Source: a bacterium (GTDB taxonomy: Bacteria > Patescibacteriota > Doudnabacteria > UBA920 > VMFF01). Taken from it: 55,458 nt of DNA. Where the stretch lies: contig JAJZOG010000007.1 in assembly GCA_021811585.1 (NCBI GenBank), forward strand, positions 1 through 55,458, in the 5' to 3' direction. Positions 1 to 55,458 of this stretch are shown one piece after another (positions within the stretch are counted from its first letter, which is position 1; each line of letters starts with the position of its first letter). The notes below the pieces were generated by a model. The model searched no databases and was not told the origin of the DNA. It saw nothing but the letters and a program-made list of their open reading frames with translations. The position numbers and the translations under genes were made by a program.

Positions 1-40
1 TGTCTGGAGCGGCTGTTGGTGGTTCGCTGGCGTCCGCAAG
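1..40 (+). repeat. DGR variable repeat (VR), 3' part only; the rest lies left of the window
   Basis: 1-40 aligns to TR 449-488. There are 5 mismatches, all at TR adenines (451, 457, 460, 462, 463). The last 24 nt (16-39 vs 464-487) are identical. Confidence 0.75.
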
Positions 41-52
41 GTTTCCGAGTAG
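2..52 (+). CDS. C-terminal end of the DGR target protein (5'-truncated by the window edge)
   Basis: Frame 2 reads VWSGCWWFAGVRKVSE-stop (TAG 50-52). WWFAGVR matches the in-frame TR translation ...NWWFAGVRN. The tracked ORF 16..333 is in a different frame and is probably spurious. Confidence 0.6.
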   Translation, partial: VWSGCWWFAGVRKVSE

Positions 53-105
53 CACCTGGAAACCTGGAATTCTGGTTCCTCTGGGATCTGGATTCCAAAA
101 ACTTT

Positions 106-147
106 GGAGCTCTGCAACAAACACTTCGGTGTGCGTTGCGGAGCTCC
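106..147 (+). terminator. GC-rich stem-loop downstream of the VR/target gene: intrinsic terminator and/or DGR-associated hairpin
   Basis: ggagctctgcaacaaacac-ttcg-gtgtgcgttgcggagctcc is a near-perfect stem with a UUCG loop, followed by tttcatttt. Confidence 0.4.
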
Positions 148-371
148 TTTCATTTTGCTAAAATTTGTAACAGATGGATCGGAATCTGTGGGTACGCTTG
201 CAGATTGTCTGTCTCGCATTACCGAAGCGGTCAGAATATTTTTTGGCATAAGCTCAAAATAGCGTATTGCTTGGTAAAAAGGTTTCAAGGAAACTTGGTA
301 CGAGTTGCCGGAGGATTTAAATATCCCGGCTAAAATACAGCTTGAAGAGTATTCAACGAGCAGTGCAATAG

Positions 372-488
372 ATGACAATTCGTACGGACTACCTCACGTT
401 CAACAGGTGGAACGACAAGCGCAACGTGAACTGCAACCGCAACGACAATGACTGGAACGACAATTGGTGGTTCGCTGGCGTCCGCAAC
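372..488 (+). repeat. DGR template repeat (TR); 5' boundary approximate
   Basis: The 3' end is identical to the VR. In frame it reads MTIRTDYLTFNRWNDKRNVNCNRNDNDWNDNWWFAGVRN with 7 AAC and 2 AAT codons, the adenine-rich Asn codons typical of a TR. It lies directly upstream of avd and the RT. Confidence 0.75.
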
Positions 489-498
489 TATCCTTGAA

Positions 499-771
499 TT
501 ATTTAGTCAGCTGCTTTTGCCAGCTGCCAATAAGTTTGCCGACTTCTGCCAGTAGCGCGGAAATCTCGGCAAACTTTTTGTTATCTATTGCTTTCAGTTC
601 CCAGGTCAATTGCAGGAAGAATTTCAATATGTCCAGTTTTAGGCTTGCTTTTTTGACAACAGTAAGCTTATTTTCTCTCGAAATATAGCTTGCTGTTAGA
701 ATCAATTCAATTAACTCGGTAAGCAACACGCTAATTTTCTCGCCCAAGGAATATCTATCCAGACGAGGCAT
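499..771 (-). CDS. avd: DGR accessory variability determinant (Avd-like four-helix-bundle protein); true N-terminus probably upstream of the ATG at 771
   Basis: ...RLDRYSLGEKISVLLTELIELILTASY...KLDILKFFLQLTWELKAI...LLAEVGKLIGSWQKQ follows the Avd / 23S-IVS four-helix-bundle pattern. The frame stays open upstream to 885 and encodes LPLLQKLTAAYKLWHKTLPD (helix 1), but has no ATG/GTG/TTG there. Confidence 0.75.
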   Translation of the reverse strand: MPRLDRYSLGEKISVLLTELIELILTASYISRENKLTVVKKASLKLDILKFFLQLTWELKAIDNKKFAEISALLAEVGKLIGSWQKQLTK

Positions 772-848
772 ATCAGGAAGTGTTTTATGCCAGAGCTTAT
801 AAGCCGCTGTGAGTTTTTGTAACAGGGGAAGGTCAGTTGGTGCGTTTA

Positions 849-869
849 CTCTCTCTCTCTCTCTCTCTC
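849..869. repeat. (CT)10 dinucleotide microsatellite between avd and the RT
   Basis: ctctctctctctctctctctc is read directly from the sequence. Confidence 0.95.
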
Positions 870-887
870 GTTTTGTTCCGAAATTTT

Positions 888-1898
888 ATGAAAAGGCAAC
901 TTATCCATAGTTTTGAAGAAATTATTAGTTTAGAAAATTTATTTTCCGCTTGGCAGGAATTTTACCGTGGCAAGTCATCAAAAAAAGATGTCCAGCTTTT
1001 TGTTGCCAATCTTATTGATAACATTGTAGCGCTTCATGAAGATCTTGCCAATAAAACTTATAGGCACGGCGGCTATGAGCAGTTTGGGATATCGGATCCA
1101 AAGCCACGACAAATTCATAAGGCACAGGTTCGGGACAGGGTTTTACACCACGCGATTTATCGGATTTTGTATCCGGCGTTTGATACGGTTTTTATAGCCG
1201 ATTCTTTTTCCTGCCGAACAAACAAAGGCACGCATAAGGCGATGGATCGGTTCCAAGCCTTGGCTTACAAGGTTAGTAAAAACCATACTAGGACTTGCTG
1301 GGTCTTGAAATGCGATATAAAAAAGTTTTTTGCAAGCATAGACCATGAAGTTCTGATTGGAATTTTAAAAGAACGGATTGCGGACAAAAATATAATCTGG
1401 CTGCTGCAAAATGTTGTAGGTAGTTTTTCAATAGGCAAGCCTGGCACAGGGTTGCCGCTCGGGAACCTGACATCCCAGCTTTTCTGCAATGTTTACATGA
1501 ATGAGTTTGACCAGTTCGTTAAACAAAAACTCAAAGCCAAACATTATGTCAGATACGCTGACGATTTTGTGTTCCTGTCTGAAAATCAGGAATGGCTCAA
1601 TGGGCAGATTCCAAGGATTCAAGAATTTTTGGAGCGGAAGCTAAAGTTAAGATTGCATCCTGATAAAATTTATATCAAATCTTTTGCCGCAGGCGTAGAT
1701 TTTTTGGGATGGATCCATTTTCCAAAATACAGGCGACTGCGCACGGTTACAAAGAAGCGGATGTTTAAGAGAATAAAGGAATCGCCCAAACCCGAAACTC
1801 TTCAATCATATTTGGGTGTGCTAAGCCATGGGGATAGCTATGGCCTAGCAGAGGAGGTTATAAGCGATTATTGGCTTTTTTCGAAAAAAAGTTTTTGA
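888..1898 (+). CDS. DGR-type reverse transcriptase
   Basis: Tracked ORF 837..1898; first ATG at 888 (MKRQLIHSFEEIISLENLF). Motifs: CDIKKFFASIDH, LPLGNLTSQLFCNVYMNEFD ([I/L]GxxxSQ signature of DGR RTs) and the YADDFVF catalytic box. Confidence 0.9.
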   Translation: MKRQLIHSFEEIISLENLFSAWQEFYRGKSSKKDVQLFVANLIDNIVALHEDLANKTYRHGGYEQFGISDPKPRQIHKAQVRDRVLHHAIYRILYPAFDTVFIADSFSCRTNKGTHKAMDRFQALAYKVSKNHTRTCWVLKCDIKKFFASIDHEVLIGILKERIADKNIIWLLQNVVGSFSIGKPGTGLPLGNLTSQLFCNVYMNEFDQFVKQKLKAKHYVRYADDFVFLSENQEWLNGQIPRIQEFLERKLKLRLHPDKIYIKSFAAGVDFLGWIHFPKYRRLRTVTKKRMFKRIKESPKPETLQSYLGVLSHGDSYGLAEEVISDYWLFSKKSF

Positions 1899-2383
1899 TC
1901 TACTGATCGGCCAACATGAAATGTTAATTTTGGCATGGTGCCGTTTCGTAACCAGTAGATTCCAGCGGCAATTATGCGATGATTGCCATCCTGCACATAA
2001 TAACTCCCTGCATCTGGTTCGCCATTGACCTTTTCTCTTAGAATAATAGTACCTTGTTCCATTGAGGAGATGTCTTCTTCGAGTTGATTCAATAATTTTT
2101 CGATGTAATTTTTATTACGTCCAGATTCCCACTGGCCTAGTAATTGTTGGTTAGCAGCGTCGGCAATATTTTTTAACAGGCGGCCCTGTTTAATTAGAGC
2201 TTTTGATTCATTACAGTCGACTGTCACTAAATTTGTAAAATCATTCTCTGATAATTCTTGGGCTAAATTCCAGATAGCGCAGCAATCTATAACTCGGAGG
2301 TTTTCATCGTTACTATTAGGGGTAACGCCCTTTCGTCTTTCCCGGCTAATATAAAAGTCTTTGACTATTTGTTTGTTATCCAT
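1868..2383 (-). CDS. Hypothetical protein with a ParB/sulfiredoxin-like motif
   Basis: C-terminal SYYVQDGNHRIIAAG resembles the DGxHR motif of ParB-like nuclease domains. It is the last gene of the minus-strand operon and overlaps the RT 3' end by 31 nt. Confidence 0.45.
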   Translation of the reverse strand: MDNKQIVKDFYISRERRKGVTPNSNDENLRVIDCCAIWNLAQELSENDFTNLVTVDCNESKALIKQGRLLKNIADAANQQLLGQWESGRNKNYIEKLLNQLEEDISSMEQGTIILREKVNGEPDAGSYYVQDGNHRIIAAGIYWLRNGTMPKLTFHVGRSVDQKLFFEKSQ

Positions 2384-2432
2384 TTTTCTTTTTATCCAAA
2401 TAAATTTTCTTATCCTTCAAAATAACCTTGCT

Positions 2433-3716
2433 TTATAAAAATTGTAGCATCTTTCTTTGTTCGTCCGGATCATCGGCATCACGGAACAAAGCCTTGGCAA
2501 ATCTGCGCAAGTCAATTGCTTTTTTCTCTAGCGTCCGATCAATTACAGGTTCGCCAGTAACAAAACTATGGAAGTCATACCATTTTTCAATTTCAGCATC
2601 AAGCTCGGCGCGCATCCCAAGCAAGTCTAAATCCACATCATCAATCATATCCGCAAGCTGGCTGATCAGGTCTTGTTCGTTTATATATGGCTGCCTGCAC
2701 TTCCAGTTTTTGCCGTGGCTGCAGCCGTAATATCTGTATATAGCAATCTCGCCAGTGCTAAGTTTTTTAAATTTTTCTTGGGCTGTGACCCCGGAACCGC
2801 AATCGCCGCATTTCATAAAATGCAGGAAATTAAACTGCTTAGTCAGCTTGTATTTTTTCTTGAATGTATGCTGATTAAGTTGATCCTGGACCAAGTCAAA
2901 TAATTCTTTGGTAATAATCGGCGTATGTTGGCCTTTGTACCATTTGCCGCTTTTTCTGGGATATTCAAAGTAGCCATAATAGAAAGGTCTTCGAAGTACA
3001 AGCTGGACAGTGCTCAGTGCAATTTTATTATCAAATTTTGTTTGAAATCCGGTATCTCTGAGCCAGAATAAAATATCATAGATGCTGCATTTTTCGTATG
3101 CCACCTTTTCAAACATCTTTTTGATCACCGGCGCCCTATCTGGGTCTATTTCTACTTGGCATGCTTTATCTTTTAAGTTTGAATTCAAATACCCAAGCGG
3201 AGCAACCCCGGGCCATAAGCCCATTTCAACCCTTGCCCTCATGCCGCGCTGGACGTTGACCCCGCGATTATCATTTTCGAGCTTTGCTTGGCTGCCCAAG
3301 ATCATTAAAAGAAATTTATCATTAGGGGAGTTGGTGAATATCTGGTTATAGGTCCTGATTTCTACCAGATGCCGGCTATCCATTAAATCAACAAGCCTGC
3401 CTAAATCACCGGCGTTGCGGCTTAGTCGATCTGGATTCCAGGTTAAGATAGCATTATATTTTCCAGCTTTTAGGTCTTCAACTATTTCGTTGAATACTTT
3501 TCTCTGCCCGGAATCTTTTGCTGAATGGGATTCGGTTTTCTTAGCAACGATTTTTAGGTTTTCACGCTCCGCAATGCCCAGCATCTCTTTGAGCTGGGAA
3601 TCAATTGACAATGCCTGGCGCTCCTCGGCCTCCATGGATTTTCTGGCGTAAAGGCAGTAGGTGAGTTGATGTGATTGTTCCTTGCTTTTTTGTTTCATTT
3701 CAAATTGTTGGACCAT
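2433..3716 (-). CDS. Large serine recombinase (phage-integrase type)
   Basis: It has an N-terminal resolvase/invertase domain (YCLYARKSMEAEERQALSIDSQ... with catalytic Ser), a recombinase domain and a Cys-rich zinc ribbon (CGDCGSG...YYGCSH). The C-terminal tail looks like a coiled coil. Confidence 0.9.
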   Translation of the reverse strand: MVQQFEMKQKSKEQSHQLTYCLYARKSMEAEERQALSIDSQLKEMLGIAERENLKIVAKKTESHSAKDSGQRKVFNEIVEDLKAGKYNAILTWNPDRLSRNAGDLGRLVDLMDSRHLVEIRTYNQIFTNSPNDKFLLMILGSQAKLENDNRGVNVQRGMRARVEMGLWPGVAPLGYLNSNLKDKACQVEIDPDRAPVIKKMFEKVAYEKCSIYDILFWLRDTGFQTKFDNKIALSTVQLVLRRPFYYGYFEYPRKSGKWYKGQHTPIITKELFDLVQDQLNQHTFKKKYKLTKQFNFLHFMKCGDCGSGVTAQEKFKKLSTGEIAIYRYYGCSHGKNWKCRQPYINEQDLISQLADMIDDVDLDLLGMRAELDAEIEKWYDFHSFVTGEPVIDRTLEKKAIDLRRFAKALFRDADDPDEQRKMLQFL

Positions 3717-4228
3717 TCAACTATCAATAAAGAACTTGCTGGTACCCCACAAGCTAAAGCTCCTTCAATAAATCTTATTTGAGGTTTGGTCAGGCGATCT
3801 TTGCCTTTATTTTTTGCTTCACAAAACAGCACGGTATTATCTTTCCAAGCCAATACATCAAAACAAGCTGTTGTTTTAGAGATTTTCCAAATTCTTTGTA
3901 ATAAGGATTGTTTATTTTCAGGAATTGATACATTATTTGATCTCAATTTCCATTCAGTAGGCATCTCTTTGAGAAAATTCGTGCCACCATATGTCTCAAC
4001 CCAGATTGACTGCCAACCGGCGTCGATCAGTATTCTGGATATTGCTAGTTCTGCAAAAACTGGTTTATTTTTATAGTCGATAATGGGTTTATTACCGTAA
4101 TCAAAAGTGGGTTTTGGCCCGGTCCATAGCTTGAAAGTCGGGTGGCAAATTGGCAAAGCCGTCATTATTCCCGAATTTAACTTTACTGAAAATTCTCCGT
4201 CAGATTTTAGCTTTTTTGGTAAATCCAT
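3695..4228 (-). CDS. VRR-NUC / PD-(D/E)xK-fold nuclease-like protein
   Basis: CFDVLAWKDNTVLFCEAKNKGKDRLTKPQIRFIE gives a D...ExK pattern plus the downstream Q, as in VRR-NUC domains. It overlaps the recombinase start by 22 nt. Confidence 0.55.
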   Translation of the reverse strand: MDLPKKLKSDGEFSVKLNSGIMTALPICHPTFKLWTGPKPTFDYGNKPIIDYKNKPVFAELAISRILIDAGWQSIWVETYGGTNFLKEMPTEWKLRSNNVSIPENKQSLLQRIWKISKTTACFDVLAWKDNTVLFCEAKNKGKDRLTKPQIRFIEGALACGVPASSLLIVEWSNNLK

Positions 4229-4240
4229 ATAGGTTTATAT

Positions 4241-4810
4241 TTAGATTAGACCCTCAGATTTTATTAACGATGTAACGCAAAGCGAATACTCTTTTTCTTT
4301 GGAGGATTCTATTAGAATTTGCTCTTTGATAGCATCTTTCTCATCTATTGGTACCAATAAATATAATCTGATGAGGAGTCTAATTTTATCCAATCTCTCA
4401 GTCCTCCTTTCTAATAAGGATGGTCGGTTGAGTTTTACTAAATCCAGGGTTTTTTCTCCCTTGTCATTTGTATTAATAGAAAAAATTATTGAGTTTAGAG
4501 CATGCAAAAATTGTTCAGGATCTTCTTGGTATGGGTTAATAAGTTTTTCGTCATATTGGTCATTTTTGTATTCACGATTGCATTTAGGGCAGGCATATCC
4601 TAGATTATCCCAATCAAATTCTAAATCTGGAAAAGAGGTCTTAGGTTTTATATGCTCAACATCGCCATAATCAATATGCTCAATACGACTCTCGCAATAC
4701 ATACATTTATTAAAGCTTGATTCCTGAAGTGCTTTCTTATTTTCTGGGTGTTTGTAGTTGCTGCGTAGGGCTGTGGGATTGGGGCAGGCCGGCCGTGTCA
4801 ATTTAATCAT
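4241..4810 (-). CDS. HNH endonuclease, TIGR02646/PtuB-like
   Basis: KCMYCESRIEHIDYGDVEHIKPK...WDNLGYACPKCNREYKND is an HNH core. The N-terminal KLTRPACP... and the C-terminal LNRPSLLERR segment resemble the Septu PtuB / retron-associated HNH family. Confidence 0.75.
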   Translation of the reverse strand: MIKLTRPACPNPTALRSNYKHPENKKALQESSFNKCMYCESRIEHIDYGDVEHIKPKTSFPDLEFDWDNLGYACPKCNREYKNDQYDEKLINPYQEDPEQFLHALNSIIFSINTNDKGEKTLDLVKLNRPSLLERRTERLDKIRLLIRLYLLVPIDEKDAIKEQILIESSKEKEYSLCVTSLIKSEGLI

Positions 4811-4971
4811 TGCGGTTTTGTAATTACATTATTAAGAGCATCAGGTAAAAGTCTTTCTAAACCGATGCTTTGTAATTCAGCACGCATATTAGATAACTCT
4901 TCCTTAGTAATTTTTTTTCCTGAATATTTTTCCACCAAATTTTTTAATTTTTCCTCTGCCCAGATCGGCAT
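4807..4971 (-). CDS. Possible 54-aa ORF translationally coupled to the HNH gene (not in the ORF track)
   Basis: MPIWAEEKLKNLVEKYSGKKITKEELSNMRAELQSIGLERLLPDALNNVITKPQ. Its TGA overlaps the HNH ATG (ATGA at 4807-4810). There is no convincing SD. Confidence 0.3.
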   Translation of the reverse strand: MPIWAEEKLKNLVEKYSGKKITKEELSNMRAELQSIGLERLLPDALNNVITKPQ

Positions 4972-4991
4972 CGTAAAGGATACGCCTGGAG

Positions 4992-6038
4992 TTGAACTTG
5001 CGCTTGAACCGCAACACCGGAGAGTTCGACTTCAATCTGCTTAAAGATTTTGGTGAAGATTTTCTGGCAGATATAGGTTTCTCAAGCGAGGAGTTAGATA
5101 GTGCTTTCGGCATAGATGAATCGCCGGAAGTGTTCAATCTTGAAAAAGAATTGCAAAAGCTAGATATTAAAAAAGTGCAGCTGAAAACAGGTGATATGCT
5201 GGATCTTGATGGCAGCAGGCTTTTGGTTGGCGACTCAACCAAAGAAGCAGACATGCTGAAACTGTTTGGCAGCGAGAAAGCAGATATGTGTTTTACAGAT
5301 CCGCCATATTTGCTCGACTACCTGCATGGCAAAAAGAAAAAGCAGTCAACAAAAGGTTTTGGCCTTAAACGCGATAGAACCTATCTTGGCACAGAGTCGC
5401 TGCCTGAGAATTTTACCGACCTTTGGATGGCCAACATAGCCAAAATTCAAAAGCCAGACTTCTCCATAATCGTATACGAAAATCCAAAAAATCTGCGCAC
5501 GATTTGGAATGCGCTCGATAAGCATTGGAAGTACCGTAACACCATAATCTGGCATCTGCCTAACCGGGTGCAGGGGTTTGCTGCTAAGTATAAGTTCTTC
5601 AACAAATATGATTTTTCAATTCTTGGAACTTCTGGAAAGGTATTATTGCATGATGAGCCAGAAAGCAATCCGTTGTTGCAGGAGGAATACGAAGCTGCCT
5701 TGTTTGCCACGTCAGGCAGCCCGACCTGGGAGAAGTATGAAAAGGGTAAAAAATACTGCCCAACTGACTTTATTGAATACAAGGCAAGCGATGCCAAAAG
5801 CTCAGGCCAAGGTATTATCTTTGGAACAAAACCAGTTGAGATCCTAATACCATACATAAAAATTTTGACTAAACGCGGCGACTTGATAGCAGAACCATTT
5901 GGCGGTTCAGGATCCACTTTGATTGCTGCCACCAAGATGCAGCGCAGGTGTTTTGTTATGGAAAAAAGCAATATCTATGCCGAGGTAATCCGAAAGCGCT
6001 GGGAGAAGCTAACCGGCAAGAAAGCGAGACTTATATGA
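4992..6038 (+). CDS. DNA methyltransferase (N6-adenine/N4-cytosine, beta class, PF01555-like)
   Basis: DPPY motif (CFTDPPYLLDY) precedes the SAM motif FGGSGST. The N-terminal linker (GFSSEELDSAF...GDMLDLDGSRLLVGDS) is as in phage ParB-methylase fusions, but without the ParB domain. TTG start is uncertain. Confidence 0.85.
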   Translation: MNLRLNRNTGEFDFNLLKDFGEDFLADIGFSSEELDSAFGIDESPEVFNLEKELQKLDIKKVQLKTGDMLDLDGSRLLVGDSTKEADMLKLFGSEKADMCFTDPPYLLDYLHGKKKKQSTKGFGLKRDRTYLGTESLPENFTDLWMANIAKIQKPDFSIIVYENPKNLRTIWNALDKHWKYRNTIIWHLPNRVQGFAAKYKFFNKYDFSILGTSGKVLLHDEPESNPLLQEEYEAALFATSGSPTWEKYEKGKKYCPTDFIEYKASDAKSSGQGIIFGTKPVEILIPYIKILTKRGDLIAEPFGGSGSTLIAATKMQRRCFVMEKSNIYAEVIRKRWEKLTGKKARLI

Positions 6039-6484
6039 GCGGCAAAAATCTAAAACAGAAACAGCAGAAAACTGCGCTAGTTGAGCAACTTAAAAAAATG
6101 CCGATCATAGAGGTCGCCTGTAAGCGCATGGGTATAAGTAGGGCAGCTTACTATGTTTGGCGAAAGCAAGACATTGAATTTGCCAACATGGCTGATACTG
6201 CGATTCAAGATGGCGTCTTGTATATTAATGACCTTGCAGAATCAGGGTTGCTGTCTCAGATCAAGGACAATGATTTACAAGCAATTAAATTTTGGTTAAT
6301 CCATAGGCACTCAGCGTATGCTGCCAAACTTCAGGTTAACGCCAATCTCAATGCCTTCCAAGAACAATTAAGCCCTGACCAACAAAAAGTGGTAGATGAG
6401 GCGCTGCGTCTGCTATCGCTTAGCGATGGCGAGGAAGTAACAAAAGGAGAAAAAGAAAATGAAACTGACGCCGGAAATAATTAA
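6035..6484 (+). CDS. Terminase small subunit-like HTH protein
   Basis: Start ATG 6035 overlaps the methylase stop (ATGA). MSGKNLKQKQQKT...IIEVACKRMGISRAAYYVWRKQD is an HTH. It sits immediately upstream of, and overlaps, the large terminase. Confidence 0.6.
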   Translation: MSGKNLKQKQQKTALVEQLKKMPIIEVACKRMGISRAAYYVWRKQDIEFANMADTAIQDGVLYINDLAESGLLSQIKDNDLQAIKFWLIHRHSAYAAKLQVNANLNAFQEQLSPDQQKVVDEALRLLSLSDGEEVTKGEKENETDAGNN

Positions 6485-8024
6485 GCGCATGCACAATGAC
6501 CGCGATATTAGGAGAGCTATTACCAAGCGCAGCTTTGAAGCCTTTTTCGGCTATTATTTTGGCGATTACCTTGAATATGAAAGTGCCCCATTCCATACCC
6601 AAATGTTTAAGCTTTGTGAGAACGACAATACTAAATTGATTGTAATCAAAGGTTTCCGCGAAAGCGCCAAGTCCACCCTAATGGCTCAAGCCTATCCAAT
6701 TTGGGCGGCTATATCAGGTCGCGCTAAAGAAATAGTGGTAATTAGTAAAACCCAAATGCTTGCCCGCCATTTGCTTAAAAATATCCGCGCTGAACTGGAA
6801 GAAAATAAGTGGCTTATTAATGATTTTCAACCGTATGATTTTATGGAAGATCAGTCGGGTGCTTATGCGGTTACTTTAAAACGCTATCATTCAGAAATTA
6901 TTGCGGTATCGCGCGATCAAGGCATTCGCGGCATTCGACATCGCCAGCATAGGCCAGGTCTAATAGTCATTGACGATGCTGATGATTTGGCAAGCGTTAA
7001 AACTCAAGAATCCAGAGACGATACCTGGAACTGGCTAATGCGCGACATTATTCCTTTAGGCAGCAAGAATACTAAAATGGTAGTGCTTGGTTCGCCACTA
7101 CATGACGACAGCATGATCATGAGACTCAGCAAATCTATTGCTGATGGACTTATGAAAGGTGTGGCTCTTCATATTCCCATAGTTGATGACGCGGGCAAAC
7201 CAACTTGGCCTGCAAAGTTTCCAACCCAAGCAGATATTGAGGAGGCACGCAGTAAAATGGATGAATTAGCTTGGCAAAGGGAAATGATGCTAAAGATAGT
7301 TCCCGAAAATGGACAAATTATCAGCCGTGAGGATATATCTTTTTATGATGAGCAGCCACTTAGGTCAGATTCTAAATCTGAGTTTATTGAACGGATCGGT
7401 TCAATTGATTTTGCTTTAAAAGACAAGCAATCTGCTGATTTTACAGCAATGGTTGAAGGAGATATTTATGGATATGACCAAGAACGAGTTATATATATTC
7501 AGCCAAATCCGTTAAACAAAAGATTGGAGTCACACCAGGCGCTAAACGAAGCGGTCCTGCGTTCCAATCCGCCAGGATCTAAATATCCAAACAAGCTTGT
7601 TGTTGAAGACGTTGGCGCCTCAATAGTTTTTATTGACCTGCTAAAGCAAAGCCATATTCCAGTTCAAAGTTTCCAGCTTAAAAGCCAAGATAAACGAGAG
7701 CGATTTTCCATAGCCGCAAGCTGGATTAAAACCGGCAGAGTAAAACTGCCGCGTCATGGCTGCGAGCGGCTCATTGAACAAATAGTAGGCTTTGGAACAG
7801 AGCGTTTCGATGACCTTTTGGACGCGCTTGTTCAACTGATCATTTATGTCATGGAAAATAATGGCGGAAAAATGGGAGGAATAGTGTCAATAGATTTAGG
7901 AATTGATTATAACCTTGAAGGCGGACTGCTTCCTGCCAATTATAGGCCACCACATCTTTTGCCACTTAGACGAAGCACGAATATAAATAACATCTTGGGT
8001 AAAAGCAGATATCTTAGAGACTAA
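6459..8024 (+). CDS. Phage terminase large subunit
   Basis: Walker A-like GFRESAKST and Walker B LIVIDDADD. The C-terminal RNaseH-like nuclease part has IDFALKDKQSADFTAMV, VEDVG and FDDLLDALV. SD aaaggag lies upstream. Confidence 0.85.
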   Translation: MKLTPEIIKRMHNDRDIRRAITKRSFEAFFGYYFGDYLEYESAPFHTQMFKLCENDNTKLIVIKGFRESAKSTLMAQAYPIWAAISGRAKEIVVISKTQMLARHLLKNIRAELEENKWLINDFQPYDFMEDQSGAYAVTLKRYHSEIIAVSRDQGIRGIRHRQHRPGLIVIDDADDLASVKTQESRDDTWNWLMRDIIPLGSKNTKMVVLGSPLHDDSMIMRLSKSIADGLMKGVALHIPIVDDAGKPTWPAKFPTQADIEEARSKMDELAWQREMMLKIVPENGQIISREDISFYDEQPLRSDSKSEFIERIGSIDFALKDKQSADFTAMVEGDIYGYDQERVIYIQPNPLNKRLESHQALNEAVLRSNPPGSKYPNKLVVEDVGASIVFIDLLKQSHIPVQSFQLKSQDKRERFSIAASWIKTGRVKLPRHGCERLIEQIVGFGTERFDDLLDALVQLIIYVMENNGGKMGGIVSIDLGIDYNLEGGLLPANYRPPHLLPLRRSTNINNILGKSRYLRD

Positions 8025-8048
8025 AAAATAATACCGGCTTTGCCGGTA

Positions 8049-8432
8049 TTATTCGCGTTCAATCCTAACTATAACCAAGTATCCGTTATGGTAGTTTTCA
8101 TCATATCCACGAATCATTCTCCACACAGTGTTGGTTAAATTTGATTGGTATTTTTTGAATTCAGCCTTAAACGCTTTTTTGTATTTCCCATAAAGTTCAT
8201 CAGGAAAAACCACTTGTATTGTTGGGAAATCTTTTTCATCTTTTCCCCAATCAACCATTTTTAGAATATTGGCTTTGGGACAAGCAGCAGAAATACGCTG
8301 TGAAATTTCTTTGATAAATCTATCAATTTCAAAGCGGTTATATGCCTTAGGAGAATCCATATCCTTAATATTAAAAAATAAAGCAGGGATATTTACAGGG
8401 AGAATACCTTTATGTTTGCGGGTTTCTTGCAT
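8049..8432 (-). CDS. Hypothetical protein
   Basis: 127-aa ORF. On its strand TATAAT (8444-8439) lies 6 nt upstream of the ATG, so the transcript may be leaderless. Confidence 0.55.
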   Translation of the reverse strand: MQETRKHKGILPVNIPALFFNIKDMDSPKAYNRFEIDRFIKEISQRISAACPKANILKMVDWGKDEKDFPTIQVVFPDELYGKYKKAFKAEFKKYQSNLTNTVWRMIRGYDENYHNGYLVIVRIERE

Positions 8433-8487
8433 ATTTCAATTATACACCCATCCTGGACTTATGTTAGATGTTGCGGTACTGTCTGCT

Positions 8488-8680
8488 TGGCTAAGACAAG
8501 ACAGTGTAATTAACAAAATCAAAGGGTTTTTGAGCCTACCTAGCTGACATTGAGAAAATTAGACAATTTAACTATAATTACATTAACAACTGAATAAATT
8601 CAGTAGCCTAAACCAGGAGAAATTTTGGCATGGCTAAATCCACAGAAATGCGAAGACGGTCACCTGTCTTGTCTTAGCCA
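8488..8680. repeat. Perfect 17-bp inverted repeat pair (8488-8504 and 8664-8680) bracketing a 159-bp segment
   Basis: tggctaagacaagacag at 8488-8504 is the exact reverse complement of ctgtcttgtcttagcca at 8664-8680. Confidence 0.9.
8550..8578 (+). promoter_or_regulatory. Near-consensus sigma70-type promoter facing the gene at 8767
   Basis: TTGAGA (8550-8555), 17-nt spacer, TATAAT (8573-8578). It lies inside the inverted-repeat-bracketed segment. Confidence 0.6.
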
Positions 8681-8766
8681 TTTCTGTGGTCCCTAGCCGA
8701 AAGGTTAGGTGGGGCAAGCGGGTGGCCCTTTTTGATAACTAAAAACCCCGCGGAAAGAAAAATTGT

Positions 8767-9729
8767 ATGAGCGGTTTATTTGTATTCCTGCTCCTAATAT
8801 CAATAGTGTGTCTGGTGCTGGGACTAATTATGCCAGCTTGGTTTAATAAGGTGTTTAGGGGCAGCGCGTCAAGAAAGAAAATTGCCATAACTTTTATAAG
8901 TGCAATAATAGTTTTCTTCGTACTAATAGGGGTAACATCTCCCAAGACAACTATATCTCAGAAACAAGTAATAGACACCACTTCAAAAACAACCGCTAAT
9001 CAGCAAGTGGCTCAATCAACCCCACAGTCTACTAGCAACTCGGTAGCTACAACGTCAGCAAGTTCGGCCATAATTCCGCAGCCAATAAAAACACCGCCAG
9101 CCTCTATTGTCAAAAATATTCCTACACAAATTACTAAACCTAACACAACAACATCATCCAACACTACTACACCTGTCACACAATCGAGTCAGCCTGCTAC
9201 AACACCAACCCCACAGCCTACGCCGGCTCCACCAGCACCTAAATCACCTGCTACTAGTTTTGGTGATGGAAACTATGTTGTGAGTACTGATATTCAACCT
9301 GGCACTTATAGAACTCGTGTCGGATCACCTGGATGCTACTACGCTCGCTTGAGTGGGTTTAGCGGTTCAATGGACGAGATACTGGCGAACAACAATACTG
9401 ATTTTCCAGCAGTAATTACAATACCGTCTTCCGACAAAGGATTTCAAAGTTCTAGTTGTGGAACTTGGACTCAAGACCTCTCTGAAATTACCAGTAGCCA
9501 GACATCTTTTGGTGATGGCATATTTATTGTAGGAACTGATATGCTGCCAGGTACCTATCGTAGTTCAGGTTCCACAGGTTGTTATTATGCCAGAGTGAGC
9601 GGTTTTAGCGGCACCGATGGTGAAATATTGGCTAATGATAATACCGATACTGCAGCTGTCGTAACCATACTCGCTAGTGATAAGGGATTTGTGTCATCCA
9701 ATTGTGGAACGTGGGTTAAAATTGATTAA
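8767..9729 (+). CDS. Membrane-anchored protein with a Thr/Ser/Pro-rich linker and two tandem ~75-aa Cys-containing domains
   Basis: N-terminal TM helices. The repeats are TSFGDGNYVVSTDIQPGTYRTRVGSPGCYYARLSGFSG...SSCGTWTQ and TSFGDGIFIVGTDMLPGTYRSSGSTGCYYARVSGFSG...SNCGTWVK. Confidence 0.75.
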   Translation: MSGLFVFLLLISIVCLVLGLIMPAWFNKVFRGSASRKKIAITFISAIIVFFVLIGVTSPKTTISQKQVIDTTSKTTANQQVAQSTPQSTSNSVATTSASSAIIPQPIKTPPASIVKNIPTQITKPNTTTSSNTTTPVTQSSQPATTPTPQPTPAPPAPKSPATSFGDGNYVVSTDIQPGTYRTRVGSPGCYYARLSGFSGSMDEILANNNTDFPAVITIPSSDKGFQSSSCGTWTQDLSEITSSQTSFGDGIFIVGTDMLPGTYRSSGSTGCYYARVSGFSGTDGEILANDNTDTAAVVTILASDKGFVSSNCGTWVKID

Positions 9730-9761
9730 AAAATAACTGTAAAAAAGATAGAGCAAAAACT

Positions 9762-10202
9762 ATGAATGAAAACAATACAAGTTTAATACAGAGTATTGGT
9801 AGCAGGGGTAGAAAATTGCTAAAAGAAAATATTGGACAAGACGAAAAAATCTTGATTGAGTTGCAGGGTGCCTTTGGGCAGGTTTTAGTAGTTACAGATA
9901 AACGCTTGTACATTATCAAGTGGGGATTTATGGCTGGCAGCACTTTTGGCGGCAGATGTCTGGCATTTGAATTCAAGAATATAACGGGTGTAAAAATCAC
10001 TAAGAATTTTGTAACCGGCGAATTTGAGATTGTTAGCCCTGGTAATCAGGATAATCAAAAAACTTATTGGGGTATGACTAATCGCACTGATGCTAATAAA
10101 GCTGATAATGTGGTGGTTTTCCGCAGAAAGAGCTTTGGGCCTTTCCAGCAGGCTGCCAACTTGGCTAGGGACTTAATTAATCAAGCACATAGTAAGAGTT
10201 GA
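9762..10202 (+). CDS. Hypothetical protein, possibly a bacterial PH-like domain
   Basis: 146-aa ORF. ILIELQGAFGQVLVVTDKRLYIIKWG...VKITKNFVTGEFEIV resembles YokE/bPH-type domains. Confidence 0.5.
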   Translation: MNENNTSLIQSIGSRGRKLLKENIGQDEKILIELQGAFGQVLVVTDKRLYIIKWGFMAGSTFGGRCLAFEFKNITGVKITKNFVTGEFEIVSPGNQDNQKTYWGMTNRTDANKADNVVVFRRKSFGPFQQAANLARDLINQAHSKS

Positions 10203-10409
10203 TTTGTCAATTTTCTCTGAGTAAAAAGTATTAATTTTTTAGAAGAACACGGCTATCGTCCGTGTCCTTCGCTCCCAATTTAATGTAGACATTTTGAAAA
10301 CTAAACATGTCTCATGTTAGCACTTTTTGAATATTGTATAAGGCTAAAATGAGGAATTTTCAAGGGGTTTTATAGGTCTGGACAGGGCAGGCGGATTGCG
10401 TCATTCATT

Positions 10410-10793
10410 GTGTTACCTGGGGCAAAAGAGCTTCTAGGTAGAAAGGAATATATGAATGAGGTAATGAACGCTGGACTTATGCAGGCTGCTCCTGTGCAGG
10501 GGGTGCATGGGGAGTTGTCTCGTTTGAATTCTGAGTATCCCGGAGAAACGATTCCTTGGAATGGAAATGACGTTTTAACTATTTCGATGCAGGAATATGA
10601 ACGGGCGGTAGAAACTCTTCTGCATTTAAAAGATGTCTTTGCGTTGCCGCAAGACTTGGAACATATACACTGGCAGAGTGTGAATAGAAACTCTTTTTCA
10701 CCAGATTTTGTTACTCGTGTTAATCATACCTTGGTCAATGTTTCAAATCTGGGTCCGTTTTTTTTCCAACCGGGACTCGAACCTGAAAAATAA
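10410..10793 (+). CDS. Hypothetical protein (start uncertain; first ATG at 10452)
   Basis: ORF track only; no recognisable motifs. Confidence 0.4.
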   Translation: MLPGAKELLGRKEYMNEVMNAGLMQAAPVQGVHGELSRLNSEYPGETIPWNGNDVLTISMQEYERAVETLLHLKDVFALPQDLEHIHWQSVNRNSFSPDFVTRVNHTLVNVSNLGPFFFQPGLEPEK

Positions 10794-10923
10794 GGAAAAA
10801 TTCACAAACAGATCCTGAGCAATATAAAATCCACAAACCTAGTTTTGTGGATTTTATATCTGACCTCAATGTTTATGGGTACTTTTGCGTACAGCACCTG
10901 GGTCAGGTTGAACGTGTTGAATT

Positions 10924-10998
10924 TGGCTCGAGAGGTGGGATTCGAACCCACAACCAACCGGTTAACAGCCGGTTGCTCTACCGTTGAGCTACTCTCGA
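10924..10998 (-). tRNA. tRNA-Asn (anticodon GTT), CCA encoded
   Basis: The reverse complement is TCGAGAG-TA-GCTC-AACGGTA-GAGC-A-ACCGG-CTGTTAA-CCGGT-TGGTT-GTGGG-TTCGAAT-CCCAC-CTCTCGA-G-CCA. This is a 75-nt full cloverleaf. Confidence 0.95.
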
Positions 10999-11060
10999 AT
11001 ATTTTTTGTTGGGAATCACGCGCGTTGAAATGCGTTGTGAAATCCTCAAACTGCGTACAT

Positions 11061-11089
11061 ATTATTGCATTTTTAGGTGGTTGGGTCAA
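11061..11089 (-). promoter_or_regulatory. Candidate promoter for tRNA-Asn
   Basis: The minus strand reads TTGACC, 17 nt, AATAAT, about 60 nt upstream of the tRNA 5' end. Confidence 0.4.
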
Positions 11090-11180
11090 CTTTTTGACTC
11101 TGAATCCAACCTTTAAATACAACGTTTACGCGGCGGATGCGATGGGAAGTGAAGCTCTGCGGCCCGATATAATATCCGTG

Positions 11181-11882
11181 CTACTGAGGTGATAATCCAC
11201 GCCGCGGATGTGATAGCCAAAAAATCTCCCCATTTTTAAAGGCATCGGTTTGAACCGATGCCTTTGCGGCCGGAAGATGATCATCCGGTTGCTTATATTG
11301 TTTGATGCGGCCAAGGTGGCCGCAGGTTTTGATGTATTCTATGACAAATATAATCCCATTCAAGGGATTTTCACAGCTGCGCATGATTAGCGCGGCTGGG
11401 ATTATTTTTTGCCGGGCTGCATTTGCACTCGCCCGCGCGCCTGCGGTTGCATTGCGGCAAAAAATCTCTATTCGCAATTTTCCCCAGCCAAACGGCCGGA
11501 TAACAACGCGCCAATGGCGTTTCTGTTGTTTGTCCGCGTTTTTTTTCGCCCAATCCATAATTCCAATGCCAATTATGGATTCATATTGCATGTATTCTGT
11601 ATCCGGCACAGCAACTAGATCCACTTGCAAGGAAAATGATTTTTTTGTGGTTGTTTTTTCCGTGTTTGGTGAGTTAGTGGCGCCGGGTGGAATTGTGATG
11701 CGAGGCGAAGATGCAATCCCGGGTGGAATTGCGATGCCAAGCCAAGATGCTATGCCAGGCAGAATTGTGTCTGGCCCTGGCGTTGTGTTGTGAGCAGGAC
11801 GAGCGGTTTTTGTGAAGGCGCCTCTCGCCAGAAAAAATCCCAGAGCAGATACGAACATAGCCAGAACGCATGCCTTTTTCAT
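11181..11882 (-). CDS. Secreted hypothetical protein
   Basis: SD GGAGGA lies 4 nt before the ATG at 11882. Signal-peptide-like MKKACVLAMFVSALGFFLARG, with a PPGIAS-type short repeat. The tracked ORF extends to 11918. Confidence 0.6.
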   Translation of the reverse strand: MKKACVLAMFVSALGFFLARGAFTKTARPAHNTTPGPDTILPGIASWLGIAIPPGIASSPRITIPPGATNSPNTEKTTTKKSFSLQVDLVAVPDTEYMQYESIIGIGIMDWAKKNADKQQKRHWRVVIRPFGWGKLRIEIFCRNATAGARASANAARQKIIPAALIMRSCENPLNGIIFVIEYIKTCGHLGRIKQYKQPDDHLPAAKASVQTDAFKNGEIFWLSHPRRGLSPQ

Positions 11883-12006
11883 TCCATCCTCCTGTCTTTT
11901 CTTTTTTCGTAACTGCAATACTGAAAACTATAGCACTGAATTTTATTTCGTGCAAACCGCGTAGGTTTGATATACTTGGTATTGGGGATTATTTTCAGGA
12001 GGACTT

Positions 12007-12540
12007 ATGTCGCATTTTGACGCCGGCCGCGCAGCTTGGTTGCATTTGTCTGCTGGGCTCATGCCCTGGTTGCATTTGTCCGCGGGACCCATGGCTCAAC
12101 TGTATTTGAATGCGGTCCGCGCGGGTGCCGTGATTTCTGCGGTAAAAGTGCAGATTGTGTTTGTATTTTTGCTGGCGCTGACAGCTTATTTTATGATTAA
12201 GCTTGTGGCTTCAGCCAAAAAAATTCCGGCGCGCGGATTGTCCGGGCGTGGATGCGCTATTCGCGAGCATAAAAAATATGCGGCAGGCGCGATGTATTCC
12301 ATTACCGGGTTGATTGGAATCGTTGAGAGCATTCGGATCGCGGGACTTTTGCGCGTGCAAGGCGGGCTGCTCCTGGATCTGCATCTTGCCTTCGCGTTCG
12401 GTTTTACGGCATGCTTTTTTGCTGCCGGATGGTATAACGGCATTTGGTTCCCGGCGCGGCATGTAAATTTAGGCCGCATCGCTTACAAGTTGTTTGCGGT
12501 TGTTGCGGCTTTAGGTTTGATATTGCTTGTGCGCATGTAG
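12007..12540 (+). CDS. Multi-pass membrane protein, hypothetical
   Basis: SD aggagg lies 5 nt upstream of the ATG. Several hydrophobic helices are present. Confidence 0.6.
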   Translation: MSHFDAGRAAWLHLSAGLMPWLHLSAGPMAQLYLNAVRAGAVISAVKVQIVFVFLLALTAYFMIKLVASAKKIPARGLSGRGCAIREHKKYAAGAMYSITGLIGIVESIRIAGLLRVQGGLLLDLHLAFAFGFTACFFAAGWYNGIWFPARHVNLGRIAYKLFAVVAALGLILLVRM

Positions 12541-12711
12541 GGCATTTTGCGCAAGTGTTCGCTGCATATAGAAGATCTTGCATAAGTGTGCGCCGCATAT
12601 AGGAAGATTTTGCGCGGGGCTCGGCAGTATTTTTGCCAGGGCCTCTTTTTTATTTCGCCAGTATCAGATTTTTATTTCGAACACCAGGCCCTCTTTTTAT
12701 TTCGAAATTTT

Positions 12712-13296
12712 TTAGATTAAAACAATAATCCAAACTGCCAACAAAATTATCTCCAATATGAGAACGGGCATGGCCTTTTCCGCATAGTGGTGTAGGAAAT
12801 TTTTCCAGTAGCCAAAAAATCTTTTACCGCTGATTTCTTCTTTTACCCCGGGCTCTTTAAGCGCGTAAAAATTTTTGCGGAAAGGCCAAAGCCATTTCAC
12901 ACCTCCTTTAATTGAATCCAGGGCAAAATGGCTCCAGGGTGCAATCCAGACAATTAGTCCGATGTATTTCCAAAATTCTGCGAGTGTCGCGGCGTTTGCA
13001 TTTTGGGTTTGGCTACGGCCGAAAACCGCGGCAGCCGCATAAATTATTATGCCTGCGCAAAACCATAGAAACGGCCTGTGGGTGGGGAAGCGCCTGTGAT
13101 TGATTTGTGTGCCGGGGATTGTGAAGCCGTGCGCCTGGGCAAACGCTACGAACATATCCAAATCCGGCGCAAAGCCAAAAGCCGCGCCGATCCACGGCAG
13201 GGCGCGGAGTTCGTTTGCCGGCAAATTCGGCTTGCCGATTTTTATAAGCAAATCAGCTGTTAAATATCCAGCTGCAATGTGTCCCGGAGGCAGCAT
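12712..13296 (-). CDS. YdjM-like (DUF457) membrane-bound metal-dependent hydrolase
   Basis: MLPPGHIAAGYL...PDLDMF...HRRFPTHRP...WSHFALDS follows the pattern of the YdjM family. Confidence 0.6.
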   Translation of the reverse strand: MLPPGHIAAGYLTADLLIKIGKPNLPANELRALPWIGAAFGFAPDLDMFVAFAQAHGFTIPGTQINHRRFPTHRPFLWFCAGIIIYAAAAVFGRSQTQNANAATLAEFWKYIGLIVWIAPWSHFALDSIKGGVKWLWPFRKNFYALKEPGVKEEISGKRFFGYWKNFLHHYAEKAMPVLILEIILLAVWIIVLI

Positions 13297-13340
13297 ATGT
13301 TTTTACGGGTTTTTTTATGGGTCCCCCCAAACCTAAAAAT

Positions 13341-13393
13341 GGGTCCAACCCAAACCCCCAACCTAAACCCCTAATCTAAATCCCCAATCTAAA
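13341..13393 (+). repeat. Solo arm (C-rich orientation) of the G-tract palindromic element; inverted partner at 15951-16003
   Basis: gggtccaacccaaacccccaacctaaacccctaatctaaatccccaatctaaa matches the reverse complement of 15951-16003 at 51/53 positions. Confidence 0.9.
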
Positions 13394-13701
13394 TCTGGAG
13401 TTTTTGGGAGAATGGTTGCATTTAATAATAATTTAATTTTTGTAGGGCAATTTCAATTTTACTTTATGATCCGTCAATTTTCAAGGAATTCCTAGGGAAT
13501 TTTTATCAAAATCAACTGAAACGCGCGCGAGTTTTGTACGTTATATGAGGTGTAAGGCCGGGAAAAGAGGCGGAATTAATCATATGTTAATTTTTTCCGC
13601 GCATCCGGAGGATCCGGCCTTCTTTGGGTTAAATTCTTTGGTCGGCTTTTAGCCCAATCCTGCCACGTTTGCGCCTGCTAATGCTCGGCGAGGTGCAGCG
13701 G

Positions 13702-13727
13702 AAACGCCCCGATAGCGGGGCGTTTTT
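13702..13727 (+). terminator. Intrinsic terminator-like hairpin
   Basis: aaacgcccc-gatagc-ggggcgttttt. Confidence 0.6.
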
Positions 13728-13863
13728 AAATTGTTTTTAAATTCTAGCTGGTTTGAGCCGCGCTTATCTGCGTTTGCCGTGTTTTAATTATGCTTTTTTG
13801 CCGCATTTTTTCCCGTGTTTTCAGGACTGTCCGTTTCCCGGGTTTTCCTGCTACACTATATAT

Positions 13864-15219
13864 ATGATAGAGGAAATTGGAAATCTTCCCGGATATGAAC
13901 TTTTGGACAGCGGGCTTTTTAGTTTTGCGGGTGGTTTTGCGGGTGGTGGATCGAAGGGTGCGCTAAAAGGCGCATCGGAATCGAAAAGATTGGATGAAGT
14001 GAAAAGTGTTTCAGCCGCACCGGGCGCGGTGTCGAATAGCGCATCAAAAAAATTTGATTCAGTGCAGGATGCGGATGCCGAAGGATATCGCCTGGAGCGC
14101 TTCGGTGATTTTATTTTGGCGCGGCCCGATCCTGCTGCAATTTGGGAAAAAGAATTGCCGCAAAGCGAATGGGAAAAAGCGGATGCGTTTTTTGCGCGCG
14201 CAAAAAACGCGGCAAATTTCGCGCCGGAGGTTTCAGCGTCCAACGGCGCGGCTTCGGATGCGACTAAAGGCAAATGGATCCTCAAAAGAGAAATCCCCGA
14301 GCAGTGGCTCCTGCATTTTCTCACCGGCACGCCGCTGGAAATTTCTTTTTATGCGCGCCTGGCTCCTTTTAAGCATACGGGAATTTTCCCCGAGCAATCC
14401 GCGAATTGGAATTTTATAGTTGAGCAAGCGAAACGGATCGAGAGCAGGAAACAGATGGCCCGCCAAAATTTTGCAGAAGATTCATTGGAAAATTCATTGG
14501 AAGATTCATCGAAAAATGCTTCGGAAAATCCGCTGAAAAATTCCGCACAAAATTCCGCAAAAAATTCATCGGAAAATCCATCTAAAACTTCATTCGAAAA
14601 TTTCAAGGTGCTTTCTCTTTTTGGGTACACCGGGATCGCAAGCGCGCTTTGCGCAAAAATCGGCTGGGAGGTGACGCACGTGGATGCTTCGCGGCCTTCA
14701 ATTTCTTGGGCAAAAGAAAACATGCTGGCCTCCGGATTGCCCGGCGATTCCATCCGCTGGATCTTGGAAGACGCTTTGAAATTTGTTAAGCGCGAGGCGC
14801 GCCGCGGTGCGAAATACAATGCTTTCATTTTGGATCCGCCTGCTTTTGGGCGCGGTGCAAAAGGCGAGGTTTGGAAATTTAACGAGGATTTGCCAAAACT
14901 CATGTTCGCTTTGCGCGAAATTTCGGCGCCGCCCGAGGAGTTTGAATTCGCAATTGTAAATGCTTACGCGGTTTCAGCGCCATCGCTTCTGTTAAAAAAT
15001 TTATTGGATGATTTTGCGCGGGGGATTGGGCTCGAAGTTGGCGCTGATCAAAGTACAATCTCAAATCACAATGCCGCCTTTTTGGACACCGCCGCCCTCG
15101 CCAATACCGTCGAAGCAAAGAAAGCGGTTATTGATTACGGCGAACTTATTTTGCGGCAAAGCTCAAACCCAAAACGTTTGCTTTCCACCGGGAATTTCGG
15201 AAGACTTTATACGCATTAG
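13864..15219 (+). CDS. Class I SAM-dependent methyltransferase (RlmI/YwbD-like, PF10672-type) with low-complexity inserts
   Basis: VLSLFGYTGIASALCAKIG...THVDAS...FILDPPAFGRGAKGEVWKF. The likely start is the ATG at 13864 (MIEEIGNLPGYELLDSG); the tracked ORF starts at 13753. Confidence 0.75.
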   Translation: MIEEIGNLPGYELLDSGLFSFAGGFAGGGSKGALKGASESKRLDEVKSVSAAPGAVSNSASKKFDSVQDADAEGYRLERFGDFILARPDPAAIWEKELPQSEWEKADAFFARAKNAANFAPEVSASNGAASDATKGKWILKREIPEQWLLHFLTGTPLEISFYARLAPFKHTGIFPEQSANWNFIVEQAKRIESRKQMARQNFAEDSLENSLEDSSKNASENPLKNSAQNSAKNSSENPSKTSFENFKVLSLFGYTGIASALCAKIGWEVTHVDASRPSISWAKENMLASGLPGDSIRWILEDALKFVKREARRGAKYNAFILDPPAFGRGAKGEVWKFNEDLPKLMFALREISAPPEEFEFAIVNAYAVSAPSLLLKNLLDDFARGIGLEVGADQSTISNHNAAFLDTAALANTVEAKKAVIDYGELILRQSSNPKRLLSTGNFGRLYTH

Positions 15220-15242
15220 TTTCGCCGGCAAAATACAAAAAC

Positions 15243-15887
15243 GTGGAGAAATTCCTAACATTATATAGAGAGGCAATTAAAAATCGCGGCTTATTTTTTT
15301 TGGCTTTGTCGGGTGGAAAGACGCCGAGAAAATTTTATGCCAAACTTGCGGAGCTCCCGGAAAGGGAAATAGATTGGTCCAAGGTGCATTTTTTTTGGAG
15401 CGATGAGCGCATGGTTGCGCACGACAACGCGGAAAGCAATTTTAGAATGGCTTATGATTCGCTGATTTCAAAAATAAAAATTCCGGTTGAAAATATTCAC
15501 GCGGTGCGTACTGATTTGCCGCCGCGAGCCGCTGCCGTGGAATATGAAAATGAAATAAAAAAGATTTTGGGATCCGTGAATTTTGATTTAATTTTGCTTG
15601 GAATTGGGCCGGATGGCCATACGGCTTCTTTGTTTCCGGCAACGAAAGCGCTTAATAAAAAGTTAATATTTGTCGCGAATAATTTTGTCCCAAAATTGAA
15701 CGCCTGGCGCATAACTTTTACTTTTCCGTTGATTAATGCCAGCCGGTGTGTGATGTTTGTGGTGGATGAATCTGATCCTCAAAAGGCCGAAATAACGGCT
15801 AAGATTAAAAAAGGGCCGGACCCGAATTTACCCGCATCCCTTGTAAAAACAGCTGATATTGAATGGTTGGATGTCTCGAAATTATAA
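15243..15887 (+). CDS. pgl: 6-phosphogluconolactonase
   Basis: FLALSGGKTPRKFY, HFFWSDERMV and LILLGIGPDGHTASLFP are the family motifs. Confidence 0.85.
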   Translation: MEKFLTLYREAIKNRGLFFLALSGGKTPRKFYAKLAELPEREIDWSKVHFFWSDERMVAHDNAESNFRMAYDSLISKIKIPVENIHAVRTDLPPRAAAVEYENEIKKILGSVNFDLILLGIGPDGHTASLFPATKALNKKLIFVANNFVPKLNAWRITFTFPLINASRCVMFVVDESDPQKAEITAKIKKGPDPNLPASLVKTADIEWLDVSKL

Positions 15888-15950
15888 ATTCGGTTGGCTC
15901 AGAAATTTTTTGCAAACTCAAAATCGCTTCCCGGCGATTTTTTAGATTGG

Positions 15951-16003
15951 GGGTTTGGATTAGGGGTTTAGGTTGGGGGTTTGGGTTGGACCCGTTTAAT
16001 AAA
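15951..16003 (+). repeat. Solo arm (G-rich orientation) of the G-tract palindromic element
   Basis: tttagattgggggtttggattaggggtttaggttgggggtttgggttggaccc. Confidence 0.9.
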
Positions 16004-16104
16004 AAGTTAATCTTTTTTATATACGATAAAGGTGCGGTGGAAAAAGTGTCGAAAACACCTTTTTCTCACTGCAAATGAGAATCCAAAAAGGAGGATCTTT
16101 CACA

Positions 16105-16938
16105 ATGGATACTGAATTTGGGTATTGGCAGAGGATCAACCGCAACCTGGGTATAATCTCTTATTCTGATCAGCGGCGGCTCAAGCATGCCGCTGTGGCG
16201 ATAGCCGGCTGCGGCGGAATGGGCGGGCTTATTGCCGAGCGCCTGGTTCGCGCGGGCATTGGCAAAATTATTTTGGCGGACAACCAGCAATTTGAGATTT
16301 CAAATTTGAACCGCCAGTTTGCGTCCAAACGAAAAACCATCGGCGCAAACAAAGCCCTAAGCGTACGCGATGAAATTCGGGAAATCGTGCCTGCAAATGA
16401 ATGTGCCGTCACTGTCTTGACACAAGGCGTTACGGAAAAAAACGCCGCGGAGTTTGTCAGAAGCGCGGATATTGTTTGCGACGAAATCGAATTTTTCGAA
16501 ATCGCGGCGCGCGTGCACTTGCACAAAGCCGCGCGCGCAGCGGGCTTGCGCGTCCTGAATTGCAATGTGGTTGGCTTTGGCACGAGAATTTTCCTGTTCA
16601 CGCCCGCGAGCATGACCATGGAAGATTTCTTGGAAGTTGAAGCTGAAACCCCGCTGGACGAAAATGTTATATCGCGCCTGGTCAGCCGCCTGGCGCCGGA
16701 ACTGCCTGCTTACATGAATCAGGATTTGATCTATGACTGGGTTTTCAAAAATCACAGGGCGCCAATTTTTGGGGTGACACCGGCGCTAAGCGCCGGCATT
16801 GTCGCCAACCGAGTGGTTATAGAACTGCTTGGCGCTGATGGCAAACCCGAAATAGAACCCTTGGTTCCCATGCCTGCTTATGTGGCTTTTGATTGCGCGA
16901 ATTTTAAAGTGAGCAAATTCGTAGGCAAATGGTGGTAA
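16105..16938 (+). CDS. ThiF/MoeB/HesA-family E1-like adenylyltransferase
   Basis: SD aaaggagg lies upstream of the ATG at 16105. Rossmann motif VAIAGCGGMGGLIAERLVRAGIGKIILADNQQFEISNLNRQ. Confidence 0.8.
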   Translation: MDTEFGYWQRINRNLGIISYSDQRRLKHAAVAIAGCGGMGGLIAERLVRAGIGKIILADNQQFEISNLNRQFASKRKTIGANKALSVRDEIREIVPANECAVTVLTQGVTEKNAAEFVRSADIVCDEIEFFEIAARVHLHKAARAAGLRVLNCNVVGFGTRIFLFTPASMTMEDFLEVEAETPLDENVISRLVSRLAPELPAYMNQDLIYDWVFKNHRAPIFGVTPALSAGIVANRVVIELLGADGKPEIEPLVPMPAYVAFDCANFKVSKFVGKWW

Positions 16939-17086
16939 ATAAAGTGGTAAATATATAGGATTTGCCGTCACAACAACGGCCAACCAATACAAGGTAGCCG
17001 GCGCAACAACAGCCAGCCAACGGCCGCAATAAATCGAGTGGCCAAACCAAATAATTCGGCAAACAAAAACACAAAGGAGGCAGCCA

Positions 17087-17668
17087 ATGCAAACCGAATC
17101 TGTGCGCCTGCGTGCGAAAATTTTGGAGGCAAATCCTTCGGAACTTTCGCAGGTGGCGGATTTTGTCGGCAACAAATACAGGCAGCTTTTCGGAACTTCG
17201 CCGCAAATTGCGCCTGAAGAATTATGTTTTGTTGCGAAGCAGCACGGCCGGATTGTCGGCACGATATCCGTGGAGTTTGCCGAAGGGGCAAATCAGTTCC
17301 GCCTGGAAAAAATTTACAATTTTGACCTTGGGAAAAATCGGGACTCGTTTACGGTCTTTGGGAAATTTATTGCGGAAATCCCGGGCCTTGGGCCGGCGCT
17401 TGCTTACACCGCTGTTTCTTATGCCATCGGCAGGAGAAAAAAATTCGCTCTCTGCTGTTCCAAACCGCAATTTTTAGGCATGTTGCAAAAGAAATACGGG
17501 CTCAAGTTCGCTGTCATTGCAAGCGAAATAAATTCCGGGGAGATAAACCCTTGGGATGCGGAATTTTTTGGTACTACTCCGAAGCCGCGCCTGTATTCCT
17601 GGCACTTGGCGGGATGGCATGATATTCTGAAAGAAAAAATACCGCCTTGGGCGGAGATCTGCCTGTAA
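17087..17668 (+). CDS. Thermostable-hemolysin-like / GNAT-fold acyltransferase family protein (tentative)
   Basis: SD aaaggagg. FGKFIAE...KFALCCSKPQFLGMLQKKYGLKFAVIASE...PWDAEFFGTTPKPRLY resembles the PF12261 pattern as recalled from memory. Confidence 0.45.
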   Translation: MQTESVRLRAKILEANPSELSQVADFVGNKYRQLFGTSPQIAPEELCFVAKQHGRIVGTISVEFAEGANQFRLEKIYNFDLGKNRDSFTVFGKFIAEIPGLGPALAYTAVSYAIGRRKKFALCCSKPQFLGMLQKKYGLKFAVIASEINSGEINPWDAEFFGTTPKPRLYSWHLAGWHDILKEKIPPWAEICL

Positions 17669-17760
17669 GGCAAGCAGGTTTGCCTGCAAAACAAGGAGAT
17701 CTGCCTGTAAGGCAAGCAAGGTTTTCCTGCGAAACAAGCGGATCTGCTTGTGAAAAAGAG
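17653..17760. repeat. ~42-bp tandem repeat (about 2.4 units) spanning the stop codon of the preceding gene
   Basis: ggagatctgcctgtaaggcaagca is perfect at 17653-17676 and 17695-17718, with a third degenerate unit. A hairpin plus T-run follows, at about 17755-17812. Confidence 0.85.
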
Positions 17761-17849
17761 GCGATTGCCACAATCGCCGTGATTGCCCCACAGCCGCCTC
17801 TTTAATTTTAAAATTCTTAGATCAAATTCTTGCCGGATCAAATAAAATT

Positions 17850-20057
17850 ATGATCGGACCAATCCTCTTATATATAGTGCTTTACAATTTCATTTTTGCG
17901 AGCTTCGTGTTGGCAAGCAATATTAGCGCCAAACAGAATCTTGCCTTTGCTGCTGTCGGATACGGTTTGGCAATGTGGTCGGGCGGCCTTTATTTGCTTG
18001 CGCGCGGGTACAATTTTTATTGGCCGGACAAGCTTACTCTGCTGGGCGGCTTTATTGTGCTGGGCGGCTTTTATTTTTTTTCCGCTGTTTTTCCTTCTTC
18101 GCTGCAAAGCGCGAAGAAAATTTTTTTGCAGCTTTTGCCGCTCGCGGTTTTGGTTTTGCTGCTGCCGCTCAACCTTTATATTAAAAGAGTAAGTTTTGCC
18201 GCGGAGCAGTTCAGCCCGATCAACGGGCCGCTTTTCCCGCTCATGGCATCGGCTTATTTGGCTTATATCGCCGCTGTCATCCGCAACGGATATTTGCAGT
18301 TTCGAGCGAACAACGGCTACAACCGCCAGCGGCTTTCCTATGTTTTTTTCGGCTTGATAATTTTTTTGGGCGTGGCTTTGATTTTTGATATTCTCCTGCC
18401 GGCCGCGGGTAATTCGTCGCTTAAATATTTGGGGCCGATTGCCTCGCTGTTTTTTATGCTTGCCTGCGCCGCGGGAATTGTTTCCTACCGCCTTATGGAT
18501 ATCCGTTTGCTGGCGAAATCCGTTGTCGTTAATGTTTTAAGCGGGCTTTTGTCCCTGTTTTTTCTTGTTTGGGTCGCCCGCGCGGGCTTTAGAAATGCGG
18601 CATCGCGCTCGGCTTTGGGCCTGGATCGCGTGCGGCGCCTTTCCGATGCCGCTCATGTCGCTTTTTACGGCAGGCCGCCATTTGTCCTGGTTTTTGCCGC
18701 CGCGCTTTTAATTTTTACTTTGGCGATGTTCTTGTTCTCAAAAGTTTATGAAAAATTATTTTTGGGGAACTACATCAAATTCAACCAATCTTTGAATGAT
18801 TTAAACCAGGCGCTTATCGCGGGCCTGCGCCCTGCCGAGGTTTTGGCATTGGCGAGAAAATTTTTAAAAGAAGATCTGCGCCTTTCCTGGATTTGCTATT
18901 ATGATGTCTTGCGCCAAAAATTCATCGTTGAAAAAGGCGGGCGCTTGGAAGGAGAGGTAAAAAATTTATTTTTCGTCAGCGAGCTTTTCTCCGCGCGGCT
19001 CAAAGAATTTGCGCTGCATTCCAAGGATCCGGTATTTTTCGAAAGCGCGAAAATTTTCGACGGCTTGAATCCGGGAGAAAAACCTTCGGGCCTGCTGCCG
19101 CTTTACGACAATGCCGAGCTTTTGGGATTTTTTCTGCTGGGCCCGAGCAAAAATTTAAACGGTTTTTCCGCCGCGAGCGAAGAAGATATGAAATCGGTCT
19201 GGGCGCACATTCAAACCGCTTTTGCGCGCGCGCTGTTGTATCAAAACATGGAGAACAAGATCAAATCGCAGGTGCGCGAAATCACCAGCAAGAACAAAAA
19301 ATTCGAGCAGGTTATGGAGGAACGGATGAATTTTCTCCAGCAGGCCGCCCACCAGTTGCGCACTCCTGCCGCTGCCATTACCGGCTCGTTGGAATTGATC
19401 CGCAACAGCATGGGAAAAAAGAGGCAAGATTTGGAATCCGCGAAACAGAATTTGGAGCTTGCGGAGATAGCTTATAGCCGCGCAAAAAATTTGAACGCCC
19501 TTGTTAACGGCATTTTGGGGCTCGCCAAAGTGGAGAGCGGGAGCAGGTTTGCGGATTTTCAAAATGAAGTGGATTTGGAGCGGGTTTTTAAAAATATTAT
19601 TCCTGTTTTGCGGCCGCAGATTGAAAATAAGGGGCTGATTTTGGAATTCGGCGAAAAAGAGCCGGCCTTGGATTCGGATCCGGGCCTGGACAAACGTGCA
19701 AATGAAACGCTTCCCGACAATCTCATTCTCGGCAACGCAGATTATCTTGAACAGGTTTTCTTCAATATTATAGAGAACGCGGTTATCCACACGGCTGCCG
19801 GAAAAATTAAAATTTATTTTCAGAGGGATAAAAATTTCATAATCGCGTGCGTGCAGGACACTGGGTCAGGGATAGATCCGAGCGCGGGCAAGGATATTTT
19901 TAAAAAATACGCGCGCGGAAAGGATTCCCAAGGCACTGGCCTCGGTTTGTTCATGGCAAAAACAATTATCAGTGCACACAAAAAAGCGCACATTTGGTAT
20001 GAGACCTCTCCGCAGGGGACAACTTTTTATATGCGCCTTAAAAGAATTCGCAATTAA
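17850..20057 (+). CDS. Membrane sensor histidine kinase
   Basis: Multi-TM N-terminal half. H-box FLQQAAHQLRTPAAAI, N-box NIIENAVIHT, G1 DTGSGIDP, G2 GTGLGLFMAK. Confidence 0.9.
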   Translation: MIGPILLYIVLYNFIFASFVLASNISAKQNLAFAAVGYGLAMWSGGLYLLARGYNFYWPDKLTLLGGFIVLGGFYFFSAVFPSSLQSAKKIFLQLLPLAVLVLLLPLNLYIKRVSFAAEQFSPINGPLFPLMASAYLAYIAAVIRNGYLQFRANNGYNRQRLSYVFFGLIIFLGVALIFDILLPAAGNSSLKYLGPIASLFFMLACAAGIVSYRLMDIRLLAKSVVVNVLSGLLSLFFLVWVARAGFRNAASRSALGLDRVRRLSDAAHVAFYGRPPFVLVFAAALLIFTLAMFLFSKVYEKLFLGNYIKFNQSLNDLNQALIAGLRPAEVLALARKFLKEDLRLSWICYYDVLRQKFIVEKGGRLEGEVKNLFFVSELFSARLKEFALHSKDPVFFESAKIFDGLNPGEKPSGLLPLYDNAELLGFFLLGPSKNLNGFSAASEEDMKSVWAHIQTAFARALLYQNMENKIKSQVREITSKNKKFEQVMEERMNFLQQAAHQLRTPAAAITGSLELIRNSMGKKRQDLESAKQNLELAEIAYSRAKNLNALVNGILGLAKVESGSRFADFQNEVDLERVFKNIIPVLRPQIENKGLILEFGEKEPALDSDPGLDKRANETLPDNLILGNADYLEQVFFNIIENAVIHTAAGKIKIYFQRDKNFIIACVQDTGSGIDPSAGKDIFKKYARGKDSQGTGLGLFMAKTIISAHKKAHIWYETSPQGTTFYMRLKRIRN

Positions 20058-20160
20058 AGTTTGTGCGGTTTTATACGGTTTGAAATTAAGATTCACGCCG
20101 CGTGAAATTATAATTTACTCGGTTTGAAATTAAGATTCACCCGGTTTTAATTAAAGTTTG
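20052..20160. repeat. Direct repeats in the convergent HK/RR spacer
   Basis: cggtttgaaattaagattcac occurs at 20076-20096 and 20120-20140. aattaaagtttg occurs at 20052-20063 and 20149-20160, each copy covering one of the two stop codons. Confidence 0.85.
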
Positions 20161-20822
20161 CTGATTTTGTACCCGACCGTGCTCACGGTTTTAACCAATT
20201 TGGTTTTATACGGCCTGTCCAGTTTTTCGCGCAGGTAATGAATGTGCACATCAACCACATTCGTGTACCGTTCCGTGCTCGGCCCCCAGACATAATTCAA
20301 AATCATTTCGCGCGTCAGCACTTGTTCCGGATGCCGCAAAAAATATTCCAGAATTTTTATTTCTTTCTCGCGCAAATCAAGCTGCTGCCCCGAGCGCAGG
20401 GCAACGTGTTTTTCGGTGTCTAAAATCAGATCCGCGTATTTCAAAATCGCCTCTGTCACAACGCGCTGTTTGCGGATTGCCGCGCGCACCCGTGCGAGCA
20501 ATTCCTGGAATTCAAAGGGCTTGGTTAAAAAATCATCCGCGCCCAGATTAAAAAGTTTTATTTTTGTGTTCAGGTCGGAAAGCGCGGTGAGTACAAGCAC
20601 CGGAGTGTTCGCGTTTGTTTGTCGCAGTTGCTTTAGGACCGAGTCGCCATTCCTGTCAGGCAGCATTAAATCCAAAATAATGGTATCGTAAGCATTGGAA
20701 AAAGCCGACCTCAGTCCATCCGCAGCAGTAGCGGCGCTATCTACCACAAATCTTTCACCGCGAAGGCCTATGGCTATAACCTTGGAAAGCGCGGTGTCGT
20801 CTTCTATAATTAAAATTCTCAT
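20151..20822 (-). CDS. OmpR/PhoB-family response regulator
   Basis: Receiver domain (MRILIIEDD...DLMLPDRNG...TKPF) plus a winged-helix output domain (REKEIKILEYFLRHPEQVLTRE...VDVHIHYLREKL). Confidence 0.9.
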   Translation of the reverse strand: MRILIIEDDTALSKVIAIGLRGERFVVDSAATAADGLRSAFSNAYDTIILDLMLPDRNGDSVLKQLRQTNANTPVLVLTALSDLNTKIKLFNLGADDFLTKPFEFQELLARVRAAIRKQRVVTEAILKYADLILDTEKHVALRSGQQLDLREKEIKILEYFLRHPEQVLTREMILNYVWGPSTERYTNVVDVHIHYLREKLDRPYKTKLVKTVSTVGYKISKL

Positions 20823-20828
20823 TTTTAT

Positions 20829-20850
20829 TTAATCTTTCCTTAATCTTTCC
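20829..20850. promoter_or_regulatory. Tandem 11-bp direct repeat TTAATCTTTCC x2 just upstream of the response-regulator start; candidate OmpR-type box
   Basis: Perfect copies at 20829-20839 and 20840-20850. Related TTAATCT copies occur at 20874 and 20906. Confidence 0.35.
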
Positions 20851-20936
20851 CATTTTTTAATTTTGCTATTTTTTTAATCTCTCGTTTTCACGATCTTCCA
20901 ATTATTTAATCTTTTCTTATTTTTTTGATCGTTTTC

Positions 20937-20973
20937 AAAGGCAATTGCCGGTTTTTTATGAAAGGCAATTGCC
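20937..20973. repeat. Two copies of aaaggcaattgcc (palindromic core GGCAATTGCC) 24 bp apart
   Basis: 20937-20949 and 20961-20973. Confidence 0.8.
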
Positions 20974-21391
20974 CTCTGTTTGCATTGTAGACCGCTGTTC
21001 CGGCAAGGTCAAAGCAGTTTTAATGAAAAATTAATCACAGAGCCAAGGTGCGCGCAAAGCACACATCTTTTGTTTAATCTCGCACCTTTTACTTCCCAAT
21101 GGCGCATTGAATTTGTGAGATGAACCAATAGTCCGCCTCGCGCAGTGGGGTTTACAATGGAATTGCCAATGCGAAAGCATTGACTCGCTCTTAACGGATC
21201 AGGAGGTTTGTTCATAGAAAGTTTGCTTGCGCTTACTTTCTCCAACGATCTTTTGACGTTTTCCGGGTTTCCGGACGCGCGGCAGTTCTTTTCGGAGGGA
21301 ACGCCACGAAACATTTTGCTTTTGTCGCTGATTTCTTATGGAATCAGCAGGCGCCAGCAAGAAACGAAAGGAAGAGCATCAATTTTTTCAG

Positions 21392-21418
21392 CCGCCATAT
21401 TAAAGATATGGCGGTTTT
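21392..21418 (+). terminator. Plus-strand intrinsic terminator with no annotated plus-strand gene upstream
   Basis: ccgccatat-taaag-atatggcgg followed by tttt. On the minus strand the hairpin is followed by A's, not U's. Confidence 0.55.
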
Positions 21419-21446
21419 GAAATGGAAAATTTAATACGGAAAATTT

Positions 21447-22871
21447 TTAAACCGGGTTGCCATACCTCAGTTCGGAAAGAATTTTTATAATTTCAGCGAT
21501 GTTGGCAGTGGTGTTGGCTGCGGTGTCGGCGTTGATGTTGGCAGCGGCACTGGCTGCAGTATCGGCAGCGGTGATGTCGGCTGCAGTGCCGGAGATTTTT
21601 CCCACCGGTTCAGAATTGTTTGCCAATTCAAAATTTTCCGCCCCAGAATCAGCCGCCGGTTCATTTTCAAATTTTTTCGGCGCAAAACCTTTGGCTAAAA
21701 ACGGATCATACGGCGTGCCGTCAATGGTGCAGCGCGCATAAAAATAATGCACCGGAATATTTTGCAAATCATTTTGGTCAATGGGCTTCATCTCCGGCGC
21801 GAGGAATCGCGCGTCTTGCGCGCCAATTTGGAATGTCAGCAGAGTGCCCACATTTCCCATTATGGCGCTGCGCATATTCTCCGGAAGCTGGGCAATGTAT
21901 TGGTTCGTGAGATGCACTGCCAAACCGTATTTGCGCGATTCGGAAAGCATGCTTATGAAAGCGTCGGTGAGCAGATTTTGGAACTCGTCCACATATAAAT
22001 AAAAGGGCAGGCGGTTTTGTTCCGGTAGGGAAGCGCGCTGCATCACAGCTGCTTGCAGTTTTGTCATCAAGATGAGGCCGAGCATGTGCGCGTTTAATTC
22101 GCCGATTTTTCCCTTAGAGAGGTTTACCAGCAGAATTTTTTCGTTGTTGATGATTTCGCCCATGTTAAAAGAGCTTTTTTTCTGGCCGATTATGTTTTTG
22201 ATTACGCCGTTGCTGGCGAAGCGCCCGAATTTGGAAGTGAAATAATTGAGCATTTCGGATTTGTGGAAGTCCGCGGTTTGCGCCATCTGCTTGCCCCAAA
22301 ATTCTTGCACAGTCGGATCGGTGACGAATTTGCGCTTGTGCGCCAGGAAATTTTGGTCCACAAAAAGCGTCGGGATTTCCAGGAGTGTGCCGCCTTCGGG
22401 GTCGGCCATCACTGTGAGGGCGGCGCTGCGCATCCAATGCTCGAACTGCGGGCCGATTATTCCGGTTTGGTTGGGATCAAACAATTTGTAAAAAATTTGG
22501 ATGGCTTCGGAAACCAGGAAATCTTTTTCGTTTTCATCCTTCCATTCCAAAAGGTTCAGGCCAAAAGGCGCTTCGGTCTGCGAAGGATCAAAAAGGATGA
22601 CATCGTCAATGCGGTTTCTTGGAATTTGCCCGAGAATGCGTTCGATTGCTTCGCCGTGCGGATCCACAAAGCAGGCGCCGCGGCCAGCGGCAATGTCCTG
22701 GAGAGCCATATTTTCGTAAAGCGTGGATTTTCCGGTGCCGGTTTTGCCTATCATATAAACATGGCGGAAGCGGTCGTGTTTTTTTATGCCCACGAGGAGA
22801 TTTTGTCCGCGGTAATTCGCGGTGCCGATTTCCACCTCATATATGTGCTGGGTTTTTTGGAGGGAGTTCAT
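21447..22871 (-). CDS. Type IV secretion coupling-protein-like ATPase (VirD4/TraD/TrwB family)
   Basis: Walker A IGKTGTGKST and Walker B-like LYVDEFQN. The overall pattern (FVDPHGE..., SESRKYGLAVHLTNQY) matches T4SS DNA-binding-domain proteins. The C-terminal tail is Ala/Thr/Asn-rich. Confidence 0.75.
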   Translation of the reverse strand: MNSLQKTQHIYEVEIGTANYRGQNLLVGIKKHDRFRHVYMIGKTGTGKSTLYENMALQDIAAGRGACFVDPHGEAIERILGQIPRNRIDDVILFDPSQTEAPFGLNLLEWKDENEKDFLVSEAIQIFYKLFDPNQTGIIGPQFEHWMRSAALTVMADPEGGTLLEIPTLFVDQNFLAHKRKFVTDPTVQEFWGKQMAQTADFHKSEMLNYFTSKFGRFASNGVIKNIIGQKKSSFNMGEIINNEKILLVNLSKGKIGELNAHMLGLILMTKLQAAVMQRASLPEQNRLPFYLYVDEFQNLLTDAFISMLSESRKYGLAVHLTNQYIAQLPENMRSAIMGNVGTLLTFQIGAQDARFLAPEMKPIDQNDLQNIPVHYFYARCTIDGTPYDPFLAKGFAPKKFENEPAADSGAENFELANNSEPVGKISGTAADITAADTAASAAANINADTAANTTANIAEIIKILSELRYGNPV

Positions 22872-22877
22872 ATTAAT

Positions 22878-23111
22878 TTAATCGATTCTGATAATTTTAG
22901 GAGTTAAAAATTCCTGCTCGAAAAAGACCTTGGGCAAAGCTTGTGATTGTTCCATCTCCGTTTTTCTGCGCCGGCGTTCTTTCTGCAGATCCTGTTTTGC
23001 CGCCTGCTGTTCTTCGAATTCGAGCTTTTCCAATATCAAATGATATGTCTTAAGCGGAATAAACGGTTTAATTTTTTCAAGTTTTTCGCGTCTGGTCATA
23101 CGGGTCGTCAT
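22878..23111 (-). CDS. Small charged hypothetical protein
   Basis: MTTRMTRREKLEKIKPF... has its first ATG 2 nt from the repeat element; the second ATG is at 23099. The tracked ORF extension MGWTR is encoded by the repeat. It ends 6 nt before the next gene. Confidence 0.5.
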   Translation of the reverse strand: MTTRMTRREKLEKIKPFIPLKTYHLILEKLEFEEQQAAKQDLQKERRRRKTEMEQSQALPKVFFEQEFLTPKIIRID

Positions 23112-23113
23112 AC

Positions 23114-23294
23114 GGGTCCAACCCAAACCCCCAACCTAACTCCCCAATCTAAGGACACGATTGTGGTGTTTAGGCAAGTGTTTTAATAATATTTTAATTG
23201 AGTTTCCCTTATATATTGCATAAATATCCTTAGATTGGGGGTTTGGATTAGGGGTTTAGGTTGGGGGTTTGGGTTGGGGTATTGGGTTGGACCC
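23114..23294. mobile_element. 181-bp MITE-like palindromic element, copy 1
   Basis: 41-nt C-rich left arm (23114-23154), 73-nt AT-rich core and 67-nt G-tract right arm (23228-23294). It differs from 50997-51177 by a single base. Confidence 0.85.
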
Positions 23295-25374
23295 AAAGTT
23301 CCAACAAAGTTTCGCAGGCATCTTCAATAAAGCGCTTCACGGGCCGCGCGCCAAAACGATAATCCGCAAGCGCCCTGATTTTTTCGCGCAGAATTTCGGG
23401 GTCGATTTTAAATTTAATGCCGTGTTCGTCTCCGGCACGCTCCTCAATTTTTCGAATCTCCGCTCTGGCAATTTCCAAAAGCTCCGCCTCTCCAAGCGGG
23501 TTGAAGACAATTATCGCATCAAAACGGTTCAGGAATTCAAGTTTAAAATTTTGCGTCAAAATCGGCATCATTGTTTTTTTCAAAAATTCCGCGCCGGAAA
23601 CGTTTTCTCCTCGCTCAAAAGCATCCACGAGTTCCGCAATCCCCAAATTGGAAGTGGCGATGATAATCGTATCCGAAAAATTTACCGTCTGTCCTTGGCC
23701 GTCGGTAAGCCGCCCGTCTTCCAAAACTTGTAAAAAAATATCGAAAATTTTTGGATGCGCTTTTTCAATTTCATCAAGCAAGATCAGCGAATATGGCTGG
23801 TTTAAAACAGCGTTGGTAAGCTGTCCTCCGGATTCGAAGCCAATATATCCAGGCGGCGCGCCGATCAGGCGCTGCTGCGCGTGCGCTTCGGAAAATTCGC
23901 TCATGTCAATGCGCACGAAAGCGCGTTCAGATCCGAAGACGCTTTTGGCAAGAACTTTGGAGAGTTCGGTTTTCCCGACACCCGATGGCCCCAAAAACAG
24001 GAACGAACCGTTTGGTCTTCCGGGGTTCCGCAGCCCAATTATGCTCCTGCGCACAACTGCTGCCACGATTTTTGCGGCTTGTTTTTGCCCGATTATATTT
24101 TTATTAAGTATTTCTTCAAGATTAAGTTGTGGATTTGGATCAGCCGCTTGCCGTGTCTCGCGCTCTTTTTTAAGCCCTGCTCCGCGTTGCTTGTTCATTA
24201 CTGTTTCGTGTCCCGCTGTTGATATCCTGCCGTCATACCCCTCTGTGGATATCATGTTGCCGCGTTTCGTAATTACCCCCAAAGGCGCGTTTGTGGAATT
24301 TGAGGATGTCCCCAAAGGAGTATTTGCAAAATTCGCTGCCGGCCCTAAAGGCACGCCGGTTTTTTCGGAATAGATTTCGCGAATTTCTTTTTTGCTGAGC
24401 TCTTTTAATCCCGAAATTTTTGCGAATGCCAGGCATTCATCCAAAAAATGAATGGCGCGAAGTGGAAATTTTTTTTCCGAATTCATTTTAGCCGCAAGTT
24501 CAACGATGCTTTTAAACGCGTCGGTGCGCACGCGCACACCGTACTGTTTTTCAAAAGCAGGGGACAACGCGCGCAGAATTTCTTCGCTTTCTCGGCTGTC
24601 GTGCTGGGCGATGCGAATCTCCTCAAAGTTTTTTAAGAACCCCGGGGTCTCTGCGGCAATGCGCGCATATCCTTTTTCAGTCATCGCCAAAATCAAACTG
24701 ACTTCGTTTTTCTTAAAAAACGGATCCAGCACTTGCGCGGTTTCATAGAGCCGCCCTTCCAGACAAACATTCTCAAAATCATCGATGAAAATAATTGAGC
24801 GTTCGGGAATTTTTTTGAATGCCGCGCTAAGATAATTAAATCCTTCTTGCGTGCCGACTTGCGCGAAAAGTTTTTTGAGGTTGCCGCTATCAAGGCGCGC
24901 AAGAGAGTAATTTTCAAAACCGAAAATCGCATTTTTTGCATTGTTTTCCGTGCCATTTGATTTTCGGTTAGCTGCATCGTTTCCTATGCCGTTCGCTCTT
25001 TTATCTGTTGTGTTTATGGCAGTGCTATTTTTAGTGTTGTTTATGCTGCCATCCACAGTCCCGCTCATTCTTTTGTTTATTGCGTTTGTGGCAGTGCCAT
25101 TCCCGGTGCCGCCATTCCCGGTGCCGCCATTCCCGGTGCCGCCATTCCCGGTGCCGCCATTCCCAGTGCCGCCATCCACAGCGCCGTTTGCCGCGCGATA
25201 AAAGAAGGCCTCCACGAGCGCGGTTTTCCCCGTGCCGCTTTCGCCGCGCACAATTATATTATTGTTGTACTGGCGTTTGAGCGTCCGCGCCATGCGCCTA
25301 AGCTCGGCCTCGCGTGTAATCGCATCGCCAATGCTCTTTCGTTTTGCTTCTTGTTTTAGATCGTAGTAAATCAT
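23248..25374 (-). CDS. Clp/Hsp100-family double-AAA+ ATPase (ClpB/ClpC-like) with large low-complexity inserts
   Basis: D1 has RGESGTGKTALVEAF and IIFIDDFE. D2 has FLFLGPSGVGKTELSKVLA...LIGAPPGYIGFESGGQLT...ILLDEIEKAHPKIFDIFLQVLEDGRLTDGQG. The last ~15 codons and the stop lie inside repeat copy 1. Confidence 0.85.
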   Translation of the reverse strand: MIYYDLKQEAKRKSIGDAITREAELRRMARTLKRQYNNNIIVRGESGTGKTALVEAFFYRAANGAVDGGTGNGGTGNGGTGNGGTGNGGTGNGTATNAINKRMSGTVDGSINNTKNSTAINTTDKRANGIGNDAANRKSNGTENNAKNAIFGFENYSLARLDSGNLKKLFAQVGTQEGFNYLSAAFKKIPERSIIFIDDFENVCLEGRLYETAQVLDPFFKKNEVSLILAMTEKGYARIAAETPGFLKNFEEIRIAQHDSRESEEILRALSPAFEKQYGVRVRTDAFKSIVELAAKMNSEKKFPLRAIHFLDECLAFAKISGLKELSKKEIREIYSEKTGVPLGPAANFANTPLGTSSNSTNAPLGVITKRGNMISTEGYDGRISTAGHETVMNKQRGAGLKKERETRQAADPNPQLNLEEILNKNIIGQKQAAKIVAAVVRRSIIGLRNPGRPNGSFLFLGPSGVGKTELSKVLAKSVFGSERAFVRIDMSEFSEAHAQQRLIGAPPGYIGFESGGQLTNAVLNQPYSLILLDEIEKAHPKIFDIFLQVLEDGRLTDGQGQTVNFSDTIIIATSNLGIAELVDAFERGENVSGAEFLKKTMMPILTQNFKLEFLNRFDAIIVFNPLGEAELLEIARAEIRKIEERAGDEHGIKFKIDPEILREKIRALADYRFGARPVKRFIEDACETLLELWVQPNTPTQTPNLNP
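25096..25170. repeat. 15-bp tandem repeat x5 inside the Clp-like gene (encodes GGTGN x5)
   Basis: gccattcccggtgcc x4 plus gccattcccagtgcc. Confidence 0.95.
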
Positions 25375-25519
25375 GGATTAAAATTTATGTTCGCTCGGTG
25401 CGCAATTTGTTCAGTGCGCAATTAGTATATTTATTCTATTTTGTTGCGCCGGGTTTGTGTGCCATATCATTGTCGCGAAGTGCACAGTGCGGTTGGTGCG
25501 CATTCGCGGCTTTTTCAAT

Positions 25520-26686
25520 TTACGCCGCGTTCGCCGCTGCGGATTTTACAGAACCTTGCCGCGTTTGTCCGCTTTGGCTGGCATTCAAATCGTCGGATGA
25601 GCTTAATGTGCCGGATTGCGCGGATTTAAAAATTATAATGCGCTCGGATTTTGATGCGGCTGTATTTTTTGGAGTCAGCTCGGCCGCCGAAGGGGATTCA
25701 TGAACCGCTGCTGAATGGAATTCATGGATCGCCGCCGAAGGGGATTCATGAACCGCTGCTGAATGGAATTCATGGATCGCCGCCGAAGGGGATTCATGAA
25801 CCGCTGCTGAATGGAATTCATGGATCGCCGCCGAAGGGGATTCATGGGCCACCGCCCTTGGGAGATCCTCTATTTTTTGACCCTCCGCTTTTAAGATTTC
25901 CACTTTTTGGACTTCTATCTGCTGCACGTTCTCAGAAATATTTTCAGAAACGCTCTCAAGTGCAACGCCTTCCAGGGAAATTCCTGTTTCCAAAACTATC
26001 TGCCTGTATTGCTCCGCCGCCTCGCCTTCAAAAGAGATTTCATTTTTGGTTTGTTGGCTGCGCATGTCCGCGTCCCAGACCTGTTCGTCTCCGTCAAAAT
26101 TCTCAGCCGCTGCCTCGCTGATTTTTTTAATGCAAGTTACAGCTGTTCTTGATTCGAAATGATAGATAATTATGGATTTTTCACCGCGTTCGTTGGAAGA
26201 AAATTCCTGAATGCCCCAGCCGTGTTTGTAAACTTCGGCCATGGCCTGCCCGTAGGCCGCTTTGTCTTCAGCGCGCGTCATGAATTCGGACCACGGCTTT
26301 GCCATTTCCTCGGTCGGCCCTGAGGCGCAAAATTCGCCGTTGGAAAAAAATCCCATTGTCGAAGCGACAAAAGAAAAACCCTCGGGTATTAAAACGGAAA
26401 AAGTTTGTTCGGAAATTTTTGGTTTTTCTTCTTCCAATGTTTCTTCAAATTCGTTTTCAGCATCCTCGATGTTTTCCGGATTCTCCATAATGTCCTCGAC
26501 GTTCTCCGGATTTTGCACGACATTTTCCAAACTCTCCGCAACGTTCTCGACGTTCTCCGGATTCGCGGCATTTTCCGCGTCTTCGCTCTCAGCGGCAAAG
26601 GATTCGCGCGAAAAAATATCTTCATTTCGCGTTGATAGAAAATCTGATTGCGTTTCTTCGGGTATTGTTGAAATTATTTCGCTCAT
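25520..26686 (-). CDS. Acidic repeat-containing hypothetical protein
   Basis: 388-aa ORF with NPENVE-type acidic repeats, a globular middle part and (HESPSAAIHEFHSAAV)n repeats. Confidence 0.6.
   Translation of the reverse strand: MSEIISTIPEETQSDFLSTRNEDIFSRESFAAESEDAENAANPENVENVAESLENVVQNPENVEDIMENPENIEDAENEFEETLEEEKPKISEQTFSVLIPEGFSFVASTMGFFSNGEFCASGPTEEMAKPWSEFMTRAEDKAAYGQAMAEVYKHGWGIQEFSSNERGEKSIIIYHFESRTAVTCIKKISEAAAENFDGDEQVWDADMRSQQTKNEISFEGEAAEQYRQIVLETGISLEGVALESVSENISENVQQIEVQKVEILKAEGQKIEDLPRAVAHESPSAAIHEFHSAAVHESPSAAIHEFHSAAVHESPSAAIHEFHSAAVHESPSAAELTPKNTAASKSERIIIFKSAQSGTLSSSDDLNASQSGQTRQGSVKSAAANAA
25683..25850. repeat. 48-bp tandem repeat, about 3.5 units, inside the CDS
   Basis: The unit gccgccgaaggggattcatgaaccgctgctgaatggaattcatggatc starts at 25683, 25731, 25779 and 25827 (partial). 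Confidence 0.95.
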
Positions 26687-26694
26687 ATATATAG

Positions 26695-26870
26695 TGGGGG
26701 ATATAGTGGAAGATGTGGTTGGAAAATGGAGATATTGTGCGGGATAATGTGGGAAAGATATTGTGGGCGATAATGTGTGGAGATATAGTGGGTGAGATAT
26801 TGAAATATGTAGCGGGGAGTTTAGTGGGGGTGTAGCGGGGTGTAGTGTGGGAGATGTAGTGTGGAATTTG
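26695..26870. repeat. Degenerate array of about 14 units of an 11-14-bp G-rich motif (ATAKWGTGGG-like)
   Basis: Units include atatagtggaag, atattgtgcggg, ataatgtgggaaag, atattgtgggcg, ataatgtgtggag, atatagtgggtgag, tttagtggggg, tgtagcgggg and tgtagtgtgggag. Confidence 0.8.
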
Positions 26871-27155
26871 CCTATGTTGTATTGAATTATTATCAGAGCA
26901 TTGCGTGCGCATCCACACCGACGGACTTGTCCGCGAAAATAAAAACGCCATCAGCAGGGATGGTGTTTGTGGCGCCATTTTCCTGCTCGGGAAAATTTCG
27001 AAGTTTGGTATCTGGCTTGTCCCGATTTCTCGGGATTTACAGTTGCGGCACAGCGCCGGAATCGCACCGGCTTCCCAACTAGTTTTCAAATTTCTGTCTC
27101 AATCTTAGCGCGGACGTTTTTGAATGTCAAATTTTTCAGGAAACCGAAGGTTGCC

Positions 27156-27641
27156 CTAAAACATTGCTTTCAAATCCCGCTCATTATTAATGGCGTCCAC
27201 TGTGATAAGGCGCACAAAATATTTCTCGCTAAGTATCTTCAGTTCTTTGACAACTTCGTCCGGAAGCTTGTAGGGTGTTACCCAAATGCTGTTTTGCCAC
27301 CTTTTAAAGCCAAGTTGTTTTAGTTTGGAGCGCAGGTAATCGCGGATTTTCCGTTTTTCCTCAGGTATGTCGAAAATAATCATCTTCCATTTGCCGTCTT
27401 TTTCTTTTCTGAAAGTGGAAATTGTTGAAAGGCCTTTGGCTGAAAGCCGCAAGAATTCCATATCTTTATGGATATATCGTTCCAAATAGCTTCTTTTTTC
27501 GAGCTGATAGATCTGGGTGTAAATCTTTCGATATGATTCGCTCTTATAATACCGCTTTATAAAGGAGTAGGGGCTGATTTTCCCCTCATGTTTCACATTC
27601 TCAAGGAGCTTTATTGAATTTTCGCCTAAAATTTGTGACAT
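27156..27641 (-). CDS. PaaX-like regulator: winged-helix N-terminus plus a Cas2-like ferredoxin-fold C-terminal domain
   Basis: KWKMIIFDIPEEKRKIRDYLRSKLKQLGFKRWQNSIWVTP matches the Cas2/PaaX_C pattern. The gene is AT-rich and lies divergent from the giant gene. Confidence 0.55.
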   Translation of the reverse strand: MSQILGENSIKLLENVKHEGKISPYSFIKRYYKSESYRKIYTQIYQLEKRSYLERYIHKDMEFLRLSAKGLSTISTFRKEKDGKWKMIIFDIPEEKRKIRDYLRSKLKQLGFKRWQNSIWVTPYKLPDEVVKELKILSEKYFVRLITVDAINNERDLKAMF

Positions 27642-28133
27642 ATTTTGTTTTGGCTTAATTTACATGATTATAATATTACAATTGCCTTACGGTCGTCAAG
27701 TATATTTAGGTTTTTACACACAAGTTATTCACAATCGCATGCTTTCGAATTATTTTCGTAATACCGGGTTTAATACTCTACAAAATCGTCCGCCCTGCTT
27801 CCGTAATAGGGTTGTGAACTACCGTGGAGTTTTGGCCAATGCGAGATCTCCTGCGGCTAAAAGGTATTTTGATATTTATTATTACGAAAGTTATTTTTAA
27901 TATTTTTTTAATTGCGTGATTGAAATTCAAATTTTTGATTCGCAAGCACTTGAATTTCCGAAATAAAGCGCGTGTGAAACTAAATGTGCGCTTACAAAAC
28001 GCGGGATGCGTAAATTTTGCATTTTAATGCGTTAATTTTACCGATCTTTATGGCAAAAAATGAGTAAAAAAATAGTTTCAAAAATGTTTCTAAGTTTATG
28101 CACAATATATTGGCTGTTTTTGGCGGAAAATTA

Positions 28134-28163
28134 TTGACCGTCTCGGATGAAAACCGATATAAT
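28134..28163 (+). promoter_or_regulatory. Candidate promoter for the giant gene
   Basis: TTGACC (28134-28139), 18 nt, TATAAT (28158-28163). This would give a ~320-nt leader. Confidence 0.4.
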
Positions 28164-28492
28164 TTAAATAGATATCGGATAGCCGATATGCCAAAAAATT
28201 CCGAAACAAAAATACAATTTATGAAATAAAAAATTAGAAAATTTTTCCGCTAAAAGAAAATTTTTTCGTGTCAAAAAATAAAATTAACAGAATTTTGAGA
28301 GTGAAACTGAAAATCAGGAGCAAGAATTGGCGGCGAGTGTAAAGCAAATTAAGCGCGAAAATTTTCAATCGGGAAAAAAGCTAAATTTTGCAAAAAAATA
28401 ATTTAATTCACAAGACGCGCGTTCAAGATTAGCAATATTATTAAGGCAAAAGAAGCAAAATCTCGGATAAGCGATATAAAACCGGTGCAGCA

Positions 28493-31400
28493 ATGGCAGA
28501 TGAAAATAAAAATTTAAACAGCGATCCGATCTCTCTGGCAGAAGCGAGCAGGATTTCAGGGTACCATCAGGATTACCTGGGTTTTTTGGCGCGCACCGGA
28601 AAATTGGCTGCCAGCAAAATCGGGCGCAACTGGGTGACCACCAAGGAAGCGGTAGAAAATTTCATGAAAATGCCGGGCACTGATGCGGAAGAAAAAAACG
28701 CCGGCACTGTTGAAGATGAATCGGGAAACAAAATTCCAATCCACGTACAGCAACATTCGGCGGAACAATTGTCGATAATTGCACAGCTGGACAAGCTGCG
28801 CGGGAATGTGATTAGAGAAGTTGCCAAACAAGCTGCGCATGAGTCGCTTGCTGAGGCGGCTGCTGCAGCAGCATCGGCAACGGTAGCAGCAGCATCGGCA
28901 GCGGCATTGACGGCAACCTCGGCAGCAGCATCTGAAGCAAACAAAACTGGCGATGCGAGCAGCGGAAATAATTTATCTGCTGTGAAAGAAACAATCCTCC
29001 GGCTTGATGACAACCAGAAGCACGAAGATTTAAAAAACGAGATTCAAAAAAATCTTGAACAGGCGAAGGCATCGCTTTCAGAGCATGTTGAAAATGTTTT
29101 GAAACAGAACGGCCATTCGATGAATGTTGCAAGCGATGCAAACGGCTCGGGTATGAGCTCGGGTGCGGGCACTGGTTTGGGATCTGGTATGGGTTTGGGT
29201 GTGAGCTTGGGTGCGGACGCTGGCACCGCGGAAACGCACGGTACTGAGAAAGGCGCAAACTTTGCCCCAACCTTGCCTATCGCGCCGTCTGCAACATTGG
29301 CAGGAGCAGCAGTATCAACAGCAACATCTGCAGCATCAACATCTGCAGCAGGAGTTGCGGCAGCATCAACATCAACATCGGCAACATCAGGGGCACCGGC
29401 AGCAATATCATTAGCGGCAACAGCAACATCTGCACAAGCAGCGCAAAATGAAAAGAAAAATCAAAGCGCATTTGCAGCGGCAGCAGCGCCGGCTGCTTTT
29501 GCGGGCATTGATGCGGCATTGAACAAGCCGCAACTTAATTTGGCGAAGCTGTTTGGATCTTTCGCGTCAAAAATTGTTTTGCCAAAAAAGATTTGGGTAA
29601 CAGCTGCGGCTGCTTTGGCGCTGACAACAACCGGCACTATTGTTTATTTCCATGCTTTTGTGGATCGGCAAATAAGCGTGGTCTACAAACAAATTGCTGC
29701 AAATAATTTGAGCCAGAATCAGATGGCGCAAAATAATCAGGGCGCAAACGGCTCGGGTGCAAATGGCACAAACGGCTCTGGCCAAAATTCCGGAAACGCG
29801 AATGAAAAAAATTCCAGCGGTGCGGGCAGCGGTGCGGGCAGCGGTGCGGGCACTAGCACAGGCAACGGCGCAGGCAACGGCGCAGGTTCAGGCAACGGCG
29901 CGGGCATTGGTTCCAACCTTGCATACGGCTCGCGCACAATCATTGAAAAATTTTATATCCAGGGCACGCCTGGTCCGCAAGGGCAGCCCGGACCCCAAGG
30001 TCCTCCGGGGCCCCAAGGTCCGCAAGGAAATAATGGCACTTCTTCGCCGGGATCATATGCTCCCGGCTCCGGCATTATTTATTCGCCTGTTTTTAATCCG
30101 CCGCTTCCTTCTGTGACAGCGCCTTCGGCATTCGGTTCCACGGAACTTTCGGCGCAGGATTTAAACATCAGCAACAATACAAACCTGAACAATGTGACTG
30201 TCAGCGGCGCAACAACTTTCCAGGGCCTGGTGACTTTTAACAGCCAATCGTATTTGAGCGTGGTCGCGGACACTGCGCAACCGGCAATTTCCGTAACTCA
30301 AAACGGCACAGGCGATATTTTTGATCTTGCAAATTCCACCGGCCAGGTTTTGAACGTGGCAAACAACGGTGCGCAGACAATCACGGAAAATAATTCCAAT
30401 TCAACGCCGGCACTCACGGTGAACAATGTCGTGAGCGGCTCAACCGGAAGCGCGGCGGTTTTCACAAGCGCGGCAACGGATAACGCCAACCCGACCATTG
30501 AAGTTACGCAGGACGGCGCTGCGGCTGGGCTTGAAGTCCAGGGCAGCACGATTCTCGCGCAGACCTCCGCGCAGACAGGCGACATGCTCCAATTGCAAAA
30601 CACCGGCGGCAGCGTTTTAGTGCGCGAGGATAATCACGGCGATACGGAACAGCTCGGCATGATCAACAATCCTTACGGCGGCATTGGCTCGTATGAAAAT
30701 CTTTTGCAGTATTCGGAAAATTTTGCGAACTCGGCGTGGACAGCGCAGGCCGGCGTTTCGGCGCCAACGCAAACAGGCACTGCGCCGGACGGCCAGGCAG
30801 CGTCTTATGAAATTACGAACACAACCGCAGGCGCCGGCTTGTACCAGCAAACCACGGAAGCGGCTGCAAGCCAAACAGCAACTTTTTCCGTGTGGGCGCG
30901 ATCGGTTTCCGGAAGCCAGCATTTCCAAATCGGCATGCTTGAAGGCGCGAGCGGCTCTGCCGCAAACATTACGGCAACTTCAGGCGAGCCGGCCCCGTCA
31001 AACGCGAGCAACGCGGCGAGCGGCGTGCTTTCCGCAACCGCGACAACAACTTGGCAGAGGTTTGCCGTAACTTCAACTTTCAAATCTTCGGCAGTTGGAA
31101 ACCTTGCTGCATTTATTTTGCCTGGCGGCGCATCAACAGGGAGCATTGAGGTCTGGGGCGCGCAAATAGAAGAATCCGCTGTGCCGGGCGTTTACGTGCA
31201 GACAAATAACCAGACAATTGCGCAAGGATATGGCGCGGTTTCCGCCGGCCAGCCAAACGGCCCTTACAGCGAAGTTATCACTGTTGCGAAAACCGGCGCC
31301 GAGTTCAGCGATGTTGCAAAAGCGTATGCGTATGCGAAAACTTTAAGCCCTTCTGCCACAAACCAAATTTTGATCAAAATCCAGCCGGGAACTTACGCCG

Positions 31401-34400
31401 ACAACCTCACGCTGGACACTGATTTTATTTCCATCCTCGGAGCTGATAAAAACGAGACGGCAATTACAAGCTCTTCAACAACGCCGGCAATGGCAATTTC
31501 CGGAAACTTAACTGCAGCCACAATTTCAGGCCTCACAATTTCCAACACTTCCACAGGCGCGGGCGCAGATGCTTTGGACATAAGCGCCGGCAGCGCGCGC
31601 CTTTCGCAAAACATTATTGCCGACTCCGGCACCACAACTTCCAACGCAGTAAGCATTACCGGCGGCGCGCCGGCATTCGACGATAACGAAATTTCCGAAA
31701 GCTCTTCGGGCACGGCTGTCTCCGCATCTGCCGGAACATTTTCCAACAACACAATTTCCGCAACATCCGGAACAGCGCTTGCTTACACTGGCACAGGCAC
31801 GATATTAAATAATTTAATCTCCTCGGCAAGCAGCCAGGGAATTGCGGCAAGCACAGCTGCCAAATATCAGGATAACAATGTCAGCGCAGGCGGATATGCT
31901 GCGGCAATTTCAGCCGGCAGCCCTGTTTTCACAGGCGGCAGGTATGCAACAACAGCGGCATCCGGCGCAGCCATTTATGTTTCCGCAAACACCGCAACCC
32001 CGATTTTCTTAAACCTTGAAGCAGACGGCACTGGCACAGAATATTCCATTGATGCTGTTGCGGGCACGACAATTTCCGAAGCAAACCTTGCGCTTAACAA
32101 GGGAATAAATTATACGCATATCGGCGCAAACGATACGTATGTTGCCACTGACGCGCGCGTGCAAGTGCAAGGCAGCTCCGCAAACCCCGCGCTCTCCGTA
32201 ACCCAAACAGGCGCAGGCGATATTGCGGATTTGTTCCAGGGCGCAGACGGCCTGAAAATAGACAATCTCGGCCAAACCACTTTTACATCCGATTCCACGG
32301 CAACGAATCCGACAATAACAATCACCCAAGGCGCAACCGGCGTGGCTGCGCTTAAAGTAAACGGCAGCACAACCTTGAACGGAAACGTCTCCCTTGCTTC
32401 CACAAACCCGATAATAGACACAGCAGGCGCATCCTCAACGCTTGGCATCAACACCACGAACAACCGGCCTGTAACTTTTGGGACAGGCACTGTTACAATT
32501 CCGAATCTTGAGGTTACAAACAGCCAGACATCTGCCGGCACGTTTACAATGAATTCCAATGCCACAACCCAAAGCGTTTTTACAATAACGGCAAGCGACC
32601 TTACATCAGGCACAATGTTCAACGAAACGCTTACGGCAAATGCCGGCAACGGGCAAACAACCTCTGGACAGATAATGAACCTCACGGACGCAACAACCGC
32701 TGCCGGCGGATACACGGCATTGGCAATAAACGTAACTCCTGACGGCGGCACCGGCACCGGCAACAAATATTTGCTGTCATTGAACCCGGACACAAGCACA
32801 AGCGCAAATGAAGTTGTTTTTGATTCCAGCGGCGCGCTGCGTCCCACGACATCAGCATCGCAAAACACGAATTCAATAGGATCTACTTCGTATTATTTCC
32901 GCAACGGCTATTTTGATACTTTGACGGCAAACAATTTAAGCGGCACGGTTGTGACCGGCGCAACATCATCAACAACATGGACAATCGGCTCCACGCAAAC
33001 AGGCGATGTCAACGAGGCGCTTATTTTCCAGCGCAACTCCGGCAGCGGCAACGCGCTTTTGCAGTGGAACGCTTCAAACGGCACGCTTAACGACCAGCGC
33101 TATTTGAGCGCAAATTATCCGTTCAATGTAAATTACACTGTGGACGGCTCTTCCATCGGCGCAAATGCGGATTTGTTTTCCGGAATGCTTACGAACAATA
33201 CCACAAGCGGCACGCAGAATTTGCTTTCACTCACAAACACAGGCACAGGCACAACTGCAAATGGAATTTATATAAATAACACAGGCACAGGCACAACTGC
33301 AATTCAAATCGCAGGCACATGGGGCACAGGCATTCTCACAAACAACAATTCCATTAATGCAGGCACAGGTTCAATCACCAGCGGTTCAATTTCATCCGGC
33401 GCAATTACTTCCACAGGTGCACTCTCGGTTTTAACCACAACTTCTCCGCAGCTCACAGTAGGATACAGCACCGGAAATACTTGGACTTCCTCAACCACAT
33501 CCGCAGGAGCCACAACATTCACCTTTAACGGCACAGGATCATCCGCAACCTTCAAACCCGCAACCGACTCGGCATCAGCATTTAACTTTGAAACATCCGG
33601 CGGAACATCTGTGCTGAATGTAGATACTACTAACGGAAGAGTCGGCATCGGGACGAGCAGCCCGGGGAGGGTTCTCGATGTTGCGTCACATAATGCGGCC
33701 GATGAAACAGCTGGATTCTTTTATTCAACCACTGGTACTGGCGTGGATATATTAGGAGGGGTGGATGGTAGCCAGGTAAATCTGATTGGTACTACTAATG
33801 GCATTACCGAACCCAAGCTTCACCTCGGCTCTGGATGGACAAACCGCAATAATTCGGTTGGTCTTACTATTGATACATCTGGCAACGTCGGCATCGGAAC
33901 AACTTCTCCAACCGCAACCCTTGCCATCCAGCCCGCAGCAACATCAGCAGGAACACCGGCCACAACCGGTTCTGGCTTGCAATTGCTCGGCGCAACCTTC
34001 ACGGATAATGCCACAGCAGCATCGGGCACAGCAGCATCCTATGCCCAAGCATCCATATCACAACAAACCCTTGCAGCAACAAACACTGTCGTTACCACAA
34101 CAAATGCCTATGGCCTGAATATCCTTGGCCCTGTTACAGGCGGTACCAACGAAACCCTGACAAACTCAACTGCCCTAAACATTGCCTCAGCAGCACTTGC
34201 CAATACCACTAATGGCTATGGCCTTCAGGTAAATGCCCCTACCGGTGCAACTAATAACTATGCGGCGAGCTTTATGAATGGCAATGTCGGCATTGGAACA
34301 GTAGGACCTGGCAGTCGCCTTGTAGTTGTTGGTTCAACTTCTGACAACACTGCTAACGCTCTTGATGTGCAAAATTCAGGCAACACATCAATATTAAAAG

Positions 34401-37400
34401 TGCGAAATGATAGTTATGTAACAATTGTTGGTCAGCAGAAAACAATATATAATGGCCTAGCTTCGGAATTGGCAGCATCAACTGGGACTAATAATGTTTA
34501 TCAAAAAATAGATAATGGTACGGGGAATATTTATTTAGGTGTAGAGAATAGTGCGGGTGGTTCATTATTCACTAACGCTTCCGCATATTCCGGAGTCATA
34601 GGAACTGGCGCGAATGAGTCCCTGCATTTAGCGGCAAATAATTCTGTTGCTATGACAATTTTAGGTAGCGGCAACGTCGGAATCGGCACAACTTCTCCAA
34701 GCAGCGTATTGACTGTAACAGGAGCATCCGGCACAAGCGGAACAACAGGCACCGCTGCCACACAAGTATTGGCAATCACAGGAGGTGCCGGAGGAAACTC
34801 CAGCGCAGCAACAACAGCAGGAGGCGCAGGCGCAGCGGTTAATATAACTTCAGGAGCAGGCGGTAATTCCACAGGTGTGGCAGGAACAAACGGAGCAAAT
34901 ATCACTTTGCAAGGTGGTGCAGGCGGAACAGGTACAACCACAGGAAGCTATGGAAACATCTTACTTAACCCAACTGGTGGTGATGTGGGGATTGGCACAA
35001 CGAGCCCAACCTTTGGATTGGATGTTAATACCAGTGGCGATAATACAGGGGAAAGAATCTCATCGGGTAATGCGACAGAGTTACGTTTAGACACGACAAA
35101 TTCTTATGCGACCGCTCGAAATTACGCAATAGAAACAAACGACCTAGTGTTTGGAGATTTTAATATTATGACCAGCAACGCGTTGGGCGGTGACCCTGTT
35201 TCAGCCGGAACATCTCGGCTTTATATAAATCCTTCCGGCAACGTCGGCATCGGCACAACGAGTCCGGGTGGAAAGTTGGAAGTGAATGGCACATCACTCT
35301 TTGATTCAAATATGTCGTTTCCAATTAATGCTCCAAGCGCAGGTGGCACACAAAATATAATTAGTCAGGAAAATGTCCTACAGACCGGTGGATATTGGAA
35401 CATCCAGACAAGAGGATATGGAACGGGCAATATAGCGAGCTTTGCATTACAAACCAATAATACTAATGATTATGTGTTATTACAACCTGATGGAGGTGAC
35501 GTCGGCATCGGCACAACCTCCCCAAGCAGCGTATTGACTGTAACAGGAGCATCCGGCACAAGCGGAACAACAGGCACCGCTGCCACACAAGTATTGGCAA
35601 TCACAGGAGGCGCCGGAGGAAACTCCAGCGCAGCAACAACAGCAGGAGGCGCAGGCGCAGCGGTTAATATAACTTCAGGAGCAGGCGGCAATTCCACAGG
35701 TGTGGCAGGAACAAACGGAGCAAATATCACTTTGCAAGGTGGTGCAGGCGGAACAGGTACAACTACCGGGAATTATGGAAATATATTGTTAAATCCGAAT
35801 GGTGGTGATGTTGGGATTGGGATTACTACTCCGAGTAACATATTGTCTGTTGGTAATGATATTGGAGCTACGGTCAACCCTTCGAACACTATTGCTATCG
35901 GCAATACATCTGGTAATTCGACGCTAACAATTGGCCAGAGTAATACGAGCAGGGCAAGGGCTAGTTGGATATATAATGCGACATCCGGCAGTGCGTATGC
36001 TGTTTTTGGAGCGGTGGGGACTAATCCGCTCGATCTGCAGGATGAAGGTGGCAATGTTGGGATTGGCACAACCACACCATTGGCGCATTTAGATATAGCA
36101 GTAGGGTCTTCTAATGCCGATGGTATTTCCGTGCACGGCGGCGGTAATTCGCAATCAATATTAATCCAGCCAAATTCTTTGGTTGGCGCATTTATTGCGG
36201 GTGGCACTGCGGCTGATGGCACCAACAACGGGAATAGCGGCGATGCCGCTGGCCGCATAATTTTGCAAGCCAGCGCAAATGATGGCATGCAGTTCCAATA
36301 TTCCAACAGTACGATTGGCAACGCTACCAGAAGTTGGACAACGGGAATGGTATTGGGTACGGGCACTTATGCCGGCAACGTCGGAATCGGCACAACTTCT
36401 CCAAGCAGCGTATTGACTGTAACAGGAGCATCCGGCACAAGCGGAACAACAGGCACCGCTGCCACACAAGTATTGGCAATCACAGGAGGCGCCGGAGGAA
36501 ACTCCAGCGCAGCAACAACAGCAGGAGGCGCAGGCGCAGCGGTTAATATAACTTCAGGAGCAGGCGGCAATTCCACAGGTGTGGCAGGAACAAACGGAGC
36601 AAATATCACTTTGCAAGGTGGTGCAGGCGGAACAGGTACAACCACAGGAAGCTATGGAAACATCTTACTTAACCCAACTGGTGGTGATGTGGGGATTGGC
36701 ACAACTTCGCCCGCTGCGACTTTGGATGTCCAAAAATCCGCGGATTCGTATACGACTTTTGATGCTATAATCGGTCGCATTAGCACGGGAAAAAATTTCA
36801 CTCATTTAAGGTTGCGTGCAGGCAATGGGGGTTATACTTCAGACACGGATATCGCGGCTGCCTATCAAGGCGACACGTTTATTGGCAATAACTTTTATAA
36901 TGATGGAAACCGTGGTGCTAAATTTGATTCCTCAATGCCGGCTTGGTGGATTCGCATGGGTGGAAATGATGATTATTTCGATTTAAGCCGGACGACCACA
37001 GATTACTTAACCGGTGATGCCACTTTATTGCACATTACAAATGCCGGGGATGTGGGTATCGGCACAGCAACACCAACTAATGAGTTAGAAGTTGGCAGCG
37101 GCCAATTCGCTGTTGATACGATGGGCGCAAATCAAATTGCTTTTAATTCTGCCGGCTCATGGGGTGTGATTACTAATAATGGAAATGATGTTTGGTCACT
37201 CGGAACAGCAGCGACACCTTCATCAACAGCTACTTCGGTTTTAACTTGGAAGTTGGATGGCGATGTTGGTATTGGGACGACAAACCCTTCATATCCATTA
37301 GATATAGAGACATCAACAACCGCTTATGGCATATATGATCTTAATACATATAATCAGGCAGGAAATACTTATGCAATTCAAGGCCAAGCTGAAAATACTA

Positions 37401-40054
37401 ATGCCAGTGGTATAGCGATTGGGGTTTCTGGGGTTGCCAATAGTACGGGAAGTGTAAATGTAGGTTTGAATGGTTATGCAAGCGGCGGTACTAATAATGT
37501 ACAGTTGTGGTTAGGTTCGCTGCCATCATCTGTGAGCGCGAGTTATGGGGTTTATCAGAGCACGACCGCGCAAAATTATTTTGGCGGCAGCGTTGGTATA
37601 GGTACAGCTTCGCCCAACACCAAACTCGATGTTAATGGCACCATTTCCCAAACCGCAGCAACCCAAACCTCCGGCACCTTGGCAAACGCGCCTTCAACAG
37701 GCACGTGCACTGGCCAGGCAAACAGTTCAACCCAGGCGGTGATTGAATATGCCGGCTCTGCCGGTAGTACTATGATTTTTTATAATTCCACTCAAAGCAA
37801 GCACGCGAGAATTACTAGCGTAGCTACGTGTGTTGACGGGTCTTCAAACGACTGGGTTATTATGGCCTTAACAGATTCCATCTCCGGGCAGGCGGCTGGC
37901 AATGCTTTTACGCTTTATGTGCCTGCCGGCGATATTGGCACATCAACATCCGGCTTTGCGAATAATTTGTATGCAATTAACGGGCACTTTGTGGCTTCCA
38001 CGGTTTCCGGCGGCTTTGACGTGGCTGAGGAATATCAATCAAATGATGCGACAATTTCTTCGGGAATGCTGGTTTCAGTTGATCCGAATAATGAAAAATT
38101 CGTGCAGAAATCTTTTACGGATTATGATCCGGCTTTGCTTGGCGTTGTGTCCACTGATCCTGGCGTTACTTTGGGCGACGAGAATCACGGCATTTGGGAA
38201 AAAGTTGCTTTGAAAGGCCGCGTGCCTGTTTTGGTGACAGATGAAAACGGCGTTGTTAAGGAAGGCGATTGGCTCACTTCTTCGCCGACAATGCCGGGAT
38301 ATGCCATGAAAGCCGTTCATGGCGGCGAAGTTATTGGCCAGGCGATTTCGGATTTTGATGTTAAGGATGAATTAACATCAATTATTAACGGAATTACCGT
38401 GCACACAGGCAAGGTTGTGGTTTTCGTGAATTTGGGTTATGAAAACGTGAATAATACTTTTGTAATGGGAGATGATCCAACTTTGGCGCAGCAGGTTGCG
38501 CAAGGAACAACAACCTCGGGCGCTTCCGCATCAGGCAGCACTCTTGCCGCGCCGTCAAATTCCATGACATATATTATCCGGCAGGCAGCGCAGACATGCA
38601 CGGCAGGTACAACTTCAACTGCGACTTCAGGCACTTCAACATCTGGCGGCATTTCAACCAGCAGTGGCACCTCAACTACAACCAGCGGCACAACAACCAC
38701 ATCCTCATCCGGGACCACCGGCAGCGGCACTTCAACATCCTCATCCGGGACCACTGGCAGCGGCACTTCAACATCCTCAGGCACAACTTGCACCAATACT
38801 GTTGCCGACATTTTGCAGTTGCAATCCGGAAATGCTTTGCGCTTTATGGTTGCATCCAGCGGCGCAACAACAATTAATGCTCAGGTTGCGGATTCTTCGG
38901 CGCAAATTTTCGCCGTGAACGGCAATGGCAGCGCGGCATTCACAATCACCGCAAGCGGAAATGCTTTTGTCGGCGGCACGCTCGTGGTGAAAAAAGATAT
39001 CGCCTCGCTCGGCGCGGTTTTGGGCGCAACTTCGGTTTTGGCGCGAAATGTGGATGGCACCGCGCTTGTGCAAGGCGATGTTGTGCAGCTCGCAGCAGCT
39101 GGCGCGCAAGCAACGCCTGTTGTGGGTTCAAATCCGATACTTTCCGTGCAGCTCGCGGTTGCGGCAGCAAACCCAAGCGGCACAAGCCCGGTTGTTGTTG
39201 GAATTGTTGACCGCGATCTCTCCGCATTTGATATCCCGGGCGCGCCGGCAAGCACGTCCAGCGATCCAACCCAAGTGCCAAGTGGCGATTATCTGAACGT
39301 TATCACAGGCGGAACATTCTCGGTTGTGAATGTGGATGCCACAAGCGCGCCGGTTGCAGTAGGTGATAGGATGACATTGGATGCAAATTATCCAGGATAT
39401 TTGCGGCCAATCGGAACGGCCGATGTCGGAGCGCCGGTGGTTGGCATTGCTTTGGATAATATTAGCAGCGGCTTGGGCAAGGCAAGGATATTTATAACTT
39501 TGAATGATGGCGGCGGGTCTGGCGGCGGTGGAGGCGGAACCAGCGGTGGAACTAGCGGTGGAGGAACCAGCGGCACGACGACCAGCGGCAGCGCCACAAC
39601 AACCAGCAGCGGAACCACATCTACATCCGGCACGAGTTCAGGCACAACATCAACATCCACAGGTACGACTTCCACAGGTACCACATCAACTTCTTCCGGC
39701 ACATCTTCAACCTCAAGCGGTACAACATCAACCGGCACATCCTCAACTCTCACAACAACCGATTCCACTTCCGGCCAAAGCACCCTAACAACTACATCCT
39801 CACCCACAACCAGCAGCTCATCAACCGATACCGCGACCACTTCATCCGGTACGACTTCAACTTCCACAGGTTCAACGTCAACTTCATCCGGCACGACTTC
39901 CAGCTCGCCAACGTCAACATCAACCGGTACAACCTCCACATCAACCGGTACAACCTCAACATCAACCGGTACAACCTCAACTTCATCCGGTACATCCACG
40001 AGCGGCACATCCACAGGCACAACCTCAACTTCCACCACAACTTCAGGCACATAA
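28493..40054 (+). CDS. Giant (3,853 aa) membrane-anchored surface protein with phage-tail-fibre-like modules
   Basis: One uninterrupted ORF with these modules:
- N-terminal excisionase/MerR-like HTH (ISLAEASRISGYHQDYLGFLARTGKLAASKIGRNWVTTKEAVENF).
- TM helix (IWVTAAAALALTTTGTIVYF).
- Collagen-like GTPGPQGQPGPQGPPGPQGPQGNNG (29963-30037).
- Tail-fibre-type jelly-roll module (YSENFANSAWT...TAPDGQAASYEI...IEVWGAQIEES).
- Parallel beta-helix repeats.
- More than 10 GNVGIGTTSP motifs.
- Peptidase_G2/IMC-like FDVAEEYQS...GDWLTSS segment.
- Ser/Thr-rich C-terminal tail. Confidence 0.9.
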   Translation: MADENKNLNSDPISLAEASRISGYHQDYLGFLARTGKLAASKIGRNWVTTKEAVENFMKMPGTDAEEKNAGTVEDESGNKIPIHVQQHSAEQLSIIAQLDKLRGNVIREVAKQAAHESLAEAAAAAASATVAAASAAALTATSAAASEANKTGDASSGNNLSAVKETILRLDDNQKHEDLKNEIQKNLEQAKASLSEHVENVLKQNGHSMNVASDANGSGMSSGAGTGLGSGMGLGVSLGADAGTAETHGTEKGANFAPTLPIAPSATLAGAAVSTATSAASTSAAGVAAASTSTSATSGAPAAISLAATATSAQAAQNEKKNQSAFAAAAAPAAFAGIDAALNKPQLNLAKLFGSFASKIVLPKKIWVTAAAALALTTTGTIVYFHAFVDRQISVVYKQIAANNLSQNQMAQNNQGANGSGANGTNGSGQNSGNANEKNSSGAGSGAGSGAGTSTGNGAGNGAGSGNGAGIGSNLAYGSRTIIEKFYIQGTPGPQGQPGPQGPPGPQGPQGNNGTSSPGSYAPGSGIIYSPVFNPPLPSVTAPSAFGSTELSAQDLNISNNTNLNNVTVSGATTFQGLVTFNSQSYLSVVADTAQPAISVTQNGTGDIFDLANSTGQVLNVANNGAQTITENNSNSTPALTVNNVVSGSTGSAAVFTSAATDNANPTIEVTQDGAAAGLEVQGSTILAQTSAQTGDMLQLQNTGGSVLVREDNHGDTEQLGMINNPYGGIGSYENLLQYSENFANSAWTAQAGVSAPTQTGTAPDGQAASYEITNTTAGAGLYQQTTEAAASQTATFSVWARSVSGSQHFQIGMLEGASGSAANITATSGEPAPSNASNAASGVLSATATTTWQRFAVTSTFKSSAVGNLAAFILPGGASTGSIEVWGAQIEESAVPGVYVQTNNQTIAQGYGAVSAGQPNGPYSEVITVAKTGAEFSDVAKAYAYAKTLSPSATNQILIKIQPGTYADNLTLDTDFISILGADKNETAITSSSTTPAMAISGNLTAATISGLTISNTSTGAGADALDISAGSARLSQNIIADSGTTTSNAVSITGGAPAFDDNEISESSSGTAVSASAGTFSNNTISATSGTALAYTGTGTILNNLISSASSQGIAASTAAKYQDNNVSAGGYAAAISAGSPVFTGGRYATTAASGAAIYVSANTATPIFLNLEADGTGTEYSIDAVAGTTISEANLALNKGINYTHIGANDTYVATDARVQVQGSSANPALSVTQTGAGDIADLFQGADGLKIDNLGQTTFTSDSTATNPTITITQGATGVAALKVNGSTTLNGNVSLASTNPIIDTAGASSTLGINTTNNRPVTFGTGTVTIPNLEVTNSQTSAGTFTMNSNATTQSVFTITASDLTSGTMFNETLTANAGNGQTTSGQIMNLTDATTAAGGYTALAINVTPDGGTGTGNKYLLSLNPDTSTSANEVVFDSSGALRPTTSASQNTNSIGSTSYYFRNGYFDTLTANNLSGTVVTGATSSTTWTIGSTQTGDVNEALIFQRNSGSGNALLQWNASNGTLNDQRYLSANYPFNVNYTVDGSSIGANADLFSGMLTNNTTSGTQNLLSLTNTGTGTTANGIYINNTGTGTTAIQIAGTWGTGILTNNNSINAGTGSITSGSISSGAITSTGALSVLTTTSPQLTVGYSTGNTWTSSTTSAGATTFTFNGTGSSATFKPATDSASAFNFETSGGTSVLNVDTTNGRVGIGTSSPGRVLDVASHNAADETAGFFYSTTGTGVDILGGVDGSQVNLIGTTNGITEPKLHLGSGWTNRNNSVGLTIDTSGNVGIGTTSPTATLAIQPAATSAGTPATTGSGLQLLGATFTDNATAASGTAASYAQASISQQTLAATNTVVTTTNAYGLNILGPVTGGTNETLTNSTALNIASAALANTTNGYGLQVNAPTGATNNYAASFMNGNVGIGTVGPGSRLVVVGSTSDNTANALDVQNSGNTSILKVRNDSYVTIVGQQKTIYNGLASELAASTGTNNVYQKIDNGTGNIYLGVENSAGGSLFTNASAYSGVIGTGANESLHLAANNSVAMTILGSGNVGIGTTSPSSVLTVTGASGTSGTTGTAATQVLAITGGAGGNSSAATTAGGAGAAVNITSGAGGNSTGVAGTNGANITLQGGAGGTGTTTGSYGNILLNPTGGDVGIGTTSPTFGLDVNTSGDNTGERISSGNATELRLDTTNSYATARNYAIETNDLVFGDFNIMTSNALGGDPVSAGTSRLYINPSGNVGIGTTSPGGKLEVNGTSLFDSNMSFPINAPSAGGTQNIISQENVLQTGGYWNIQTRGYGTGNIASFALQTNNTNDYVLLQPDGGDVGIGTTSPSSVLTVTGASGTSGTTGTAATQVLAITGGAGGNSSAATTAGGAGAAVNITSGAGGNSTGVAGTNGANITLQGGAGGTGTTTGNYGNILLNPNGGDVGIGITTPSNILSVGNDIGATVNPSNTIAIGNTSGNSTLTIGQSNTSRARASWIYNATSGSAYAVFGAVGTNPLDLQDEGGNVGIGTTTPLAHLDIAVGSSNADGISVHGGGNSQSILIQPNSLVGAFIAGGTAADGTNNGNSGDAAGRIILQASANDGMQFQYSNSTIGNATRSWTTGMVLGTGTYAGNVGIGTTSPSSVLTVTGASGTSGTTGTAATQVLAITGGAGGNSSAATTAGGAGAAVNITSGAGGNSTGVAGTNGANITLQGGAGGTGTTTGSYGNILLNPTGGDVGIGTTSPAATLDVQKSADSYTTFDAIIGRISTGKNFTHLRLRAGNGGYTSDTDIAAAYQGDTFIGNNFYNDGNRGAKFDSSMPAWWIRMGGNDDYFDLSRTTTDYLTGDATLLHITNAGDVGIGTATPTNELEVGSGQFAVDTMGANQIAFNSAGSWGVITNNGNDVWSLGTAATPSSTATSVLTWKLDGDVGIGTTNPSYPLDIETSTTAYGIYDLNTYNQAGNTYAIQGQAENTNASGIAIGVSGVANSTGSVNVGLNGYASGGTNNVQLWLGSLPSSVSASYGVYQSTTAQNYFGGSVGIGTASPNTKLDVNGTISQTAATQTSGTLANAPSTGTCTGQANSSTQAVIEYAGSAGSTMIFYNSTQSKHARITSVATCVDGSSNDWVIMALTDSISGQAAGNAFTLYVPAGDIGTSTSGFANNLYAINGHFVASTVSGGFDVAEEYQSNDATISSGMLVSVDPNNEKFVQKSFTDYDPALLGVVSTDPGVTLGDENHGIWEKVALKGRVPVLVTDENGVVKEGDWLTSSPTMPGYAMKAVHGGEVIGQAISDFDVKDELTSIINGITVHTGKVVVFVNLGYENVNNTFVMGDDPTLAQQVAQGTTTSGASASGSTLAAPSNSMTYIIRQAAQTCTAGTTSTATSGTSTSGGISTSSGTSTTTSGTTTTSSSGTTGSGTSTSSSGTTGSGTSTSSGTTCTNTVADILQLQSGNALRFMVASSGATTINAQVADSSAQIFAVNGNGSAAFTITASGNAFVGGTLVVKKDIASLGAVLGATSVLARNVDGTALVQGDVVQLAAAGAQATPVVGSNPILSVQLAVAAANPSGTSPVVVGIVDRDLSAFDIPGAPASTSSDPTQVPSGDYLNVITGGTFSVVNVDATSAPVAVGDRMTLDANYPGYLRPIGTADVGAPVVGIALDNISSGLGKARIFITLNDGGGSGGGGGGTSGGTSGGGTSGTTTSGSATTTSSGTTSTSGTSSGTTSTSTGTTSTGTTSTSSGTSSTSSGTTSTGTSSTLTTTDSTSGQSTLTTTSSPTTSSSSTDTATTSSGTTSTSTGSTSTSSGTTSSSPTSTSTGTTSTSTGTTSTSTGTTSTSSGTSTSGTSTGTTSTSTTTSGT
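34670..35001 (+). repeat. Intragenic repeat R1 (332 bp)
   Basis: Differs from 36374-36705 at 2 positions (ggaggTgcc vs ggaggCgcc; ggcggTaat vs ggcggCaat). Confidence 0.9.
35498..35764 (+). repeat. Intragenic repeat R2 (about 267 bp highly similar, then diverging)
   Basis: It shares the R3 variants. Protein-level similarity continues (GNYGNILLNPNGGDVGIG). Confidence 0.85.
36374..36705 (+). repeat. Intragenic repeat R3 (332 bp)
   Basis: See R1. Confidence 0.9.
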
Positions 40055-40264
40055 TCTTAAATGCAAATTAAATTTTTTCGAATTTCATGTGTATAACTTA
40101 GTGGCAAAAAGCGTAATTTTCCGGTATAATTCGAGTATAAATTACCGTCTCAATATCCATGGAATTTAGGAAATAAAAAATGAAGAATGCGAAATAAATA
40201 TAGCGGAAATATATAGAGCGCGAAATAAAGCACGGAATAAATACAAATCGCGAAATAAATACAA

Positions 40265-41101
40265 ATGCAGTTTAAAATAAAAATTTCAAAAGTAATGATT
40301 TTTGCCGCGGCGTTTTATGCCTTGCAAGGGCTTTTGAATTTTGGCGCGCAAGCGAATTTTTCGAAAATGTTTTCCGCGGCCGCGCGTTTTCCCGCGCCGA
40401 ATTTTTCTGCTTCCAAAATTTCTTTGGAACAAAACGGCCTAAATTTTTACAGGTCAAATGGCTCAAATTTTCCGGCTTTGACAATGAATCAAAACGCGTT
40501 TTTTGGAATAAGCCAAGGCATGGCCCTGGCAATAAACCAAAATACCGGCCAAAGAGCCGTGGAATTAAAAGTGGTCCAGCCCTCAAGTTTACAAATTGCG
40601 CCGGATAGTTTTGCGCTTGATGAAATTCAAGGTCACAATACTTACAGCGATTCACATTTGCAGGACTCCTCGTATTTTGGCTTTTCGTATGCGGGCTCGA
40701 ATTATAAGCCATCCGCATTGATGCCTGCGAGTGCAATTGCCATTTCAAATTCATCTCCAAATCCAGCTTCAAATACAGCGTTAAATTCAGCGGACGAACA
40801 AATCCAATCATCGCGCCAGCAAGATATTTTTGTGATTAATTTGCAGGACAACAGGGAAATTTTTATTTTTGATTCCCAGGCAGATCAGGAGCAGATGGAT
40901 GCCTATGCATTCGGGCAAAGCCCATCAAGCCAGCAGAGCGCTTTTGCAGGCGGATTTAACTTCAGATATGCACATGAGGAAAACTTCTATTCAAGTGATG
41001 CTTTGGCAGAAAAAATATCAGGCAATTATGCGTTTGCCTCGGCAAACCATTTGCCCGCATCCGAGGTTAAACTTTCATTAATTCAAATTTGGCGGTGTTG
41101 A
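40265..41101 (+). CDS. Hypothetical secreted protein
   Basis: 278-aa ORF with a signal-like MIFAAAFYALQGLLNFGAQA. The alternative start is at 40295. Confidence 0.55.
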   Translation: MQFKIKISKVMIFAAAFYALQGLLNFGAQANFSKMFSAAARFPAPNFSASKISLEQNGLNFYRSNGSNFPALTMNQNAFFGISQGMALAINQNTGQRAVELKVVQPSSLQIAPDSFALDEIQGHNTYSDSHLQDSSYFGFSYAGSNYKPSALMPASAIAISNSSPNPASNTALNSADEQIQSSRQQDIFVINLQDNREIFIFDSQADQEQMDAYAFGQSPSSQQSAFAGGFNFRYAHEENFYSSDALAEKISGNYAFASANHLPASEVKLSLIQIWRC

Positions 41102-41189
41102 TAAGGTGTGTAATCGGCTTGATTAACTTTTTTAATCTTTAACAAAAGATTAATTTCGCAACGAATAATTAATTTAAATTTAATCTCAT

Positions 41190-41909
41190 ATGCAACCAAC
41201 ATATAATCCGGCTCAACAGCACGCGCCTTCACAGCCGCAACAGCAGCAGCCGGTTCAACCTCAATATTCATCTTCAGTTCCTGCAGGATCCGGAAAATCC
41301 TCCAAACTTCCTTGGATTCTTCTCGTGGTAGTGGTCCTGATTGTTGCCGGCGTTTTGGCATATCTTTTCCGCGGCAAATTTACAACCCAAAACGGGCCAA
41401 AACTTTCCGGTTATCAGGCGGTGTTTTTGACCAACGGCCAGGTTTATTTCGGACACCTTTCGCGCGCGGGCAATCAATACGCGGTGCTCACCGACATTTT
41501 CTATTTGCAAGTTAATCAGCCCTTGCAAACAGGACAAGCCGGCGCAAATGGCCAGGCATCTGCCGCGCAACAACAGGCGCAAGCAGCCAATACATCTTCA
41601 GCCGCATCCGCGTCTTCAGGTTCGCAGCAGCAGCCCCAGCTTTCGCTCGTGAAATTGGGAAACGAATTGCACGGTCCGGCTGATTTGATGCATATCAATC
41701 GCGATCAAATTCTTTTTTATGAGGATTTGAAAGCTGACGGCAAAGTTGCCCAGGCGATTGATGCTTATTATCAAAACCAAAAAAATCCGCAGCAAAGCTC
41801 GGCTCCTGCTTCCGATTCAGGCGCGGGCGCGCAGGGTTCTGTTGATCAAACTCAGCAAACCGGCGGCGCGGCTCCTGTTTCTGGCACAACAGCACCTGCC
41901 AAGAAATAA
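41190..41909 (+). CDS. Gln-rich single-pass membrane protein, hypothetical
   Basis: Q/P-rich N-terminus, TM WILLVVVVLIVAGVLAYLF, and a conserved-looking YQAVFLTNGQVYFGHL segment. Confidence 0.6.
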   Translation: MQPTYNPAQQHAPSQPQQQQPVQPQYSSSVPAGSGKSSKLPWILLVVVVLIVAGVLAYLFRGKFTTQNGPKLSGYQAVFLTNGQVYFGHLSRAGNQYAVLTDIFYLQVNQPLQTGQAGANGQASAAQQQAQAANTSSAASASSGSQQQPQLSLVKLGNELHGPADLMHINRDQILFYEDLKADGKVAQAIDAYYQNQKNPQQSSAPASDSGAGAQGSVDQTQQTGGAAPVSGTTAPAKK

Positions 41910-41996
41910 GCGCGCTTCGCTTGAAAGAAAAAAGCGTTCTATAAATAAGAGCGCTTGAAAGACAAAGAGCGTTTAAAAGTAAAAAGCGCTTGAAAG

Positions 41997-42034
41997 ACAA
42001 AAACCGCGGATTAATTTCCGCGGTTTTATTTTTT
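41997..42034. terminator. Bidirectional intrinsic terminator between the 41190 gene and rplT
   Basis: aaaaaccgcgg-attaattt-ccgcggttttatttttt has an A-run on the left and a T-run on the right. Confidence 0.7.
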
Positions 42035-42082
42035 CTCCCATTTCCTCATGCGCCTTTGCCTGCGCATTTTAAGATCCAAAAA

Positions 42083-42430
42083 CTATTTCGAGATTTCTTT
42101 AACAAATTTTTCAAAGGCCTTTGGGGCTTGGTTCGAAAGCTCGGCGAGCATCTTGCGATTTATTTGTACCTTCGCTTTTTTTAATGCACCCGCGAACTTG
42201 CTGTAAGTTGTGCCATTGTCTCGCAGGGCGGCGTTCATGCGCGTAAGCCAAAGCGCGCGCATGTCGCGCTTTTTATTGCGGCGGTCGCGGTACGCATATT
42301 TATCCGCGTGAAGCAGCGCCTCGCGAGCCAGCGGGAAATTCGTGCTCCTGCGGTTTTCAAAACCTTTTGCTCTTTTAAGCAGGTTTTTTCTTCGTTTGTG
42401 GGCGGCCACTCCGCGTTTGATTCTTGTCAT
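42083..42430 (-). CDS. rplT: 50S ribosomal protein L20
   Basis: MTRIKRGVAAHKRRKNLLKRAKGF...AYRDRRNKKRDMRALWLTRMNAA. Confidence 0.95.
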   Translation of the reverse strand: MTRIKRGVAAHKRRKNLLKRAKGFENRRSTNFPLAREALLHADKYAYRDRRNKKRDMRALWLTRMNAALRDNGTTYSKFAGALKKAKVQINRKMLAELSNQAPKAFEKFVKEISK

Positions 42431-42525
42431 GAGATTATTAAATTAAAATTAAATTAATGAGAATGGGGATGGAGGACAAGTTGATTAATAAAAAGTTAAT
42501 CGGATTTATAGGAGGATAAGCCGGA

Positions 42526-42717
42526 TTAATAGGGGATAAGCCGGTTTATTCCGGGATTTGATTTTGTCAAAACCATATCGCGCCTCTTATTTTTCGTGGT
42601 TTTTCCAGATTCGCGCGAATTAAAATGATCCTGCCCGGTTTTCCTGTGTACAAGTTTTCCGGATCCTGTTTTTTTGAACCTTTTTGATGTTCCCTTATGC
42701 GTCTTTATCTTTGGCAT
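42526..42717 (-). CDS. rpmI: 50S ribosomal protein L35
   Basis: MPKIKTHKGTSKRFKKTGSGKLVHRKTGQDH. Confidence 0.95.
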   Translation of the reverse strand: MPKIKTHKGTSKRFKKTGSGKLVHRKTGQDHFNSRESGKTTKNKRRDMVLTKSNPGINRLIPY

Positions 42718-42778
42718 GTTTATTAAAATTTAATTAAGAATTTATTAAGCTACCCTGTGTACCGGCCTACCATGTGTA

Positions 42779-43303
42779 TTACGCCGCTGCCGCCGAACCG
42801 TTTCCCGAACCCCGTATCACTGTTGAGACAACCGGACCTTGTTTTTTCATCGGTACTTCCTCAACATGCCCAGGCACCAAACTTAAGAATTTTTTAAGAA
42901 CAGTAAATGCCATTTCAGGGTGCGCCTGTTCACGGCCGCGCATTACGCAATCTGCCTTCACCTTGTGGCCTTCGGAAAGGAACTGCACTGCTTTTTTGGC
43001 TTTGATGCCCATGTCGTGCTCGGAAATCCGTAATGAAATTTTAACGTTTTTCAGCTCGACTTTTTTCAGCTTCTTTTTCTGGTGCTGTTCCAGCTTTTTT
43101 TGCTGGTACCTGAATTTGTCGTAGTTGATGAATTTTGCAACAGGCGGTTGTGCTTGTGGCGAAACTTCAACGAGGTCATATCCGCGCTCTTGCGCCAAAG
43201 ATATGGCCTCGGCTGTTTTCATGACACCCAGTTGGCTGCCGCTCTCGTCAATAACCCGAACTTCCGGGACTCTTATTTGATTGTTGGTTCTGTTTTTTTG
43301 CAA
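42779..43303 (-). CDS. infC: Translation initiation factor IF-3
   Basis: IRVPEVRVIDESGSQLGVM...ERGYDLVEVSPQAQPPVAKFINYDKFRY. The ORF opens with a non-ATG (TTG) codon, consistent with the atypical starts known for infC. Confidence 0.95.
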   Translation of the reverse strand: MQKNRTNNQIRVPEVRVIDESGSQLGVMKTAEAISLAQERGYDLVEVSPQAQPPVAKFINYDKFRYQQKKLEQHQKKKLKKVELKNVKISLRISEHDMGIKAKKAVQFLSEGHKVKADCVMRGREQAHPEMAFTVLKKFLSLVPGHVEEVPMKKQGPVVSTVIRGSGNGSAAAA

Positions 43304-43704
43304 TTTGCAATTGTGGCGGCGCGCGCCTTGCCCATTAACTTTTGATTAACCCAAGTATACAGTTTAAGAGCCGTTTGGTCAAATTAAGATAGGGCCGTCC
43401 ACATAGTAAATAGTAAGATGGAGCTGGCCGCATAGTTAAGCTAGCGCTGTCTGCACAGTAAGATGGAGCTGCCCGTGGATTCAGAAGCAACCCGAAGCCG
43501 CCTGGCCGGGCCCATCCACAGGCCATTTTGCACTAGCTTAAAAGCATAATTTTTCCACAGATTTTATATACAATGATATTGTCCGCGCCGCGATATTAAT
43601 GTATAATTAAAAAGTAAATTTCGGATAAGATTAATTTTTCCGAGTTTTTAATTGTTTTTTAATCTTAAAGATTAAGTCGCGATGAATTTAATCGTGAATT
43701 AATT

Positions 43705-43896
43705 TTGGGAGCAATCAAGCAGAGTATGCACATATTCACAGACATATTGTTGGGTTTCGCGATATTTTTAGGCGCTTATATGCTGGTGCGCTTTGAACCG
43801 TTGGAAGATGCCCTAAGGCGCAGGGGAGTAAAAGGGTTTTTTAATATGTTGCTTGCGGCACTTATCCACGATTTTGTAAGCATGTTTTTTAAGTGA
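43705..43896 (+). CDS. Possible small membrane protein
   Basis: ORF track only. It has a hydrophobic segment ILLGFAIFLGAYMLV, and the start is uncertain (ATG at 43726). Confidence 0.3.
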   Translation: MGAIKQSMHIFTDILLGFAIFLGAYMLVRFEPLEDALRRRGVKGFFNMLLAALIHDFVSMFFK

Positions 43897-44021
43897 TGGA
43901 TTTGCAAAATCGCACGCCGTCTTAGGTTCTAATCCAAAGTGCAACATTCTTTAAAAGATCATCTCCTAAAGATCGCCGCCTATTGTAAAACTCGCTTGTT
44001 CGTGTTAAAATACTCGGACTT

Positions 44022-44412
44022 GGGGATGCCGGATTTTGACAGGGATTTGAACTTTGAAAATATGCAAGCCGGGTATTCTCGGAATCCCGTAACATATTCG
44101 AGAAAATCACAAATGCCAATTTAATGGCTCGGGTAAAAAATGCTTTTGCTAATGCATTTGCATTTCAACCTGCTCTTGCTTAATTAGCGGGAGCGCGCGC
44201 CTTTTGCTTTTCCGCGGCAAAAGTTTACGCGCTGTTATTGCGGAATATGCGCAGCGCGGCTGGTTTGCCCGCGCGCGTGAAATCTTTGCAAACCGCCCTT
44301 TTGGCTTAACTCGCTTGCTGGTTGCCAAAAGGATTTAAAGCAAGCTAAGCTTGTGATCAATTTTTAGAGCGATATCTCCTGGACGCGGGTTTAACTCCCG
44401 CCATCTCCACCA
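44022..44412 (+). ncRNA. ssrA: tmRNA (SsrA)
   Basis: The 5' end is GGGGATGCCGGATTTTGACAGGG. The 3' end is GGACGCGGGTTTAACTCCCGCCATCTCCACCA, a tRNA-like T-arm and acceptor with a G3:U pair. The in-frame tag candidate is GCC AAT ... CCT GCT CTT GCT TAA (44115-44183) = ANLMARVKNAFANAFAFQPALA-stop. Confidence 0.9.
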
Positions 44413-44547
44413 AATAAGCGTCTCACTTTGTACCCCTGTTCAACCGCGGTTATTTGTGTTATGCTTGTTTTAAGCAAAATTAGTTTTAGAAAAATAGTCG
44501 AGTTTCAAAAATATATTAAGTTTGCATTTTATTCTTAACAAAAAAAC

Positions 44548-44748
44548 ATGAACGGTGTAATCAAGAAAAAAGTTGCCGACAAAGGTTTTGGCTTCATCAC
44601 TGTAGATGGCCAGGCGCAAGACCTGTTTTTCCATAAGAACTCCTTGGTTGGGGTTACTTTTGATGAAATTCAGGAAGGCGACAAAGTCACTTTCGAAACC
44701 GAAGATTCTCCAAAAGGGAAGAACGCGGTAAACGTACAACGCGTTTAA
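44548..44748 (+). CDS. Cold-shock domain protein (CspA family)
   Basis: KGFGFITV (RNP1) and DLFFH (RNP2); 66 aa. Confidence 0.95.
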   Translation: MNGVIKKKVADKGFGFITVDGQAQDLFFHKNSLVGVTFDEIQEGDKVTFETEDSPKGKNAVNVQRV

Positions 44749-44767
44749 TTGATTTGGAAACAGCCCT

Positions 44768-44795
44768 TAACCGGGCTGTTTTTTATTTATCCGCT
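44768..44795 (+). terminator. Intrinsic terminator after the csp gene
   Basis: aaacagccc-ttaacc-gggctgtttttt. Confidence 0.8.
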
Positions 44796-44998
44796 GGGGA
44801 TATCGGGGATATTAAAGAATAGGACTCTGCAATTTGCTGCCGTTCAATTTATTACTATTGCATTTTCGCGGATTGGGATTAAAATAAAATTAAATCGTCA
44901 TAAATTTAATCTTATTGGCTGCAAACATTAGCAAATAACTGCTGGCAAGATAGATTTGTAAACAAATGCTGGCAAATGGATGAGCTGGCAAACACAAA

Positions 44999-46108
44999 AT
45001 GAGCAGACAAAGGCAAACATTAATTATTTTAATAATTTTACTCGGGGCTTTGGGTATGCTTGGATATTTTGCATATCAGCATTATAAAACCTTTGAGATA
45101 GGATATCGCAGGCAAGGCGGGAAAATAGGATGGCTGTTTGGAGGCCAAAATAACGGCAGCACTTCCGGCGGCAGCGGCAGTATCGGCAGCGGCAGTACTA
45201 GCACCGGCAGTACCGGCGGAACAGGCGGCAGCGGCAGTACCGACAGCAGTACTTCCGGCACCACTGGCGGCCAAGAGCAAAATCAATCAATCCAAAATTT
45301 ATCTTCTTTGTTCGGCCAAGGCACAATTATTTATACGAACAACCAATATGGTTTTGATTTCGCGTTGCCTTCGGATTGGCAAGGATATTCCATTGTGAAT
45401 TCGCAATGGCAGGGCTACGCTGTTTCCGGGTCGCAAGGAGATGTAACCACAAGTGCGGGTCCGCAAATTTTGATCCGCAATCCGCATTGGACGCAAGCGC
45501 GGCCATACCAGGATATTCCGATTATGGTGTTTACTTTGGCGCAGTGGGATGAGATAATCCGCGGAATTTTTCATATCGGCGCCGCGCCGGTTAATCCGAT
45601 GATGCTGGGATACAGCGCCCGGTATGTTTTTGCGTTGCCTGCCAGGTACAATTATGCGTTTCCTTTGGGATGGCAAGAGGTCGAGCAAATCTTGCAAAAC
45701 AAACCCTTGGCGCCGATATCGCCGGTTATATTTGATGCTCTTCCGGCCGAGAGCCAACTTTTGCTGTGCGCCGGAATTCCGAATAATTCTGTTATGGTTT
45801 TGCCGGAAACCACGCGTCTTTTTATTAATTTGCCGAAAGATGTTTTTCCGGACAAAAATAATAATTTGAAATTTACAGCCGTAGCCGCAAGCGGCAATGC
45901 GCAAGCAAATTGGATTTCGAACGCAGGGCCTTATGGTGAGGCGTTCGGTGCTCTGCAACCAGGCGATTCTTCGCAAAGCATTGACTGTTGGTCTTATTAT
46001 TATGAATTGGATGGTACGGGTGAATTGGATTTGACTGCCACCGGTGCGCCTGTTTCAGGCGTGCCGGGCATGAATTATTTTGTAAAATTCTTAGTGCAAG
46101 CGCATTGA
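44999..46108 (+). CDS. Membrane-anchored hypothetical protein with a Gly/Ser/Thr-rich linker
   Basis: 369-aa ORF with N-terminal TM LIILIILLGALGMLGYFAY. Confidence 0.6.
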   Translation: MSRQRQTLIILIILLGALGMLGYFAYQHYKTFEIGYRRQGGKIGWLFGGQNNGSTSGGSGSIGSGSTSTGSTGGTGGSGSTDSSTSGTTGGQEQNQSIQNLSSLFGQGTIIYTNNQYGFDFALPSDWQGYSIVNSQWQGYAVSGSQGDVTTSAGPQILIRNPHWTQARPYQDIPIMVFTLAQWDEIIRGIFHIGAAPVNPMMLGYSARYVFALPARYNYAFPLGWQEVEQILQNKPLAPISPVIFDALPAESQLLLCAGIPNNSVMVLPETTRLFINLPKDVFPDKNNNLKFTAVAASGNAQANWISNAGPYGEAFGALQPGDSSQSIDCWSYYYELDGTGELDLTATGAPVSGVPGMNYFVKFLVQAH

Positions 46109-46522
46109 TTTTTAGGTGCACAAGATGTGCGGAGTGCAAGCATATTGATTTCTATGCCGCGCGCAAAGCGGTTCGCGCATTGCGGCTATTTTTTAGTGTA
46201 CTCAAGGCGCCGGCGCGCATTAGAATTCCATCATATTTGCCCGCTTATCCATTTTGATCCGGATCAATCCGGATTATTTAATCCGCGCTTATCCACCTGG
46301 CGCGGTTTTTTTATACAGTCCTTTGGCGTTATTGTGCAAATTTTTTCATGCTTTTGTGCCTTAATTTTTGTTTGCCTTTCGAGTACTTTTTAAATAAGCA
46401 CGTTTTTAATTCGGTTTGGCTTGTGTTTTTATTTTTTTAACAAGGCGATTAAATTGGGTAAATTATTGAGCAAATTAAATTGAGCAAATAAAATCGGGTA
46501 CATAAAATCGAACGGAGGCAAA

Positions 46523-47386
46523 ATGGAAGACGCAAGGCCGCAAAAACTTTTCAATATCGCGACAGCCGCGCTCATGGCGGCATTTTTGCTTTTGGGATTT
46601 GGGAAAGGCGGTTTTTTAGAGAGTGCGCAAAAGTACGTTGCAAACAATGTTCATGAAAGCCAAAATTATTCCGCGCAAAGCGCATCGCCGCAGAATATTT
46701 CGTCCGCTGCCTCAAAGGTTTCGGCTTCGGTGGTTTCCGTGAATGTGATGCAAAAAGTTTACAATAATTTTTCAGATTATCCGCTGGCTTTTGATGTAAA
46801 TTTGCCTGCCGGGGCCGCCCAAAATGCGCCGGCCACGGACGAGGAGGTCGCAGCCGGTACAGGATTTTTCATAACTTCAGACGGATATATTTTAACCAAC
46901 AACCACGTTGTGGAAAATTCATCCGATTATTACACGGTAACGCTTTCGGGCGGCAATGGAACAGTGCCTGCCCAGGTTGTCTTTAAAGATCCTGCGGATG
47001 ATTTGGCAATAATAAAAATACCCGGGAATAATTATTCGCCCGCGGCTTTGGGGGATTCTTCGGCAGTCAAAATAGGGCAGGGAGTTGCCGGAATTGGGAA
47101 TGCGCTGGGAAAATTTCCCGGCACTGTTTCAACGGGAAATGTAATTGGCTTGGATAAAAATATAATTGCCAGCGGTTTGGATTCAAGCGAACAGCTCGGC
47201 GGGCTCATAGAAACAAATGCGAACATGTATCCCGGTGATTCCGGCGGCCCTTTGCTTGACACCGGCGGAAAAGTCGTTGGCGTGGATGTGGCCATAGACG
47301 AAAACACCGGAACGAGTTTTTCCATTCCGGTTAATACTGCCCAAAGTTTTATACAGAGAACTTTGGGCACCTTGGCTTTGAAATAA
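46523..47386 (+). CDS. Trypsin-like serine protease (S1C/HtrA-like, no PDZ seen)
   Basis: SD ggagg. Catalytic triad context: TNNHVV (His), DDLAIIKI (Asp), GDSGGPLLD (Ser). Confidence 0.85.
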   Translation: MEDARPQKLFNIATAALMAAFLLLGFGKGGFLESAQKYVANNVHESQNYSAQSASPQNISSAASKVSASVVSVNVMQKVYNNFSDYPLAFDVNLPAGAAQNAPATDEEVAAGTGFFITSDGYILTNNHVVENSSDYYTVTLSGGNGTVPAQVVFKDPADDLAIIKIPGNNYSPAALGDSSAVKIGQGVAGIGNALGKFPGTVSTGNVIGLDKNIIASGLDSSEQLGGLIETNANMYPGDSGGPLLDTGGKVVGVDVAIDENTGTSFSIPVNTAQSFIQRTLGTLALK

Positions 47387-47409
47387 CTGCAAACTTTGTG
47401 CGCCTTTGG

Positions 47410-47484
47410 TTTGGAATAATCGCAAATTTTAAGGCCTTTGCTTTGGAATAATCGCAAATTTTAAGGCTTTTGCTTTGGAATAAC
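47410..47484. repeat. 32-bp tandem repeat x2.3
   Basis: tttggaataatcgcaaattttaaggcctttgc at 47410-47441 and 47442-47473 (1 mismatch), then a partial unit. A degenerate copy lies upstream. Confidence 0.9.
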
Positions 47485-47564
47485 TGGCGCGGCATATTTA
47501 TCTGCGTGCGCGCAACCGCTAACCGCTTAGAAGTCCGGCTGGTTTTTTGGCCGATTTTCTGCCG

Positions 47565-48110
47565 CTATTTTTTGTAAACGTAAATTTTTGTCTTGCGCGG
47601 CTGAAAAATTTGCGTTGGCAAAAGGTTCGGAAAAGGGAATTGCCGCAAAATTGCCATTGTCTCTGGATTGCATTCGGCAATAAATTTTTTTTCCAGCACC
47701 GCCACGGTTTCGGGCATGAGGTAAGCATAAATCACAGTGAATTTGCCCAGGTTCTCTTTCAGAAAATCTTTCCTGAAAAAATTTGTATGCGATCGCATGA
47801 GCACCTTTTTTGTTTTTGCCAGAAAATGATTCCATAAATCCAGCTCAAACCCGCTTGCAAGCGCGCCGATTTTTGCCGCCAAAAAAACAGCTCTGCCGTC
47901 GCCGCTGCCAAGATCAACAAAATTGTCTTTTGGGCAGATTGCGCACTGCGCCAAAATGGATTTAAGCTCGCGCCTGCTCGTGGGTACGTACGGCACTTTT
48001 GTTTTAAGAAAAGTATGGACTTCAACAAGCGTGGAAAAAATATACGCCAGCGCGAAAATAAAGATAAAGATACTTAAAATGATGAACAGGACTAAGTATG
48101 TCGGCTGCAT
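47565..48110 (-). CDS. Class I SAM-dependent methyltransferase with an N-terminal TM helix
   Basis: Motif I FVDLGSGDGRAVFLAA. Confidence 0.7.
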   Translation of the reverse strand: MQPTYLVLFIILSIFIFIFALAYIFSTLVEVHTFLKTKVPYVPTSRRELKSILAQCAICPKDNFVDLGSGDGRAVFLAAKIGALASGFELDLWNHFLAKTKKVLMRSHTNFFRKDFLKENLGKFTVIYAYLMPETVAVLEKKFIAECNPETMAILRQFPFPNLLPTQIFQPRKTKIYVYKK

Positions 48111-48378
48111 GTTTTGGTTTTAGAAGCGGATTTTTTGAGGACGAATTTTTGCCTTGAGCGCGAATTTTTTTTGAGGGGCTGCTTTCTTTGAGGTGTTTGC
48201 TTTAGGGAATTTTTGCTTGAGGTGTTTGTTCTGAGGCAAATTTTTGCTTTGAGTGGTTTTCTTTGAGGTGTCTGCTTGATGGGTTTGCTTTTTTAGAGCG
48301 ATCCGCTTTTTATATATTATAGCACTTATGCCAACATAAGGCACTTGCGTCCCGCTGCCTAAGTTATAATCCAAAGTA

Positions 48379-48454
48379 TCACCTTATAGTGTTAACTCTA
48401 CAGTCACCTTATGGTGTTAACTCTACAGGATAGGTTATGGTGTTAACTTTACAG
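48379..48454. repeat. 25-bp tandem repeat x3
   Basis: tcaccttatagtgttaactctacag, tcaccttatggtgttaactctacag and gataggttatggtgttaactttacag. Confidence 0.9.
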
Positions 48455-48533
48455 GCATTTGGTACAGATATTTTGGGCAGGTACTTGGGGTAGATATTTT
48501 GGGTAGTACCCGGCATTGTGGTATAATATGCCC

Positions 48534-48827
48534 ATGAGTATTTATTTTTTTCATTATACCGAGATCCTTTTGGCGATTATCACAATTGCGGTTGTGCTAA
48601 TTGCTGGGGCATTATTAATGGGGTTTTATTACATTGTTTCGATTTTACGTTCAATTAAAAAAATCTCCGGAGAAGCTGAGCGGGTGAGCAGCGAAGTGGG
48701 CGAGGATATTGAGGAGTTGCGCGCAACGCTTGCGGAGCACGGGGCGCGCCTGCATGCGTTTATCAAATTTTTTAAAAAATTGCGCAGCGCTTTTAAGCGC
48801 GGGAAAAAGAATTCAAAAAATAAATAA
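48534..48827 (+). CDS. Small membrane protein (DUF948-like), hypothetical
   Basis: MSIYFFHYTEILLAIITIAVVLIAGALLMGFYYIV followed by a charged coiled region. TATAAT (48522-48527) lies 6 nt upstream of this ATG. The tracked ORF starts at 48516. Confidence 0.55.
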   Translation: MSIYFFHYTEILLAIITIAVVLIAGALLMGFYYIVSILRSIKKISGEAERVSSEVGEDIEELRATLAEHGARLHAFIKFFKKLRSAFKRGKKNSKNK

Positions 48828-48856
48828 TTTTTTACGGCTCTTGGATTAATGCGGCG

Positions 48857-48920
48857 GTTTGGCGGCGGTTCGGCAAATATTCGGCAAAGGTTTGGCGAAG
48901 GTTCGGCAAATGTCCGGCAA
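48857..48920. repeat. ~33-bp direct repeat x2
   Basis: ggttcggcaaatattcggcaaaggtttggcg and ggttcggcaaatgtccggcaaaagtttggtg. Confidence 0.85.
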
Positions 48921-48998
48921 AAGTTTGGTGCCGAATGTTCGGCGCCTGACAGCGCATCCGGCATCCGGTTAAAAACAAGAGCAAAAAGGAATTTTAAA

Positions 48999-49574
48999 AT
49001 GGTTATGGCAAAACGATCAAAACGGGCTTTGGAAATGGGCGCTTCGCTTGCAGCGCTTGCCGCAACCGCGGCCGCAGTTTATGTGCTCGCTGAATCAAAA
49101 AAAGGTAAAAATATGAAAGCGTGGTATCGCGGGTTAAAGCGGGATGTCGTAAAGAATCTCTCCAAAACAAAAACCGCAAGCCGCGAAGCATACCATGGAG
49201 CGGTAGACGCAGCAGCAAAAAAATATGCGGCAATAAAAAATATTGATAGAAATGAATTGCAAGAAGGAATCCGCCAGTTAAAAGGCCATTGGGATGCAAT
49301 TAGATCTGAAATAAATAAAGCGGCAGTTGGCGCTGATAAACTACGCGCGGCAATCCGAGCGCGGAGATCGAAAACCGCGGGATCGCGCAGCGCGGGAAAA
49401 ATAAACGGTGCGCGGAGAAGAAATAGGGCTGGAAAAATAAACGGTGCGGGGAGATCGAAAAAACATTCCGCAGTTAGCGCGCGCGGCAAAATTCTTCGAA
49501 AGAACTCGGGAACGCATTCGGCACGTGGAGCAAATCGCAAACGCGCTGGCGGCATAAGGCGCGCGGGGCGCTAG
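48999..49574 (+). CDS. YtxH-like / basic C-terminal-repeat protein, hypothetical
   Basis: The ATG at 48999 is preceded by aaaaagga. MVMAKRSKRALEMGASLAALAATAAAVYVL is followed by a helical region and AGKINGA basic repeats. The tracked ORF starts at 48849, within the repeat DNA. Confidence 0.5.
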   Translation: MVMAKRSKRALEMGASLAALAATAAAVYVLAESKKGKNMKAWYRGLKRDVVKNLSKTKTASREAYHGAVDAAAKKYAAIKNIDRNELQEGIRQLKGHWDAIRSEINKAAVGADKLRAAIRARRSKTAGSRSAGKINGARRRNRAGKINGAGRSKKHSAVSARGKILRKNSGTHSARGANRKRAGGIRRAGR

Positions 49575-49712
49575 TGCAATTGGGCCGCGGTCTGTGCGCT
49601 TGCGTTTTGTATGCAGTACAACCGGGCTTTGTGCAGTTGCGCTTTGTATGAATTTCTAATTCCTATTTTTCCTAAATATTGTTAATGTTTTTAGGCATTA
49701 ACAATATTTTTT

Positions 49713-49853
49713 ATGCTGCTTATAATAGCAATAATTTTATTTGCGTTTTGGCTGATTGGTTTGGCATTTCATATTTTAGTTGCTTTTTTGCCGGTGCTTT
49801 TGGTGCTGGCAATTGCCCTGTTAATAATACATATAATTCGCTTATTAATTTAA
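49713..49853 (+). CDS. 46-aa very hydrophobic peptide (lmo0937-family-like), not in the ORF track
   Basis: MLLIIAIILFAFWLIGLAFHILVAFLPVLLVLAIALLIIHIIRLLI-stop. The tracked ORF 49679..49864 is in another frame and looks non-protein-like. Confidence 0.5.
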   Translation: MLLIIAIILFAFWLIGLAFHILVAFLPVLLVLAIALLIIHIIRLLI

Positions 49854-49876
49854 ATAATGCTTAGTTTGAAGCATGT

Positions 49877-50419
49877 TTAATTTTTAGCGTAATTTTTGTA
49901 TTTGGAAAATAAAAGCTTGAATATTTGCAGGTATTTATTTCTGAGGATTTCGGAATTTCCTGTTTCAAGAATATCATCATTATATTCTCCTGCCGAATAT
50001 GTCCAATTAAAACTTCCCGAGGCATAGGCATTGTCGGTGATTAGCATTTTAATATGCATAAGTCCTTTTTCTTTTTGCGGCAGTTCAATCGGAATGCCGT
50101 ATTTTTCGAGTTTTTTTATGGTTGATTTTTGGCTTGGCACAGAGGAGGCCTGGCCGGAATCGCTAATGCCGCGCACATCCACGCCGCGTAATTTTGCGGC
50201 AATAAGCGCGTCGGCAATATCTTGCCTTGTAATAGTGTAAACCGCAAAATAAGCGAATTGATGCGCGTTTTGTAATATATTAATGATTTTATCGGCTGGC
50301 CGGCCGTTTAAACTATACGTGACTTCTCCGTGCGCTGATTCTTGGGCGTGAATTTTATAAGCCGCATAAAAATTGGTAGCCGTGAAGACAACCAATACGG
50401 CGCTGATAATTTTTTTCAT
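49877..50419 (-). CDS. Phospholipase D-family / Nuc-like protein with a signal peptide
   Basis: HKD motif MHIKMLITDNAYASGSFNWT. N-terminal MKKIISAVLVVFTATNFYAA. Confidence 0.75.
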   Translation of the reverse strand: MKKIISAVLVVFTATNFYAAYKIHAQESAHGEVTYSLNGRPADKIINILQNAHQFAYFAVYTITRQDIADALIAAKLRGVDVRGISDSGQASSVPSQKSTIKKLEKYGIPIELPQKEKGLMHIKMLITDNAYASGSFNWTYSAGEYNDDILETGNSEILRNKYLQIFKLLFSKYKNYAKN

Positions 50420-50556
50420 ACACCTCTTATACTATCGGTGCATTAAAAAAATATTAAGTTTTTCTGCAAACCATAGATAAATGCTATTAATTTTGTATGC
50501 GCTGGGCAATATCTATAAAAAGGCCTTAACTTATTGCGTCTAATTCATGGATGCCA

Positions 50557-50994
50557 TTAATTTTGCCTGCGCCTGATATCTCGCTCAACCTCGCGCCGCT
50601 TTATTGTTTCGCGCTTATCGTATTGTTTTTTCCCGTAGCCAATGCCGATTTTGAGTTTTATAAGGCCTTCGCCTGTTTCCATAATTTCAAGCGGGATAAT
50701 AACAGAACCCCTCTCTTTGCCGATTAATGAGTTGATTTCTTTTTTCTTAAGCAAAAGTTTTCTCGGCTGTTCTGGGTCGAAATTTTTATTTTCGCCAGCA
50801 TATTTATAAGGAGAAATGTGCGCGTGCGTTAAAAATGCTTCCTCGCCCTTAATGGAAATATAAGCGCCGGCAAGCGATCCTTGGCCGTTTTTTAAGCTTT
50901 TGACTTCTTGGCCAGAAAGAATAAGCCCCGCGGTCAGCTGGTTTTTTATTTCGTAATTAAAACGCGCTTTTCTGTTGGTTACCAAGGTTTTCAT
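50557..50994 (-). CDS. smpB: SsrA-binding protein SmpB
   Basis: MKTLVTNRKARFNYEI...GQEVKSLK...ISPY...RKLLLKKKEI...GYGKKQYDKRETIKRRE. The tracked N-terminal MGWTR is encoded by the repeat. Confidence 0.95.
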   Translation of the reverse strand: MKTLVTNRKARFNYEIKNQLTAGLILSGQEVKSLKNGQGSLAGAYISIKGEEAFLTHAHISPYKYAGENKNFDPEQPRKLLLKKKEINSLIGKERGSVIIPLEIMETGEGLIKLKIGIGYGKKQYDKRETIKRREVERDIRRRQN

Positions 50995-50996
50995 AC

Positions 50997-51177
50997 GGGT
51001 CCAACCCAAACCCCCAACCTAACTCCCCAATCTAAGGACACGATTGTGGTGTTTAGGCAAGTGTTTTAATAATATTTTAATTGAGTTTCCCTTATATATT
51101 GCATAAATATCCTTAGATTGGGGGTTTGGATTAGGGGTTTAGGTTGGGGGTTTAGGTTGGGGTATTGGGTTGGACCC
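50997..51177. mobile_element. 181-bp MITE-like palindromic element, copy 2
   Basis: Same architecture as 23114-23294, with 1 mismatch. It fills almost the whole smpB-argS divergent spacer. Confidence 0.85.
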
Positions 51178-51203
51178 TATCATTCTATGTTATAATTTCT
51201 CAT

Positions 51204-53261
51204 ATGAAAAGGTATTTGCAAAAGCTGGTTTCAGAGGTTTTGGGCGGAATGTTTGAGAATGGACAGATTTCGGCGCTCCCGCAATTTGAGATTTCGGCGC
51301 TCCCGCCTGCAAAGCAAAAATTTGGCGATTATAGTATAAACGTGGCGCACGCCATTGCCCGCGAGGGCAAATTCAATGCCAATGACGTCGCCGGCATAAT
51401 CGCGCAAAAACTTAAGGAAAATGACGATCAGGCCATGCTCGGCGAGGTAAATGTTGCCAATGGCTTTGTCAATATTTTCGCATCCCCGAAAGCATTGCAA
51501 AAAAACGCGCAAAACTGCGCATCCGATAAAATTGAAATAGAGCAAATCGGCTCTTCCGGCGGCCGCACGCGGAAAATCGTTTTCGAATATTCCAGTCCAA
51601 ACACAAACAAACCCTTGCACATCGGCCATACCCGCAATGATGTTTACGGAATGGCTTGCATAAATTTGCTTCGCGCCGCGGGTTTTGAGGTCACGGCAGC
51701 GGAAATCATCAATAATCGCGGCATACATATAATGAAGAGCATGCTTATGTATATGAAGTACGGCAAAGGCGCCACTCCGCAAAGCACGGGCACGAAGGGA
51801 GATCATTTTGTCGGCAAATTTTATGCGATGTTTGATCAAGAAAATTTAAAATTTGCAAAAAAAGTCGGCGAATCCTCACTTGGCGGAGAATTGCGCCACG
51901 ATGTGCCTCCGCGTAACCACGATGTGCCTCCGGACAAACCACTATCACAGTACGATGCGCTTCGGGGAGGCAGTCACGCCGCGCCTCCGGACAAATCACA
52001 GTCGCACGGCGAAGCATCACCCGAACAGTCATTTATCGAGCAAACGCCTCTTGAAAAAGAAGCGCTCAACCTCCTTCAAAAATGGGAAGCAGGCGATGCA
52101 CAAACGCGCGCGCTTTGGAAAAAAATGAATGCATGGTTTTACGAAGGCCTTAAAGAAACTTACGCGCGCGAGGGTTCGCAATTTGATGACGTCGAATATG
52201 AGAGTGAAATTTTTGATAAAGGCAAGGATCTTGTTCTGGATGGAGTTAAAAAAGGAATTTTTCAGCGCGAGCCGGACGGCAGCGTGAGCGTGGATTTGTC
52301 CTCGCAAGGATTGGATAAAAAATATCTTTTGCGCGCCGGGGGCACGACTTTATATATGACCCAGGATTTATATTTGTGGGATTTGCGCAACAAAAAATTC
52401 AAGCCGGATCTTGCATTGGTTACAACCGGCTCGGAGCAGGCCTATCATTTTGCGGTGCTGAAAAATATTTTTAAATTGCTCGAATATCCCTGGGCAGATT
52501 CTTTTTCGCATTTGCCTTATGAGCACGTTTATTTGGGGAACAGCAAAATGTCTTCGCGCGCGGGCAACACGGTTTCCGCGGATGATCTGCTGCTAAATGT
52601 CAAAGAAAAGGTGCGCCGGACAATGCAAAATTCGCAAAAAATAAAGGCGCGCGCAGAGGATGAAGATCTTGTGGAGGATATCGCTTTTGCCGCAATCAAA
52701 TACGGATATCTGAAATTCGACCGCAATACCAAAATTTATTTTGATATGGATGAAACAATTCAGGTTGAAGGCAATACTGGTCCGCACATCCAATACACGT
52801 ACGCGAGGATTCGAAGCATTTTGGATCAAGCCGTCGCAACATCCGCCACAACCGTCGACACGACCTCAGGCGCAACAGCAGGTACAACAGCAGGCGCAAA
52901 AGCCACTGCAACAGTAGATGTAATAGCAAAGGCCTCCGCAACAGCCGCCGCAACCACAACAGGCAGCCGCGCACCTGATTTTTCCGCATTGTCCGCACCC
53001 GAAGAGCTTTCGCTTTTGCGTTTCTTGCTCCACTGGGAAGAAGCGGTCTTGCAGGCAGCGCTGGAATACAAGCCCTCTCTTTTATGCGCCTATCTTTTTG
53101 AGCTCTCGGCAAAATACAATTCTTTTTACGAAAAACATTCTGTCCTCAAGGCCGAAAGCGCAGAATTAAAAACCGCGCGCTTAATCTTATCCGGGATTGT
53201 TGCTAATATACTGGCAAACGGTTTGGCTTTGCTGGGGATTAAAGCTCCGGCAAAAATGTAA
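51204..53261 (+). CDS. argS: Arginyl-tRNA synthetase with two low-complexity inserts
   Basis: It has HIGH (NKPLHIGHTRND), SKMSSRAGN and a DALR-type C-terminus. The start ATG at 51204 (MKRYLQKLV) lies 7 nt after TATAAT (51191-51196). Confidence 0.9.
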   Translation: MKRYLQKLVSEVLGGMFENGQISALPQFEISALPPAKQKFGDYSINVAHAIAREGKFNANDVAGIIAQKLKENDDQAMLGEVNVANGFVNIFASPKALQKNAQNCASDKIEIEQIGSSGGRTRKIVFEYSSPNTNKPLHIGHTRNDVYGMACINLLRAAGFEVTAAEIINNRGIHIMKSMLMYMKYGKGATPQSTGTKGDHFVGKFYAMFDQENLKFAKKVGESSLGGELRHDVPPRNHDVPPDKPLSQYDALRGGSHAAPPDKSQSHGEASPEQSFIEQTPLEKEALNLLQKWEAGDAQTRALWKKMNAWFYEGLKETYAREGSQFDDVEYESEIFDKGKDLVLDGVKKGIFQREPDGSVSVDLSSQGLDKKYLLRAGGTTLYMTQDLYLWDLRNKKFKPDLALVTTGSEQAYHFAVLKNIFKLLEYPWADSFSHLPYEHVYLGNSKMSSRAGNTVSADDLLLNVKEKVRRTMQNSQKIKARAEDEDLVEDIAFAAIKYGYLKFDRNTKIYFDMDETIQVEGNTGPHIQYTYARIRSILDQAVATSATTVDTTSGATAGTTAGAKATATVDVIAKASATAAATTTGSRAPDFSALSAPEELSLLRFLLHWEEAVLQAALEYKPSLLCAYLFELSAKYNSFYEKHSVLKAESAELKTARLILSGIVANILANGLALLGIKAPAKM

Positions 53262-53326
53262 TATAAAACCGGCGAACCCGGCTGCCGGCATTTTGTGATA
53301 GAATGCTTACAATAAAACTTGGCGCA

Positions 53327-53380
53327 ATATCAATAAAATTCACGCAGTATTAATAAAATTCACGCACTATTACACGCACT
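53327..53380. repeat. ~21-bp tandem repeats upstream of ileS
   Basis: atatcaataaaattcacgcagt, attaataaaattcacgcact and attacacgcact. Confidence 0.8.
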
Positions 53381-53422
53381 ATAAATAGGATTTCGTGCAC
53401 TATCAATATCAATAAAACCTCA

Positions 53423-55458
53423 TGCAATACGAAGAAGAAATTTTAAATTTTTGGGACGAGCACAAGATTTTTGATAAAACGCTCGAAAAAAATAAGGATA
53501 AAAAACCTTATGTTTTTTACGATGGTCCGCCGTTTGCAACCGGCTTGCCGCATTACGGACACATTCTCGCTTCAACCGTAAAAGACGCGGTGCCGCGCTA
53601 TTGGACCATGAAGGGATATTATGTGCGCCGCCGCTGGGGCTGGGATTGTCACGGCTTGCCCATTGAGCAGTTAATAGAGCAGAAGCTGGGCATCTCCGGG
53701 AAAAAACAAATTGAAAGTTTGGGCATCGATAAATTCAACGAGACCTGCAGGCAAAACGTTTTGACGTTTGCCGACCAATGGGGAAAAACCGTGCGCAGGA
53801 TCGGGCGCTTTGTGGAATTTGAAAATTCTTACAAAACCATGGATCCTACTTTTATGGAATCGGTTTGGTGGGCGTTGAAGCAGGCATGGGATAAGGATTT
53901 AGTTTATGAGGGCCGCAAGGTGCTCTTGTATTGCCCGCGCTGCGAAACGCCTGTTTCAAATTTTGAAGTTGCCATGGATAATTCGTATGACATGGAAAAA
54001 GATAATTCCGTGTACGTGAAATTTCCGGTGCGCGGCCGCGAAAAAACTTTTTTGCTTGCTTGGACGACAACCCCGTGGACTTTGCCGGGAAACGTGGCGC
54101 TCGCGGTCGGGAATAATATTGAATATTCCGAAGTTGAGATTGAAAGTTTGCCGCAATGGCAGGGCGGCGCACCCTTCAACGTTATTGAAGGCGAAACATA
54201 TATTTTTGCCTCTGACCGCGCAAAAGATATCTGGGGCGCGGATGCAAGCGGAGCGAAGTTCCGGAATGTGAAAAAGTTAAAAGGCGCGGATCTGGTCGGC
54301 CTTGAATACGAGCCGCTTTTTGGCGTGCCGGAGCTCCGTTCGAATAAATCCTATAAAGTTTATGCCGCGGATTTTGTGACCACGGAAGACGGCACGGGGA
54401 TTGTGCATACTGCCGTGGTTTACGGCGAAGACGATTATAATCTGGGCATAAAAGAAGGCCTGCCTGTTGTCCAGCTGCTTTCGCCGCAAGGATTGTACAA
54501 CGAGCTGTCGCCGGAATTTCTGCGCGGCAAATTTATTTTTGCCAAAGAGACAGATGAGGAAATTTTTAAATATTTGCGCGGGAAAGATCTGGTTTTTAAG
54601 GAGCTTGCATATGAACATTCGGTGCCTTTTTGCTGGCGTTGCGGCACGCGCCTCTTTTATAACGCGATTCCGGCGTGGTTTATAAACATACAAAAAATAA
54701 AAGCGCGCCTGCGGGAGCTTAATAAAGAGCAAATTAACTGGTATCCGGAGCACTTAAAATTCGGCAGGTTTGATAAAGGGCTGGCAAACGCGCCGGACTG
54801 GAACATATCCCGTAACCGTTATTGGGCAACGCCTTTGCCTTTTTGGCGCTGCACCGCGAAAAATTGCGGCAGAATTGCCTGCATCGGCAGCTTGACAGAG
54901 CTTCAGGATAAGGCAAAAAATTATGATGACGTCTACCAATCGCGCAATATAACCGAGGTTGATTTGCACCGCCCTTACATTGATAAGATTATTTTGGAGT
55001 GCCCGGTTTGTGCCAACGATATGCGCCGGATAGACGAAGTTATAGATTGCTGGGTGGAATCGGCAAGCATGCCTTTTGCGGAATTGCACTATCCTTTTGA
55101 AAACAAAGCCGCTTTCGGGCAAAGATATCCGGCGCAGTTTGTCGCCGAATACATAAACCAGACGCGCGCGTGGTTTTACGTCATGCATGCCATGGGAACG
55201 ATTCTCTTTGACCGCGCCCCGTTTGAAAACGTGGTTACAACCGGAGTAATCCTGGCGGAAGACGGGCAGAAGATGTCCAAATCAAAAGGCAATTTTCCAG
55301 ATCCCAATCTTATAATGGATAAATACGGCGTTGATGCTTTGCGCTATTATCTTTTATCTTCGCCCGTGATGCAGGGAGACAATCTTTTTTTCAGCGAAAA
55401 AGAATTGGACGAGATTTATAAAAAAGTAATTTTAATTCTGCAGAATGTCCTGAGCTTT
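53423..55458 (+). CDS. ileS: Isoleucyl-tRNA synthetase (3'-truncated by the window edge; not in the ORF track)
   Basis: MQYEEEILNFWDEHKIFDKTL...YDGPPFATGLPHYGHILAS...RRRWGWDCHGLPIE, with GQKMSKSKGNFPDP near the end. The frame is open to 55458. Confidence 0.9.

Follow-up and report, generated by a model that had tools for sequence, protein, structure and literature searches.

What kind of element lies across the left edge of this patescibacterial DNA, and is it in working order? The sequence-only reading had taken it for a diversity-generating retroelement (DGR), and this identification holds: adenine-only differences between a template repeat (TR) and a variable repeat (VR), an IMH-like end, a TR rich in AAY codons, an Avd homolog, and a DGR-type reverse transcriptase (RT) are all present. 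The element is a DGR of the lineage typical for Patescibacteria (CPR), a kind already described and reportedly first surveyed by Paul et al. in 2017. We hold with high confidence the explanation as a whole, which comprises this lineage assignment, the proposed working of the element, its probable state, and the inferred role of a repeat tract. The features within the window (the whole stretch of DNA that was analyzed, 55,458 nt) are as follows, where L001 denotes an independent 10.9-kb contig that spans positions 109 to 10983, ending inside a tRNA gene.

1 to 51, plus strand: 3' end of the target gene, cut at the window edge, with the visible VR at 1-39 and the stop codon TAG at 49-51
16 to 39, plus strand: IMH-like invariant end of the VR, identical to 464-487
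106 to 156, plus strand: GC-rich hairpin capped by a UUCG loop (106-147), then a T-run (148-156); -30.5 kcal/mol, z -6.6
156 to 164, plus strand: extended -10 promoter element, TGCTAAAAT
171 to 388, plus strand: structured leader RNA, with a 5' domain at about 169-273 and a 3' domain at 291-386
389 to 488, plus strand: TR, alignable to the in-window VR at 449-487 only
499 to 849, minus strand: avd (Pfam bAvd, 1.4e-13), its frame intact and without a start codon upstream of the Met at 771-769
508 to 526, plus strand: small stem-loop CAGCTGC-TTTT-GC(C)AGCTG, following the TR and antisense to the 3' end of avd
849 to 868, no strand: (CT)10 tract in the divergent gap between avd and the RT gene, inside the 5' avd frame as set by L001
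888 to 1898, plus strand: DGR RT of 336 aa with LGNLTSQ and YADD (Pfam RVT_1, 1.1e-24)
906 to 908, minus strand: ATG on the avd strand, complementary to RT codon 7 (CAT, His); the start codon in the (CT)9 allele, out of frame here

The case for a DGR begins with the two repeats. Positions 1-39 and 449-487 form an ungapped pair with five mismatches, which fall at 451, 457, 460, 462, and 463 of the second copy; that copy has an A at each, and the first copy has T, G, G, T, and G opposite them. Eight of the 39 positions are adenines, and random placement would put all five mismatches on them with a probability of C(8,5)/C(39,5) = 9.7e-5. The earlier claim of adenine-only differences is confirmed. 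The alignment had been drawn as 1-40 against 449-488; it stands for the first 39 positions and fails at the last, where G faces C at 40/488 and similarity stops. The final 24 nt of the pair (16-39 and 464-487) are unchanged, as had been noted, even though they include two adenines, and the copies diverge directly afterward; by its likeness to known systems this segment may act as an IMH. The description of the TR as dense in AAC and AAT codons is also accurate: in the frame 372-488 these make up 10 of 39 codons, and adenines are distributed 17, 17, and 1 over codon positions 1, 2, and 3.

The first copy belongs to a protein-coding gene. Frame 2 at the left edge reads ...VWSGCWWFAGVRKVSE-stop, with the TAG 10 nt past the VR, and is homologous to the C-terminus (...WWFAGVRKVSK) of a 214-aa target protein in L002, the closest relative. 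Because the window edge cuts off the rest of the VR and the body of the target gene, only 39 nt of the VR are visible, and the 5' limit of the TR at 389 is set by homology, the L002 VR (5041-5139) aligning to 389-487. No further VR copy occurs elsewhere in the 55-kb window. Attempts at left-flank recovery yielded no longer contig; an exact-protein look-up of the RT returned a single 10.9-kb Logan contig, L001, which starts at 109, and no record was found of a longer RT version starting at TTG. No copy of the window element came up in scans of GTDB genomes and JGI metagenomes, where the best matches were 70-74% identical. The target has at least 1108 homologs, and none of the 120 listed ends in ...RKVSE. 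The family has no match in Pfam and none in the PDB by sequence. As for the proposal that the target has a C-type-lectin or FGE-like fold, the AlphaFold model of the L002 target (pLDDT 85.5) shows a compatible C-terminal order, beta-alpha-alpha-beta4; the fold itself is unconfirmed, as a Foldseek search of the model against PDB and BFVD gave nothing significant (top lectin 3whd_C, E 1.0, probability 0.13).

The RT likewise has the character expected of a DGR. [quoted passage not shown] Homologs number at least 7999 at E ≤ 1e-20, those named being Patescibacteria, and almost all of the closest relatives (58-78% identity) come from Patescibacteria MAGs. In a competing account, the RT would belong to a retron or group II intron, with the 39-nt repeat arising by chance or being left over from a duplication. 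The top NCBIfam model is indeed the group II RT/maturase, and homologs are named "retron-type" or "group II intron" RT in several databases; however, the model's score of 147 bits is far under its cut-off of 300, and the retron RT models also fail (at most 65 bits against cut-offs of at least 235). Among solved structures the top relative is the Bordetella phage DGR RT (8ub7_A, E 1.5e-42, 149 bits), at about double the score of any group II intron RT (about 70 bits), with retron and Drt enzymes reaching at most 25 bits. A protein of 336 aa leaves no space for maturase or endonuclease domains, and an Rfam search of positions 1-3000 at E ≤ 1 found no intron or retron RNA, returning a single chance miRNA match. 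Given also the Avd homolog adjoining the RT, the restriction of mismatches to adenines, and the retention of the entire cassette across 150 loci, we regard this account as already refuted, with a vanishingly small probability of being correct.

The cassette as a unit is shared by all 150 related loci for which upstream DNA is available, and the order VR, spacer, TR, avd, RT was found at 110 loci. Across these 110 related cassettes, 1921 of 2063 VR/TR mismatches (93%) lie at TR adenines. The avd and RT genes lie on opposite strands at every one of 80 genome loci that have upstream DNA, and likewise at 67 of 67 metagenome loci where avd was found. Two contigs, L184 and L187, share one RT protein, which is 70% identical to the window RT, and differ at 17 positions over 2139 nt; all 17 are inside the VR at TR adenines.

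Conservation also extends to the noncoding parts of the cassette. The hairpin and T-run at 106-156 recur at the same place in seven relatives with unrelated stem sequences, and together they probably serve as an intrinsic terminator for the target gene. Immediately downstream, the extended -10 pattern TGnTAnAAT is kept in 8 of 8 aligned loci, and the looser TGnTAnnnT occurs 115-150 nt upstream of a CTTGGT anchor in 51 of 77 loci; at the consensus level, these patterns predict a start of the TR-RNA near 171. The leader that would follow folds in RNAalifold (eight loci) into 54 pairs, 39 of them with compensatory changes. Searched against 1.27 Mb, a covariance model of its 3' domain, R1, finds 75 loci at the expected position, immediately 5' of the TR, and a single site elsewhere. 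In the R1 alignment, 94.8% of cells are paired, and double-change cells number 450 versus 125 in shuffled and at most 126 in slid controls. The leader matches no Rfam family. Downstream of the TR, RNAalifold over 170 nt gives four pairs and no convincing consensus structure, so we claim no conserved spacer-like fold there. The stem-loop at 508-526 (-8 to -9 kcal/mol, z -1.1) is not significant and is at best a weak candidate for Avd binding. In 76 of 104 relatives, a strong hairpin with a T-run comes after the TR; the subclade of the window element lacks it.

Taken in order, the element thus consists of a target gene with a C-terminal VR, a terminator, a promoter, the leader, the TR, a reverse-strand avd, a repeat tract, and the RT gene. 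As conservation suggests, an RNA would begin near 171 at the extended -10 element and carry, after a folded leader of about 210 nt, the TR (about 389-488). If the Bordetella phage system is a guide, the RT and Avd would copy the TR into cDNA, misincorporating opposite template adenines. The cDNA would then replace the VR of the roughly 210-aa target up to the IMH-like 24 nt, recoding AAY codons; the repeats display the pattern that such a process would leave.

Whether this copy is active turns on avd. The gene is divergent from the RT and begins about 10 nt past the TR. It scores 51.7 bits against the bAvd cut-off of 40 and, read from 849, covers the whole NCBIfam DivGenRetAVD profile (1-104 of 104; 70.3 bits, under the cut-off of 80). 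An Avd-like frame had been described as following the TR; its homology stands, but the same-strand order does not, as the gene lies on the minus strand, and it lacks a start codon. No ATG, GTG, or TTG occurs in the window between the upstream stop and the Met at 771, so only a truncated avd frame of 90 aa is open, and this copy may be non-functional. In the L001 allele, avd is complete (135 aa, from the ATG at 906-908), and an ATG equivalent to it was found in 100 of 130 relatives. We also considered a candidate avd promoter within the RT gene (TTGGCA-17-TACAAT, 1051-1023 on the minus strand), which recurs at a constant offset at 66 of 145 loci; it was rejected because the plus strand has similar, smaller peaks, and the candidate may thus be a by-product of codon conservation.

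The difference between the two alleles lies in the (CT)10 tract, which is situated between the avd ATG of L001 and the body of avd, 19 nt from the ATG of the RT, and is the sole repeat of its kind in the window. L001 has (CT)9 instead, and this 2-nt gap is the only difference over 10,875 nt. In silico, (CT)9 gives the 135-aa Avd, whereas (CT)10 gives a 20-codon dead-end frame. With (CT)10, the sole upstream avd ATG is out of frame, so the cassette is probably off or weakened. A tract occupies the same spot in 130 of 136 non-redundant related DGRs (about 96%), mostly as G7-14, with (CT)n, C8, G9, (GA)n, and (GT)n among close relatives; 75 tracts lie within 230 nt of an RT start, versus 9 in the remaining 1.2 Mb. 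We infer that this slippage-prone tract alters the expression of avd, the RT, or both through changes in length. Were it a switch, the window would hold the "off" allele and L001 the "on" allele. The more specific proposal, in which the tract is a contingency switch acting on avd or on the avd/RT control region and the leader perhaps takes over roles of the Bordetella 3' spacer, is one that we put forward tentatively, at somewhat less than even odds. A simple translational on/off switch across the whole lineage was tested and found no support in that form: the upstream ATG lies in the avd frame in only 21 of 102 relatives, below the one third expected by chance, and many relatives have their own avd start after the tract.

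Two other accounts of the same observations deserve weight. The element could be a decaying, inactive DGR in which the avd frameshift is truly inactivating and the adenine-specific differences are relics of past activity. The absence of any usable start between the upstream stop and Met 771 fits such decay, as does the lack of the canonical avd start in about 11 of the first 80 relatives, and gene callers often report avd as truncated (65-90 aa) or not at all. Against this, the RT, the TR, and the remaining avd frame are intact, and a single repeat unit is the only lesion, the (CT)9 allele occurring in an otherwise identical 10.9-kb contig. Moreover, the 17 VR changes between samples described above, all at TR adenines, occurred in a relative that also lacks an avd start codon and point to recent activity there. 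We consider decay unlikely.

The other account is that the tract may be kept for some reason other than switching, with its length differences being assembly or sequencing errors. Most tracts are homopurine/homopyrimidine (poly-G, poly-C, (GA)n, (CT)n), and roles can be offered for them as a nucleic acid structure of that kind, as a UTR element of two divergent mRNAs, or as a site of transcriptional slippage. For 48 of 130 relatives, a separate avd start codon, in most cases TTG, follows directly 3' of the tract, usually at a distance of 5-12 nt; the tract then lies in the 5' UTR, where a change in length would leave the avd frame unshifted. In-frame arrangements are below rather than above chance frequency, the poly-G variants G10/G11 and G9/G10 restore the frame in neither case, and tract length is constant in four of the seven contig groups that share an RT. 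Each length variant is represented by one assembly, so that a one-unit difference may be an error. On the other side, (GT)n tracts exist as well, and the kind of tract shifts among close relatives while its position is constant, which argues for selection on repetitiveness and not on a particular sequence. In the other three of the seven groups, nothing outside the VR differs except the tract over 1.2-10.9 kb, and dinucleotide repeats of 20 nt do not typically cause errors in Illumina assemblies. We judge this non-switching account a substantial possibility that still falls short of an even chance.

Slippage-prone tracts with a switching function are familiar from simple-sequence contingency loci, such as the poly-G/C tracts of Neisseria and Campylobacter and the (TA)n tract in the divergent hifA/hifB promoters of Haemophilus influenzae. 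The window element resembles these in that such a tract lies where two divergent genes have their 5' coding or control sequences, and in showing a one-unit length polymorphism between otherwise identical sequences, which here shifts the reading frame. Unlike in those loci, the tract of most relatives is not clearly in a reading frame, with in-frame states under-represented, and the function putatively regulated is a mutagenesis system instead of a surface antigen. Literature searches that paired DGRs or avd with phase variation, homopolymers, or simple-sequence repeats returned nothing relevant, although Paul et al. 2017 may contain a prior description.

In its basic anatomy the element does not differ from described CPR DGRs. 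The arrangement TR-(avd)-RT is architecture B3, which accounts for 90% of CPR DGRs (Wu et al. 2018, PMC5758913), and the lineage corresponds to DGR clade 2 (Roux et al. 2021, PMC8144416). Gene order and orientation are the same here, as are the small target (about 210 aa) with no recognizable domain, its C-terminal VR, and the AAY-rich TR. Membership in B3 and clade 2 is suggested by the nearest RT relatives and the shared architecture. The literature searched makes no mention of a near-universal tract between avd and the RT in CPR DGRs, of a structured leader, about 210 nt long, preceding the TR, or of a CPR DGR positioned beside phage-derived genes.

Comparison with the prototype, the DGR of Bordetella phage BPP-1 (mtd-avd-TR-brt), shows the same core with a different layout. 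The RTs are homologous, with IGSLTSQ aligning to LGNLTSQ, and both systems have adenine-specific VR/TR differences and an invariant, IMH-like 3' end. The Avd family is common to both; the direct match to Bbp7 (4dwl) is weak (E 0.27). The avd gene of BPP-1 precedes the TR and runs in the same direction, whereas that of the window is antisense and follows the TR by about 10 nt. Most of the RNA that wraps the BPP-1 enzyme comes from a 140-nt spacer located 3' of the TR (Handa et al., bioRxiv 10.1101/2023.10.23.563531); the large structured RNA of the window element lies 5' of the TR instead. A further difference is that the hairpin after the window's target gene lies about 65 nt past the VR and is terminator-like.

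The element was also said to sit in an AT-rich island next to terminase and recombinase genes, and this proved correct. GC content is 39-43% across 1-11 kb and 45-54% beyond, and both the serine recombinase and the large terminase are genuine. The flanking features are as follows.

1868 to 10998, no strand: lower-GC flanking island with phage-derived genes, given as context, its association with the DGR being a candidate one
1868 to 2383, minus strand: open reading frame of no assigned function
2433 to 3716, minus strand: serine recombinase
4241 to 4810, minus strand: HNH protein
4992 to 6038, plus strand: DNA methylase
5948 to 6484, plus strand: small-terminase-like protein
6459 to 8024, plus strand: large terminase
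10924 to 10998, minus strand: tRNA-Asn, the end of the island

The island also holds small open reading frames of no assigned function. No portal or capsid gene was identified in it, and no duplicate of the tRNA-Asn gene, a possible att site, occurs in the window. Wu et al. (2018) report essentially no information on an association between CPR DGRs and phages.

The DGR itself is one addition to a very large described lineage, as the numbers of RT and target homologs attest. The setting, an island that ends at tRNA-Asn and contains genes for a terminase, an HNH protein, a methylase, and a recombinase, is a hint that a CPR DGR may move together with DNA of phage origin, and such hints are few for this group. 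If upheld, the covarying RNA 5' of the TR and the conserved promoter would together represent the likely DGR RNA of the lineage and would supply a concrete construct for in vitro reconstitution of a CPR DGR. The presence of a hypermutable tract at a fixed place in nearly all cassettes suggests slippage-based on/off control of targeted mutagenesis. If this is true, a mutagenesis system would be switched heritably yet reversibly within a population, and such a switch, if upheld, would bear on how DGR activity is controlled and how its cost is contained.

Window positions 1-39, the end of the truncated target gene carrying the variable repeat (VR), align without gaps to 449-487, the template repeat (TR). 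The five mismatches (451, 457, 460, 462, and 463) all fall on adenines of the 449-487 copy, an outcome with a chance probability of 9.7e-5 given 8 adenines among 39 positions. The final 24 nt are the same in both copies, similarity ends at position 40/488, and no further copy of the repeat occurs in the 55-kb window. The frame at the left edge reads ...VWSGCWWFAGVRKVSE, with its stop at 49-51. Within the TR frame (372-488), AAC or AAT accounts for 10 of 39 codons, and adenines are distributed 17/17/1 over codon positions 1/2/3. The sequence-only reading had described this repeat, as 1-40 against 449-488 with mismatches confined to adenines, correctly as written, and its identification of a diversity-generating retroelement (DGR) was right.

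Features of the DGR cassette
106-147: hairpin with a UUCG loop (-30.5 kcal/mol, z -6.6) and a T-run directly 3'
156-164: extended -10 element TGCTAAAAT, directly 3' of the terminator-like hairpin, found in 8 of 8 aligned loci
502-771, minus strand: avd, encoding an Avd homolog (Pfam bAvd, 1.4e-13 over this interval)
508-526: weak stem downstream of the TR
849-868: (CT)10 between avd and the reverse transcriptase (RT) gene, the sole such repeat in the window
888-1898, plus strand: reverse transcriptase (Pfam RVT_1, 1.1e-24)
906-908: start ATG of avd in the (CT)9 allele, antisense to RT codon 7

The best solved relative of the RT is 8ub7_A, the 328-residue RT of a Bordetella phage DGR complex (E 1.5e-42, 149 bits), in which the DGR motif IGSLTSQ aligns with LGNLTSQ of the window protein. 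Against the window RT, group II intron RTs score about 70 bits, and retron and Drt RTs at most 25 bits. NCBIfam holds no model for DGR RTs; its group II model gives 147 (cut-off 300), and its retron models also stay below cut-off. Rfam models detected no intron or retron RNA in window 1-3000. A promoter-like TTGGCA-17-TACAAT element directed at avd lies within the RT gene (1023-1051, minus strand) and is found at an identical offset in 66 of 145 loci, a recurrence that could be a by-product of codon conservation.

We found at least 7999 RT homologs at E<=1e-20, and every one with an organism name is from Patescibacteria. We compared 80 loci from GTDB genomes and 80 from metagenomes, with RTs 58-74% identical; the closest relative, L002, has an RT 78% identical. 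The avd gene is immediately upstream of the RT and oppositely oriented in 80/80 genome loci with upstream DNA and in all metagenome loci in which it was detected. A VR/TR pair was present in 110 loci in a fixed order: VR at the end of a small gene, a 330-500-nt spacer, TR, avd (reverse), and RT. Across these loci, 1921 of 2063 VR/TR mismatches (93%) are at TR adenines. This layout is architecture B3, TR-(avd)-RT, which accounts for 90% of CPR DGRs (Wu et al. 2018, PMC5758913), and Roux et al. (2021, PMC8144416) reported a cell-encoded DGR clade that is confined to Patescibacteria and has targets without recognizable domains. The window DGR is therefore not new in kind. Two loci from different samples, L184 and L187, have identical RT proteins (70% identity with the window RT) and differ at 17 of 2139 positions, all within the VR (positions 271-343) and all at TR adenines. 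These sequence differences are evidence of recent diversification in a relative and hence of an active lineage.

Only 16 codons of the target gene lie within the window, and no contig reaching further left into it was found. L002, which is 75% identical in nucleotide sequence to window 17-1831, encodes a 214-residue target with the C-terminus ...WWFAGVRKVSK. At least 1108 proteins of about 200-215 residues belong to its family, which gave no match to Pfam or to PDB sequences. An AlphaFold model of the L002 target (55 sequences, pLDDT 85.5) comprises a helical N-terminal part and a C-terminal beta-alpha-alpha-beta-beta-beta-beta part bearing the VR; the modeled order of elements in the latter is compatible with a C-type-lectin fold. 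Foldseek searches with the model against PDB and BFVD returned no significant match, only faint lectin-like ones (3whd_C, E 1.0; herpesvirus UL45, E 1.1).

The cassette lies in a region of lower GC content (39-43% over 1-11 kb versus 45-54% beyond). Past the RT follow, in order, an unknown ORF and genes for a serine recombinase, an HNH endonuclease, an N6/N4 DNA methylase, an HTH protein resembling small terminases, and a large terminase (phrog_38, 4.3e-71). Neither a portal nor a capsid gene was recognized.

Features bounding and beyond the island
10924-10998, minus strand: tRNA-Asn, at the right-hand border of the island (lower GC, phage-derived genes)
21447-22871, minus strand: type IV secretion coupling-protein-like ATPase
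23248-25374, minus strand: ClpB-like AAA+ protein
44022-44412, plus strand: tmRNA gene, tag ARVKNAFANAFAFQPALA

The near-identical 10.9-kb contig L001 breaks inside the tRNA-Asn (10983), and the window holds no duplicated fragment of that tRNA. Genes from 12.7 kb on are cellular; the tmRNA, the coupling-protein-like ATPase, and the ClpB-like protein are ordinary cellular context. A giant 3853-residue ORF without a Pfam match (28493-40054, plus strand) lies where the GC content of the window peaks (up to 54%). The corresponding cassette of L002 is located between uvrB and a peptidase gene without phage genes; the cassette therefore moves between contexts.

The avd gene had been described as following the TR; it is instead encoded on the minus strand. 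Extending its frame upstream to 849 covers positions 1-104 of NCBIfam DivGenRetAVD at 70.3 bits (cut-off 80), and no ATG, GTG, or TTG occurs between the upstream stop and Met 771. L001, which was assembled independently (Logan, SRR13221994), aligns to window 109-10983 without a mismatch; its single gap, of 2 nt, reflects (CT)9 at the repeat tract. With (CT)9, avd is an intact 135-residue ORF; with (CT)10, the ORF from ATG 906-908 terminates just past the repeat, and the avd start is thereby lost. The effect of tract length on the avd reading frame in the window is thus clear. An upstream TTG (837) shares the RT reading frame when the tract is (CT)10 (MVRLLSLSLSLVLFRNF-MKRQ..., window 837-890) but not when it is (CT)9, so tract length alters the possible RT N-terminus as well as avd. 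The avd of the element shared by L184 and L187 also lacks a canonical start. Public gene calls (loci L165-L189) often miss avd or truncate it to 65-90 residues, because many copies lack an ATG, GTG, or TTG at the conserved N-terminus.

A slippage-prone tract occupies a fixed position in the avd-RT gap in 130 of 136 non-redundant related loci. On the RT strand, 119 of the 130 are poly-G (7-14 nt, mode 10), and the others are poly-C or the dinucleotides (AG)/(GA), (GT), and (CT). Among the first 80 loci, 75 tracts lie within 230 nt of the RT start, versus 9 in the remaining 1.2 Mb. Further G/C or (AG) tracts occur 1-3 kb downstream of the RT at about 3404 and 5253 in L054 and about 11614 and 11869 in L016. 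Tract type differs at the same site among close relatives: (CT)10 in the window, C8 in L002, and G9 in the related locus L005. Of seven contig groups sharing an identical RT, three show a one-unit tract difference, in each case the sole difference outside the VR. We conclude that the tract is a conserved and probably hypermutable part of the control region between the divergent avd and RT genes. A simple frame switch, the effect seen for avd in the window, was not supported as a model for the whole lineage: the upstream ATG shares the avd frame in only 21 of 102 loci, 48 of 130 have a start codon, usually TTG, about 5-12 nt past the tract, and the two poly-G variants seen leave the frame unrestored. 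For the general mode of action, translational, transcriptional, slippage, and DNA-structure models are all possible. In the literature searched, which did not extend to Paul et al. 2017, nothing connected DGRs with such tracts.

We read the hairpin at 106-147 and its T-run as the terminator of the target gene; relatives have a hairpin and T-run at the equivalent site, with stems unrelated in sequence. The terminator-like hairpin followed by the conserved extended -10 element argues for a separate promoter for the TR RNA. A matching -10 element stands at a sharply peaked distance from a downstream anchor in 51 of 77 loci, and at the level of consensus an RNA start is predicted near 171. The leader of about 210 nt up to the TR (171-388) is a conserved, strongly covarying structured RNA with 54 pairs, 39 with compensatory changes among 8 sequences, and its outer helix stops exactly where TR/VR homology starts. 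A covariance model of the 95-nt domain adjoining the TR (291-386) detected 75 loci at the expected place and one other site in 1.27 Mb. That extra match, far from the DGR at 16802-16937 (minus strand) of L014, possibly marks a second cassette. In the domain alignment, 94.8% of cells are paired, and 450 double-change cells compare with 125 in shuffles and at most 126 with slid partners; fitting the alignment to the covariance model is a favorable bias, which the slid controls carry as well.

The leader RNA is absent from Rfam, and we found no published description of a large domain 5' of the TR. Handa et al. (bioRxiv 10.1101/2023.10.23.563531) examined, in other DGRs, no more than the 40 nt before and the 100 nt after the TR, and predicted Avd-binding stem-loops and a stop duplex, CPR elements included. 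A strong GC-rich hairpin with a T-run lies 5-25 nt past the TR in 76 of 104 relatives (e.g. L007, L014, and L022) and could be either a TR RNA terminator or a stem-loop that binds Avd. The window, L002, and L005 have no such hairpin and, at most, a weak stem of 6-7 bp.

Overall, the DGR cassette is not of a novel kind; the avd put out of frame by the repeat tract, the tract shared across the lineage, and the leader RNA deserve follow-up. Avd may be undercounted by automated DGR surveys in the lineage of the window element.

Follow-up and report, generated by a model that had tools for sequence, protein, structure and literature searches.

A slippage-prone repeat in the 5' coding part of avd as a putative on/off switch for a Patescibacteria DGR

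To our knowledge, the regulation of DGRs, including the way in which a useful variant is kept once it has been made, is largely unknown. The retroelement carried by a 55,458-base stretch of DNA from a CPR bacterium (the whole of this stretch is hereafter called the window) raises the question whether a dinucleotide repeat at the junction of the accessory gene avd and the reverse transcriptase (RT) gene may turn such an element on and off, as was proposed in a preliminary description of the sequence that read the repeat as a phase-variation device. The features on which the answer depends are collected in Table 1.

Table 1. Features of the avd/RT region, in window coordinates
Feature	Position	Strand	Basis and remarks
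(CT)10C repeat	849..869	+ (avd strand = G(AG)10)	sequence, chance expectation, allele comparison
avd start and leader	846..908	-	ATG 908-906; TAA 848-846 in the 10-unit allele; N-terminus aligns with homologues
Avd body frame	499..885	-	open from 885, stop 499-501; predicted four-helix bundle from DLPLLQK (codons from ~834 downward)
Internal ATG, Met46 of full-length Avd	769..771	-	ORF 499..771; 90-residue product without helix 1
Sigma-70-like promoter match TTGGCA-17-TACAAT	1023..1051	-	inside RT, upstream of avd ATG 908; consensus match only; candidate avd promoter
DGR reverse transcriptase, 336 residues, starts MKRQLIH	888..1898	+	translation, RVT_1, homologue alignment
RT/avd start overlap, head-to-head, 21 nt	888..908	both	sequence; also in 55/148 related loci
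Template repeat (TR)	388..487	+	18 mismatches to L003 VR, all at TR adenines
Variable repeat (VR) 3' end (1-40) and target gene end (stop 49-51)	1..51	+	remaining target upstream of the window

The element has all the parts of the B3 type of CPR DGR, namely a TR/VR pair differing at adenines, a DGR-type RT and a four-helix Avd encoded on the opposite strand. The assignment of the RT as DGR-type is made through a general RT model (RVT_1, 87.7 bits) together with the LGNLTSQ and YADD motifs in the translation, and the NCBIfam matches of the protein to other RT classes all lie far under their cut-offs. The avd gene lies between TR and RT, and its divergent orientation recurs in 148 of 149 related loci, which is the B3 arrangement (PMC5758913). 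When the 100-nt TR was compared with the VR of a second contig of the same lineage (L003, ENA ERZ27237454), 18/18 mismatches fell on TR adenines. The same contig, which also has 10 repeat units, matches the window over 4,898 nt except at 3 VR positions (window positions 3, 8 and 15), and all three correspond to adenines of the TR. The DGR is live, because the TR/VR mismatches are all found at 18 TR adenines and the VRs differ between samples at TR-adenine sites.

The two genes begin within each other: the first seven codons of RT and of avd are read from opposite strands of the same DNA, and the ATG of either gene lies opposite the CAT codon for His7 in the other. A 21-nt overlap of this kind, with two start regions antisense to each other, is by itself an unusual arrangement of genes. 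The slippage-prone repeat, made up of (CT)10 at 849-868 and a C at 869, is the only dinucleotide run of more than 5 units in the window, and none of 100 dinucleotide-preserving shuffles yielded a matching tract. It had been described as lying between the two genes; the tract does exist at 849-869, but it is not intergenic, being placed inside the 5' coding part of avd, whose start overlaps that of RT. If a homopolymer of about 8 or more, or a dinucleotide run of about 6 or more units, is taken as the repeat characteristic of a contingency locus, the tract is such a repeat and it stands within the avd 5' coding region, 13 codons past ATG 908. The statement that the tract is in frame with RT from TTG 837 was confirmed, the same frame being open through the tract from GTG 840, but a role for the resulting SLSLSL extension is unsupported and the extension was rejected, as the homologues begin at ATG and the extension is confined to the 10-unit allele. 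Reading the tract as RT coding sequence was likewise rejected, because the RT homologues (325-345 residues), which cover the query from its start, align from ATG 888.

The minus-strand Avd body frame reads NFGTKRERERERVNAPTDLPLLQKLTAAYKLWHKTLPDMPRL..., and it was confirmed to be open from 885 and to contain no ATG, GTG or TTG before ATG 771, which is the first canonical start in this frame in the 10-unit allele. In the AlphaFold model, which has four helices, helix 1 comprises residues 25-45, and a start at ATG 771 (Met46) would lose all of it. No canonical start codon is present in the window between the tract and helix 1, and the sole in-frame near-cognate codon, CTG 825-823, is not accompanied by a ribosome-binding motif. 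From the minus-strand ATG 908, the 10-unit allele encodes a peptide of 20 residues, MDKLPFHKISEQNERERERE, which stops right after the tract at TAA 848-846, just as the preliminary description had it. Homologues that align with this N-terminus begin MxQLxFH, and their N-termini (MAQLSFHNNSFKQAPPQRNF..LPVLQK) match the ATG 908 product read through the tract; the product of the 9-unit allele, MDKLPFHKISEQNERERERVNAPTDLPLLQK, aligns end to end with homologues such as P0005, P0008, P0013 and P0016 (MAQLSFHNNSFKQAPPQRNFSNANLPVLQK). ATG 908 is the native avd start, because the homologue N-termini align with its tract-spanning product, and the same alignment disfavours ATG 771, the use of which had been named beforehand as evidence against a switch.

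Across the homologues the body of the protein is intact, free of internal stops and conserved (58% mean column identity). It scores 57.2 bits against Pfam bAvd (cut-off 40) and 70.4 bits against NCBIfam DivGenRetAVD, under the equivalog cut-off of 80 and with full-length coverage of the profile (positions 1-104). A sequence-profile search of the PDB with Avd returned nothing, and the link to the Avd fold came via the fold search, in which the top Foldseek structural matches were the Bordetella phage Avd structures 8ub7 and 4dwl (target-normalised TM-score 0.81-0.88), the model thus sharing its fold with Avd as present in the RT-Avd complex.

Variation in tract length had been proposed as a check of the switch, and it was found in the lineage of the window itself. 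The contig L001 (Logan SRR13221994) is identical to the window over 4,788 nt save for one CT unit fewer, so that the 9- and 10-unit alleles occur with nothing else different in 4.8 kb and an invariant tract is refuted. Among the database contigs, three carry 10 units and one carries 9, as judged by comparison between assemblies; an exact-flank search of a viral contig collection for further tract alleles gave 0 matches. The frame count made beforehand by hand, according to which 9 or 12 units would join ATG 908 to the Avd body, also proved correct: in the L001 allele the leader codons run on into the body and encode an intact, uninterrupted Avd of 135 residues. Length polymorphism in near-identical genomes and both frame states of the native start, as known from contingency loci, are thus observed here.

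We consider it probable that the tract is a slipped-strand contingency (phase-variation) switch on Avd, and hence on mutagenic retrohoming. Translation of avd would begin at ATG 908, head-to-head with the overlapping RT start, and some 13 codons further on the ribosome would read through the (AG)n tract, to which slipped-strand mispairing in DNA replication may add units or from which it may remove them. Whenever the number of units is a multiple of 3 (9 or 12), the start would share the frame of the four-helix-bundle body, giving full-length Avd (ON), while with 10 or 11 units translation would stop after about 20 residues and the body would have no start before Met46, beyond helix 1 (OFF). 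The window would accordingly represent an OFF allele. [quoted passage not shown] The RT of a DGR depends on this accessory gene to make cDNA. The outcome would be a heritable and reversible switch on a hypermutator, which may have been selected for bet-hedging.

The related CPR/Patescibacteria loci place this tract in a wider setting. Within the 159-nt avd 5' junction, a poly-C run of at least 8 is present in 107/145 related loci and a dinucleotide run of at least 6 units in 5/145, whereas 613 kb of flanks contain only 8 poly-C and 2 dinucleotide runs, a rate that predicts 0.30 runs for the junctions. About 77% of the 145 diverged loci thus have a repeat at the homologous avd site, some 350 times the density in the flanks, and the phase-variation reading of the window tract gains support from this conservation of a slippage-prone repeat at the exact site in related DGRs. 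The position is constant but the motif is not: (GA)n in the window, G8-9 in the two closest lineages (these poly-G relatives were sampled separately from the 145-locus set), C9-10 in the next nearest, and (CA)8, (CA)12, (GA)6 or (AG)7 elsewhere. The full range at the site is C6-C14 (C30 in one locus), G8-9, (GA)6-10 and (CA)8-12, the modal poly-C runs being C9-C11. The tract is always downstream of an avd-strand ATG open to it and no more than 23 nt from helix 1. The poly-C run appears to be selected at the DNA level and not as a PPP peptide, because CCC makes up only 24% of the Pro codons in the related genes. A conserved PPP motif was rejected on the same grounds, all Pro codons of the run being CCC despite this usage and other lineages encoding ERER, HTHT or GGG in its place.

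All three reading frames occur among loci with a tract, whereas loci that lack one are in frame. Of the poly-C loci, 39 are ON by ATG, 67 are OFF and 6 have nothing but a GTG or TTG in frame, and each OFF locus has an out-of-frame ATG open as far as the tract; where the conserved overlapping ATG is present, frames 0/1/2 are found in 11/17/11 loci. Repeat-free loci have an in-frame ATG upstream of helix 1 in 26/28 cases, and those with the 21-nt RT overlap start at the conserved overlapping ATG without exception (12/12), so that poly-C and repeat-free loci differ in frame state (Fisher p = 1.4e-8). Codons TTG, GTG or ATG between tract and helix 1 occur in about half of the related loci, equally frequently in ON and OFF ones, and could act there as alternative starts. 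Avd initiation at the Leu codon of LPxLQK was discarded as a general explanation, since this codon is TTG in only 33/115 loci and CTT in the window. Gene callers shorten or skip avd at these loci, their predicted products having 65-119 residues.

Alleles of different length with 100% identical flanks were also found beyond the lineage of the window, although poly-C lengths from low-coverage or long-read assemblies may be partly miscalled: C9 (L031, ON) and C10 (L116, OFF), G8 (OFF) and G9 (L177, ON, verified by translation) in the P0047 lineage with its ON/OFF pair L177/L174, C9 and C10 in the P0054 lineage, and C11 and C10 in the P0128 lineage. Tract length is the sole variation in 4/7 lineages sampled through RT, and 28/30 contigs among the matches listed in this RT-anchored sampling of 7 lineages are OFF. 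The VRs are diversified between populations in which the majority allele is OFF.

Extending the proposal, we lean slightly towards the view that the whole CPR/Patescibacteria DGR family, with thousands of RT homologues, has a conserved avd contingency locus by which hypermutation is stochastically and heritably turned ON and OFF. Its repeat, located where the avd start overlaps that of RT or immediately downstream, would be poly-C in most loci and poly-G, (GA)n or (CA)n in the remainder, and ON cells would scramble the variable protein while the OFF majority would lock in a variant. In the literature searched, which did not extend to the principal paper on CPR DGRs (Paul et al. 2017, Nat Microbiol), we found no prior description of phase variation, homopolymers or frameshifts tied to DGR or Avd.

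A different account would have Avd produced from every tract length, by ribosomal frameshifting or RNA polymerase slippage, with the repeat setting a low, graded level of expression. Runs of the CCC-C or poly-C kind are prone to +1 ribosomal frameshifting and long homopolymers to transcriptional slippage; +1 frameshifting on poly-C could leak Avd from some OFF alleles, and the frame that requires +1 is the commonest among the poly-C loci with the overlapping ATG (17/39). The OFF frame is in the majority in every multiply sampled lineage and the VRs nonetheless diversify, which is predicted by lock-in but equally by frame-independent production of Avd. We regard this account as unlikely all the same, since programmed recoding depends on one set frame relation and one defined slippery motif and neither is constant across the homologues, where all three frames occur and the site varies between C6-C14, G8-9, (GA)n and (CA)n. 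On GAGAGA, moreover, the window allele would have to be shifted by -1 or +2, and we know of no slippage mechanism that would do this; in-frame alleles are present in the same lineages. It is less likely still that the repeat works mainly through the RT strand, as part of the RT promoter, of the 5' UTR or of the TR-to-RT DGR RNA, tuning RT transcription or translation or RNA function, with the avd frame changing as a side effect. The tract does end 18 nt upstream of RT ATG 888 (14-45 nt in relatives), and repeat-controlled divergent promoters exist, for example in the hif genes of H. influenzae; TR and RT being on one strand with avd antisense between them, a TR-RT transcript would carry (CU)n or poly-G. 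The position of the tract, however, is tied to avd while the distance to the RT ATG varies more, and any change of length necessarily alters the avd frame. The RT-strand motif is mostly poly-G, but the closest relatives have poly-C and still others CU or UG repeats, with no common RNA or promoter element apparent. The scan for sigma-70-like promoters and for terminators, a weak test for a CPR organism, gave one promoter-like match on the avd side and none spanning the tract, which lies within the avd frame and not in a promoter spacer, and the Rfam scan of positions 1-2500 returned a chance-level miRNA match only.

It would be very surprising if the tract had no function at all, that is, if it were a neutral mutational hot spot in an avd that is decaying or can be done without, if the 9- and 10-unit alleles were an assembly artefact, or if Avd started independently of the tract at ATG 771 or a non-canonical codon. 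The ON fraction across lineages (39/112) is indistinguishable from the 1/3 expected for a neutral frame, as it would be without selection on frame, and avd is absent from some DGRs (PMC5758913). A decaying gene, however, is difficult to reconcile with the intact and conserved Avd body, and turnover of the motif at one and the same site with so strong an enrichment over the flanks is not expected of a neutral hot spot. Assemblies can miscall homopolymer lengths, but there are three assemblies of the 10-unit allele and an independent one of the 9-unit allele, and the 19-21-nt tract is shorter than the k-mers of the assemblers. As to independent starts, initiation at ATG 771 loses helix 1, CTG 825-823 lacks a ribosome-binding motif, and downstream start codons are no commoner in OFF than in ON loci.

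If the contingency switch on Avd is real, diversification would be confined to an ON minority and variants would be frozen when the tract slips OFF, which would explain in a simple way how a cell can keep a useful variant. A hypermutable switch would control a hypermutator. The idea applies to the approximately 100 related loci sampled. Surveys of CPR DGRs may under-count or mis-annotate avd, because gene callers shorten or miss it at such loci, and may class switchable DGRs as defective.

Among known systems, the outer-membrane protein genes oipA/hopH, sabA and hopZ of Helicobacter pylori are switched by CT repeats in their 5' coding parts. As in these genes, the (CT)n of the window stands a few codons past the start, and slippage by one unit shifts the body in or out of frame. 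Unlike these surface adhesins of a pathogen, the avd product is an accessory protein that serves a retroelement inside a CPR cell, and the start of avd overlaps that of the divergent RT. In hifA/hifB of Haemophilus influenzae, too, a simple repeat lies at or between the starts of two divergent genes of one system, and there (TA)n changes the -35/-10 spacing with a transcriptional effect on both genes, whereas the window repeat is inside a reading frame and would act at least on the translation of one gene.

The element itself resembles the bRT-Avd system of Bordetella phage BPP-1 (PMC6182149; 8ub7, 4dwl) in combining an RT with a four-helix-bundle Avd and in the adenine-specific TR/VR differences, but the BPP-1 avd is co-oriented with brt and that of the window is divergent. 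The latter order corresponds to the CPR B3 cassette TR-(avd)-RT, where TR and RT flank an avd read from the other strand, as they do in 90% of CPR DGRs (PMC5758913). We found no mention of repeat-based avd control, of the 21-nt start overlap or of the avd-leader repeat in the BPP-1 and CPR B3 literature searched.

Poly-G/poly-C contingency loci have been described in Campylobacter, Neisseria and Bordetella (PMC8355987, PMC5084427, PMC1891110) and recently in the phages T2/T4 (PMC12633550). The repeats at avd are like them in being runs of about 8-13 bases within reading frames (modally C9-C11 in the relatives of the window) that are polymorphic in near-identical genomes and would cause reversible frameshifts. 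The known loci control mostly surface structures, restriction-modification and phage structural genes, and here the controlled gene would belong to a DGR; a contingency locus controlling a DGR or another mutagenic system was not found in the literature searched. Unlike the known contingency loci, the repeat at avd has kept its position across a large and deeply diverged gene family.

By its sequence, the locus at the start of the window is a live diversity-generating retroelement (DGR). The 100-nt template repeat (TR) differs from the complete variable repeat (VR) of a second contig, L003, by 18 mismatches, and 18/18 of these fall at TR adenines. The TR-(avd)-RT order is that of the 'B3' architecture reported in 90% of CPR DGRs (PMC5758913). 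Pfam bAvd recognises the minus-strand product with a score higher than its cut-off, and the match to NCBIfam DivGenRetAVD spans the full 104 profile positions, with 70.4 bits where the equivalog cut-off is 80. Its AlphaFold model (mean pLDDT 87.5) has four helices (residues 25-45, 48-74, 77-103 and 109-134) and, in structural comparison, comes closest to Bordetella phage Avd, both in the RT-Avd complex (8ub7) and as the free protein (4dwl), at target-normalised TM-scores of 0.81-0.88. The adjoining recombinase, endonuclease, methyltransferase and terminase genes indicate that the DGR lies within a prophage-like element or at its edge.

Features of the DGR, its neighbourhood and other repeats in the window
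Feature	Position	Strand	Remarks
VR of target gene	target stop 49-51		window starts inside VR; sequence
TR	388-487	+	comparison with VR of L003
avd	499-908	minus	
(CT)10 repeat	849-868	+	sequence; next base C at 869
RT	888-1898	+	RVT_1 match; LGNLTSQ and YADD present
Large serine recombinase	2433-3716		
HNH endonuclease	4241-4810		
DNA methyltransferase	4992-6038		
Small and large terminase subunits	5948-8024		
G-rich 13-nt tandem units	13337-13393, 15941-16002, 23103-23294, 50986-51177		TTAGATTGGGGGT, complement CCAACCCAAACCC
48-nt tandem repeat	25683-25856		3.4 copies, 100% identity; within minus-strand ORF 25520-26686
Single long reading frame	28493-40054		3,853 residues, many internal repeats
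Three 300-nt copies in this frame	34669-36672		94-99% identity

When the hypothetical in-frame Avd product was used as the protein search query, homologues of 134-145 residues aligned with it over the whole length, N-termini included (e.g., MAQLSFHNNSFKQAPPQRNFSNANLPVLQK vs MDKLPFHKISEQNERERERVNAPTDLPLLQK), and ATG 908 is thus the family's avd start. The preliminary description, which proposed the tract as a slipped-strand on/off switch for the DGR, was accurate about the window allele: the 21-nt (CT)10C tract lies at 849-869, the minus-strand ATG 908 runs into TAA 848-846 (product MDKLPFHKISEQNERERERE), and the Avd frame is open from 885 with no ATG, GTG or TTG before ATG 771. This frame stays open to the stop at 499-501. 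ATG 771 is Met46, and its predicted product would contain none of helix 1. Codons 1-7 of avd (908-888) are antisense to codons 1-7 of RT (888-908), a head-to-head overlap of exactly 21 nt in which each ATG pairs with the partner gene's His7 codon on the opposite strand (MKRQLIH vs MDKLPFH), and which is also found in 55/148 related loci; the dual-coding constraint of this overlap is the probable reason for the conservation of the MxQLxFH and MKxxLxH N-termini. TTG 837, as had been noted, and GTG 840 do lie in the RT frame through the tract, but an RT extension from them was rejected because the RT homologues (325-345 residues) align from the ATG equivalent to that of the window RT.

A repeat at the avd 5' site characterises the family. 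Retrieval guided by protein sequence yielded 160 related loci, 149 of them with both genes. All retrieved loci belong to CPR/Patescibacteria assemblies, of which the closest carry the label Candidatus Doudnabacteria; RT is divergent from and upstream of avd in 148/149. At the tract position most loci carry poly-C on the avd strand (mode C9-C11, range C6-C14, plus one C30). On the same strand the window lineage has (GA)9-10, the two closest lineages (RT 74-78% identical) G8-G9 and the next (RT 70% identical) C9-C10, while individual loci have (CA)8 (L016), (CA)12 (L078), (GA)6 (L140) or (AG)7 (L137). Within the 159-nt junction, poly-C of at least 8 occurs in 107/145 loci and a dinucleotide run of at least 6 units in 5/145; 613 kb of flanking sequence contains only 8 poly-C and 2 dinucleotide runs of these classes, a rate at which 0.30 junction runs would be expected. 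Since CCC makes up only 24% of Pro codons in genes of the related loci and the site encodes unrelated peptides in different lineages (PPP, ERER, HTHT, GGG), it is repetitive DNA and not a peptide that is conserved there. The extreme allele, 30 consecutive C encoding ten prolines in L049 (Ga0209542_10000534), is out of frame (OFF) relative to the upstream ATG.

In the 55,458-base window itself the tract is the only dinucleotide run of more than 5 units, no homopolymer exceeds 8, and 0/100 dinucleotide-preserving shuffles gave a match to the tract with two mismatches permitted. Elsewhere in the window, the 13-nt G-rich units occur as inverted pairs separated by 71-103 nt, and a second copy of a 192-nt block lies 27.9 kb away at 98% identity; the long reading frame also bears Thr/Ser-rich 21-nt arrays toward its 3' end.

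Poly-C loci contrast strongly with repeat-free loci in reading frame (Fisher p = 1.4e-8). Of 28 repeat-free loci, 26 have an ATG upstream of helix 1 that shares the frame of the body, and in all 12 of these where the 21-nt overlap is strict the conserved ATG is the start. Among poly-C loci, 39 are in frame through an upstream ATG (ON), 6 have only an in-frame GTG or TTG, and the other 67 lie out of frame. At 39/112, the in-frame fraction is indistinguishable from one third, and poly-C loci with the strict overlap are spread over frames 0/1/2 as 11/17/11. In all 67 out-of-frame loci the ATG frame is open as far as the tract. About half of the loci have a canonical start between the tract and helix 1, with no difference between ON and OFF loci (the window has none), and TTG serves as the LPxLQK Leu codon in only 33/115; there is thus no conserved downstream start.

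Querying public assemblies with the window's own proteins gave independent contigs, and these contain both alleles. L001 (Logan assembly, SRR13221994) has (CT)9C, and its minus strand from the ATG encodes an unbroken 135-residue Avd, bearing out the earlier frame count by which loss of one CT unit fuses ATG 908 to the Avd body; over 4,788 aligned bases this missing unit is its sole difference from the window. L002 and L003 (ENA ERZ27237454) have (CT)10C as in the window, and over 4,898 bases L003 differs at three VR positions only, all of them TR-adenine sites. The VR and the tract are therefore the two fastest-changing features in this lineage. In the related loci L031 and L116, whose 300-nt flanks are 100% identical on both sides, the tract is likewise the sole difference: C9 puts L031 in frame, and C10 puts L116 out of frame.

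Tract alleles by lineage among the matches listed, sampled through the RT protein and hence blind to the avd frame; counts are minimum samples, as similar places were collapsed in the look-up
Lineage	Alleles (contigs)	Frame
Window	(GA)10 x3, (GA)9 x1	(GA)9 ON
P0047	G8 x3, G9 x1	G9 (L177) ON, verified by translation
P0054	C9 x5, C10 x1	all OFF
P0128	C11 x4, C10 x1	all OFF
P0066	C9 x4	all OFF
P0051	G8 x3	all OFF
P0110	C9 x4	all OFF

Among the matches listed, tract length is polymorphic in 4/7 lineages and only 2/30 contigs are in frame, the lengths being those of assembled consensus sequences, in which some homopolymers may be miscalled (low-coverage or long-read assemblies are the source of a few loci). 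In three P0054-lineage contigs with the same OFF allele (L178, L179 and L181), the target-to-RT cassette (positions 1-2500) is identical except at 17 VR positions. From about 2620 onward these contigs show many differences in the adjacent chromosomal genes rpsO and pnp, which suggests recent cassette transfer or recombination between diverged strains. In the related loci L164-L199, gene callers either leave avd out or shorten it to 65-119 residues by starting it at an internal ATG or TTG, because the leader is frameshifted and its 5'-5' overlap with RT is forbidden, and automated DGR surveys may under-report avd in CPR genomes.

The simplest account of these data, and one that we hold to be probable, is that the avd leader contains a slipped-strand contingency switch. 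Slippage during replication would alter the unit number of the tract; one length in three would connect the start codon with the four-helix bundle, and the others would lead to termination after about 20 residues. As the RT-Avd complex is required for cDNA synthesis in the Bordetella phage (PMC6182149), an OFF allele should halt mutagenic retrohoming, leaving RT, TR and target undamaged. ON cells would diversify, and the persisting lineages would be those that had slipped OFF while holding a useful variant; such a lock-in is compatible with the observation that OFF alleles predominate and that their VRs differ. The same pattern is predicted if low-level Avd is produced from any allele through frameshifting or transcriptional slippage on the repeat. 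This we consider unlikely, as neither the frame relation nor a slippery motif is fixed; the GA repeat of the window, for which no recoding behaviour is known, weakens it further, although it retains some probability at the poly-C loci. It is quite improbable that the tract acts on the RT strand as a promoter spacer, leader or DGR RNA: its placement is bound more tightly to the avd start and helix 1 than to the RT ATG, lineages have no common element in its RT-strand sequence, and no promoter-like match spans it in a sigma-70-like scan (a weak test for a CPR organism).

A contingency switch in avd would share its mechanism with the outer-membrane protein genes of Helicobacter pylori, where CT repeats in 5' coding regions serve as contingency loci. 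The poly-G/C tracts of Campylobacter, Neisseria and Bordetella (PMC8355987, PMC5084427, PMC1891110) represent the same classical mechanism, and phage contingency loci were recently reported (PMC12633550). Repeat-, homopolymer- or frameshift-based phase variation of a DGR or of Avd was not found in the full-text literature (Paul et al. 2017 not covered). What would be new in comparison with the known systems is the target of the switch, a DGR accessory gene, together with the conservation of the putative switch site across a large CPR family.

Follow-up and report, generated by a model that had tools for sequence, protein, structure and literature searches.

Do two inverted repeats that bracket a pair of housekeeping genes mark the ends of a mobile unit, or do they merely happen to stand on either side of genes that were already there? 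The question is raised by a locus in a 55,458-nt contig (referred to here, over its full length, as the window) from an uncultured mine-drainage bacterium of the Patescibacteria (Doudnabacteria-related), in which two near-identical G-rich arms lie in opposite orientations around genes for a methyltransferase and 6-phosphogluconolactonase. The taxonomic placement rests on named ArgRS matches, which are to Candidatus Doudnabacteria and Patescibacteria. A MITE-like element with housekeeping cargo would have been notable, but the claim does not hold; with the cargo claim gone, the inverted repeat itself is an ordinary finding. We describe the arms, the complete elements to which they are related and the bracketed genes, and then weigh the explanations for the arrangement.

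Results

A repeat search placed the two arms at positions 13337-13393 and 15941-15997 (57 nt, 54/57 or 95% complementary, spacing 2547 nt), and our own scan of the window paired 13341-13393 with 15941-15993 at 51 of 53 positions, the longest perfect stretch between the two being 36 bp. The repeat is thus real and has the 51/53 pairing ascribed to it in the sequence-only reading, which had, however, set the right arm 10 nt too high (15951-16003); no match is present there, and the match is 15941-15993. The 27-nt arm terminus occurs six times in the window (at most three mismatches) against 0.00 expected in shuffled sequence, so that the inverted repeat is far beyond chance. Each bracketing arm consists of four tandem 13-bp units (GGGGGTTTGGRTT) and ends in TTGGACCC, with the C-rich strand on the forward strand and the outer end at 13341 in the left arm (13341-13393), and the G-rich strand forward and the outer end at 15993 in the right arm (15941-15993).

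As had been claimed, the arms share a family with 181-bp elements elsewhere in the window, of which complete copies lie at 23114-23294 and 50997-51177. In these copies, arms of 41 and 67 nt built from tandem 13-bp G-rich units (three in the left arm, five in the right) enclose an AT-rich 77-nt core, and the element folds as single-stranded DNA at -45 kcal/mol (z = -8). It is a short non-coding unit with terminal inverted repeats, as MITEs are. Both bracketing arms are of the right-arm type rather than a left and right pair, and each is without a partner arm. The right one, which has no element core adjoining it, differs from the right arm of the 23114 element only in lacking one 13-bp unit, so that the relationship of the pair is one of family membership only. 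Around the left arm, positions 13300-13340 read from the sequence as degenerate extra arm termini: 12 nt duplicated in tandem (TTTTTACGGGTT/TTTTTATGGGTC), together with a mini-arm that is truncated (ATGGGTCCCCCCAAACCTAAAA). On its inner side, a forward-strand stretch at 13394-13437 has 28 nt followed by TTAATAATAATTTAAT, the same spacing as in the core of the 181-bp element (23155-23198); it resembles a piece of a diverged core to which no second arm is attached.

On sequence comparison with distant relatives only, the complete 181-bp elements demonstrably behave as insertions, the orthologous sites being empty or overlapping. The second copy, nearly identical to the first, lies in the divergent smpB/argS spacer, which measures 209 nt (181 + 28) in the window compared with 33 nt in relative L120 and 106 nt in L121. 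The first copy separates an AAA-ATPase gene from a small downstream gene, while the two genes overlap in L002 and L006; the last 15 codons of the AAA gene and its stop codon now lie within an arm of the element, and the alignment of its protein to that of L002 ends 15 residues short of the C-terminus. Neither copy has a direct repeat (target-site duplication) beside it, and 12-nt tandem duplications cross one outer junction at three loci. The core carries TTAAT-N6-TTAAT, a motif that shows about 40-fold enrichment in front of this genome's genes; a sigma-70 consensus scan found no promoter within the element. We also considered whether every arm provides stops in each of the three frames and rejected this, as it is true of one arm only.

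The abundance of the family was estimated from metagenome contigs (Logan) of two runs, X1 and X2. In run X1 the flanks have a depth of 26-38x, core contigs reach 171x and depth from aligned contigs extends to about 430x, while the summed arm depth is 850-1560x against about 32x for the flanks; individually, arm and core contigs have 3-8 times the flank depth. Eleven flank or junction sequences from the two runs are not in the window. These data show that the repeat family is multi-copy, with dispersed copies as in MITEs, and the contig depth would correspond to a few dozen arms and about 5-12 cores; as this depth comes from a metagenome, we infer that all copies belong to one genome.

Searches for related elements further afield were made with several patterns. 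The exact arm pattern (GGTTGGGGKWTTGGGTTGGACCC) had no match in genome contigs or metagenome contigs, and neither the shorter arm terminus (GGGGKWTTGGGTTGGACCC) nor a relaxed two-unit pattern matched viral contigs. In metagenome contigs the relaxed pattern returned 30 loci, none of them related: all are G-rich or telomere-like repeats, many of them located at the ends of contigs, without the TTGGACCC terminus or an inverted partner. A blastn search with the 181-bp element found no match in plasmids or phages, and the 55-kb window holds no cognate transposase. Integron attC sites were considered and rejected: the elements adjoin host genes of conserved synteny (smpB, argS and the AAA ATPase gene), and the window has no integrase. 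The fit of the termini to RYYYAAC...GTTRRRY is a post-hoc observation of modest chance probability.

Between the bracketing arms lie a conserved non-coding block and two genes, all on the forward strand. The non-coding block (13519-13727), a candidate small RNA or leader with an intrinsic terminator at 13700-13727, is native, being common to the arm-free relatives L119 and L003. It had been described from the sequence as untranslated and structured; it is indeed conserved, non-coding and equipped with a strong terminator, but its folding energy is not unusual (z = -1.7 and -1.0), and an Rfam search of 13300-13900 at a permissive threshold gave chance-level matches on the terminator only. The gene assignments made at that stage stand: an RlmI-like class I SAM methyltransferase (MTase, 13864-15219) with three lineage-specific inserts, a weak PF10672 match and homologues named 23S rRNA C1962 methyltransferase, and 6-phosphogluconolactonase (6PGL, 15243-15887; PF01182, E = 1.7e-61). 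A -10-like box lies immediately 5' of the MTase ATG, as it does in relatives. Between the arms there is no transposase, again as first read. Outside the left arm is a YdjM-family membrane protein gene on the reverse strand (12712-13296), whose L119 orthologue occupies the corresponding position and shares 72% identity with it. Outside the right arm, a native ThiF-family gene with its upstream motif occupies 15996-16938 on the forward strand (gene 16075-16938); the motif (TTAATAAAAAGTTAATCTTTTTT) starts 2 nt outside the arm and is kept in L119 (22/23) and L002 (21/23). In contigs of the source metagenome the bracketed block has a depth of 30.9x and its flanks 26.1x and 32x, so the block is single-copy.

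The gene order is ancestral. In L119, the closest relative found, g177, YdjM (reverse), the non-coding block, MTase, 6PGL, ThiF, p193 and HK follow in the same order and orientation, a collinearity of seven genes, with amino-acid identities of 58% and 64% for the two bracketed genes and 55, 72, 76, 60 and 53% for the five outside. Partial collinearity extends to YdjM (reverse)-MTase in L003, to MTase-ThiF-p193-HK-RR in L002 and to MTase-6PGL in the more distant L006. In L002, L003, L004, L119, L120 and L121 neither arm units nor arm termini occur, and the L119 spacers that match both arm sites, read directly, are without an arm; at about 55-75% amino-acid identity the relatives are too distant for a base-by-base alignment of these empty sites. 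When GTDB genomes were scanned with the MTase protein alignment, the matches listed were all distant relatives (43% identity or less) and of no help for close synteny. The sequence-only reading had favoured a cargo-carrying parent or composite of the MITE-like 181-bp copies, and had named as the observation that would count against it two genes syntenic and vertically inherited in all relatives, with the arms absent or variably placed. In the closest relatives this is what we find: the two genes are syntenic with those outside the bracket and collinear with L119, rather than absent, inverted or elsewhere, and the relatives have no arms.

Discussion

We conclude with good confidence that the bracket consists of two separate solo arms from a MITE-like foldback repeat, which is small, multi-copy and non-coding, and that the genes between them are not its cargo. 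Two independent solo arms had been listed at first only as an alternative; this reading is now favoured by the collinearity of the block in relatives, the absence of arms there and the right-arm type of both arms. One arm lies in the YdjM/MTase spacer and the other in the 6PGL/ThiF spacer, the block (non-coding block, MTase and 6PGL) being the older part and the arms probably later arrivals. As the two arms happen to be oppositely oriented, they look like an inverted repeat of 53-57 bp that encloses an ancestral block, and nothing indicates that this block ever moved as a unit. No copy shows a target-site duplication and no known autonomous element or transposase has these ends, so that transposition, catalysed in trans, is inferred rather than shown as the way in which the family spreads or once spread. 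The solo arms may be decayed or truncated elements, or may have arisen as single-arm insertions. As it stands today, the pair would probably serve only as a 36-bp-perfect substrate for rare homologous inversion.

Among the alternatives, we regard it as unlikely that the arms serve the host, either as arrays of sites for a DNA-binding protein or as G-quadruplex insulator or 5'-region modules near promoters and gene starts. The placement of the arms is suggestive of this: in five of the six arms in the window the G-rich strand faces a promoter or gene start no more than about 80 nt away, and 4-5 of 12 known termini adjoin a CAT start codon at 0-2 nt. The element core shares the TTAAT-N6-TTAAT motif with the upstream regions of host genes, and the G-runs would be compatible with a quadruplex. 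Against this, the arms are missing at the orthologous spacers of all relatives examined, so the genes work without them; one right arm extends into a convergent gene, whose 3' tail it replaces; and the two 181-bp copies, being nearly identical, speak for recent copying and not for conserved function.

We give little credence to an invertible segment, in which the 2.5-kb block would flip through a site-specific switch or by occasional RecA-type exchange between the arms. The inverted arms, perfect over 36 bp and matched at 54/57 overall, are enough for rare homologous exchange, but the block has the same orientation as in arm-free L119, and no contig carries an inverted junction (though contigs cannot reveal rare forms). 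The sole recombinase in the window, a large serine recombinase (2433-3716), lies about 10 kb away in a separate mobile-element-like cluster; the neighbours on the arm sides are YdjM, ThiF, p193, HK and RR, with no recombinase beside the repeats. Moreover, the block consists of complete transcription units with their own terminator and their own -10-like box, so a flip would switch nothing obvious. Apparent 'skip' joints from 13389 to 15940 were rejected as signs of excision or inversion, as they are 181-bp elements aligned over both arms.

Very unlikely, in our judgement, is the composite or cargo-carrying mobile element, with the arms as the ends of one 2.65-kb unit carrying MTase and 6PGL. 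The arms are inverted and 51/53 identical, the complete copies of the family are true insertions, and composite transposons do form through two independent insertions flanking host genes. Yet the block sits in its ancestral place and orientation, collinear in L119, L003, L002 and L006, and is single-copy by depth; both its ends are of the right-arm type, with no core beside the right arm; the outer flanks, ending in CCTAAAAAT on the left and beginning with GTTTAATAAAAAG on the right (AAAAAT and GTTTAA at the junctions), show no direct repeat; and no transposase is found in or near the bracket or anywhere in the 55-kb window.

An assembly artefact, in which repeat-induced misjoining of contigs put arms at both spacers, is highly improbable: the Logan contigs of X1 do break at both arms, leaving the inner junctions (13396-13424 and 15854-15938) to rest on the window's own assembly, but one X1 contig of 7171 nt begins within the right solo arm (15967) and continues via ThiF as far as the 23114 element's left arm, a contig from the second sample (X2) covers the flank, left arm, core and right arm of that element, and the gene order over both arms is the same as in L119.

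With the two solo arms taken as independent, the finding that stands is a small, lineage-restricted family of repeats in a genome of the candidate phyla radiation, with an unusual arm architecture and a conspicuous presence at gene starts; no description of such repeats in the candidate phyla radiation was found in the literature searched. We speculate, as a rather doubtful possibility, that the family is a previously undescribed type of foldback element of Patescibacteria that prefers the promoters and start codons of often leaderless genes and brings its own boundary signals, the solo-arm pair around the MTase block being a by-product of this site preference. If so, the boundary signals would include stop codons for any gene that reads in and a G-rich leader abutting the ATG of a gene reading out, with the core's copy of the host's TTAAT-N6-TTAAT upstream motif as a further such signal. 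The arms also have practical consequences: assemblies break at them, gene callers are led astray (the start called for argS is a TTG within an arm), and one of them has rewritten the C-terminus of a protein.

How, then, does the family compare with known systems? The ends of Tn7, Mu and IS21 carry several direct copies of a short transposase-binding motif, in copy numbers that differ between the two ends. The ends of the 181-bp element likewise consist of several direct short repeats, unequal in number per end, but these are contiguous 13-mers, the termini (GGGTCC...GGACCC) do not match, and no cognate protein was identified. With IS-flanked composite transposons the locus shares two inverted copies of a repeat family around host genes; here, however, the flanks are transposase-less single arms, the genes are syntenic and single-copy, and there is no flanking direct repeat. 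REP and REPIN sequences are RAYT-associated short extragenic repeats that occur as inverted, hairpin-forming doublets and as singlets (PMC2817692), a relationship paralleled by the 181-bp elements and the solo arms. REPs, however, are imperfect palindromes of about 20-40 nt with a GTAG head, whereas the present arms are non-palindromic, 41-67 nt long and made of tandem units, and the window contains no RAYT, nor is such a gene known for the genome. Bacterial MITEs, for example the Correia elements, belong to the non-autonomous elements with terminal inverted repeats (PMC3184786). The present family differs from them in that its arms consist of 3-5 tandem 13-bp G-rich units, the unit number differing between left and right, in that no target-site duplication is seen and no parent IS with matching ends is known, and in that many arms occur alone. 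It resembles them in that the 181-bp element is small and non-coding, with terminal inverted repeats and a strong foldback (z = -8), and in that the family has multiple copies, which are found at gene boundaries and are missing at the orthologous sites in relatives.

Synteny of the bracketed genes

A repeat search of the window returned an inverted repeat of 57 nt (13337-13393 versus 15941-15997; 95% complementary, spacing 2547 nt). The sequence-only reading had reported 51 of 53 matching positions between its halves, which holds for 13341-13393 against 15941-15993, while the right-arm coordinates it gave, 15951-16003, were 10 nt too high. Its list of the contents, a non-coding stretch, an RlmI-like SAM methyltransferase and a 6-phosphogluconolactonase, agrees with the gene annotation. 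A YdjM-family gene (12712-13296, minus strand) lies left of the left arm, and the ~470 nt of non-coding sequence between that arm and the RlmI-like class I methyltransferase (MTase; 13864-15219, plus strand) include a block ended by a strong intrinsic terminator (13700-13727). The 6-phosphogluconolactonase (6PGL; 15243-15887, plus strand) stands between MTase and the right arm, beyond which come a ThiF-family gene (16075-16938, plus strand), a 193-aa gene, a histidine kinase and a response regulator.

We compared this arrangement with contigs of relatives carrying MTase homologues, of which L119 is the closest having enough flank. Gene order and orientation in L119 are those of the window, with tblastn identities of 55% for the neighbour gene g177, 72% for YdjM (minus strand), 58% for MTase, which the non-coding block precedes, 64% for 6PGL, 76% for ThiF, 60% for a 196-aa gene and 53% for the kinase; the divergence of the bracketed genes therefore neither exceeds nor falls short of that of the genes beyond the arms. 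The YdjM(-)-MTase arrangement is also present in L003. Relative L002 has MTase, ThiF, a 188-aa gene, kinase and regulator, then TrwB-like, small and AAA genes as in the window, with 6PGL missing from the locus. MTase-6PGL is seen in the more distant L006, whose regulator, TrwB-like, small, AAA and PaaX-like genes lie further along. Neither the array of arm units nor the GGGTCCAAC terminus occurs in the examined loci of these four relatives, and both L119 spacers, read directly, contain no arm. The motif TTAATAAAAAGTTAATCTTTTTT, which begins 2 nt outside the right arm, is kept upstream of ThiF in L119 (22/23) and L002 (21/23), placing the right arm between the 6PGL terminator and the native ThiF upstream motif. 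A lone 14-nt exact match to the arm unit (GGGGGTTTGGGTTA; E about 0.05) lies at 9915-9928 of L006, ~75 nt upstream of its MTase gene.

The synteny and the arm-free relatives support two independent solo arms, an alternative that the sequence-only reading had entertained. Rare homologous inversion of the block could occur between the arms, whose longest shared perfect run is 36 bp; our view of inversion and excision rests on contigs, which would miss rare inverted or excised forms. A programmed inversion switch is unlikely, as the block is oriented as in the relative that lacks the arms, the arms have no neighbouring recombinase gene, and the block consists of complete transcription units. The idea that the arms are the ends of a composite element carrying MTase and 6PGL is contradicted, as the block is neither absent, inverted nor elsewhere in L119 and is collinear with outside genes in relatives that lack the arms, an outcome which that reading had itself named as refuting a carried cargo.

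The non-coding block (13519-13727, plus strand) has counterparts in L119 (1227-1450) and L003 (2255-2478), and these shared sequence blocks, terminator included, mark it as native. Rfam yielded no match to it at thresholds up to E<=10, and its folding z-scores are only -1.7 and -1.0; we regard it as a possible small RNA or leader. MTase itself carries three lineage-specific low-complexity inserts (13915-14080, 14476-14602, 15050-15130) missing in nine homologues, one of them made of 10.6 in-frame copies of a 12-nt repeat, and ArgRS is likewise ~100 aa longer than in relatives. A TATAAT-like box ends ~6-7 nt before the ATG of MTase (13845-13866) and argS (51185-51206), and also occurs in relatives (L002 5575-5593, L006 9985-10003, L120 5983-6003); this proximity suggests leaderless or very short-leader mRNAs.

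Complete elements and solo arms

Arms are built of tandem 13-bp units (G-rich-strand consensus GGGGGTTTGGRTT, outward end TTGGACCC); elsewhere in the window the unit has a single one-mismatch match only. Six copies of the 27-nt arm terminus are present in the window, whereas 100 shuffles yielded none, and the four copies outside the bracketing arms belong to the arms of the two 181-bp elements, confirming the proposed common family. In these nearly identical elements a 77-nt AT-rich core separates a left arm of 3 units from a right arm of 5 units, and as single strands the elements fold back strongly (-45 kcal/mol, z = -8).

Comparison with relatives shows that the complete elements are true insertions. 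The divergent smpB-argS spacer measures 33 nt in L120, 106 nt in L121 and 209 nt in the window, a length made up of the 181-bp element and 28 nt more, with the smpB start codon and an argS -10-like box (TATGTTATAAT) at homologous positions either side of the element at 50997-51177. The element at 23114-23294 sits exactly at the site of a gene overlap in L002 and L006, in which the AAA-ATPase gene shares sequence with the beginning of a gene of 79-85 aa. That small gene starts 2 nt past the left arm, and the AAA frame enters the right arm for 15 codons before a stop (CETLLEL, then WVQPNTPTQTPNLNP); the alignment to L002 ends at residue 693 of 708. The last 15 residues of this ClpB-like ATPase (23248-23300, minus strand) are thus element-encoded and replace the native L002/L006 tail. 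The public ArgRS call (698 aa) begins at a TTG within the right arm of the other element (51165-51203), the homologous start being the ATG at 51204, matching L120 and L121.

Both bracketing arms are of right-arm type. The right one has no core and, apart from being one unit shorter, is identical to the right arm of the 23114 element; a 54-nt contig of this type stands at ~6-7x flank depth in metagenome run X1. The similarity between the two arms is family-level and marks no special pair. The left arm has TTAATAATAATTTAAT 28 nt to its inside, the spacing found in the 181-bp core, and so looks like a diverged element missing its second arm.

Copy number and distribution

The window's sequence was found, using Logan contigs, in two mine-drainage metagenome runs (X1 and X2) of one study only. 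In X1 the bracketed block has a depth of 30.9x and unique flanks 26-38x, so the block is single-copy. Single arm and core contigs reach 80-263x and summed arm depth 850-1560x, a sum inflated by overlapping contigs; we estimate roughly a few dozen arms, alongside ~5 copies of the exact core and ~3 of a variant whose core measures 87 nt. Among the loose ends, eleven sequences of flanks or junctions are missing from the window, and the family is therefore dispersed beyond it. Arms outnumber cores and some loose ends show arms running directly into unique sequence, so solo arms are common in the family. Just inside the solo arms, 13396-13424 and 15854-15938 have no X1 Logan contig, the adjoining unique sequence being at ~30x. 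Searches for the arm patterns and the element turned up no counterpart in GTDB representative genomes, JGI metagenomes, IMG/VR viral contigs, plasmids or phages. Judging by named ArgRS homologues from Candidatus Doudnabacteria and Patescibacteria (50-58% identity), the host is an uncultured CPR bacterium of mine drainage.

The window also holds a mobile-element-like cluster (837-10998) with a reverse transcriptase (837-1898), large serine recombinase (2433-3716), HNH endonuclease (4241-4810), N6/N4 DNA methylase (4992-6038), terminase-like HTH protein (5948-6484) and LOOT RNA (8605-8728), ending at tRNA-Asn (10924-10998). A 3853-aa open reading frame (28493-40054, plus strand) matches no Pfam family, and its span contains many tandem repeats. 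Ordinary RNA features are a tmRNA (44022-44412, plus strand; tag ARVKNAFANAFAFQPALA) and a cobalamin riboswitch (26986-27122, minus strand) directly downstream of a minus-strand PaaX/Cas2-like gene.

Insertion sites and the origin of the inverted repeat

Several arm termini, namely those of both 181-bp elements and at least two more X1 copies, lie 0-2 nt from a CAT at which a gene directed away from the arm has its start codon. As the smpB ATG is native, this suggests a preference for insertion at gene starts and not an element-borne ATG. A 12-nt tandem duplication crosses the outer arm junction at three independent loci (23095-23118, 13300-13322 and one X1 copy), each unit comprising 3-7 nt of arm terminus and 5-9 nt of flank; two of the three copy the start codon plus three codons. 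TTAAT-N6-TTAAT has 21 matches in the window (15996-16011, 41169-41184, 42722-42737 and 42442-42457 on the minus strand, and 13422-13437, for example) versus 0.5 expected, mostly just upstream of gene starts; genes reading like rpmI and rplT have it 4-11 nt ahead of their ATGs, and each 181-bp core has one copy (23183-23198, 51066-51081). It is present in L002, L119 and L120 too, and probably serves as a promoter or regulator motif specific to the lineage. These three features leave room for a more interesting reading of the repeat family, but they do not rescue that of a mobile element with cargo.

In the account with the best support, a non-autonomous foldback repeat of MITE-like type would have spread in this lineage after its split from the sampled relatives; two arms would then have reached, independently and in opposite orientation, the spacers flanking an old gene block; and the inverted repeat around the block would be an incidental outcome. 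No transposase, parent element or target-site duplication was found for the family, and we infer transposition in trans. The family thus belongs among the small foldback or MITE-like repeats, a known kind, here with an unusual arm architecture and in a poorly studied lineage.

Follow-up and report, generated by a model that had tools for sequence, protein, structure and literature searches.

Two nearly identical sequences of 181 nt lie 27.9 kb apart in the stretch of DNA analysed in this study (hereafter the window; 55,458 nt), whose ClpC-like protein has its homologues in Patescibacteria, with Ca. Doudnabacteria as the nearest named relatives. Their presence raises the question of what the repeated sequence is, how it reached two different sites and how the genes on either side have accommodated it.

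The coordinates given for the two copies in the preliminary description, 23114-23294 (copy 1) and 50997-51177 (copy 2), were confirmed, as were the division of each copy into a 41-nt left arm, a 73-nt core and a 67-nt right arm and the single mismatch over 181 nt (G at 23271, A at 51154). Both copies have the same orientation. In copy 1, the C-rich left arm (56% GC) extends over 23114-23154, the AT-rich core (26% GC) over 23155-23227 and the G-rich right arm over 23228-23294. Copy 1 is located between a ClpC-like gene (23248-25374, minus strand) and a small ORF (22878-23111, minus strand), and copy 2 between smpB (50557-50994, minus strand) and argS (51204-53261, plus strand). Identity between the copies runs 6 nt further on the left (TCATAC) and 0 nt further on the right, which gives a full repeat of 187 nt; in both copies the shared left flank includes the ATG of the downstream minus-strand gene. 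Because homology extends only these 6 nt past the left end and not at all past the right end, with unrelated flanks beyond, the copies are not a segmental duplication, an origin that the preliminary description had listed among those that would refute its reading. The common 6 nt may mean either that they belong to the mobile unit or that one copy gave rise to the other along with some flank, and they point to copying that was imprecise, not to a clean cut-and-paste event at the terminal repeats.

The element was described as devoid of coding capacity, and indeed stops interrupt every reading frame and its concatenated six-frame translation retrieved nothing from the protein database at E <= 10. 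Its ends form terminal inverted repeats, as had been proposed, with arms of 39-48 nt that are 85-87% complementary and a terminal 13 nt that is identical in both arms. An arm-derived 19-mer (GGTTGGGGGTTTGGGTTGG) occurs 15 times in the window with up to three mismatches, compared with 0.02 occurrences expected by chance. The predicted hairpin folding of the 181-nt element is stronger than that of shuffled sequences on both strands (z = -5.9 on the plus strand and -8.3 on the minus strand).

The arms are built from tandem 13-nt G-tract units (TTRGRTTRGGGGT) and end in a fixed terminal unit (TTGGGTTGGACCC), a structure that was read by cutting each arm back from its terminus. They are direct sub-repeat arrays and not palindromes themselves. 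In copies 1 and 2 the left arm contains three units and the right arm five, and the terminal unit TTGGGTTGGACCC is present in six of six arms in the window. The third pair of arms, overlooked in the preliminary description, is 95% complementary, with its members 2547 nt apart. The lone left, C-rich arm (L3, 13341-13393) contains four units followed by about 45 nt of core-like sequence (TTTAATAATAATTTAATT, compared with TTTAATAATATTTTAATT in the core), and a remnant terminus (gggtccccccaaacctaa) is found near it at 13319-13336. The lone right, G-rich arm (R3, 15941-15997) contains four units and has no core; a 48-nt part of it is 100% identical to the right arm of copy 1, and it lies immediately next to a terminator-like hairpin and T-run after a 6-phosphogluconolactonase gene.

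Genes for a SAM-dependent methyltransferase and the 6-phosphogluconolactonase, and no transposase, are located between L3 and R3. The adjacency of the methyltransferase gene to ThiF is ancestral, being present in the relative L074, so the lone arms call for a further explanation, for example truncation or rearrangement. Capture of cargo by the two arms was considered and is weakened by this ancestral adjacency and by the lack of a core beside the right arm; it is at least as likely that L3 and R3 are two truncated elements as that they form one cassette. The 6-phosphogluconolactonase gene, which lies between the methyltransferase and ThiF genes, is absent from L074. The SAM-methyltransferase-like ORF (13753-15219) encodes 451-488 aa, compared with 316 aa for its L074 homologue, and contains a Ser/Asn/Glu-rich low-complexity insertion.

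Several other repeats were noted in the window. A C-rich leader of about 170 nt with a period of about 11-14 nt and units of the CCCACACTACA and CCCACTATATCT type (26700-26870, minus strand) is placed between a cobalamin riboswitch (26986-27122) and the ATG of a 388-aa ORF at 26686. Tandem arrays at 47369-47465, 48183-48282 and 48845-48921 are built from 32-nt, approximately 14-29-nt and 11-nt units such as GGTTCGGCAAA; they are intergenic or 5'-proximal, upstream of and into a 241-aa ORF (48849-49574).

Comparison with related genomes indicates how copy 1 came to lie where it does. The gene order PaaX_M-like, X, ClpC, small ORF, TraG-like and response regulator is the same in the window and in four relatives. 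In L074, L075 and L076 the ClpC gene either overlaps the small ORF or shares with it a base at stop and start, without any element, and in the sister species L073 they are separated by a 108-nt spacer that likewise contains no element. In the window, the right arm is read as coding sequence on the minus strand: positions 23248-23294 provide the last 14 codons of the ClpC-like gene (VQPNTPTQTPNLNP), a TAA stop and two bases of a Trp codon. The ClpC-like proteins of relatives end 3-12 residues past a conserved ...E(T/E)(L/C)..L motif, and their tails are unrelated. At the other end of copy 1, a 12-nt tandem duplication (two copies of gtcatacgggtc, 23095-23118) runs across the left terminus and gives the small ORF two in-frame ATGs, at 23111-23109 and 23099-23097. 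The small ORF is without the variable N-terminal region of 10-40 residues found in relatives and now begins MTTRM, at an ATG within the 6-nt flank GTATGA (23108-23113). The comparison shows that copy 1 replaces both the tail and stop of ClpC and the variable N-terminus of the small ORF. The ClpC-like ATPase of the window is also long (708 aa, compared with about 550 aa in relatives) and contains low-complexity insertions rich in Gly, Asn and Thr.

At the second site, argS and smpB are divergent neighbours in two relatives, where the spacer measures 33 nt (L079) or 106 nt (L077) and contains no element. The same 6-nt flank GTATGA found at copy 1 adjoins copy 2 (50991-50996, minus strand) and contains the smpB start codon (50994-50992). 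This start is ancestral, all homologues beginning MK(A/V/T)L. An ancestral back-to-back promoter region is kept outside the right end of copy 2 (51178-51210). It comprises an extended -10 of argS (TGTTATAAT, 51188-51196, plus strand) located 7 nt before the argS ATG, and a site in the smpB direction (TTTTCA-17-TAGAAT, 51210-51182, minus strand) that stops 4 nt short of the element. The sequence ATTATAACATA(A/G)AAT is conserved in L077 and L079. A conserved box (TAGAAT/TAAAAT) is found 4 nt upstream of the right end of copy 2 and overlaps the argS extended -10 on the opposite strand. Copy 2 is probably the 5' leader of smpB, whose message would start at or near the element terminus and carry the whole hairpin; the smpB AUG would then sit 2 nt past the base of the hairpin stem. 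The argS/smpB promoter region is just 33 nt long in one relative (L079:9968-10000; compare 51178-51203 in the window), and both genes look leaderless or nearly so, with a -10 box 7-11 nt from each ATG.

Because both the ClpC/small ORF and the argS/smpB sites are empty in relatives, the two window copies are lineage-specific insertions, in keeping with the recent mobility that had been proposed, as one option beside gene conversion, from their near-identity. A related element also exists outside this genome. In the sister species L073, whose ClpC and SmpB are 57% and 79% identical to those of the window, we identified a diverged 159-nt element of the same build (L073:2615-2773) with 48-nt arms that are 85% complementary and contain four 13-nt units, an AT-rich core of 63 nt and a predicted fold with z = -10.5. 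It is inserted 6 nt past the stop codon of the PaaX_M-like gene and 1 nt before the TTGACA of a cobalamin-riboswitch promoter, and the corresponding site between these two features is empty in the window. There are thus three filled sites, two in the window and one in L073, each with empty counterparts in relatives, and the genes beside the three full copies are unrelated.

The arms are conserved between the two species and the cores are not alignable. Both arms of the L073 element carry the terminal unit CTGGGTCGGACCT, which differs from TTGGGTTGGACCC of the window by three changes, each made on both arms. The GGGG tracts and the 13-nt spacing are kept across species and the bases between them vary. 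The order of the internal units differs between the two arms of the L073 element, as would be expected if unit content were no less important than perfect pairing.

The known carriers are two species in a small comparative sample. In about 63 kb of this genome we found two full copies and two lone arms. No arms were present in about 80 kb from the more distant relatives L074, L075, L076 and L079, and an arm profile (nhmmer) detected no additional arms, diverged ones included, across about 213 kb of window and related loci and none in the 7.8 kb beyond the window end. An exact 19-mer search (GGTTGGGGGTTTRGGTTGG) returned 12 loci in the genome contig collection, all of them single chance matches of 19-21 nt in unrelated phyla, and no matches in viral contigs; among metagenome contigs it returned 55 loci, and the ones examined proved to be telomere-like or degenerate G-tract arrays that lacked both a core match and a paired arm. 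A blastn search of the element against plasmids and phages gave nothing.

These data show recent copying of the entire 181-nt unit to new sites, which are very short gene junctions of a compact genome. On balance, and with confidence somewhat above even, we interpret the element as a small, non-autonomous, palindromic mobile repeat that represents a new family resembling MITEs and Rickettsia palindromic elements (RPEs) and is confined to a narrow lineage of Patescibacteria (CPR, Doudnabacteria-related). The MITE-like label of the preliminary description holds in part: the element is non-coding, has terminal inverted repeats, shows insertion polymorphism and, at 181 nt (159 nt in L073), is below the MITE size bound of about 600 bp, but it has no target-site duplication, and in the DNA covered here it showed no autonomous partner and a very low copy number. 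No target-site duplication flanks copy 1, copy 2 or the L073 element, and none of the TA, 4-bp or 5-bp duplications considered is consistent across copies. A longer autonomous relative with the same ends, envisaged in the preliminary description, was found neither in the window nor in about 210 kb of loci. The view that such elements are unexpected in a streamlined genome was too strong, since Rickettsia palindromic elements are classic palindromic repeats in a streamlined genome.

The statement that the window contains no transposase stands for DDE-type enzymes, but a large serine recombinase and a reverse transcriptase are encoded within 1-11 kb of the window. Both belong to a prophage-like island (837-10998) that adjoins tRNA-Asn (10924-10998) and encodes a group-II-like reverse transcriptase (837-1898), the large serine recombinase (2433-3716, minus strand), an HNH/PtuB-like protein (4241-4810, minus strand), an N6/N4 DNA methylase (4992-6038), a terminase large subunit (6459-8024) and a LOOT RNA (8605-8728). 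None of the island genes is bounded by arms, and no link between the island and the element was seen.

Under the interpretation as a mobile repeat, the sub-repeat arrays would be bound by a putative trans-acting enzyme whose gene lies elsewhere in the genome or has since disappeared, and movement would leave no target duplication. The transcribed element may fold into a long hairpin that brings the flanks back together, so that the insertion would be tolerated. It may also be tolerated by virtue of usable signals that the element carries, namely in-frame codons and a stop for ClpC and the GTATGA start codon for the small ORF. At argS/smpB, the old promoter would be kept just outside the element end and the element would become the 5' leader of smpB. 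If the hairpin or a G-quadruplex affected expression, this would be a side effect of insertion.

A different view, which we regard as unlikely but the most serious competitor, is that the element is a selected cis-regulatory module and not selfish DNA, acting through G-quadruplexes, 13-bp iterons that bind a protein, or a 5'-leader or inter-cistronic hairpin that tunes smpB, argS and the ClpC operon, and spread by recombination. The placement and composition of the arms are consistent with such a role: five of six arms immediately precede a gene whose sense strand is the G-rich one, and the six arms, which score 1.6-2.2 with G4Hunter, account for six of the eight window regions with |G4Hunter| >= 1.5. 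Of the two regions outside the elements that score highly, one is the 26700-26870 leader. Conservation of the GGGG tracts and of the 13-nt spacing, together with the differing unit order in L073, argues for unit content over perfect pairing, and paired, inverted tandem repeats able to form G-quadruplexes are known in Xanthomonas intergenic regions (PMC4692102). Regulation by the element is nevertheless difficult to reconcile with the orthologous genes in four or five relatives, which manage without it, with the unrelated genes that flank the three full copies, and with a core that has no sigma-70-type promoter match and is not conserved between species. Moreover, the left arms of copies 1 and 2 have just three tracts of at least three G, and the near-identity of the whole 181 nt points to copying of a unit, not to convergent selection. 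A bidirectional promoter cassette was rejected, there being no sigma-70-type match in the core.

A bolder reading, in our judgement doubtful, sees in the element a mobile 'junction cassette' suited to ultra-compact CPR genomes, one that would provide its own in-frame tail and stop on one side and the GTATGA start on the other, with a hairpin re-apposing the flanks. Both genes would then survive its insertion at an overlapping stop/start junction or a leaderless promoter. If this were true, genes that had been leaderless or translationally coupled, among them smpB of the tmRNA system, would become leadered and gated by a hairpin or quadruplex.

It is very improbable that the two copies represent a structured small RNA gene. 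The strong and significant predicted fold on both strands would suit one, but Rfam searches at gathering and E-value thresholds gave nothing except plant miRNA hairpins far below threshold, no promoter or terminator signal was found, the loop or core is not conserved across species, and the arm sub-repeats align in several registers, as is typical of sub-repeats and not of a defined helix.

Lower still in our ranking is the possibility that the copies are attL/attR-like direct-repeat ends of a 27.9-kb segment that excises as a circle. It derives from a public contig that we reached via the exact SmpB protein (L013; GCA_027365855.1, DAHXLS010000006.1, 27,033 nt), which is 100% identical to the window, joins ClpC to smpB through the element and is a circular permutation of the interval between the copies (window 23108-51177), so that it could be read as that circle. 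The segment, however, carries tmRNA, smpB, infC-rpmI-rplT and ClpC, with no replication or integration genes, and the contig to which the window belongs measures 163,037 nt. The k=141 assembly of sample ERZ27237454 contains four contigs that break off within the element, one per flank, as expected of an unresolved 187-nt repeat. Because both window junctions consist of ancestral synteny plus the element, the ClpC-element-smpB join of L013 is best read as a wrong path through this repeat; it appears to be a mis-join, with some room for a rare real recombinant. L013 ends within 300-nt repeats at window positions 34669-36672, where three copies (94-99% identical) lie inside a giant surface-protein gene. 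Tandem-repeat copy number also differs between assemblies of the same organism at 25683-25879 and 25081-25200: a 24-nt repeat is 48 nt shorter in L013 than in the window, and the ClpC-like protein has 698 aa in the ENA contig and 708 aa in the window owing to a 15-nt GTGNG repeat.

We give hardly any credence to integron-type attC sites, with the arms at 13341 and 15997 bounding a gene cassette. The window termini GTCCAAC and GTTGGAC do fit RYYYAAC and GTTRRRY, and the element forms an imperfect palindrome, but the AAC/GTT core is broken in the termini of the sister species (GTCCGAC and GTCGGAC), and attC sites are usually 57-141 nt long, which 181 nt exceeds. The window has no array of sites in the same orientation and no tyrosine integrase or intI, and the methyltransferase-ThiF adjacency is ancestral; attC identity was rejected on the L073 termini and the lack of intI and of a cassette array.

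An assembly artefact or segmental duplication in the window itself, to which near-identical copies 27.9 kb apart and the alternative path taken by L013 might point, is the least probable account and effectively refuted, given that the flanks are unrelated beyond 6 nt, that the second assembly has four independent contigs terminating in the element, each with one of the four flanks expected, that synteny backs both junctions and that extra arms and a sister-species element exist. The artefact caveat raised in the preliminary description therefore does not hold for the window but does apply to a different public assembly, L013.

Among known systems, the mobile repeat proposed here would function most like Rickettsia palindromic elements and Correia elements, by analogy. 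RPEs are palindromic non-coding repeats of about 100-200 nt in a reduced genome, have no recognised transposase and can be located within coding sequence or at its edge, adding residues to proteins. The present element is similarly a palindromic non-coding repeat in that size range in a small, reduced genome with no recognised transposase, and it is found at the edge of coding sequences, giving ClpC 14 codons and a stop and the next ORF a start codon. No sequence likeness to RPEs is apparent, its arms of 13-nt G-tract units set it apart from them, its insertion bridges two overlapping genes and is not in-frame within one, and far fewer copies have been found so far. Correia elements have a TA target duplication, 26-nt terminal repeats and hundreds of copies; in contrast, the present element has no target duplication, sub-repeated arms of 39-67 nt, no promoter match and few copies. 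Correia elements (CREEs) are described as able to create promoters, to bind IHF and to be cleaved or protected by RNase III (PMC2649163). The likeness to this Neisseria MITE lies in terminal inverted repeats around a core, a position beside gene starts, co-transcription and a hairpin that is a possible RNase III substrate.

G-quadruplex tandem repeats of Xanthomonas (GGGAATC) and Nostoc (GGGGAYT) are intergenic, occur singly or as inverted pairs, may form a stem-loop or quadruplex and vary in unit number (PMC4692102). The present arms share with them the intergenic arrays of G-tract units, single or in inverted pairs, with varying unit number. The Xanthomonas and Nostoc units are 7 nt long, with convergent pairs mostly at conserved orthologous sites, whereas the element has 13-nt units, outward arrays, a fixed non-repeat terminus (GGACCC) and a core that is copied along, and is insertion-polymorphic. 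The inverted, 95% alike arms L3 and R3, which enclose two genes, resemble mobile insertion cassettes, in which terminal inverted repeats flank passenger genes without a transposase; they differ from these in the ancestral methyltransferase-ThiF adjacency and in the right arm without a core. REP/REPIN sequences mobilised by RAYT, which are imperfect palindromes of 20-40 nt arranged as inverted doublets and accompanied by a RAYT (IS200-like TnpA) gene, were rejected, since the arms are direct sub-repeat arrays and not palindromes and no Y1 transposase domain occurs among the window genes.

In the literature searched, we found no description of recently mobile miniature elements in Patescibacteria, and the present element provides a documented case in a genome of this group. 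For studies of metagenome-assembled genomes, it illustrates that a 187-nt repeat suffices to break or mis-join short-read assemblies. For the biology of these bacteria, it shows how genes that overlap at stop and start, or that diverge from a promoter region of just 33 nt, can accommodate an insertion. Terminal repeats built as arrays of 13-nt G-tract units are unusual and could point to an undescribed mobilising enzyme.

What the first reader, a model, noticed from the sequence alone, without database searches (positions are those of the whole stretch)
28493..40054. 3,853-aa mosaic surface protein built from phage tail-fibre/tailspike-like modules
A single 11.6-kb ORF makes up about 21% of the window. 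Its modules, in order:
- a cytoplasmic HTH;
- one TM helix;
- a short collagen-like G-X-Y run;
- a jelly-roll module with the tail-fibre signature (YSENF..W....TAPDG...IEVWGAQIEES);
- parallel beta-helix repeats;
- more than 10 GNVGIGTTSP units, as in tail-fibre/IMC-containing proteins;
- a Peptidase_G2/IMC-like FDVAEEY segment;
- two Ser/Thr-rich tracts.

For an episymbiont, this is a prime candidate host-attachment or host-recognition organelle, assembled from phage receptor-binding parts.
Basis: partly seen in the sequence, partly recalled or inferred. Interest (0 to 1): 0.75.

Follow-up and report, generated by a model that had tools for sequence, protein, structure and literature searches.

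The report
Giant phage-fibre-like surface protein of Patescibacteria
This 3,853-residue gene is real and encodes a membrane-anchored, probably trimeric surface fibre built from modules shared with phage tail fibres; it belongs to a very large, unannotated family in ultrasmall Patescibacteria and is a good but untested candidate for how these cells grip their hosts.

Summary
The ORF (28493-40054, +, 3,853 aa) is uninterrupted. Three other public assemblies match both halves at 100% identity, but all break in three near-identical 300-nt internal repeats, so only the repeat copy number is unverified.

- HTH_17-type HTH (aa 14-59)
- one TM helix (367-389)
- 9 G-X-Y triplets (491-517)
- CBM4/22-like beta-sandwich (735-905)
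- NosD-like parallel beta-helix (~960-1215)
- 14 VGIGTxxPxxxL units (1715-3050), matching the capping loops of Bdellovibrio MAT fibres (PDB 8OND)
- a Peptidase_G2-like intramolecular-chaperone domain (3154-3325), whose D3176-V-A-E3179 aligns with the phi29 gp12 cleavage site
- two Ser/Thr tracts

The G2-like domain defines a family of more than 21,000 cluster representatives. Genome hits are nearly all Patescibacteria, and it also sits at the extreme C-terminus of many phage fibre proteins.

The locus is chromosomal, not a prophage. A PaaX-like gene, the giant gene, a conserved 239-aa membrane protein and L20/IF3 recur together across Patescibacteria lineages.

Best reading: an N-in/C-out trimeric adhesin fibre, analogous to Bdellovibrio MAT proteins, with a G2-type rather than S74-type chaperone and an unusual cytoplasmic HTH anchor. 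The host-attachment function is inferred, not shown.

The parts
28493..40054 (+). Giant ORF, 3,853 aa, encoding the whole fibre protein
   Evidence: Other assemblies are 100% identical on both sides of the internal repeats.
28532..28669 (+). N-terminal helix-turn-helix of the HTH_17 / MerR-excisionase type (aa 14-59), predicted cytoplasmic
   Evidence: Pfam HTH_17 20.1-20.8 bits, below the cut-off. Four of five orthologous N-termini hit HTH_17, best E 9.9e-6. Orthologues L003, L005, L012 and P0071 match at E 1e-14 to 1e-20. Analogous giants P0064 and P0076 carry two MerR HTH domains at 75.9 bits.
28670..29590 (+). Ala/Ser/Gly-rich low-complexity linker (aa 60-366), predicted cytoplasmic
   Evidence: Composition. 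Orthologues have linkers of about 70-250 aa here, and the L005 linker looks coiled-coil-like by eye.
29591..29659 (+). Single transmembrane helix (aa 367-389), preceded by KLFGSF...LPKK; N-in/C-out signal anchor
   Evidence: Hydropathy 1.47. Orthologues have a conserved K[LI]Y.SF motif plus a TM of hydropathy 2.0-2.3. The Lys cluster lies on the N-terminal side.
29963..30043 (+). Collagen-like run of 9 G-X-Y triplets (aa 491-517)
   Evidence: Pfam Collagen 19.3 bits, sub-threshold. Orthologues carry G-X-Y runs in the same post-TM position.
30695..31207 (+). CBM4/9/22-like beta-sandwich ('jelly-roll'), aa 735-905, with the motifs SE.F.N..W, APDG, WQRF and WGAQ.E
   Evidence: Homologues: L080 at 1e-24, P0069 (two copies) and P0001, which carries PF02018. 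phrog_34853 at 1.3e-5. Foldseek matches CBM4 1gui, CBM22 and the Pa193/E217 tail fibres. Model pLDDT in this part is 60-80.
31370..32137 (+). Right-handed parallel beta-helix (aa ~960-1215)
   Evidence: Pfam NosD 21.6 bits against a cut-off of 23.6, E 1.6e-4. Model pLDDT is 70-85 here. Top Foldseek hits are the GH87 alpha-1,3-glucanase beta-helix, E 5.8e-6.
33635..37642 (+). Shaft of 14 units carrying G-x-V-G-I-G-T-x-x-P-x-x-x-L capping-loop motifs (aa 1715-3050)
   Evidence: PHROG tail-fibre families 18345 and 9942 at E 1e-10. PDB 8OND, the Bdellovibrio Bd2133 MAT fibre, at E 6.9e-4 with the motifs aligned. The motif is defined in PMC10769870.
34669..36672 (+). Three near-identical 300-nt copies (34669-34968, 35494-35793, 36373-36672; 94-99% identical) that encode Gly-rich inserts; this is where other assemblies break
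   Evidence: Mismatches show no adenine-specific pattern, so this is not a DGR target.
37952..38467 (+). Peptidase_G2-like intramolecular-chaperone domain (aa 3154-3325); predicted scissile bond F3175|D3176
   Evidence: The family has 21,161 representatives. Members P0166, P0206 and P0252 pass the Pfam Peptidase_G2 cut-off. The family profile scores 25.0 bits against the phi29 gp12 C-terminus, versus at most 9.5 bits for 2,000 shuffles. The AF2 model has pLDDT 85.4. BFVD hits include 'Preneck appendage protein' at E 3e-9.
38018..38029 (+). D3176-V-A-E3179, aligned with gp12 D692-F-A-E695 immediately after the gp12 cleavage site
   Evidence: D, A and E are each at least 90% conserved over 245 domain copies. 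Most viral homologues begin to align exactly at this Asp.
38561..38836 (+). Ser/Thr-rich tract 1 (aa 3357-3448)
38930..39487 (+). Possible degenerate second copy of the G2-like domain (aa ~3480-3665), without a D-x-A-E motif
   Evidence: Only a weak partial match, aa 3612-3659 at conditional E 0.006, and not detected by a profile built from second copies. 113 of the 152 best relatives have two tandem copies.
39509..40051 (+). Ser/Thr-rich tract 2 (aa 3673-3853), running to the C-terminus; no sortase or other anchor motif seen
41190..41909 (+). Conserved downstream partner: a 239-aa single-pass membrane protein of unknown family
   Evidence: It follows the giant gene on the same strand in 13 Patescibacteria loci, E 1e-20 to 1e-45. 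No Pfam, NCBIfam or PDB match.
27156..27641 (-). Divergently transcribed PaaX-like regulator (PaaX_M / Cas2-like domain), separated from the giant gene by an 850-bp AT-rich spacer
   Evidence: Pfam PaaX_M at 1e-20. Found in the loci of 4 relatives and upstream of the giant gene in the same-genome assembly L001. Spacer sequence.

Best explanation
The gene encodes a type-II (N-in/C-out) membrane-anchored, most likely homotrimeric, surface fibre of a patescibacterium.

Proposed layout, from the membrane outwards:
- The first ~366 residues, an HTH_17-type helix-turn-helix plus a low-complexity linker, stay in the cytoplasm.
- One TM helix anchors the chain.
- The remaining ~3,460 residues project outwards.
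- A short collagen-like triple helix sits next to the membrane.
- A CBM4/9/22-like beta-sandwich and a parallel beta-helix follow. These are glycan-binding or glycan-cutting modules.
- Next comes a long shaft of 14 triple-beta-helix-type units of the kind solved in Bdellovibrio MAT fibres.
- At the distal end is a Peptidase_G2-like intramolecular chaperone.

By analogy with phi29 gp12, this last domain would nucleate and proof-read trimer folding from the C-terminal end. It may then cut itself off at F3175|D3176, using D3176 and E3179, and so release the last 678 residues.

The mature fibre would bind surface glycans of the host bacterium, in the way phage receptor-binding proteins and Bdellovibrio MAT adhesins do.

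Shown here: the ORF, the modules and their homologies, the family size and taxonomy, and the conserved chromosomal neighbourhood.
Inferred: topology, trimer state, self-cleavage and host binding.
For: - The ORF is intact and reproduced in other assemblies.
- The N-terminal architecture (HTH, conserved juxtamembrane motif, TM, G-X-Y run) recurs in orthologues from Doudnabacteria, Saccharibacteria and other Patescibacteria. Other giants of the family carry other HTH types in front of a TM.
- The shaft motifs align with the crystallised Bd2133 fibre. They fit the MAT capping-loop consensus, and MAT proteins are surface-displayed trimers that bind prey glycans (PMC10769870).
- The C-terminal domain has a high-confidence model. 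Its best structural matches are phage proteins, including pre-neck appendage proteins.
- Family members pass the Pfam Peptidase_G2 cut-off.
- The family profile aligns D-V-A-E with gp12 D692-F-A-E695 at 25 bits, against at most 9.5 bits for 2,000 shuffles.
- D, A and E are at least 90% conserved across 245 domain copies.
- In viral contigs the domain sits at the extreme C-terminus (median 10 residues left), with a YADLAE motif.
- The gp12 C-terminal domain is an auto-chaperone that is cleaved off after folding (PMC3357383; PMC4690869).
- CBM-like and beta-helix modules are supported.
- Chromosomal synteny is conserved across Patescibacteria.
Against: - No direct Pfam or NCBIfam hit above threshold exists for any module of this protein itself.
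- The jelly-roll/beta-helix model has low confidence, mean pLDDT 59.
- PDB Foldseek places the G2-like model nearest to capsid decoration (beta-tulip) proteins and not to gp12. The domain could therefore be a stable trimeric knob rather than a released chaperone.
- Unlike in phages, 528 residues follow the domain here, and most relatives have two tandem copies. That is not what a simple cleave-and-discard chaperone predicts.
- From my own knowledge, gp12 release is reported to involve ATP, which is absent outside the cell.
- The TM helix is only moderately hydrophobic.
- There are no expression, localisation or binding data.
- The source organism's own taxonomy is inferred from relatives only.
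Confidence: 0.6

Rival explanations
1. The fibre is mainly a contact sensor. It would be a bitopic one-component regulator in which binding or tension on the extracellular fibre changes the state of the cytoplasmic HTH, or releases it, and so switches transcription (ToxR/CadC-like, or RsgI-like with proteolysis). This could coexist with adhesion.
For: - A DNA-binding-type HTH is fused before the TM in this subfamily.
- Different HTH types (MerR x2, transposase-type) sit in front of a TM in other giants of the family, which suggests selection for a cytoplasmic HTH.
- An 850-bp AT-rich upstream spacer could hold operators.
Against: - Most family members have an ordinary signal peptide or anchor and no HTH.
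- No DNA-binding test has been done, and there is no site-1/site-2 protease evidence.
- The HTH scores below the Pfam cut-off in this protein.
- HTH domains in bitopic proteins can serve protein-protein contacts instead. From my own knowledge, RodZ binds MreB through its HTH.
Confidence: 0.15
2. It is a structural envelope or S-layer-like coat protein, or a glycocalyx scaffold with O-glycosylated Ser/Thr tracts. In that case it would have no specific role in host recognition.
For: - Very large size, low-complexity Ser/Thr tails, only 4 Cys and a repetitive shaft.
- A conserved core-genome location next to translation genes suggests a housekeeping role.
Against: - The module set (CBM-like sandwich, beta-helix, MAT-type shaft, phage-type chaperone) is that of receptor-binding fibres.
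- No S-layer or SLH-type domains were found.
- Sequence divergence between orthologues is high, about 50% identity in the best-conserved domain, and the module content differs between relatives, as expected for recognition proteins.
Confidence: 0.15
3. It is a prophage or phage-remnant tail fibre, or a chimeric ORF created by mis-assembly.
For: - Phage-like modules.
- A type IV coupling protein gene lies 5.6 kb upstream.
- Short-read assemblies break inside the gene.
Against: - There are no phage structural, packaging or integrase genes around it. The neighbours are ClpB-like, PaaX-like, L20, L35, IF3, tmRNA, SmpB and ArgS.
- The same neighbourhood recurs in distant Patescibacteria.
- The N-terminal TM anchor does not fit a virion protein.
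- Both halves are 100% identical in three other assemblies, and the repeat periods keep the frame.
Confidence: 0.03

Closest known systems
Bdellovibrio bacteriovorus MAT (mosaic adhesive trimer) fibre superfamily, e.g. Bd2133 (PDB 8OND) and Bd3182 (Caulton et al. 2024, PMC10769870)
   Same: - Long phage-like fibre on the surface of a bacterium that lives on other bacteria.
- Shaft of beta-helix units with the VG(I)[GN]-x-x-x-P-x-x-x-L capping loop, with direct sequence alignment to Bd2133.
- Mosaic tips, with a C-terminal chaperone/protease in many members.
- A glycan-binding role has been shown for one MAT.
   Different: - MATs are about 600-1,100 aa, with a signal peptide followed by a conserved ~130-aa beta-rich N-terminal domain. 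This protein is 3,853 aa with a cytoplasmic HTH and a TM anchor.
- The MAT chaperone is S74 (SDxxxK). Here it is G2-like (D-x-A-E).
- This protein adds a collagen-like run, a CBM-like sandwich, a single-chain beta-helix and Ser/Thr tails.
- MATs come from a diderm predator, whereas this is from Patescibacteria. No Patescibacteria are mentioned in the paper's held supplements.
Bacillus phage phi29 gp12 pre-neck appendage (tailspike); MEROPS/Pfam Peptidase_G2 (PF11962)
   Same: - A beta-helix-containing fibre with a C-terminal beta-rich auto-chaperone.
- D-x-A-E immediately after the cleavage site aligns with D3176-E3179.
- Family members pass the Pfam cut-off.
- BFVD 'preneck appendage' models match at E about 3e-9.
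   Different: - gp12 is an 854-aa virion protein and its chaperone is the last domain. Here 528 more residues follow.
- The match covers only about positions 21-103 of the 228-position Pfam model.
- The protein itself gives no Pfam hit.
- PDB Foldseek did not list a gp12 entry among its best 50 matches.
S74 intramolecular-chaperone fibres (K1F endosialidase, T5 pb1) and MyRF
   Same: Same logic: a C-terminal self-cleaving trimerisation chaperone at the end of a triple beta-helix shaft with the same capping-loop motif.
   Different: There is no SDxxxK motif and no Peptidase_S74 hit in this protein. Only one distant relative (P0214) combines the G2-like domain with S74.
Phage capsid decoration / cement proteins with the beta-tulip fold (Borrelia phage BB1 8PKH, Pam3 8HDT, T1 9KZJ; DUF2190)
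   Same: They are the best PDB structural matches of the G2-like domain model, E 4e-4 and TM 0.4-0.48. From my own knowledge, proteins of this class are usually trimeric.
   Different: TM scores are low, sequence identity is 17-20%, and there is no D-x-A-E motif or fibre context. This is a fold-level resemblance only.
Bitopic proteins with a cytoplasmic N-terminal HTH (RodZ; ToxR/CadC) - from my own knowledge, not tested here
   Same: HTH, then a single TM, then an extracytoplasmic domain.
   Different: Different HTH classes, and extracytoplasmic parts one to two orders of magnitude smaller. No homology was tested.

Membership tests
Peptidase_G2 (PF11962; phi29 gp12-type IMC) | Scores above the Pfam gathering cut-off (25 bits) | tested here: not met
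   The protein itself gives no hit at E<=1, either whole or as the segment aa 3100-3340. Close family members do pass: P0166 27.1, P0206 27.1 and P0252 26.0 bits, covering profile positions 21-99 of 228.
Peptidase_G2 (PF11962; phi29 gp12-type IMC) | Asp at P1' and Glu three residues later at the self-cleavage site (gp12 S691|D692...E695; the residue roles are from my own knowledge of Xiang et al. 2009 and MEROPS G2) | tested here: met
   The family profile A2 aligns D-V-A-E (3176-3179) with gp12 D692-F-A-E695 at 25.0 bits, against a maximum of 9.5 bits for 2,000 shuffles. D, A and E are at least 90% conserved.
Peptidase_G2 (PF11962; phi29 gp12-type IMC) | Same fold as the gp12 C-terminal domain | tested here: inconclusive
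   BFVD models named 'Preneck appendage protein' match at E 3e-9 and 2.5e-8 with rmsd 1.9-2.6 A. However, no gp12 entry is among the 50 best PDB matches listed, and the best PDB hits are beta-tulip decoration proteins.
Peptidase_G2 (PF11962; phi29 gp12-type IMC) | Autoproteolytic release after trimer folding | not testable with these tools
   This needs expression of the domain with D3176 and E3179 mutants.
MAT superfamily (Bdellovibrio) | Beta-helix shaft units with the capping-loop motif V-G-G/N-pi-x-x-P-x-x-x-L | tested here: met
   There are 14 motif copies. phmmer hits Bd2133 (8OND) at E 6.9e-4 with the motifs in register.
MAT superfamily (Bdellovibrio) | Signal peptide followed by the conserved ~130-aa beta-rich N-terminal domain found in all 21 HD100 MATs | tested here: not met
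   The N-terminus here is an HTH, a 300-aa linker and a TM. The MAT N-terminal domain sequence itself was not available for comparison.
MAT superfamily (Bdellovibrio) | Homotrimeric fibre displayed on the cell surface | not testable with these tools
   This is inferred only, from the G-X-Y run, the triple-beta-helix-type units and the chaperone domain.
Peptidase_S74 IMC fibres | C-terminal S74 domain with an SDxxxK motif | tested here: not met
   No PF13884 hit.
HTH_17 / MerR-excisionase-type HTH | Scores above the Pfam gathering cut-off (27 bits) | tested here: not met
   20.1-20.8 bits, E 5e-4 to 8e-4. Four of five orthologues hit the same family, best E 9.9e-6. PHROG excisionase families match at E 2e-3. 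A profile search of the PDB found no hit.
Prophage tail fibre | Located in a block of phage structural, packaging and integration genes | tested here: not met
   The neighbours are housekeeping genes and the neighbourhood is conserved across Patescibacteria.

The most novel reading that the evidence does not exclude
Patescibacteria carry a core-genome 'fibre cassette': a PaaX-like regulator, a giant MAT-like fibre with a G2-type self-processing chaperone, and a conserved 239-aa membrane partner. In one subfamily the fibre is wired directly to a cytoplasmic DNA-binding domain. Host contact at the tip would then be transmitted through a single polypeptide to gene expression or to the cell's internal organisation. 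That would make it a one-protein host-contact sensor and adhesin.
Probability: 0.15. Interest if true: 0.85.

Novelty: new variant of a known kind. Interest (0 to 1): 0.62.

Why it matters
How ultrasmall Patescibacteria recognise and hold their hosts is largely unknown beyond type IV pili and a few adhesins (PMC10633639, PMC12206443).

- This locus points to a very large family, with more than 21,000 cluster representatives at 50% identity. It consists of giant phage-fibre-like proteins that current Pfam and NCBIfam models leave unannotated.
- The family has a testable self-cleavage site and a conserved unknown partner gene.
- Its chromosomal position is conserved, which makes orthologues easy to find in cultivable strains.
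- It extends the Bdellovibrio MAT concept, in which bacteria that live on bacteria use phage receptor-binding hardware, to a different lineage, with a different chaperone class and a different anchor.
- The HTH-TM anchor raises a directly testable question about coupling surface contact to the cytoplasm.

Tried and rejected
- A whole-protein homology search timed out. An exact-sequence look-up of the giant protein found nothing, probably because the other assemblies truncate it.
- Word-indexed searches with single segments gave only 1-3 hits. The exhaustive profile search was needed.
- The first genome scan, with the single domain, found no relative.
- Direct PDB sequence searches found nothing significant with the G2-like segment, the jelly-roll/beta-helix segment, the HTH profile or the p239 profile.
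- tblastn of the shaft segment against GenBank phages found nothing.
- DGR targeting of the internal repeats was rejected, because the mismatches are not adenine-specific.
- A second G2-like copy in this protein could not be confirmed.
- The source taxonomy could not be read from cluster names, and no paper mentions the assembly accession. The LOOT RNA gave no usable taxonomic statement.
- I could not retrieve Xiang et al. 2009. The catalytic roles of gp12 D692 and E695 therefore rest on my own knowledge.
Full report
**1. The observation**

The window contains one uninterrupted ORF at 28493..40054 on the + strand: 3,853 codons with an ATG start. That is 20.8% of the window. G+C rises to 0.50-0.54 inside it, against 0.40-0.48 around it.

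The same genome has been assembled at least three more times.
- An NCBI contig (GCA_027365855.1, locus L001) is 100% identical to window 25731-35422.
- An ENA contig (L084) is 100% identical to window 36502-51101, and a Logan contig (L085) to 36676-43949.
- All three stop inside three near-identical 300-nt copies at 34669, 35494 and 36373.

The only part of the ORF that rests on the window's assembly alone is therefore about 35.4-36.5 kb and the number of repeat units. The repeat periods, 825 and 879 nt, are multiples of three, so a different copy number would not break the frame. The mismatches between copies are not adenine-specific, so this is not a diversity-generating retroelement target.

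**2. The modules**

Whole-protein scans are almost blank.

- **(a) HTH, aa 14-59.** Pfam HTH_17 scores 20-21 bits, below the cut-off of 27. The same N-terminus (ISLxEASxITGYHQDYLGxLxRxGxLxxQKIGRNWVTT) heads giant ORFs in a Doudnabacteria MAG (L003), a Patescibacteria MAG (L005), a Saccharibacteria MAG (L012) and P0071, at E 1e-14 to 1e-20. Four of the five sequences hit HTH_17, best E 9.9e-6.
- **(b) TM helix, aa 367-389.** It is weakly hydrophobic here. In all four orthologues a conserved K[LI]Y.SF motif is followed by a strong TM helix. The Lys cluster on the N-terminal side predicts an N-in orientation.
- **(c) Collagen-like run, aa 491-517.** There are nine G-X-Y triplets. Orthologues have a G-X-Y run at the same post-TM position.
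- **(d) Beta-sandwich, aa 735-905.** This conserved ~170-aa module also occurs in L080, twice in P0069, and in P0001, which carries Pfam CBM_4_9. A model of modest confidence matches CBM4, CBM22 and CBM11, and also the tail fibres of Pseudomonas phages Pa193 and E217.
- **(e) Beta-helix, aa ~960-1215.** NosD scores 21.6 bits against a cut-off of 23.6. This region of the model has pLDDT 70-85, and the best Foldseek hits are the GH87 beta-helix.
- **(f) Shaft, aa 1715-3050.** There are fourteen G-x-V-G-I-G-T-x-x-P-x-x-x-L units, 71-133 residues apart. PHROG tail-fibre families hit at E 1e-10. The only significant PDB sequence match is Bd2133 of Bdellovibrio bacteriovorus (8OND), with the motifs in register.
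- **(g) G2-like domain, aa 3154-3325.** See section 3.
- **(h) Ser/Thr tracts.** These lie at aa 3357-3448 and 3673-3853.

**3. The C-terminal domain**

- **Family size.** A profile of this domain, searched exhaustively against 1.84 billion cluster representatives, finds 21,161 proteins at E<=1e-3 and 13,250 at E<=1e-10. Most of the best 150 are 1,000-5,000 aa. Among the 152 best, 113 carry two tandem copies.
- **Consensus.** It reads g..D-l-A-E-x-Y ... GDVV.xD ... GvVST.PG ... VALaGRVPVKV..ENG.I..GD.LTsS..PG.AMKA, with D, A and E at least 90% conserved.
- **Link to Peptidase_G2.** Three short members pass the Pfam Peptidase_G2 gathering cut-off. A Campylobacter phage tail fibre that matches the window's domain has a sub-threshold G2 hit at the same place.
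- **Alignment to gp12.** The family profile aligns to the C-terminal domain of phi29 gp12 at 25.0 bits, against a maximum of 9.5 bits for 2,000 shuffles. This places D3176-V-A-E3179 on gp12 D692-F-A-E695. [quoted passage not shown] The catalytic roles of D692 and E695 are from my own knowledge.
- **Fold.** The AF2 model has pLDDT 85.4. In BFVD its best matches are phage proteins at E 6e-10 to 1e-7 and rmsd 2-3 A, two of them named pre-neck appendage protein. In the PDB the best matches are beta-tulip capsid decoration proteins at lower TM scores.
- **Position in phages.** In IMG/VR at least 330 viral stretches encode the domain. Most alignments start exactly at the Asp. In the 48 ORFs re-scored at E<=1e-5 the domain sits at the extreme C-terminus, with a median of 10 residues left, and carries a YADLAE motif.

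The domain is therefore a divergent G2-type intramolecular chaperone shared by phages and Patescibacteria. This protein itself does not reach the Pfam cut-off, and whether it cleaves is untested. In this protein 528 residues follow the domain. A second copy could not be confirmed.

**4. Context**

The neighbours are chromosomal:
- a histidine kinase and response regulator
- a type IV coupling protein
- a ClpB-like ATPase
- a cobalamin riboswitch in front of an acidic repeat protein
- a PaaX-like regulator, divergent from the giant gene across an 850-bp AT-rich spacer
- two small secreted or membrane proteins downstream
- L20, L35, IF3, tmRNA, a trypsin-like protease, SmpB and ArgS

No phage genes are present.

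A genome scan with the domain profile found 204 relatives. The 79 distinct loci kept come almost entirely from Patescibacteria MAGs, or from MAGs carrying placeholder names.

In 13 of these loci the 239-aa membrane protein (41190-41909) follows the giant gene on the same strand. The PaaX-like gene recurs in 4 loci and L20/IF3 in 5. The 239-aa protein has no Pfam, NCBIfam or PDB match.

Most relatives have a plain signal peptide followed by an I-N-[FY]-Q-G-[KR] motif rather than an HTH. Several unrelated HTH types nevertheless occur in front of a TM in other giants of the family. Examples are P0064 and P0076 with two MerR domains at 75.9 bits, and P0049 with a transposase-type HTH.

**5. Mechanism**

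The most economical reading is a trimeric fibre anchored by its N-terminus and pointing its C-terminus outwards. That is the same polarity as a phage fibre on a virion.

- The G-X-Y run and the G2-type chaperone would set the trimer register from the two ends.
- The CBM-like sandwich and the beta-helix would supply glycan binding or depolymerase activity.
- The shaft is of the kind solved for Bdellovibrio MAT proteins. Those are surface-displayed trimers with interchangeable tips, and one of them binds prey glycans.
- Self-cleavage at F3175|D3176 would shed the last 678 residues. Alternatively, the domain and the possibly O-glycosylated Ser/Thr tails stay attached as the tip.

I give about 0.6 to the overall model and about even odds to cleavage.

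The role of the HTH is open. It could be a regulatory output, a tether to DNA, or a protein-protein contact as in RodZ (from my own knowledge).

**6. Comparison and novelty**

- The closest described bacterial system is the MAT superfamily. The shaft motif is shared, but the defining N-terminal domain and the S74 chaperone are not.
- The closest described chaperone is Peptidase_G2 of phi29 gp12.
- My library searches for these terms together with Patescibacteria, Saccharibacteria or CPR found no description of this family. These searches are not exhaustive.

I therefore rate it a new variant of a known kind.

Noticed in passing
window 23108-23294 and 50991-51177: A ~187-bp intergenic element with long terminal inverted repeats (GGGTCCAACCCAAACCCCCAACC... 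/ ...GGTTGGGGTATTGGGTTGGACCC) is present as two direct copies 27.9 kb apart. The NCBI contig of GCA_027365855.1 joins the two copies, making a pseudo-circular 27-kb contig, and the ENA contig ends in one. It looks MITE-like and is a source of assembly ambiguity.
   Followed up: partly
window 41190-41909 (+): A 239-aa single-pass membrane protein with a conserved core (YQAVFLTNGQVYFGKL ... LSLVKLGxELHGPxDxMxIN ... ILFxExLK) lies directly downstream of the giant fibre gene in 13 Patescibacteria loci. It has no Pfam, NCBIfam or PDB match, and it may be an assembly or anchoring partner.
   Followed up: partly
window 25520-26686 (-) and 26986-27122 (-): A cobalamin riboswitch lies upstream of an acidic 388-aa protein with no Pfam match. 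That gene contains a 48-bp tandem repeat (about 25683-25846, unit HESPSAAIHEFHSAAV), and the other NCBI assembly has one unit fewer (372 aa).
   Followed up: no
window 27156-27641 (-) and spacer 27642-28492: A PaaX_M / Cas2-like-domain regulator is divergent from the giant gene across an 850-bp AT-rich spacer, and it recurs in the loci of 4 relatives. It is a possible regulator of the fibre gene. No obvious Shine-Dalgarno sequence precedes the giant ORF's ATG.
   Followed up: no
window 8605-8728 (+): A LOOT RNA (RF03000) match at 58.5 bits, above the gathering score. I did not establish its function or what it means for taxonomy.
   Followed up: no
window 30158-30532 and 32078-32449 (aa 556-680 and 1196-1319): An internal duplication of a ~125-aa module (…P-A-[IL]-S-V-T-Q-x-G-x-G-D-I…), 26% identical at E 1e-10, flanks the CBM-like and beta-helix block. 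Its fold is unknown.
   Followed up: no
window 21447-22871 (-): A type IV secretion coupling protein (TrwB/TraG-like) gene lies next to a two-component system, with no other conjugation genes seen nearby. This may relate to the Patescibacteria T4SS reported as essential for epibiotic growth in PMC10633639.
   Followed up: no
L003 916-11716 (Doudnabacteria MAG, closest relative): The orthologous giant gene is split into at least three ORFs (451, 2,102 and 853 aa). This looks like frameshift errors in that assembly rather than real gene decay.
   Followed up: no
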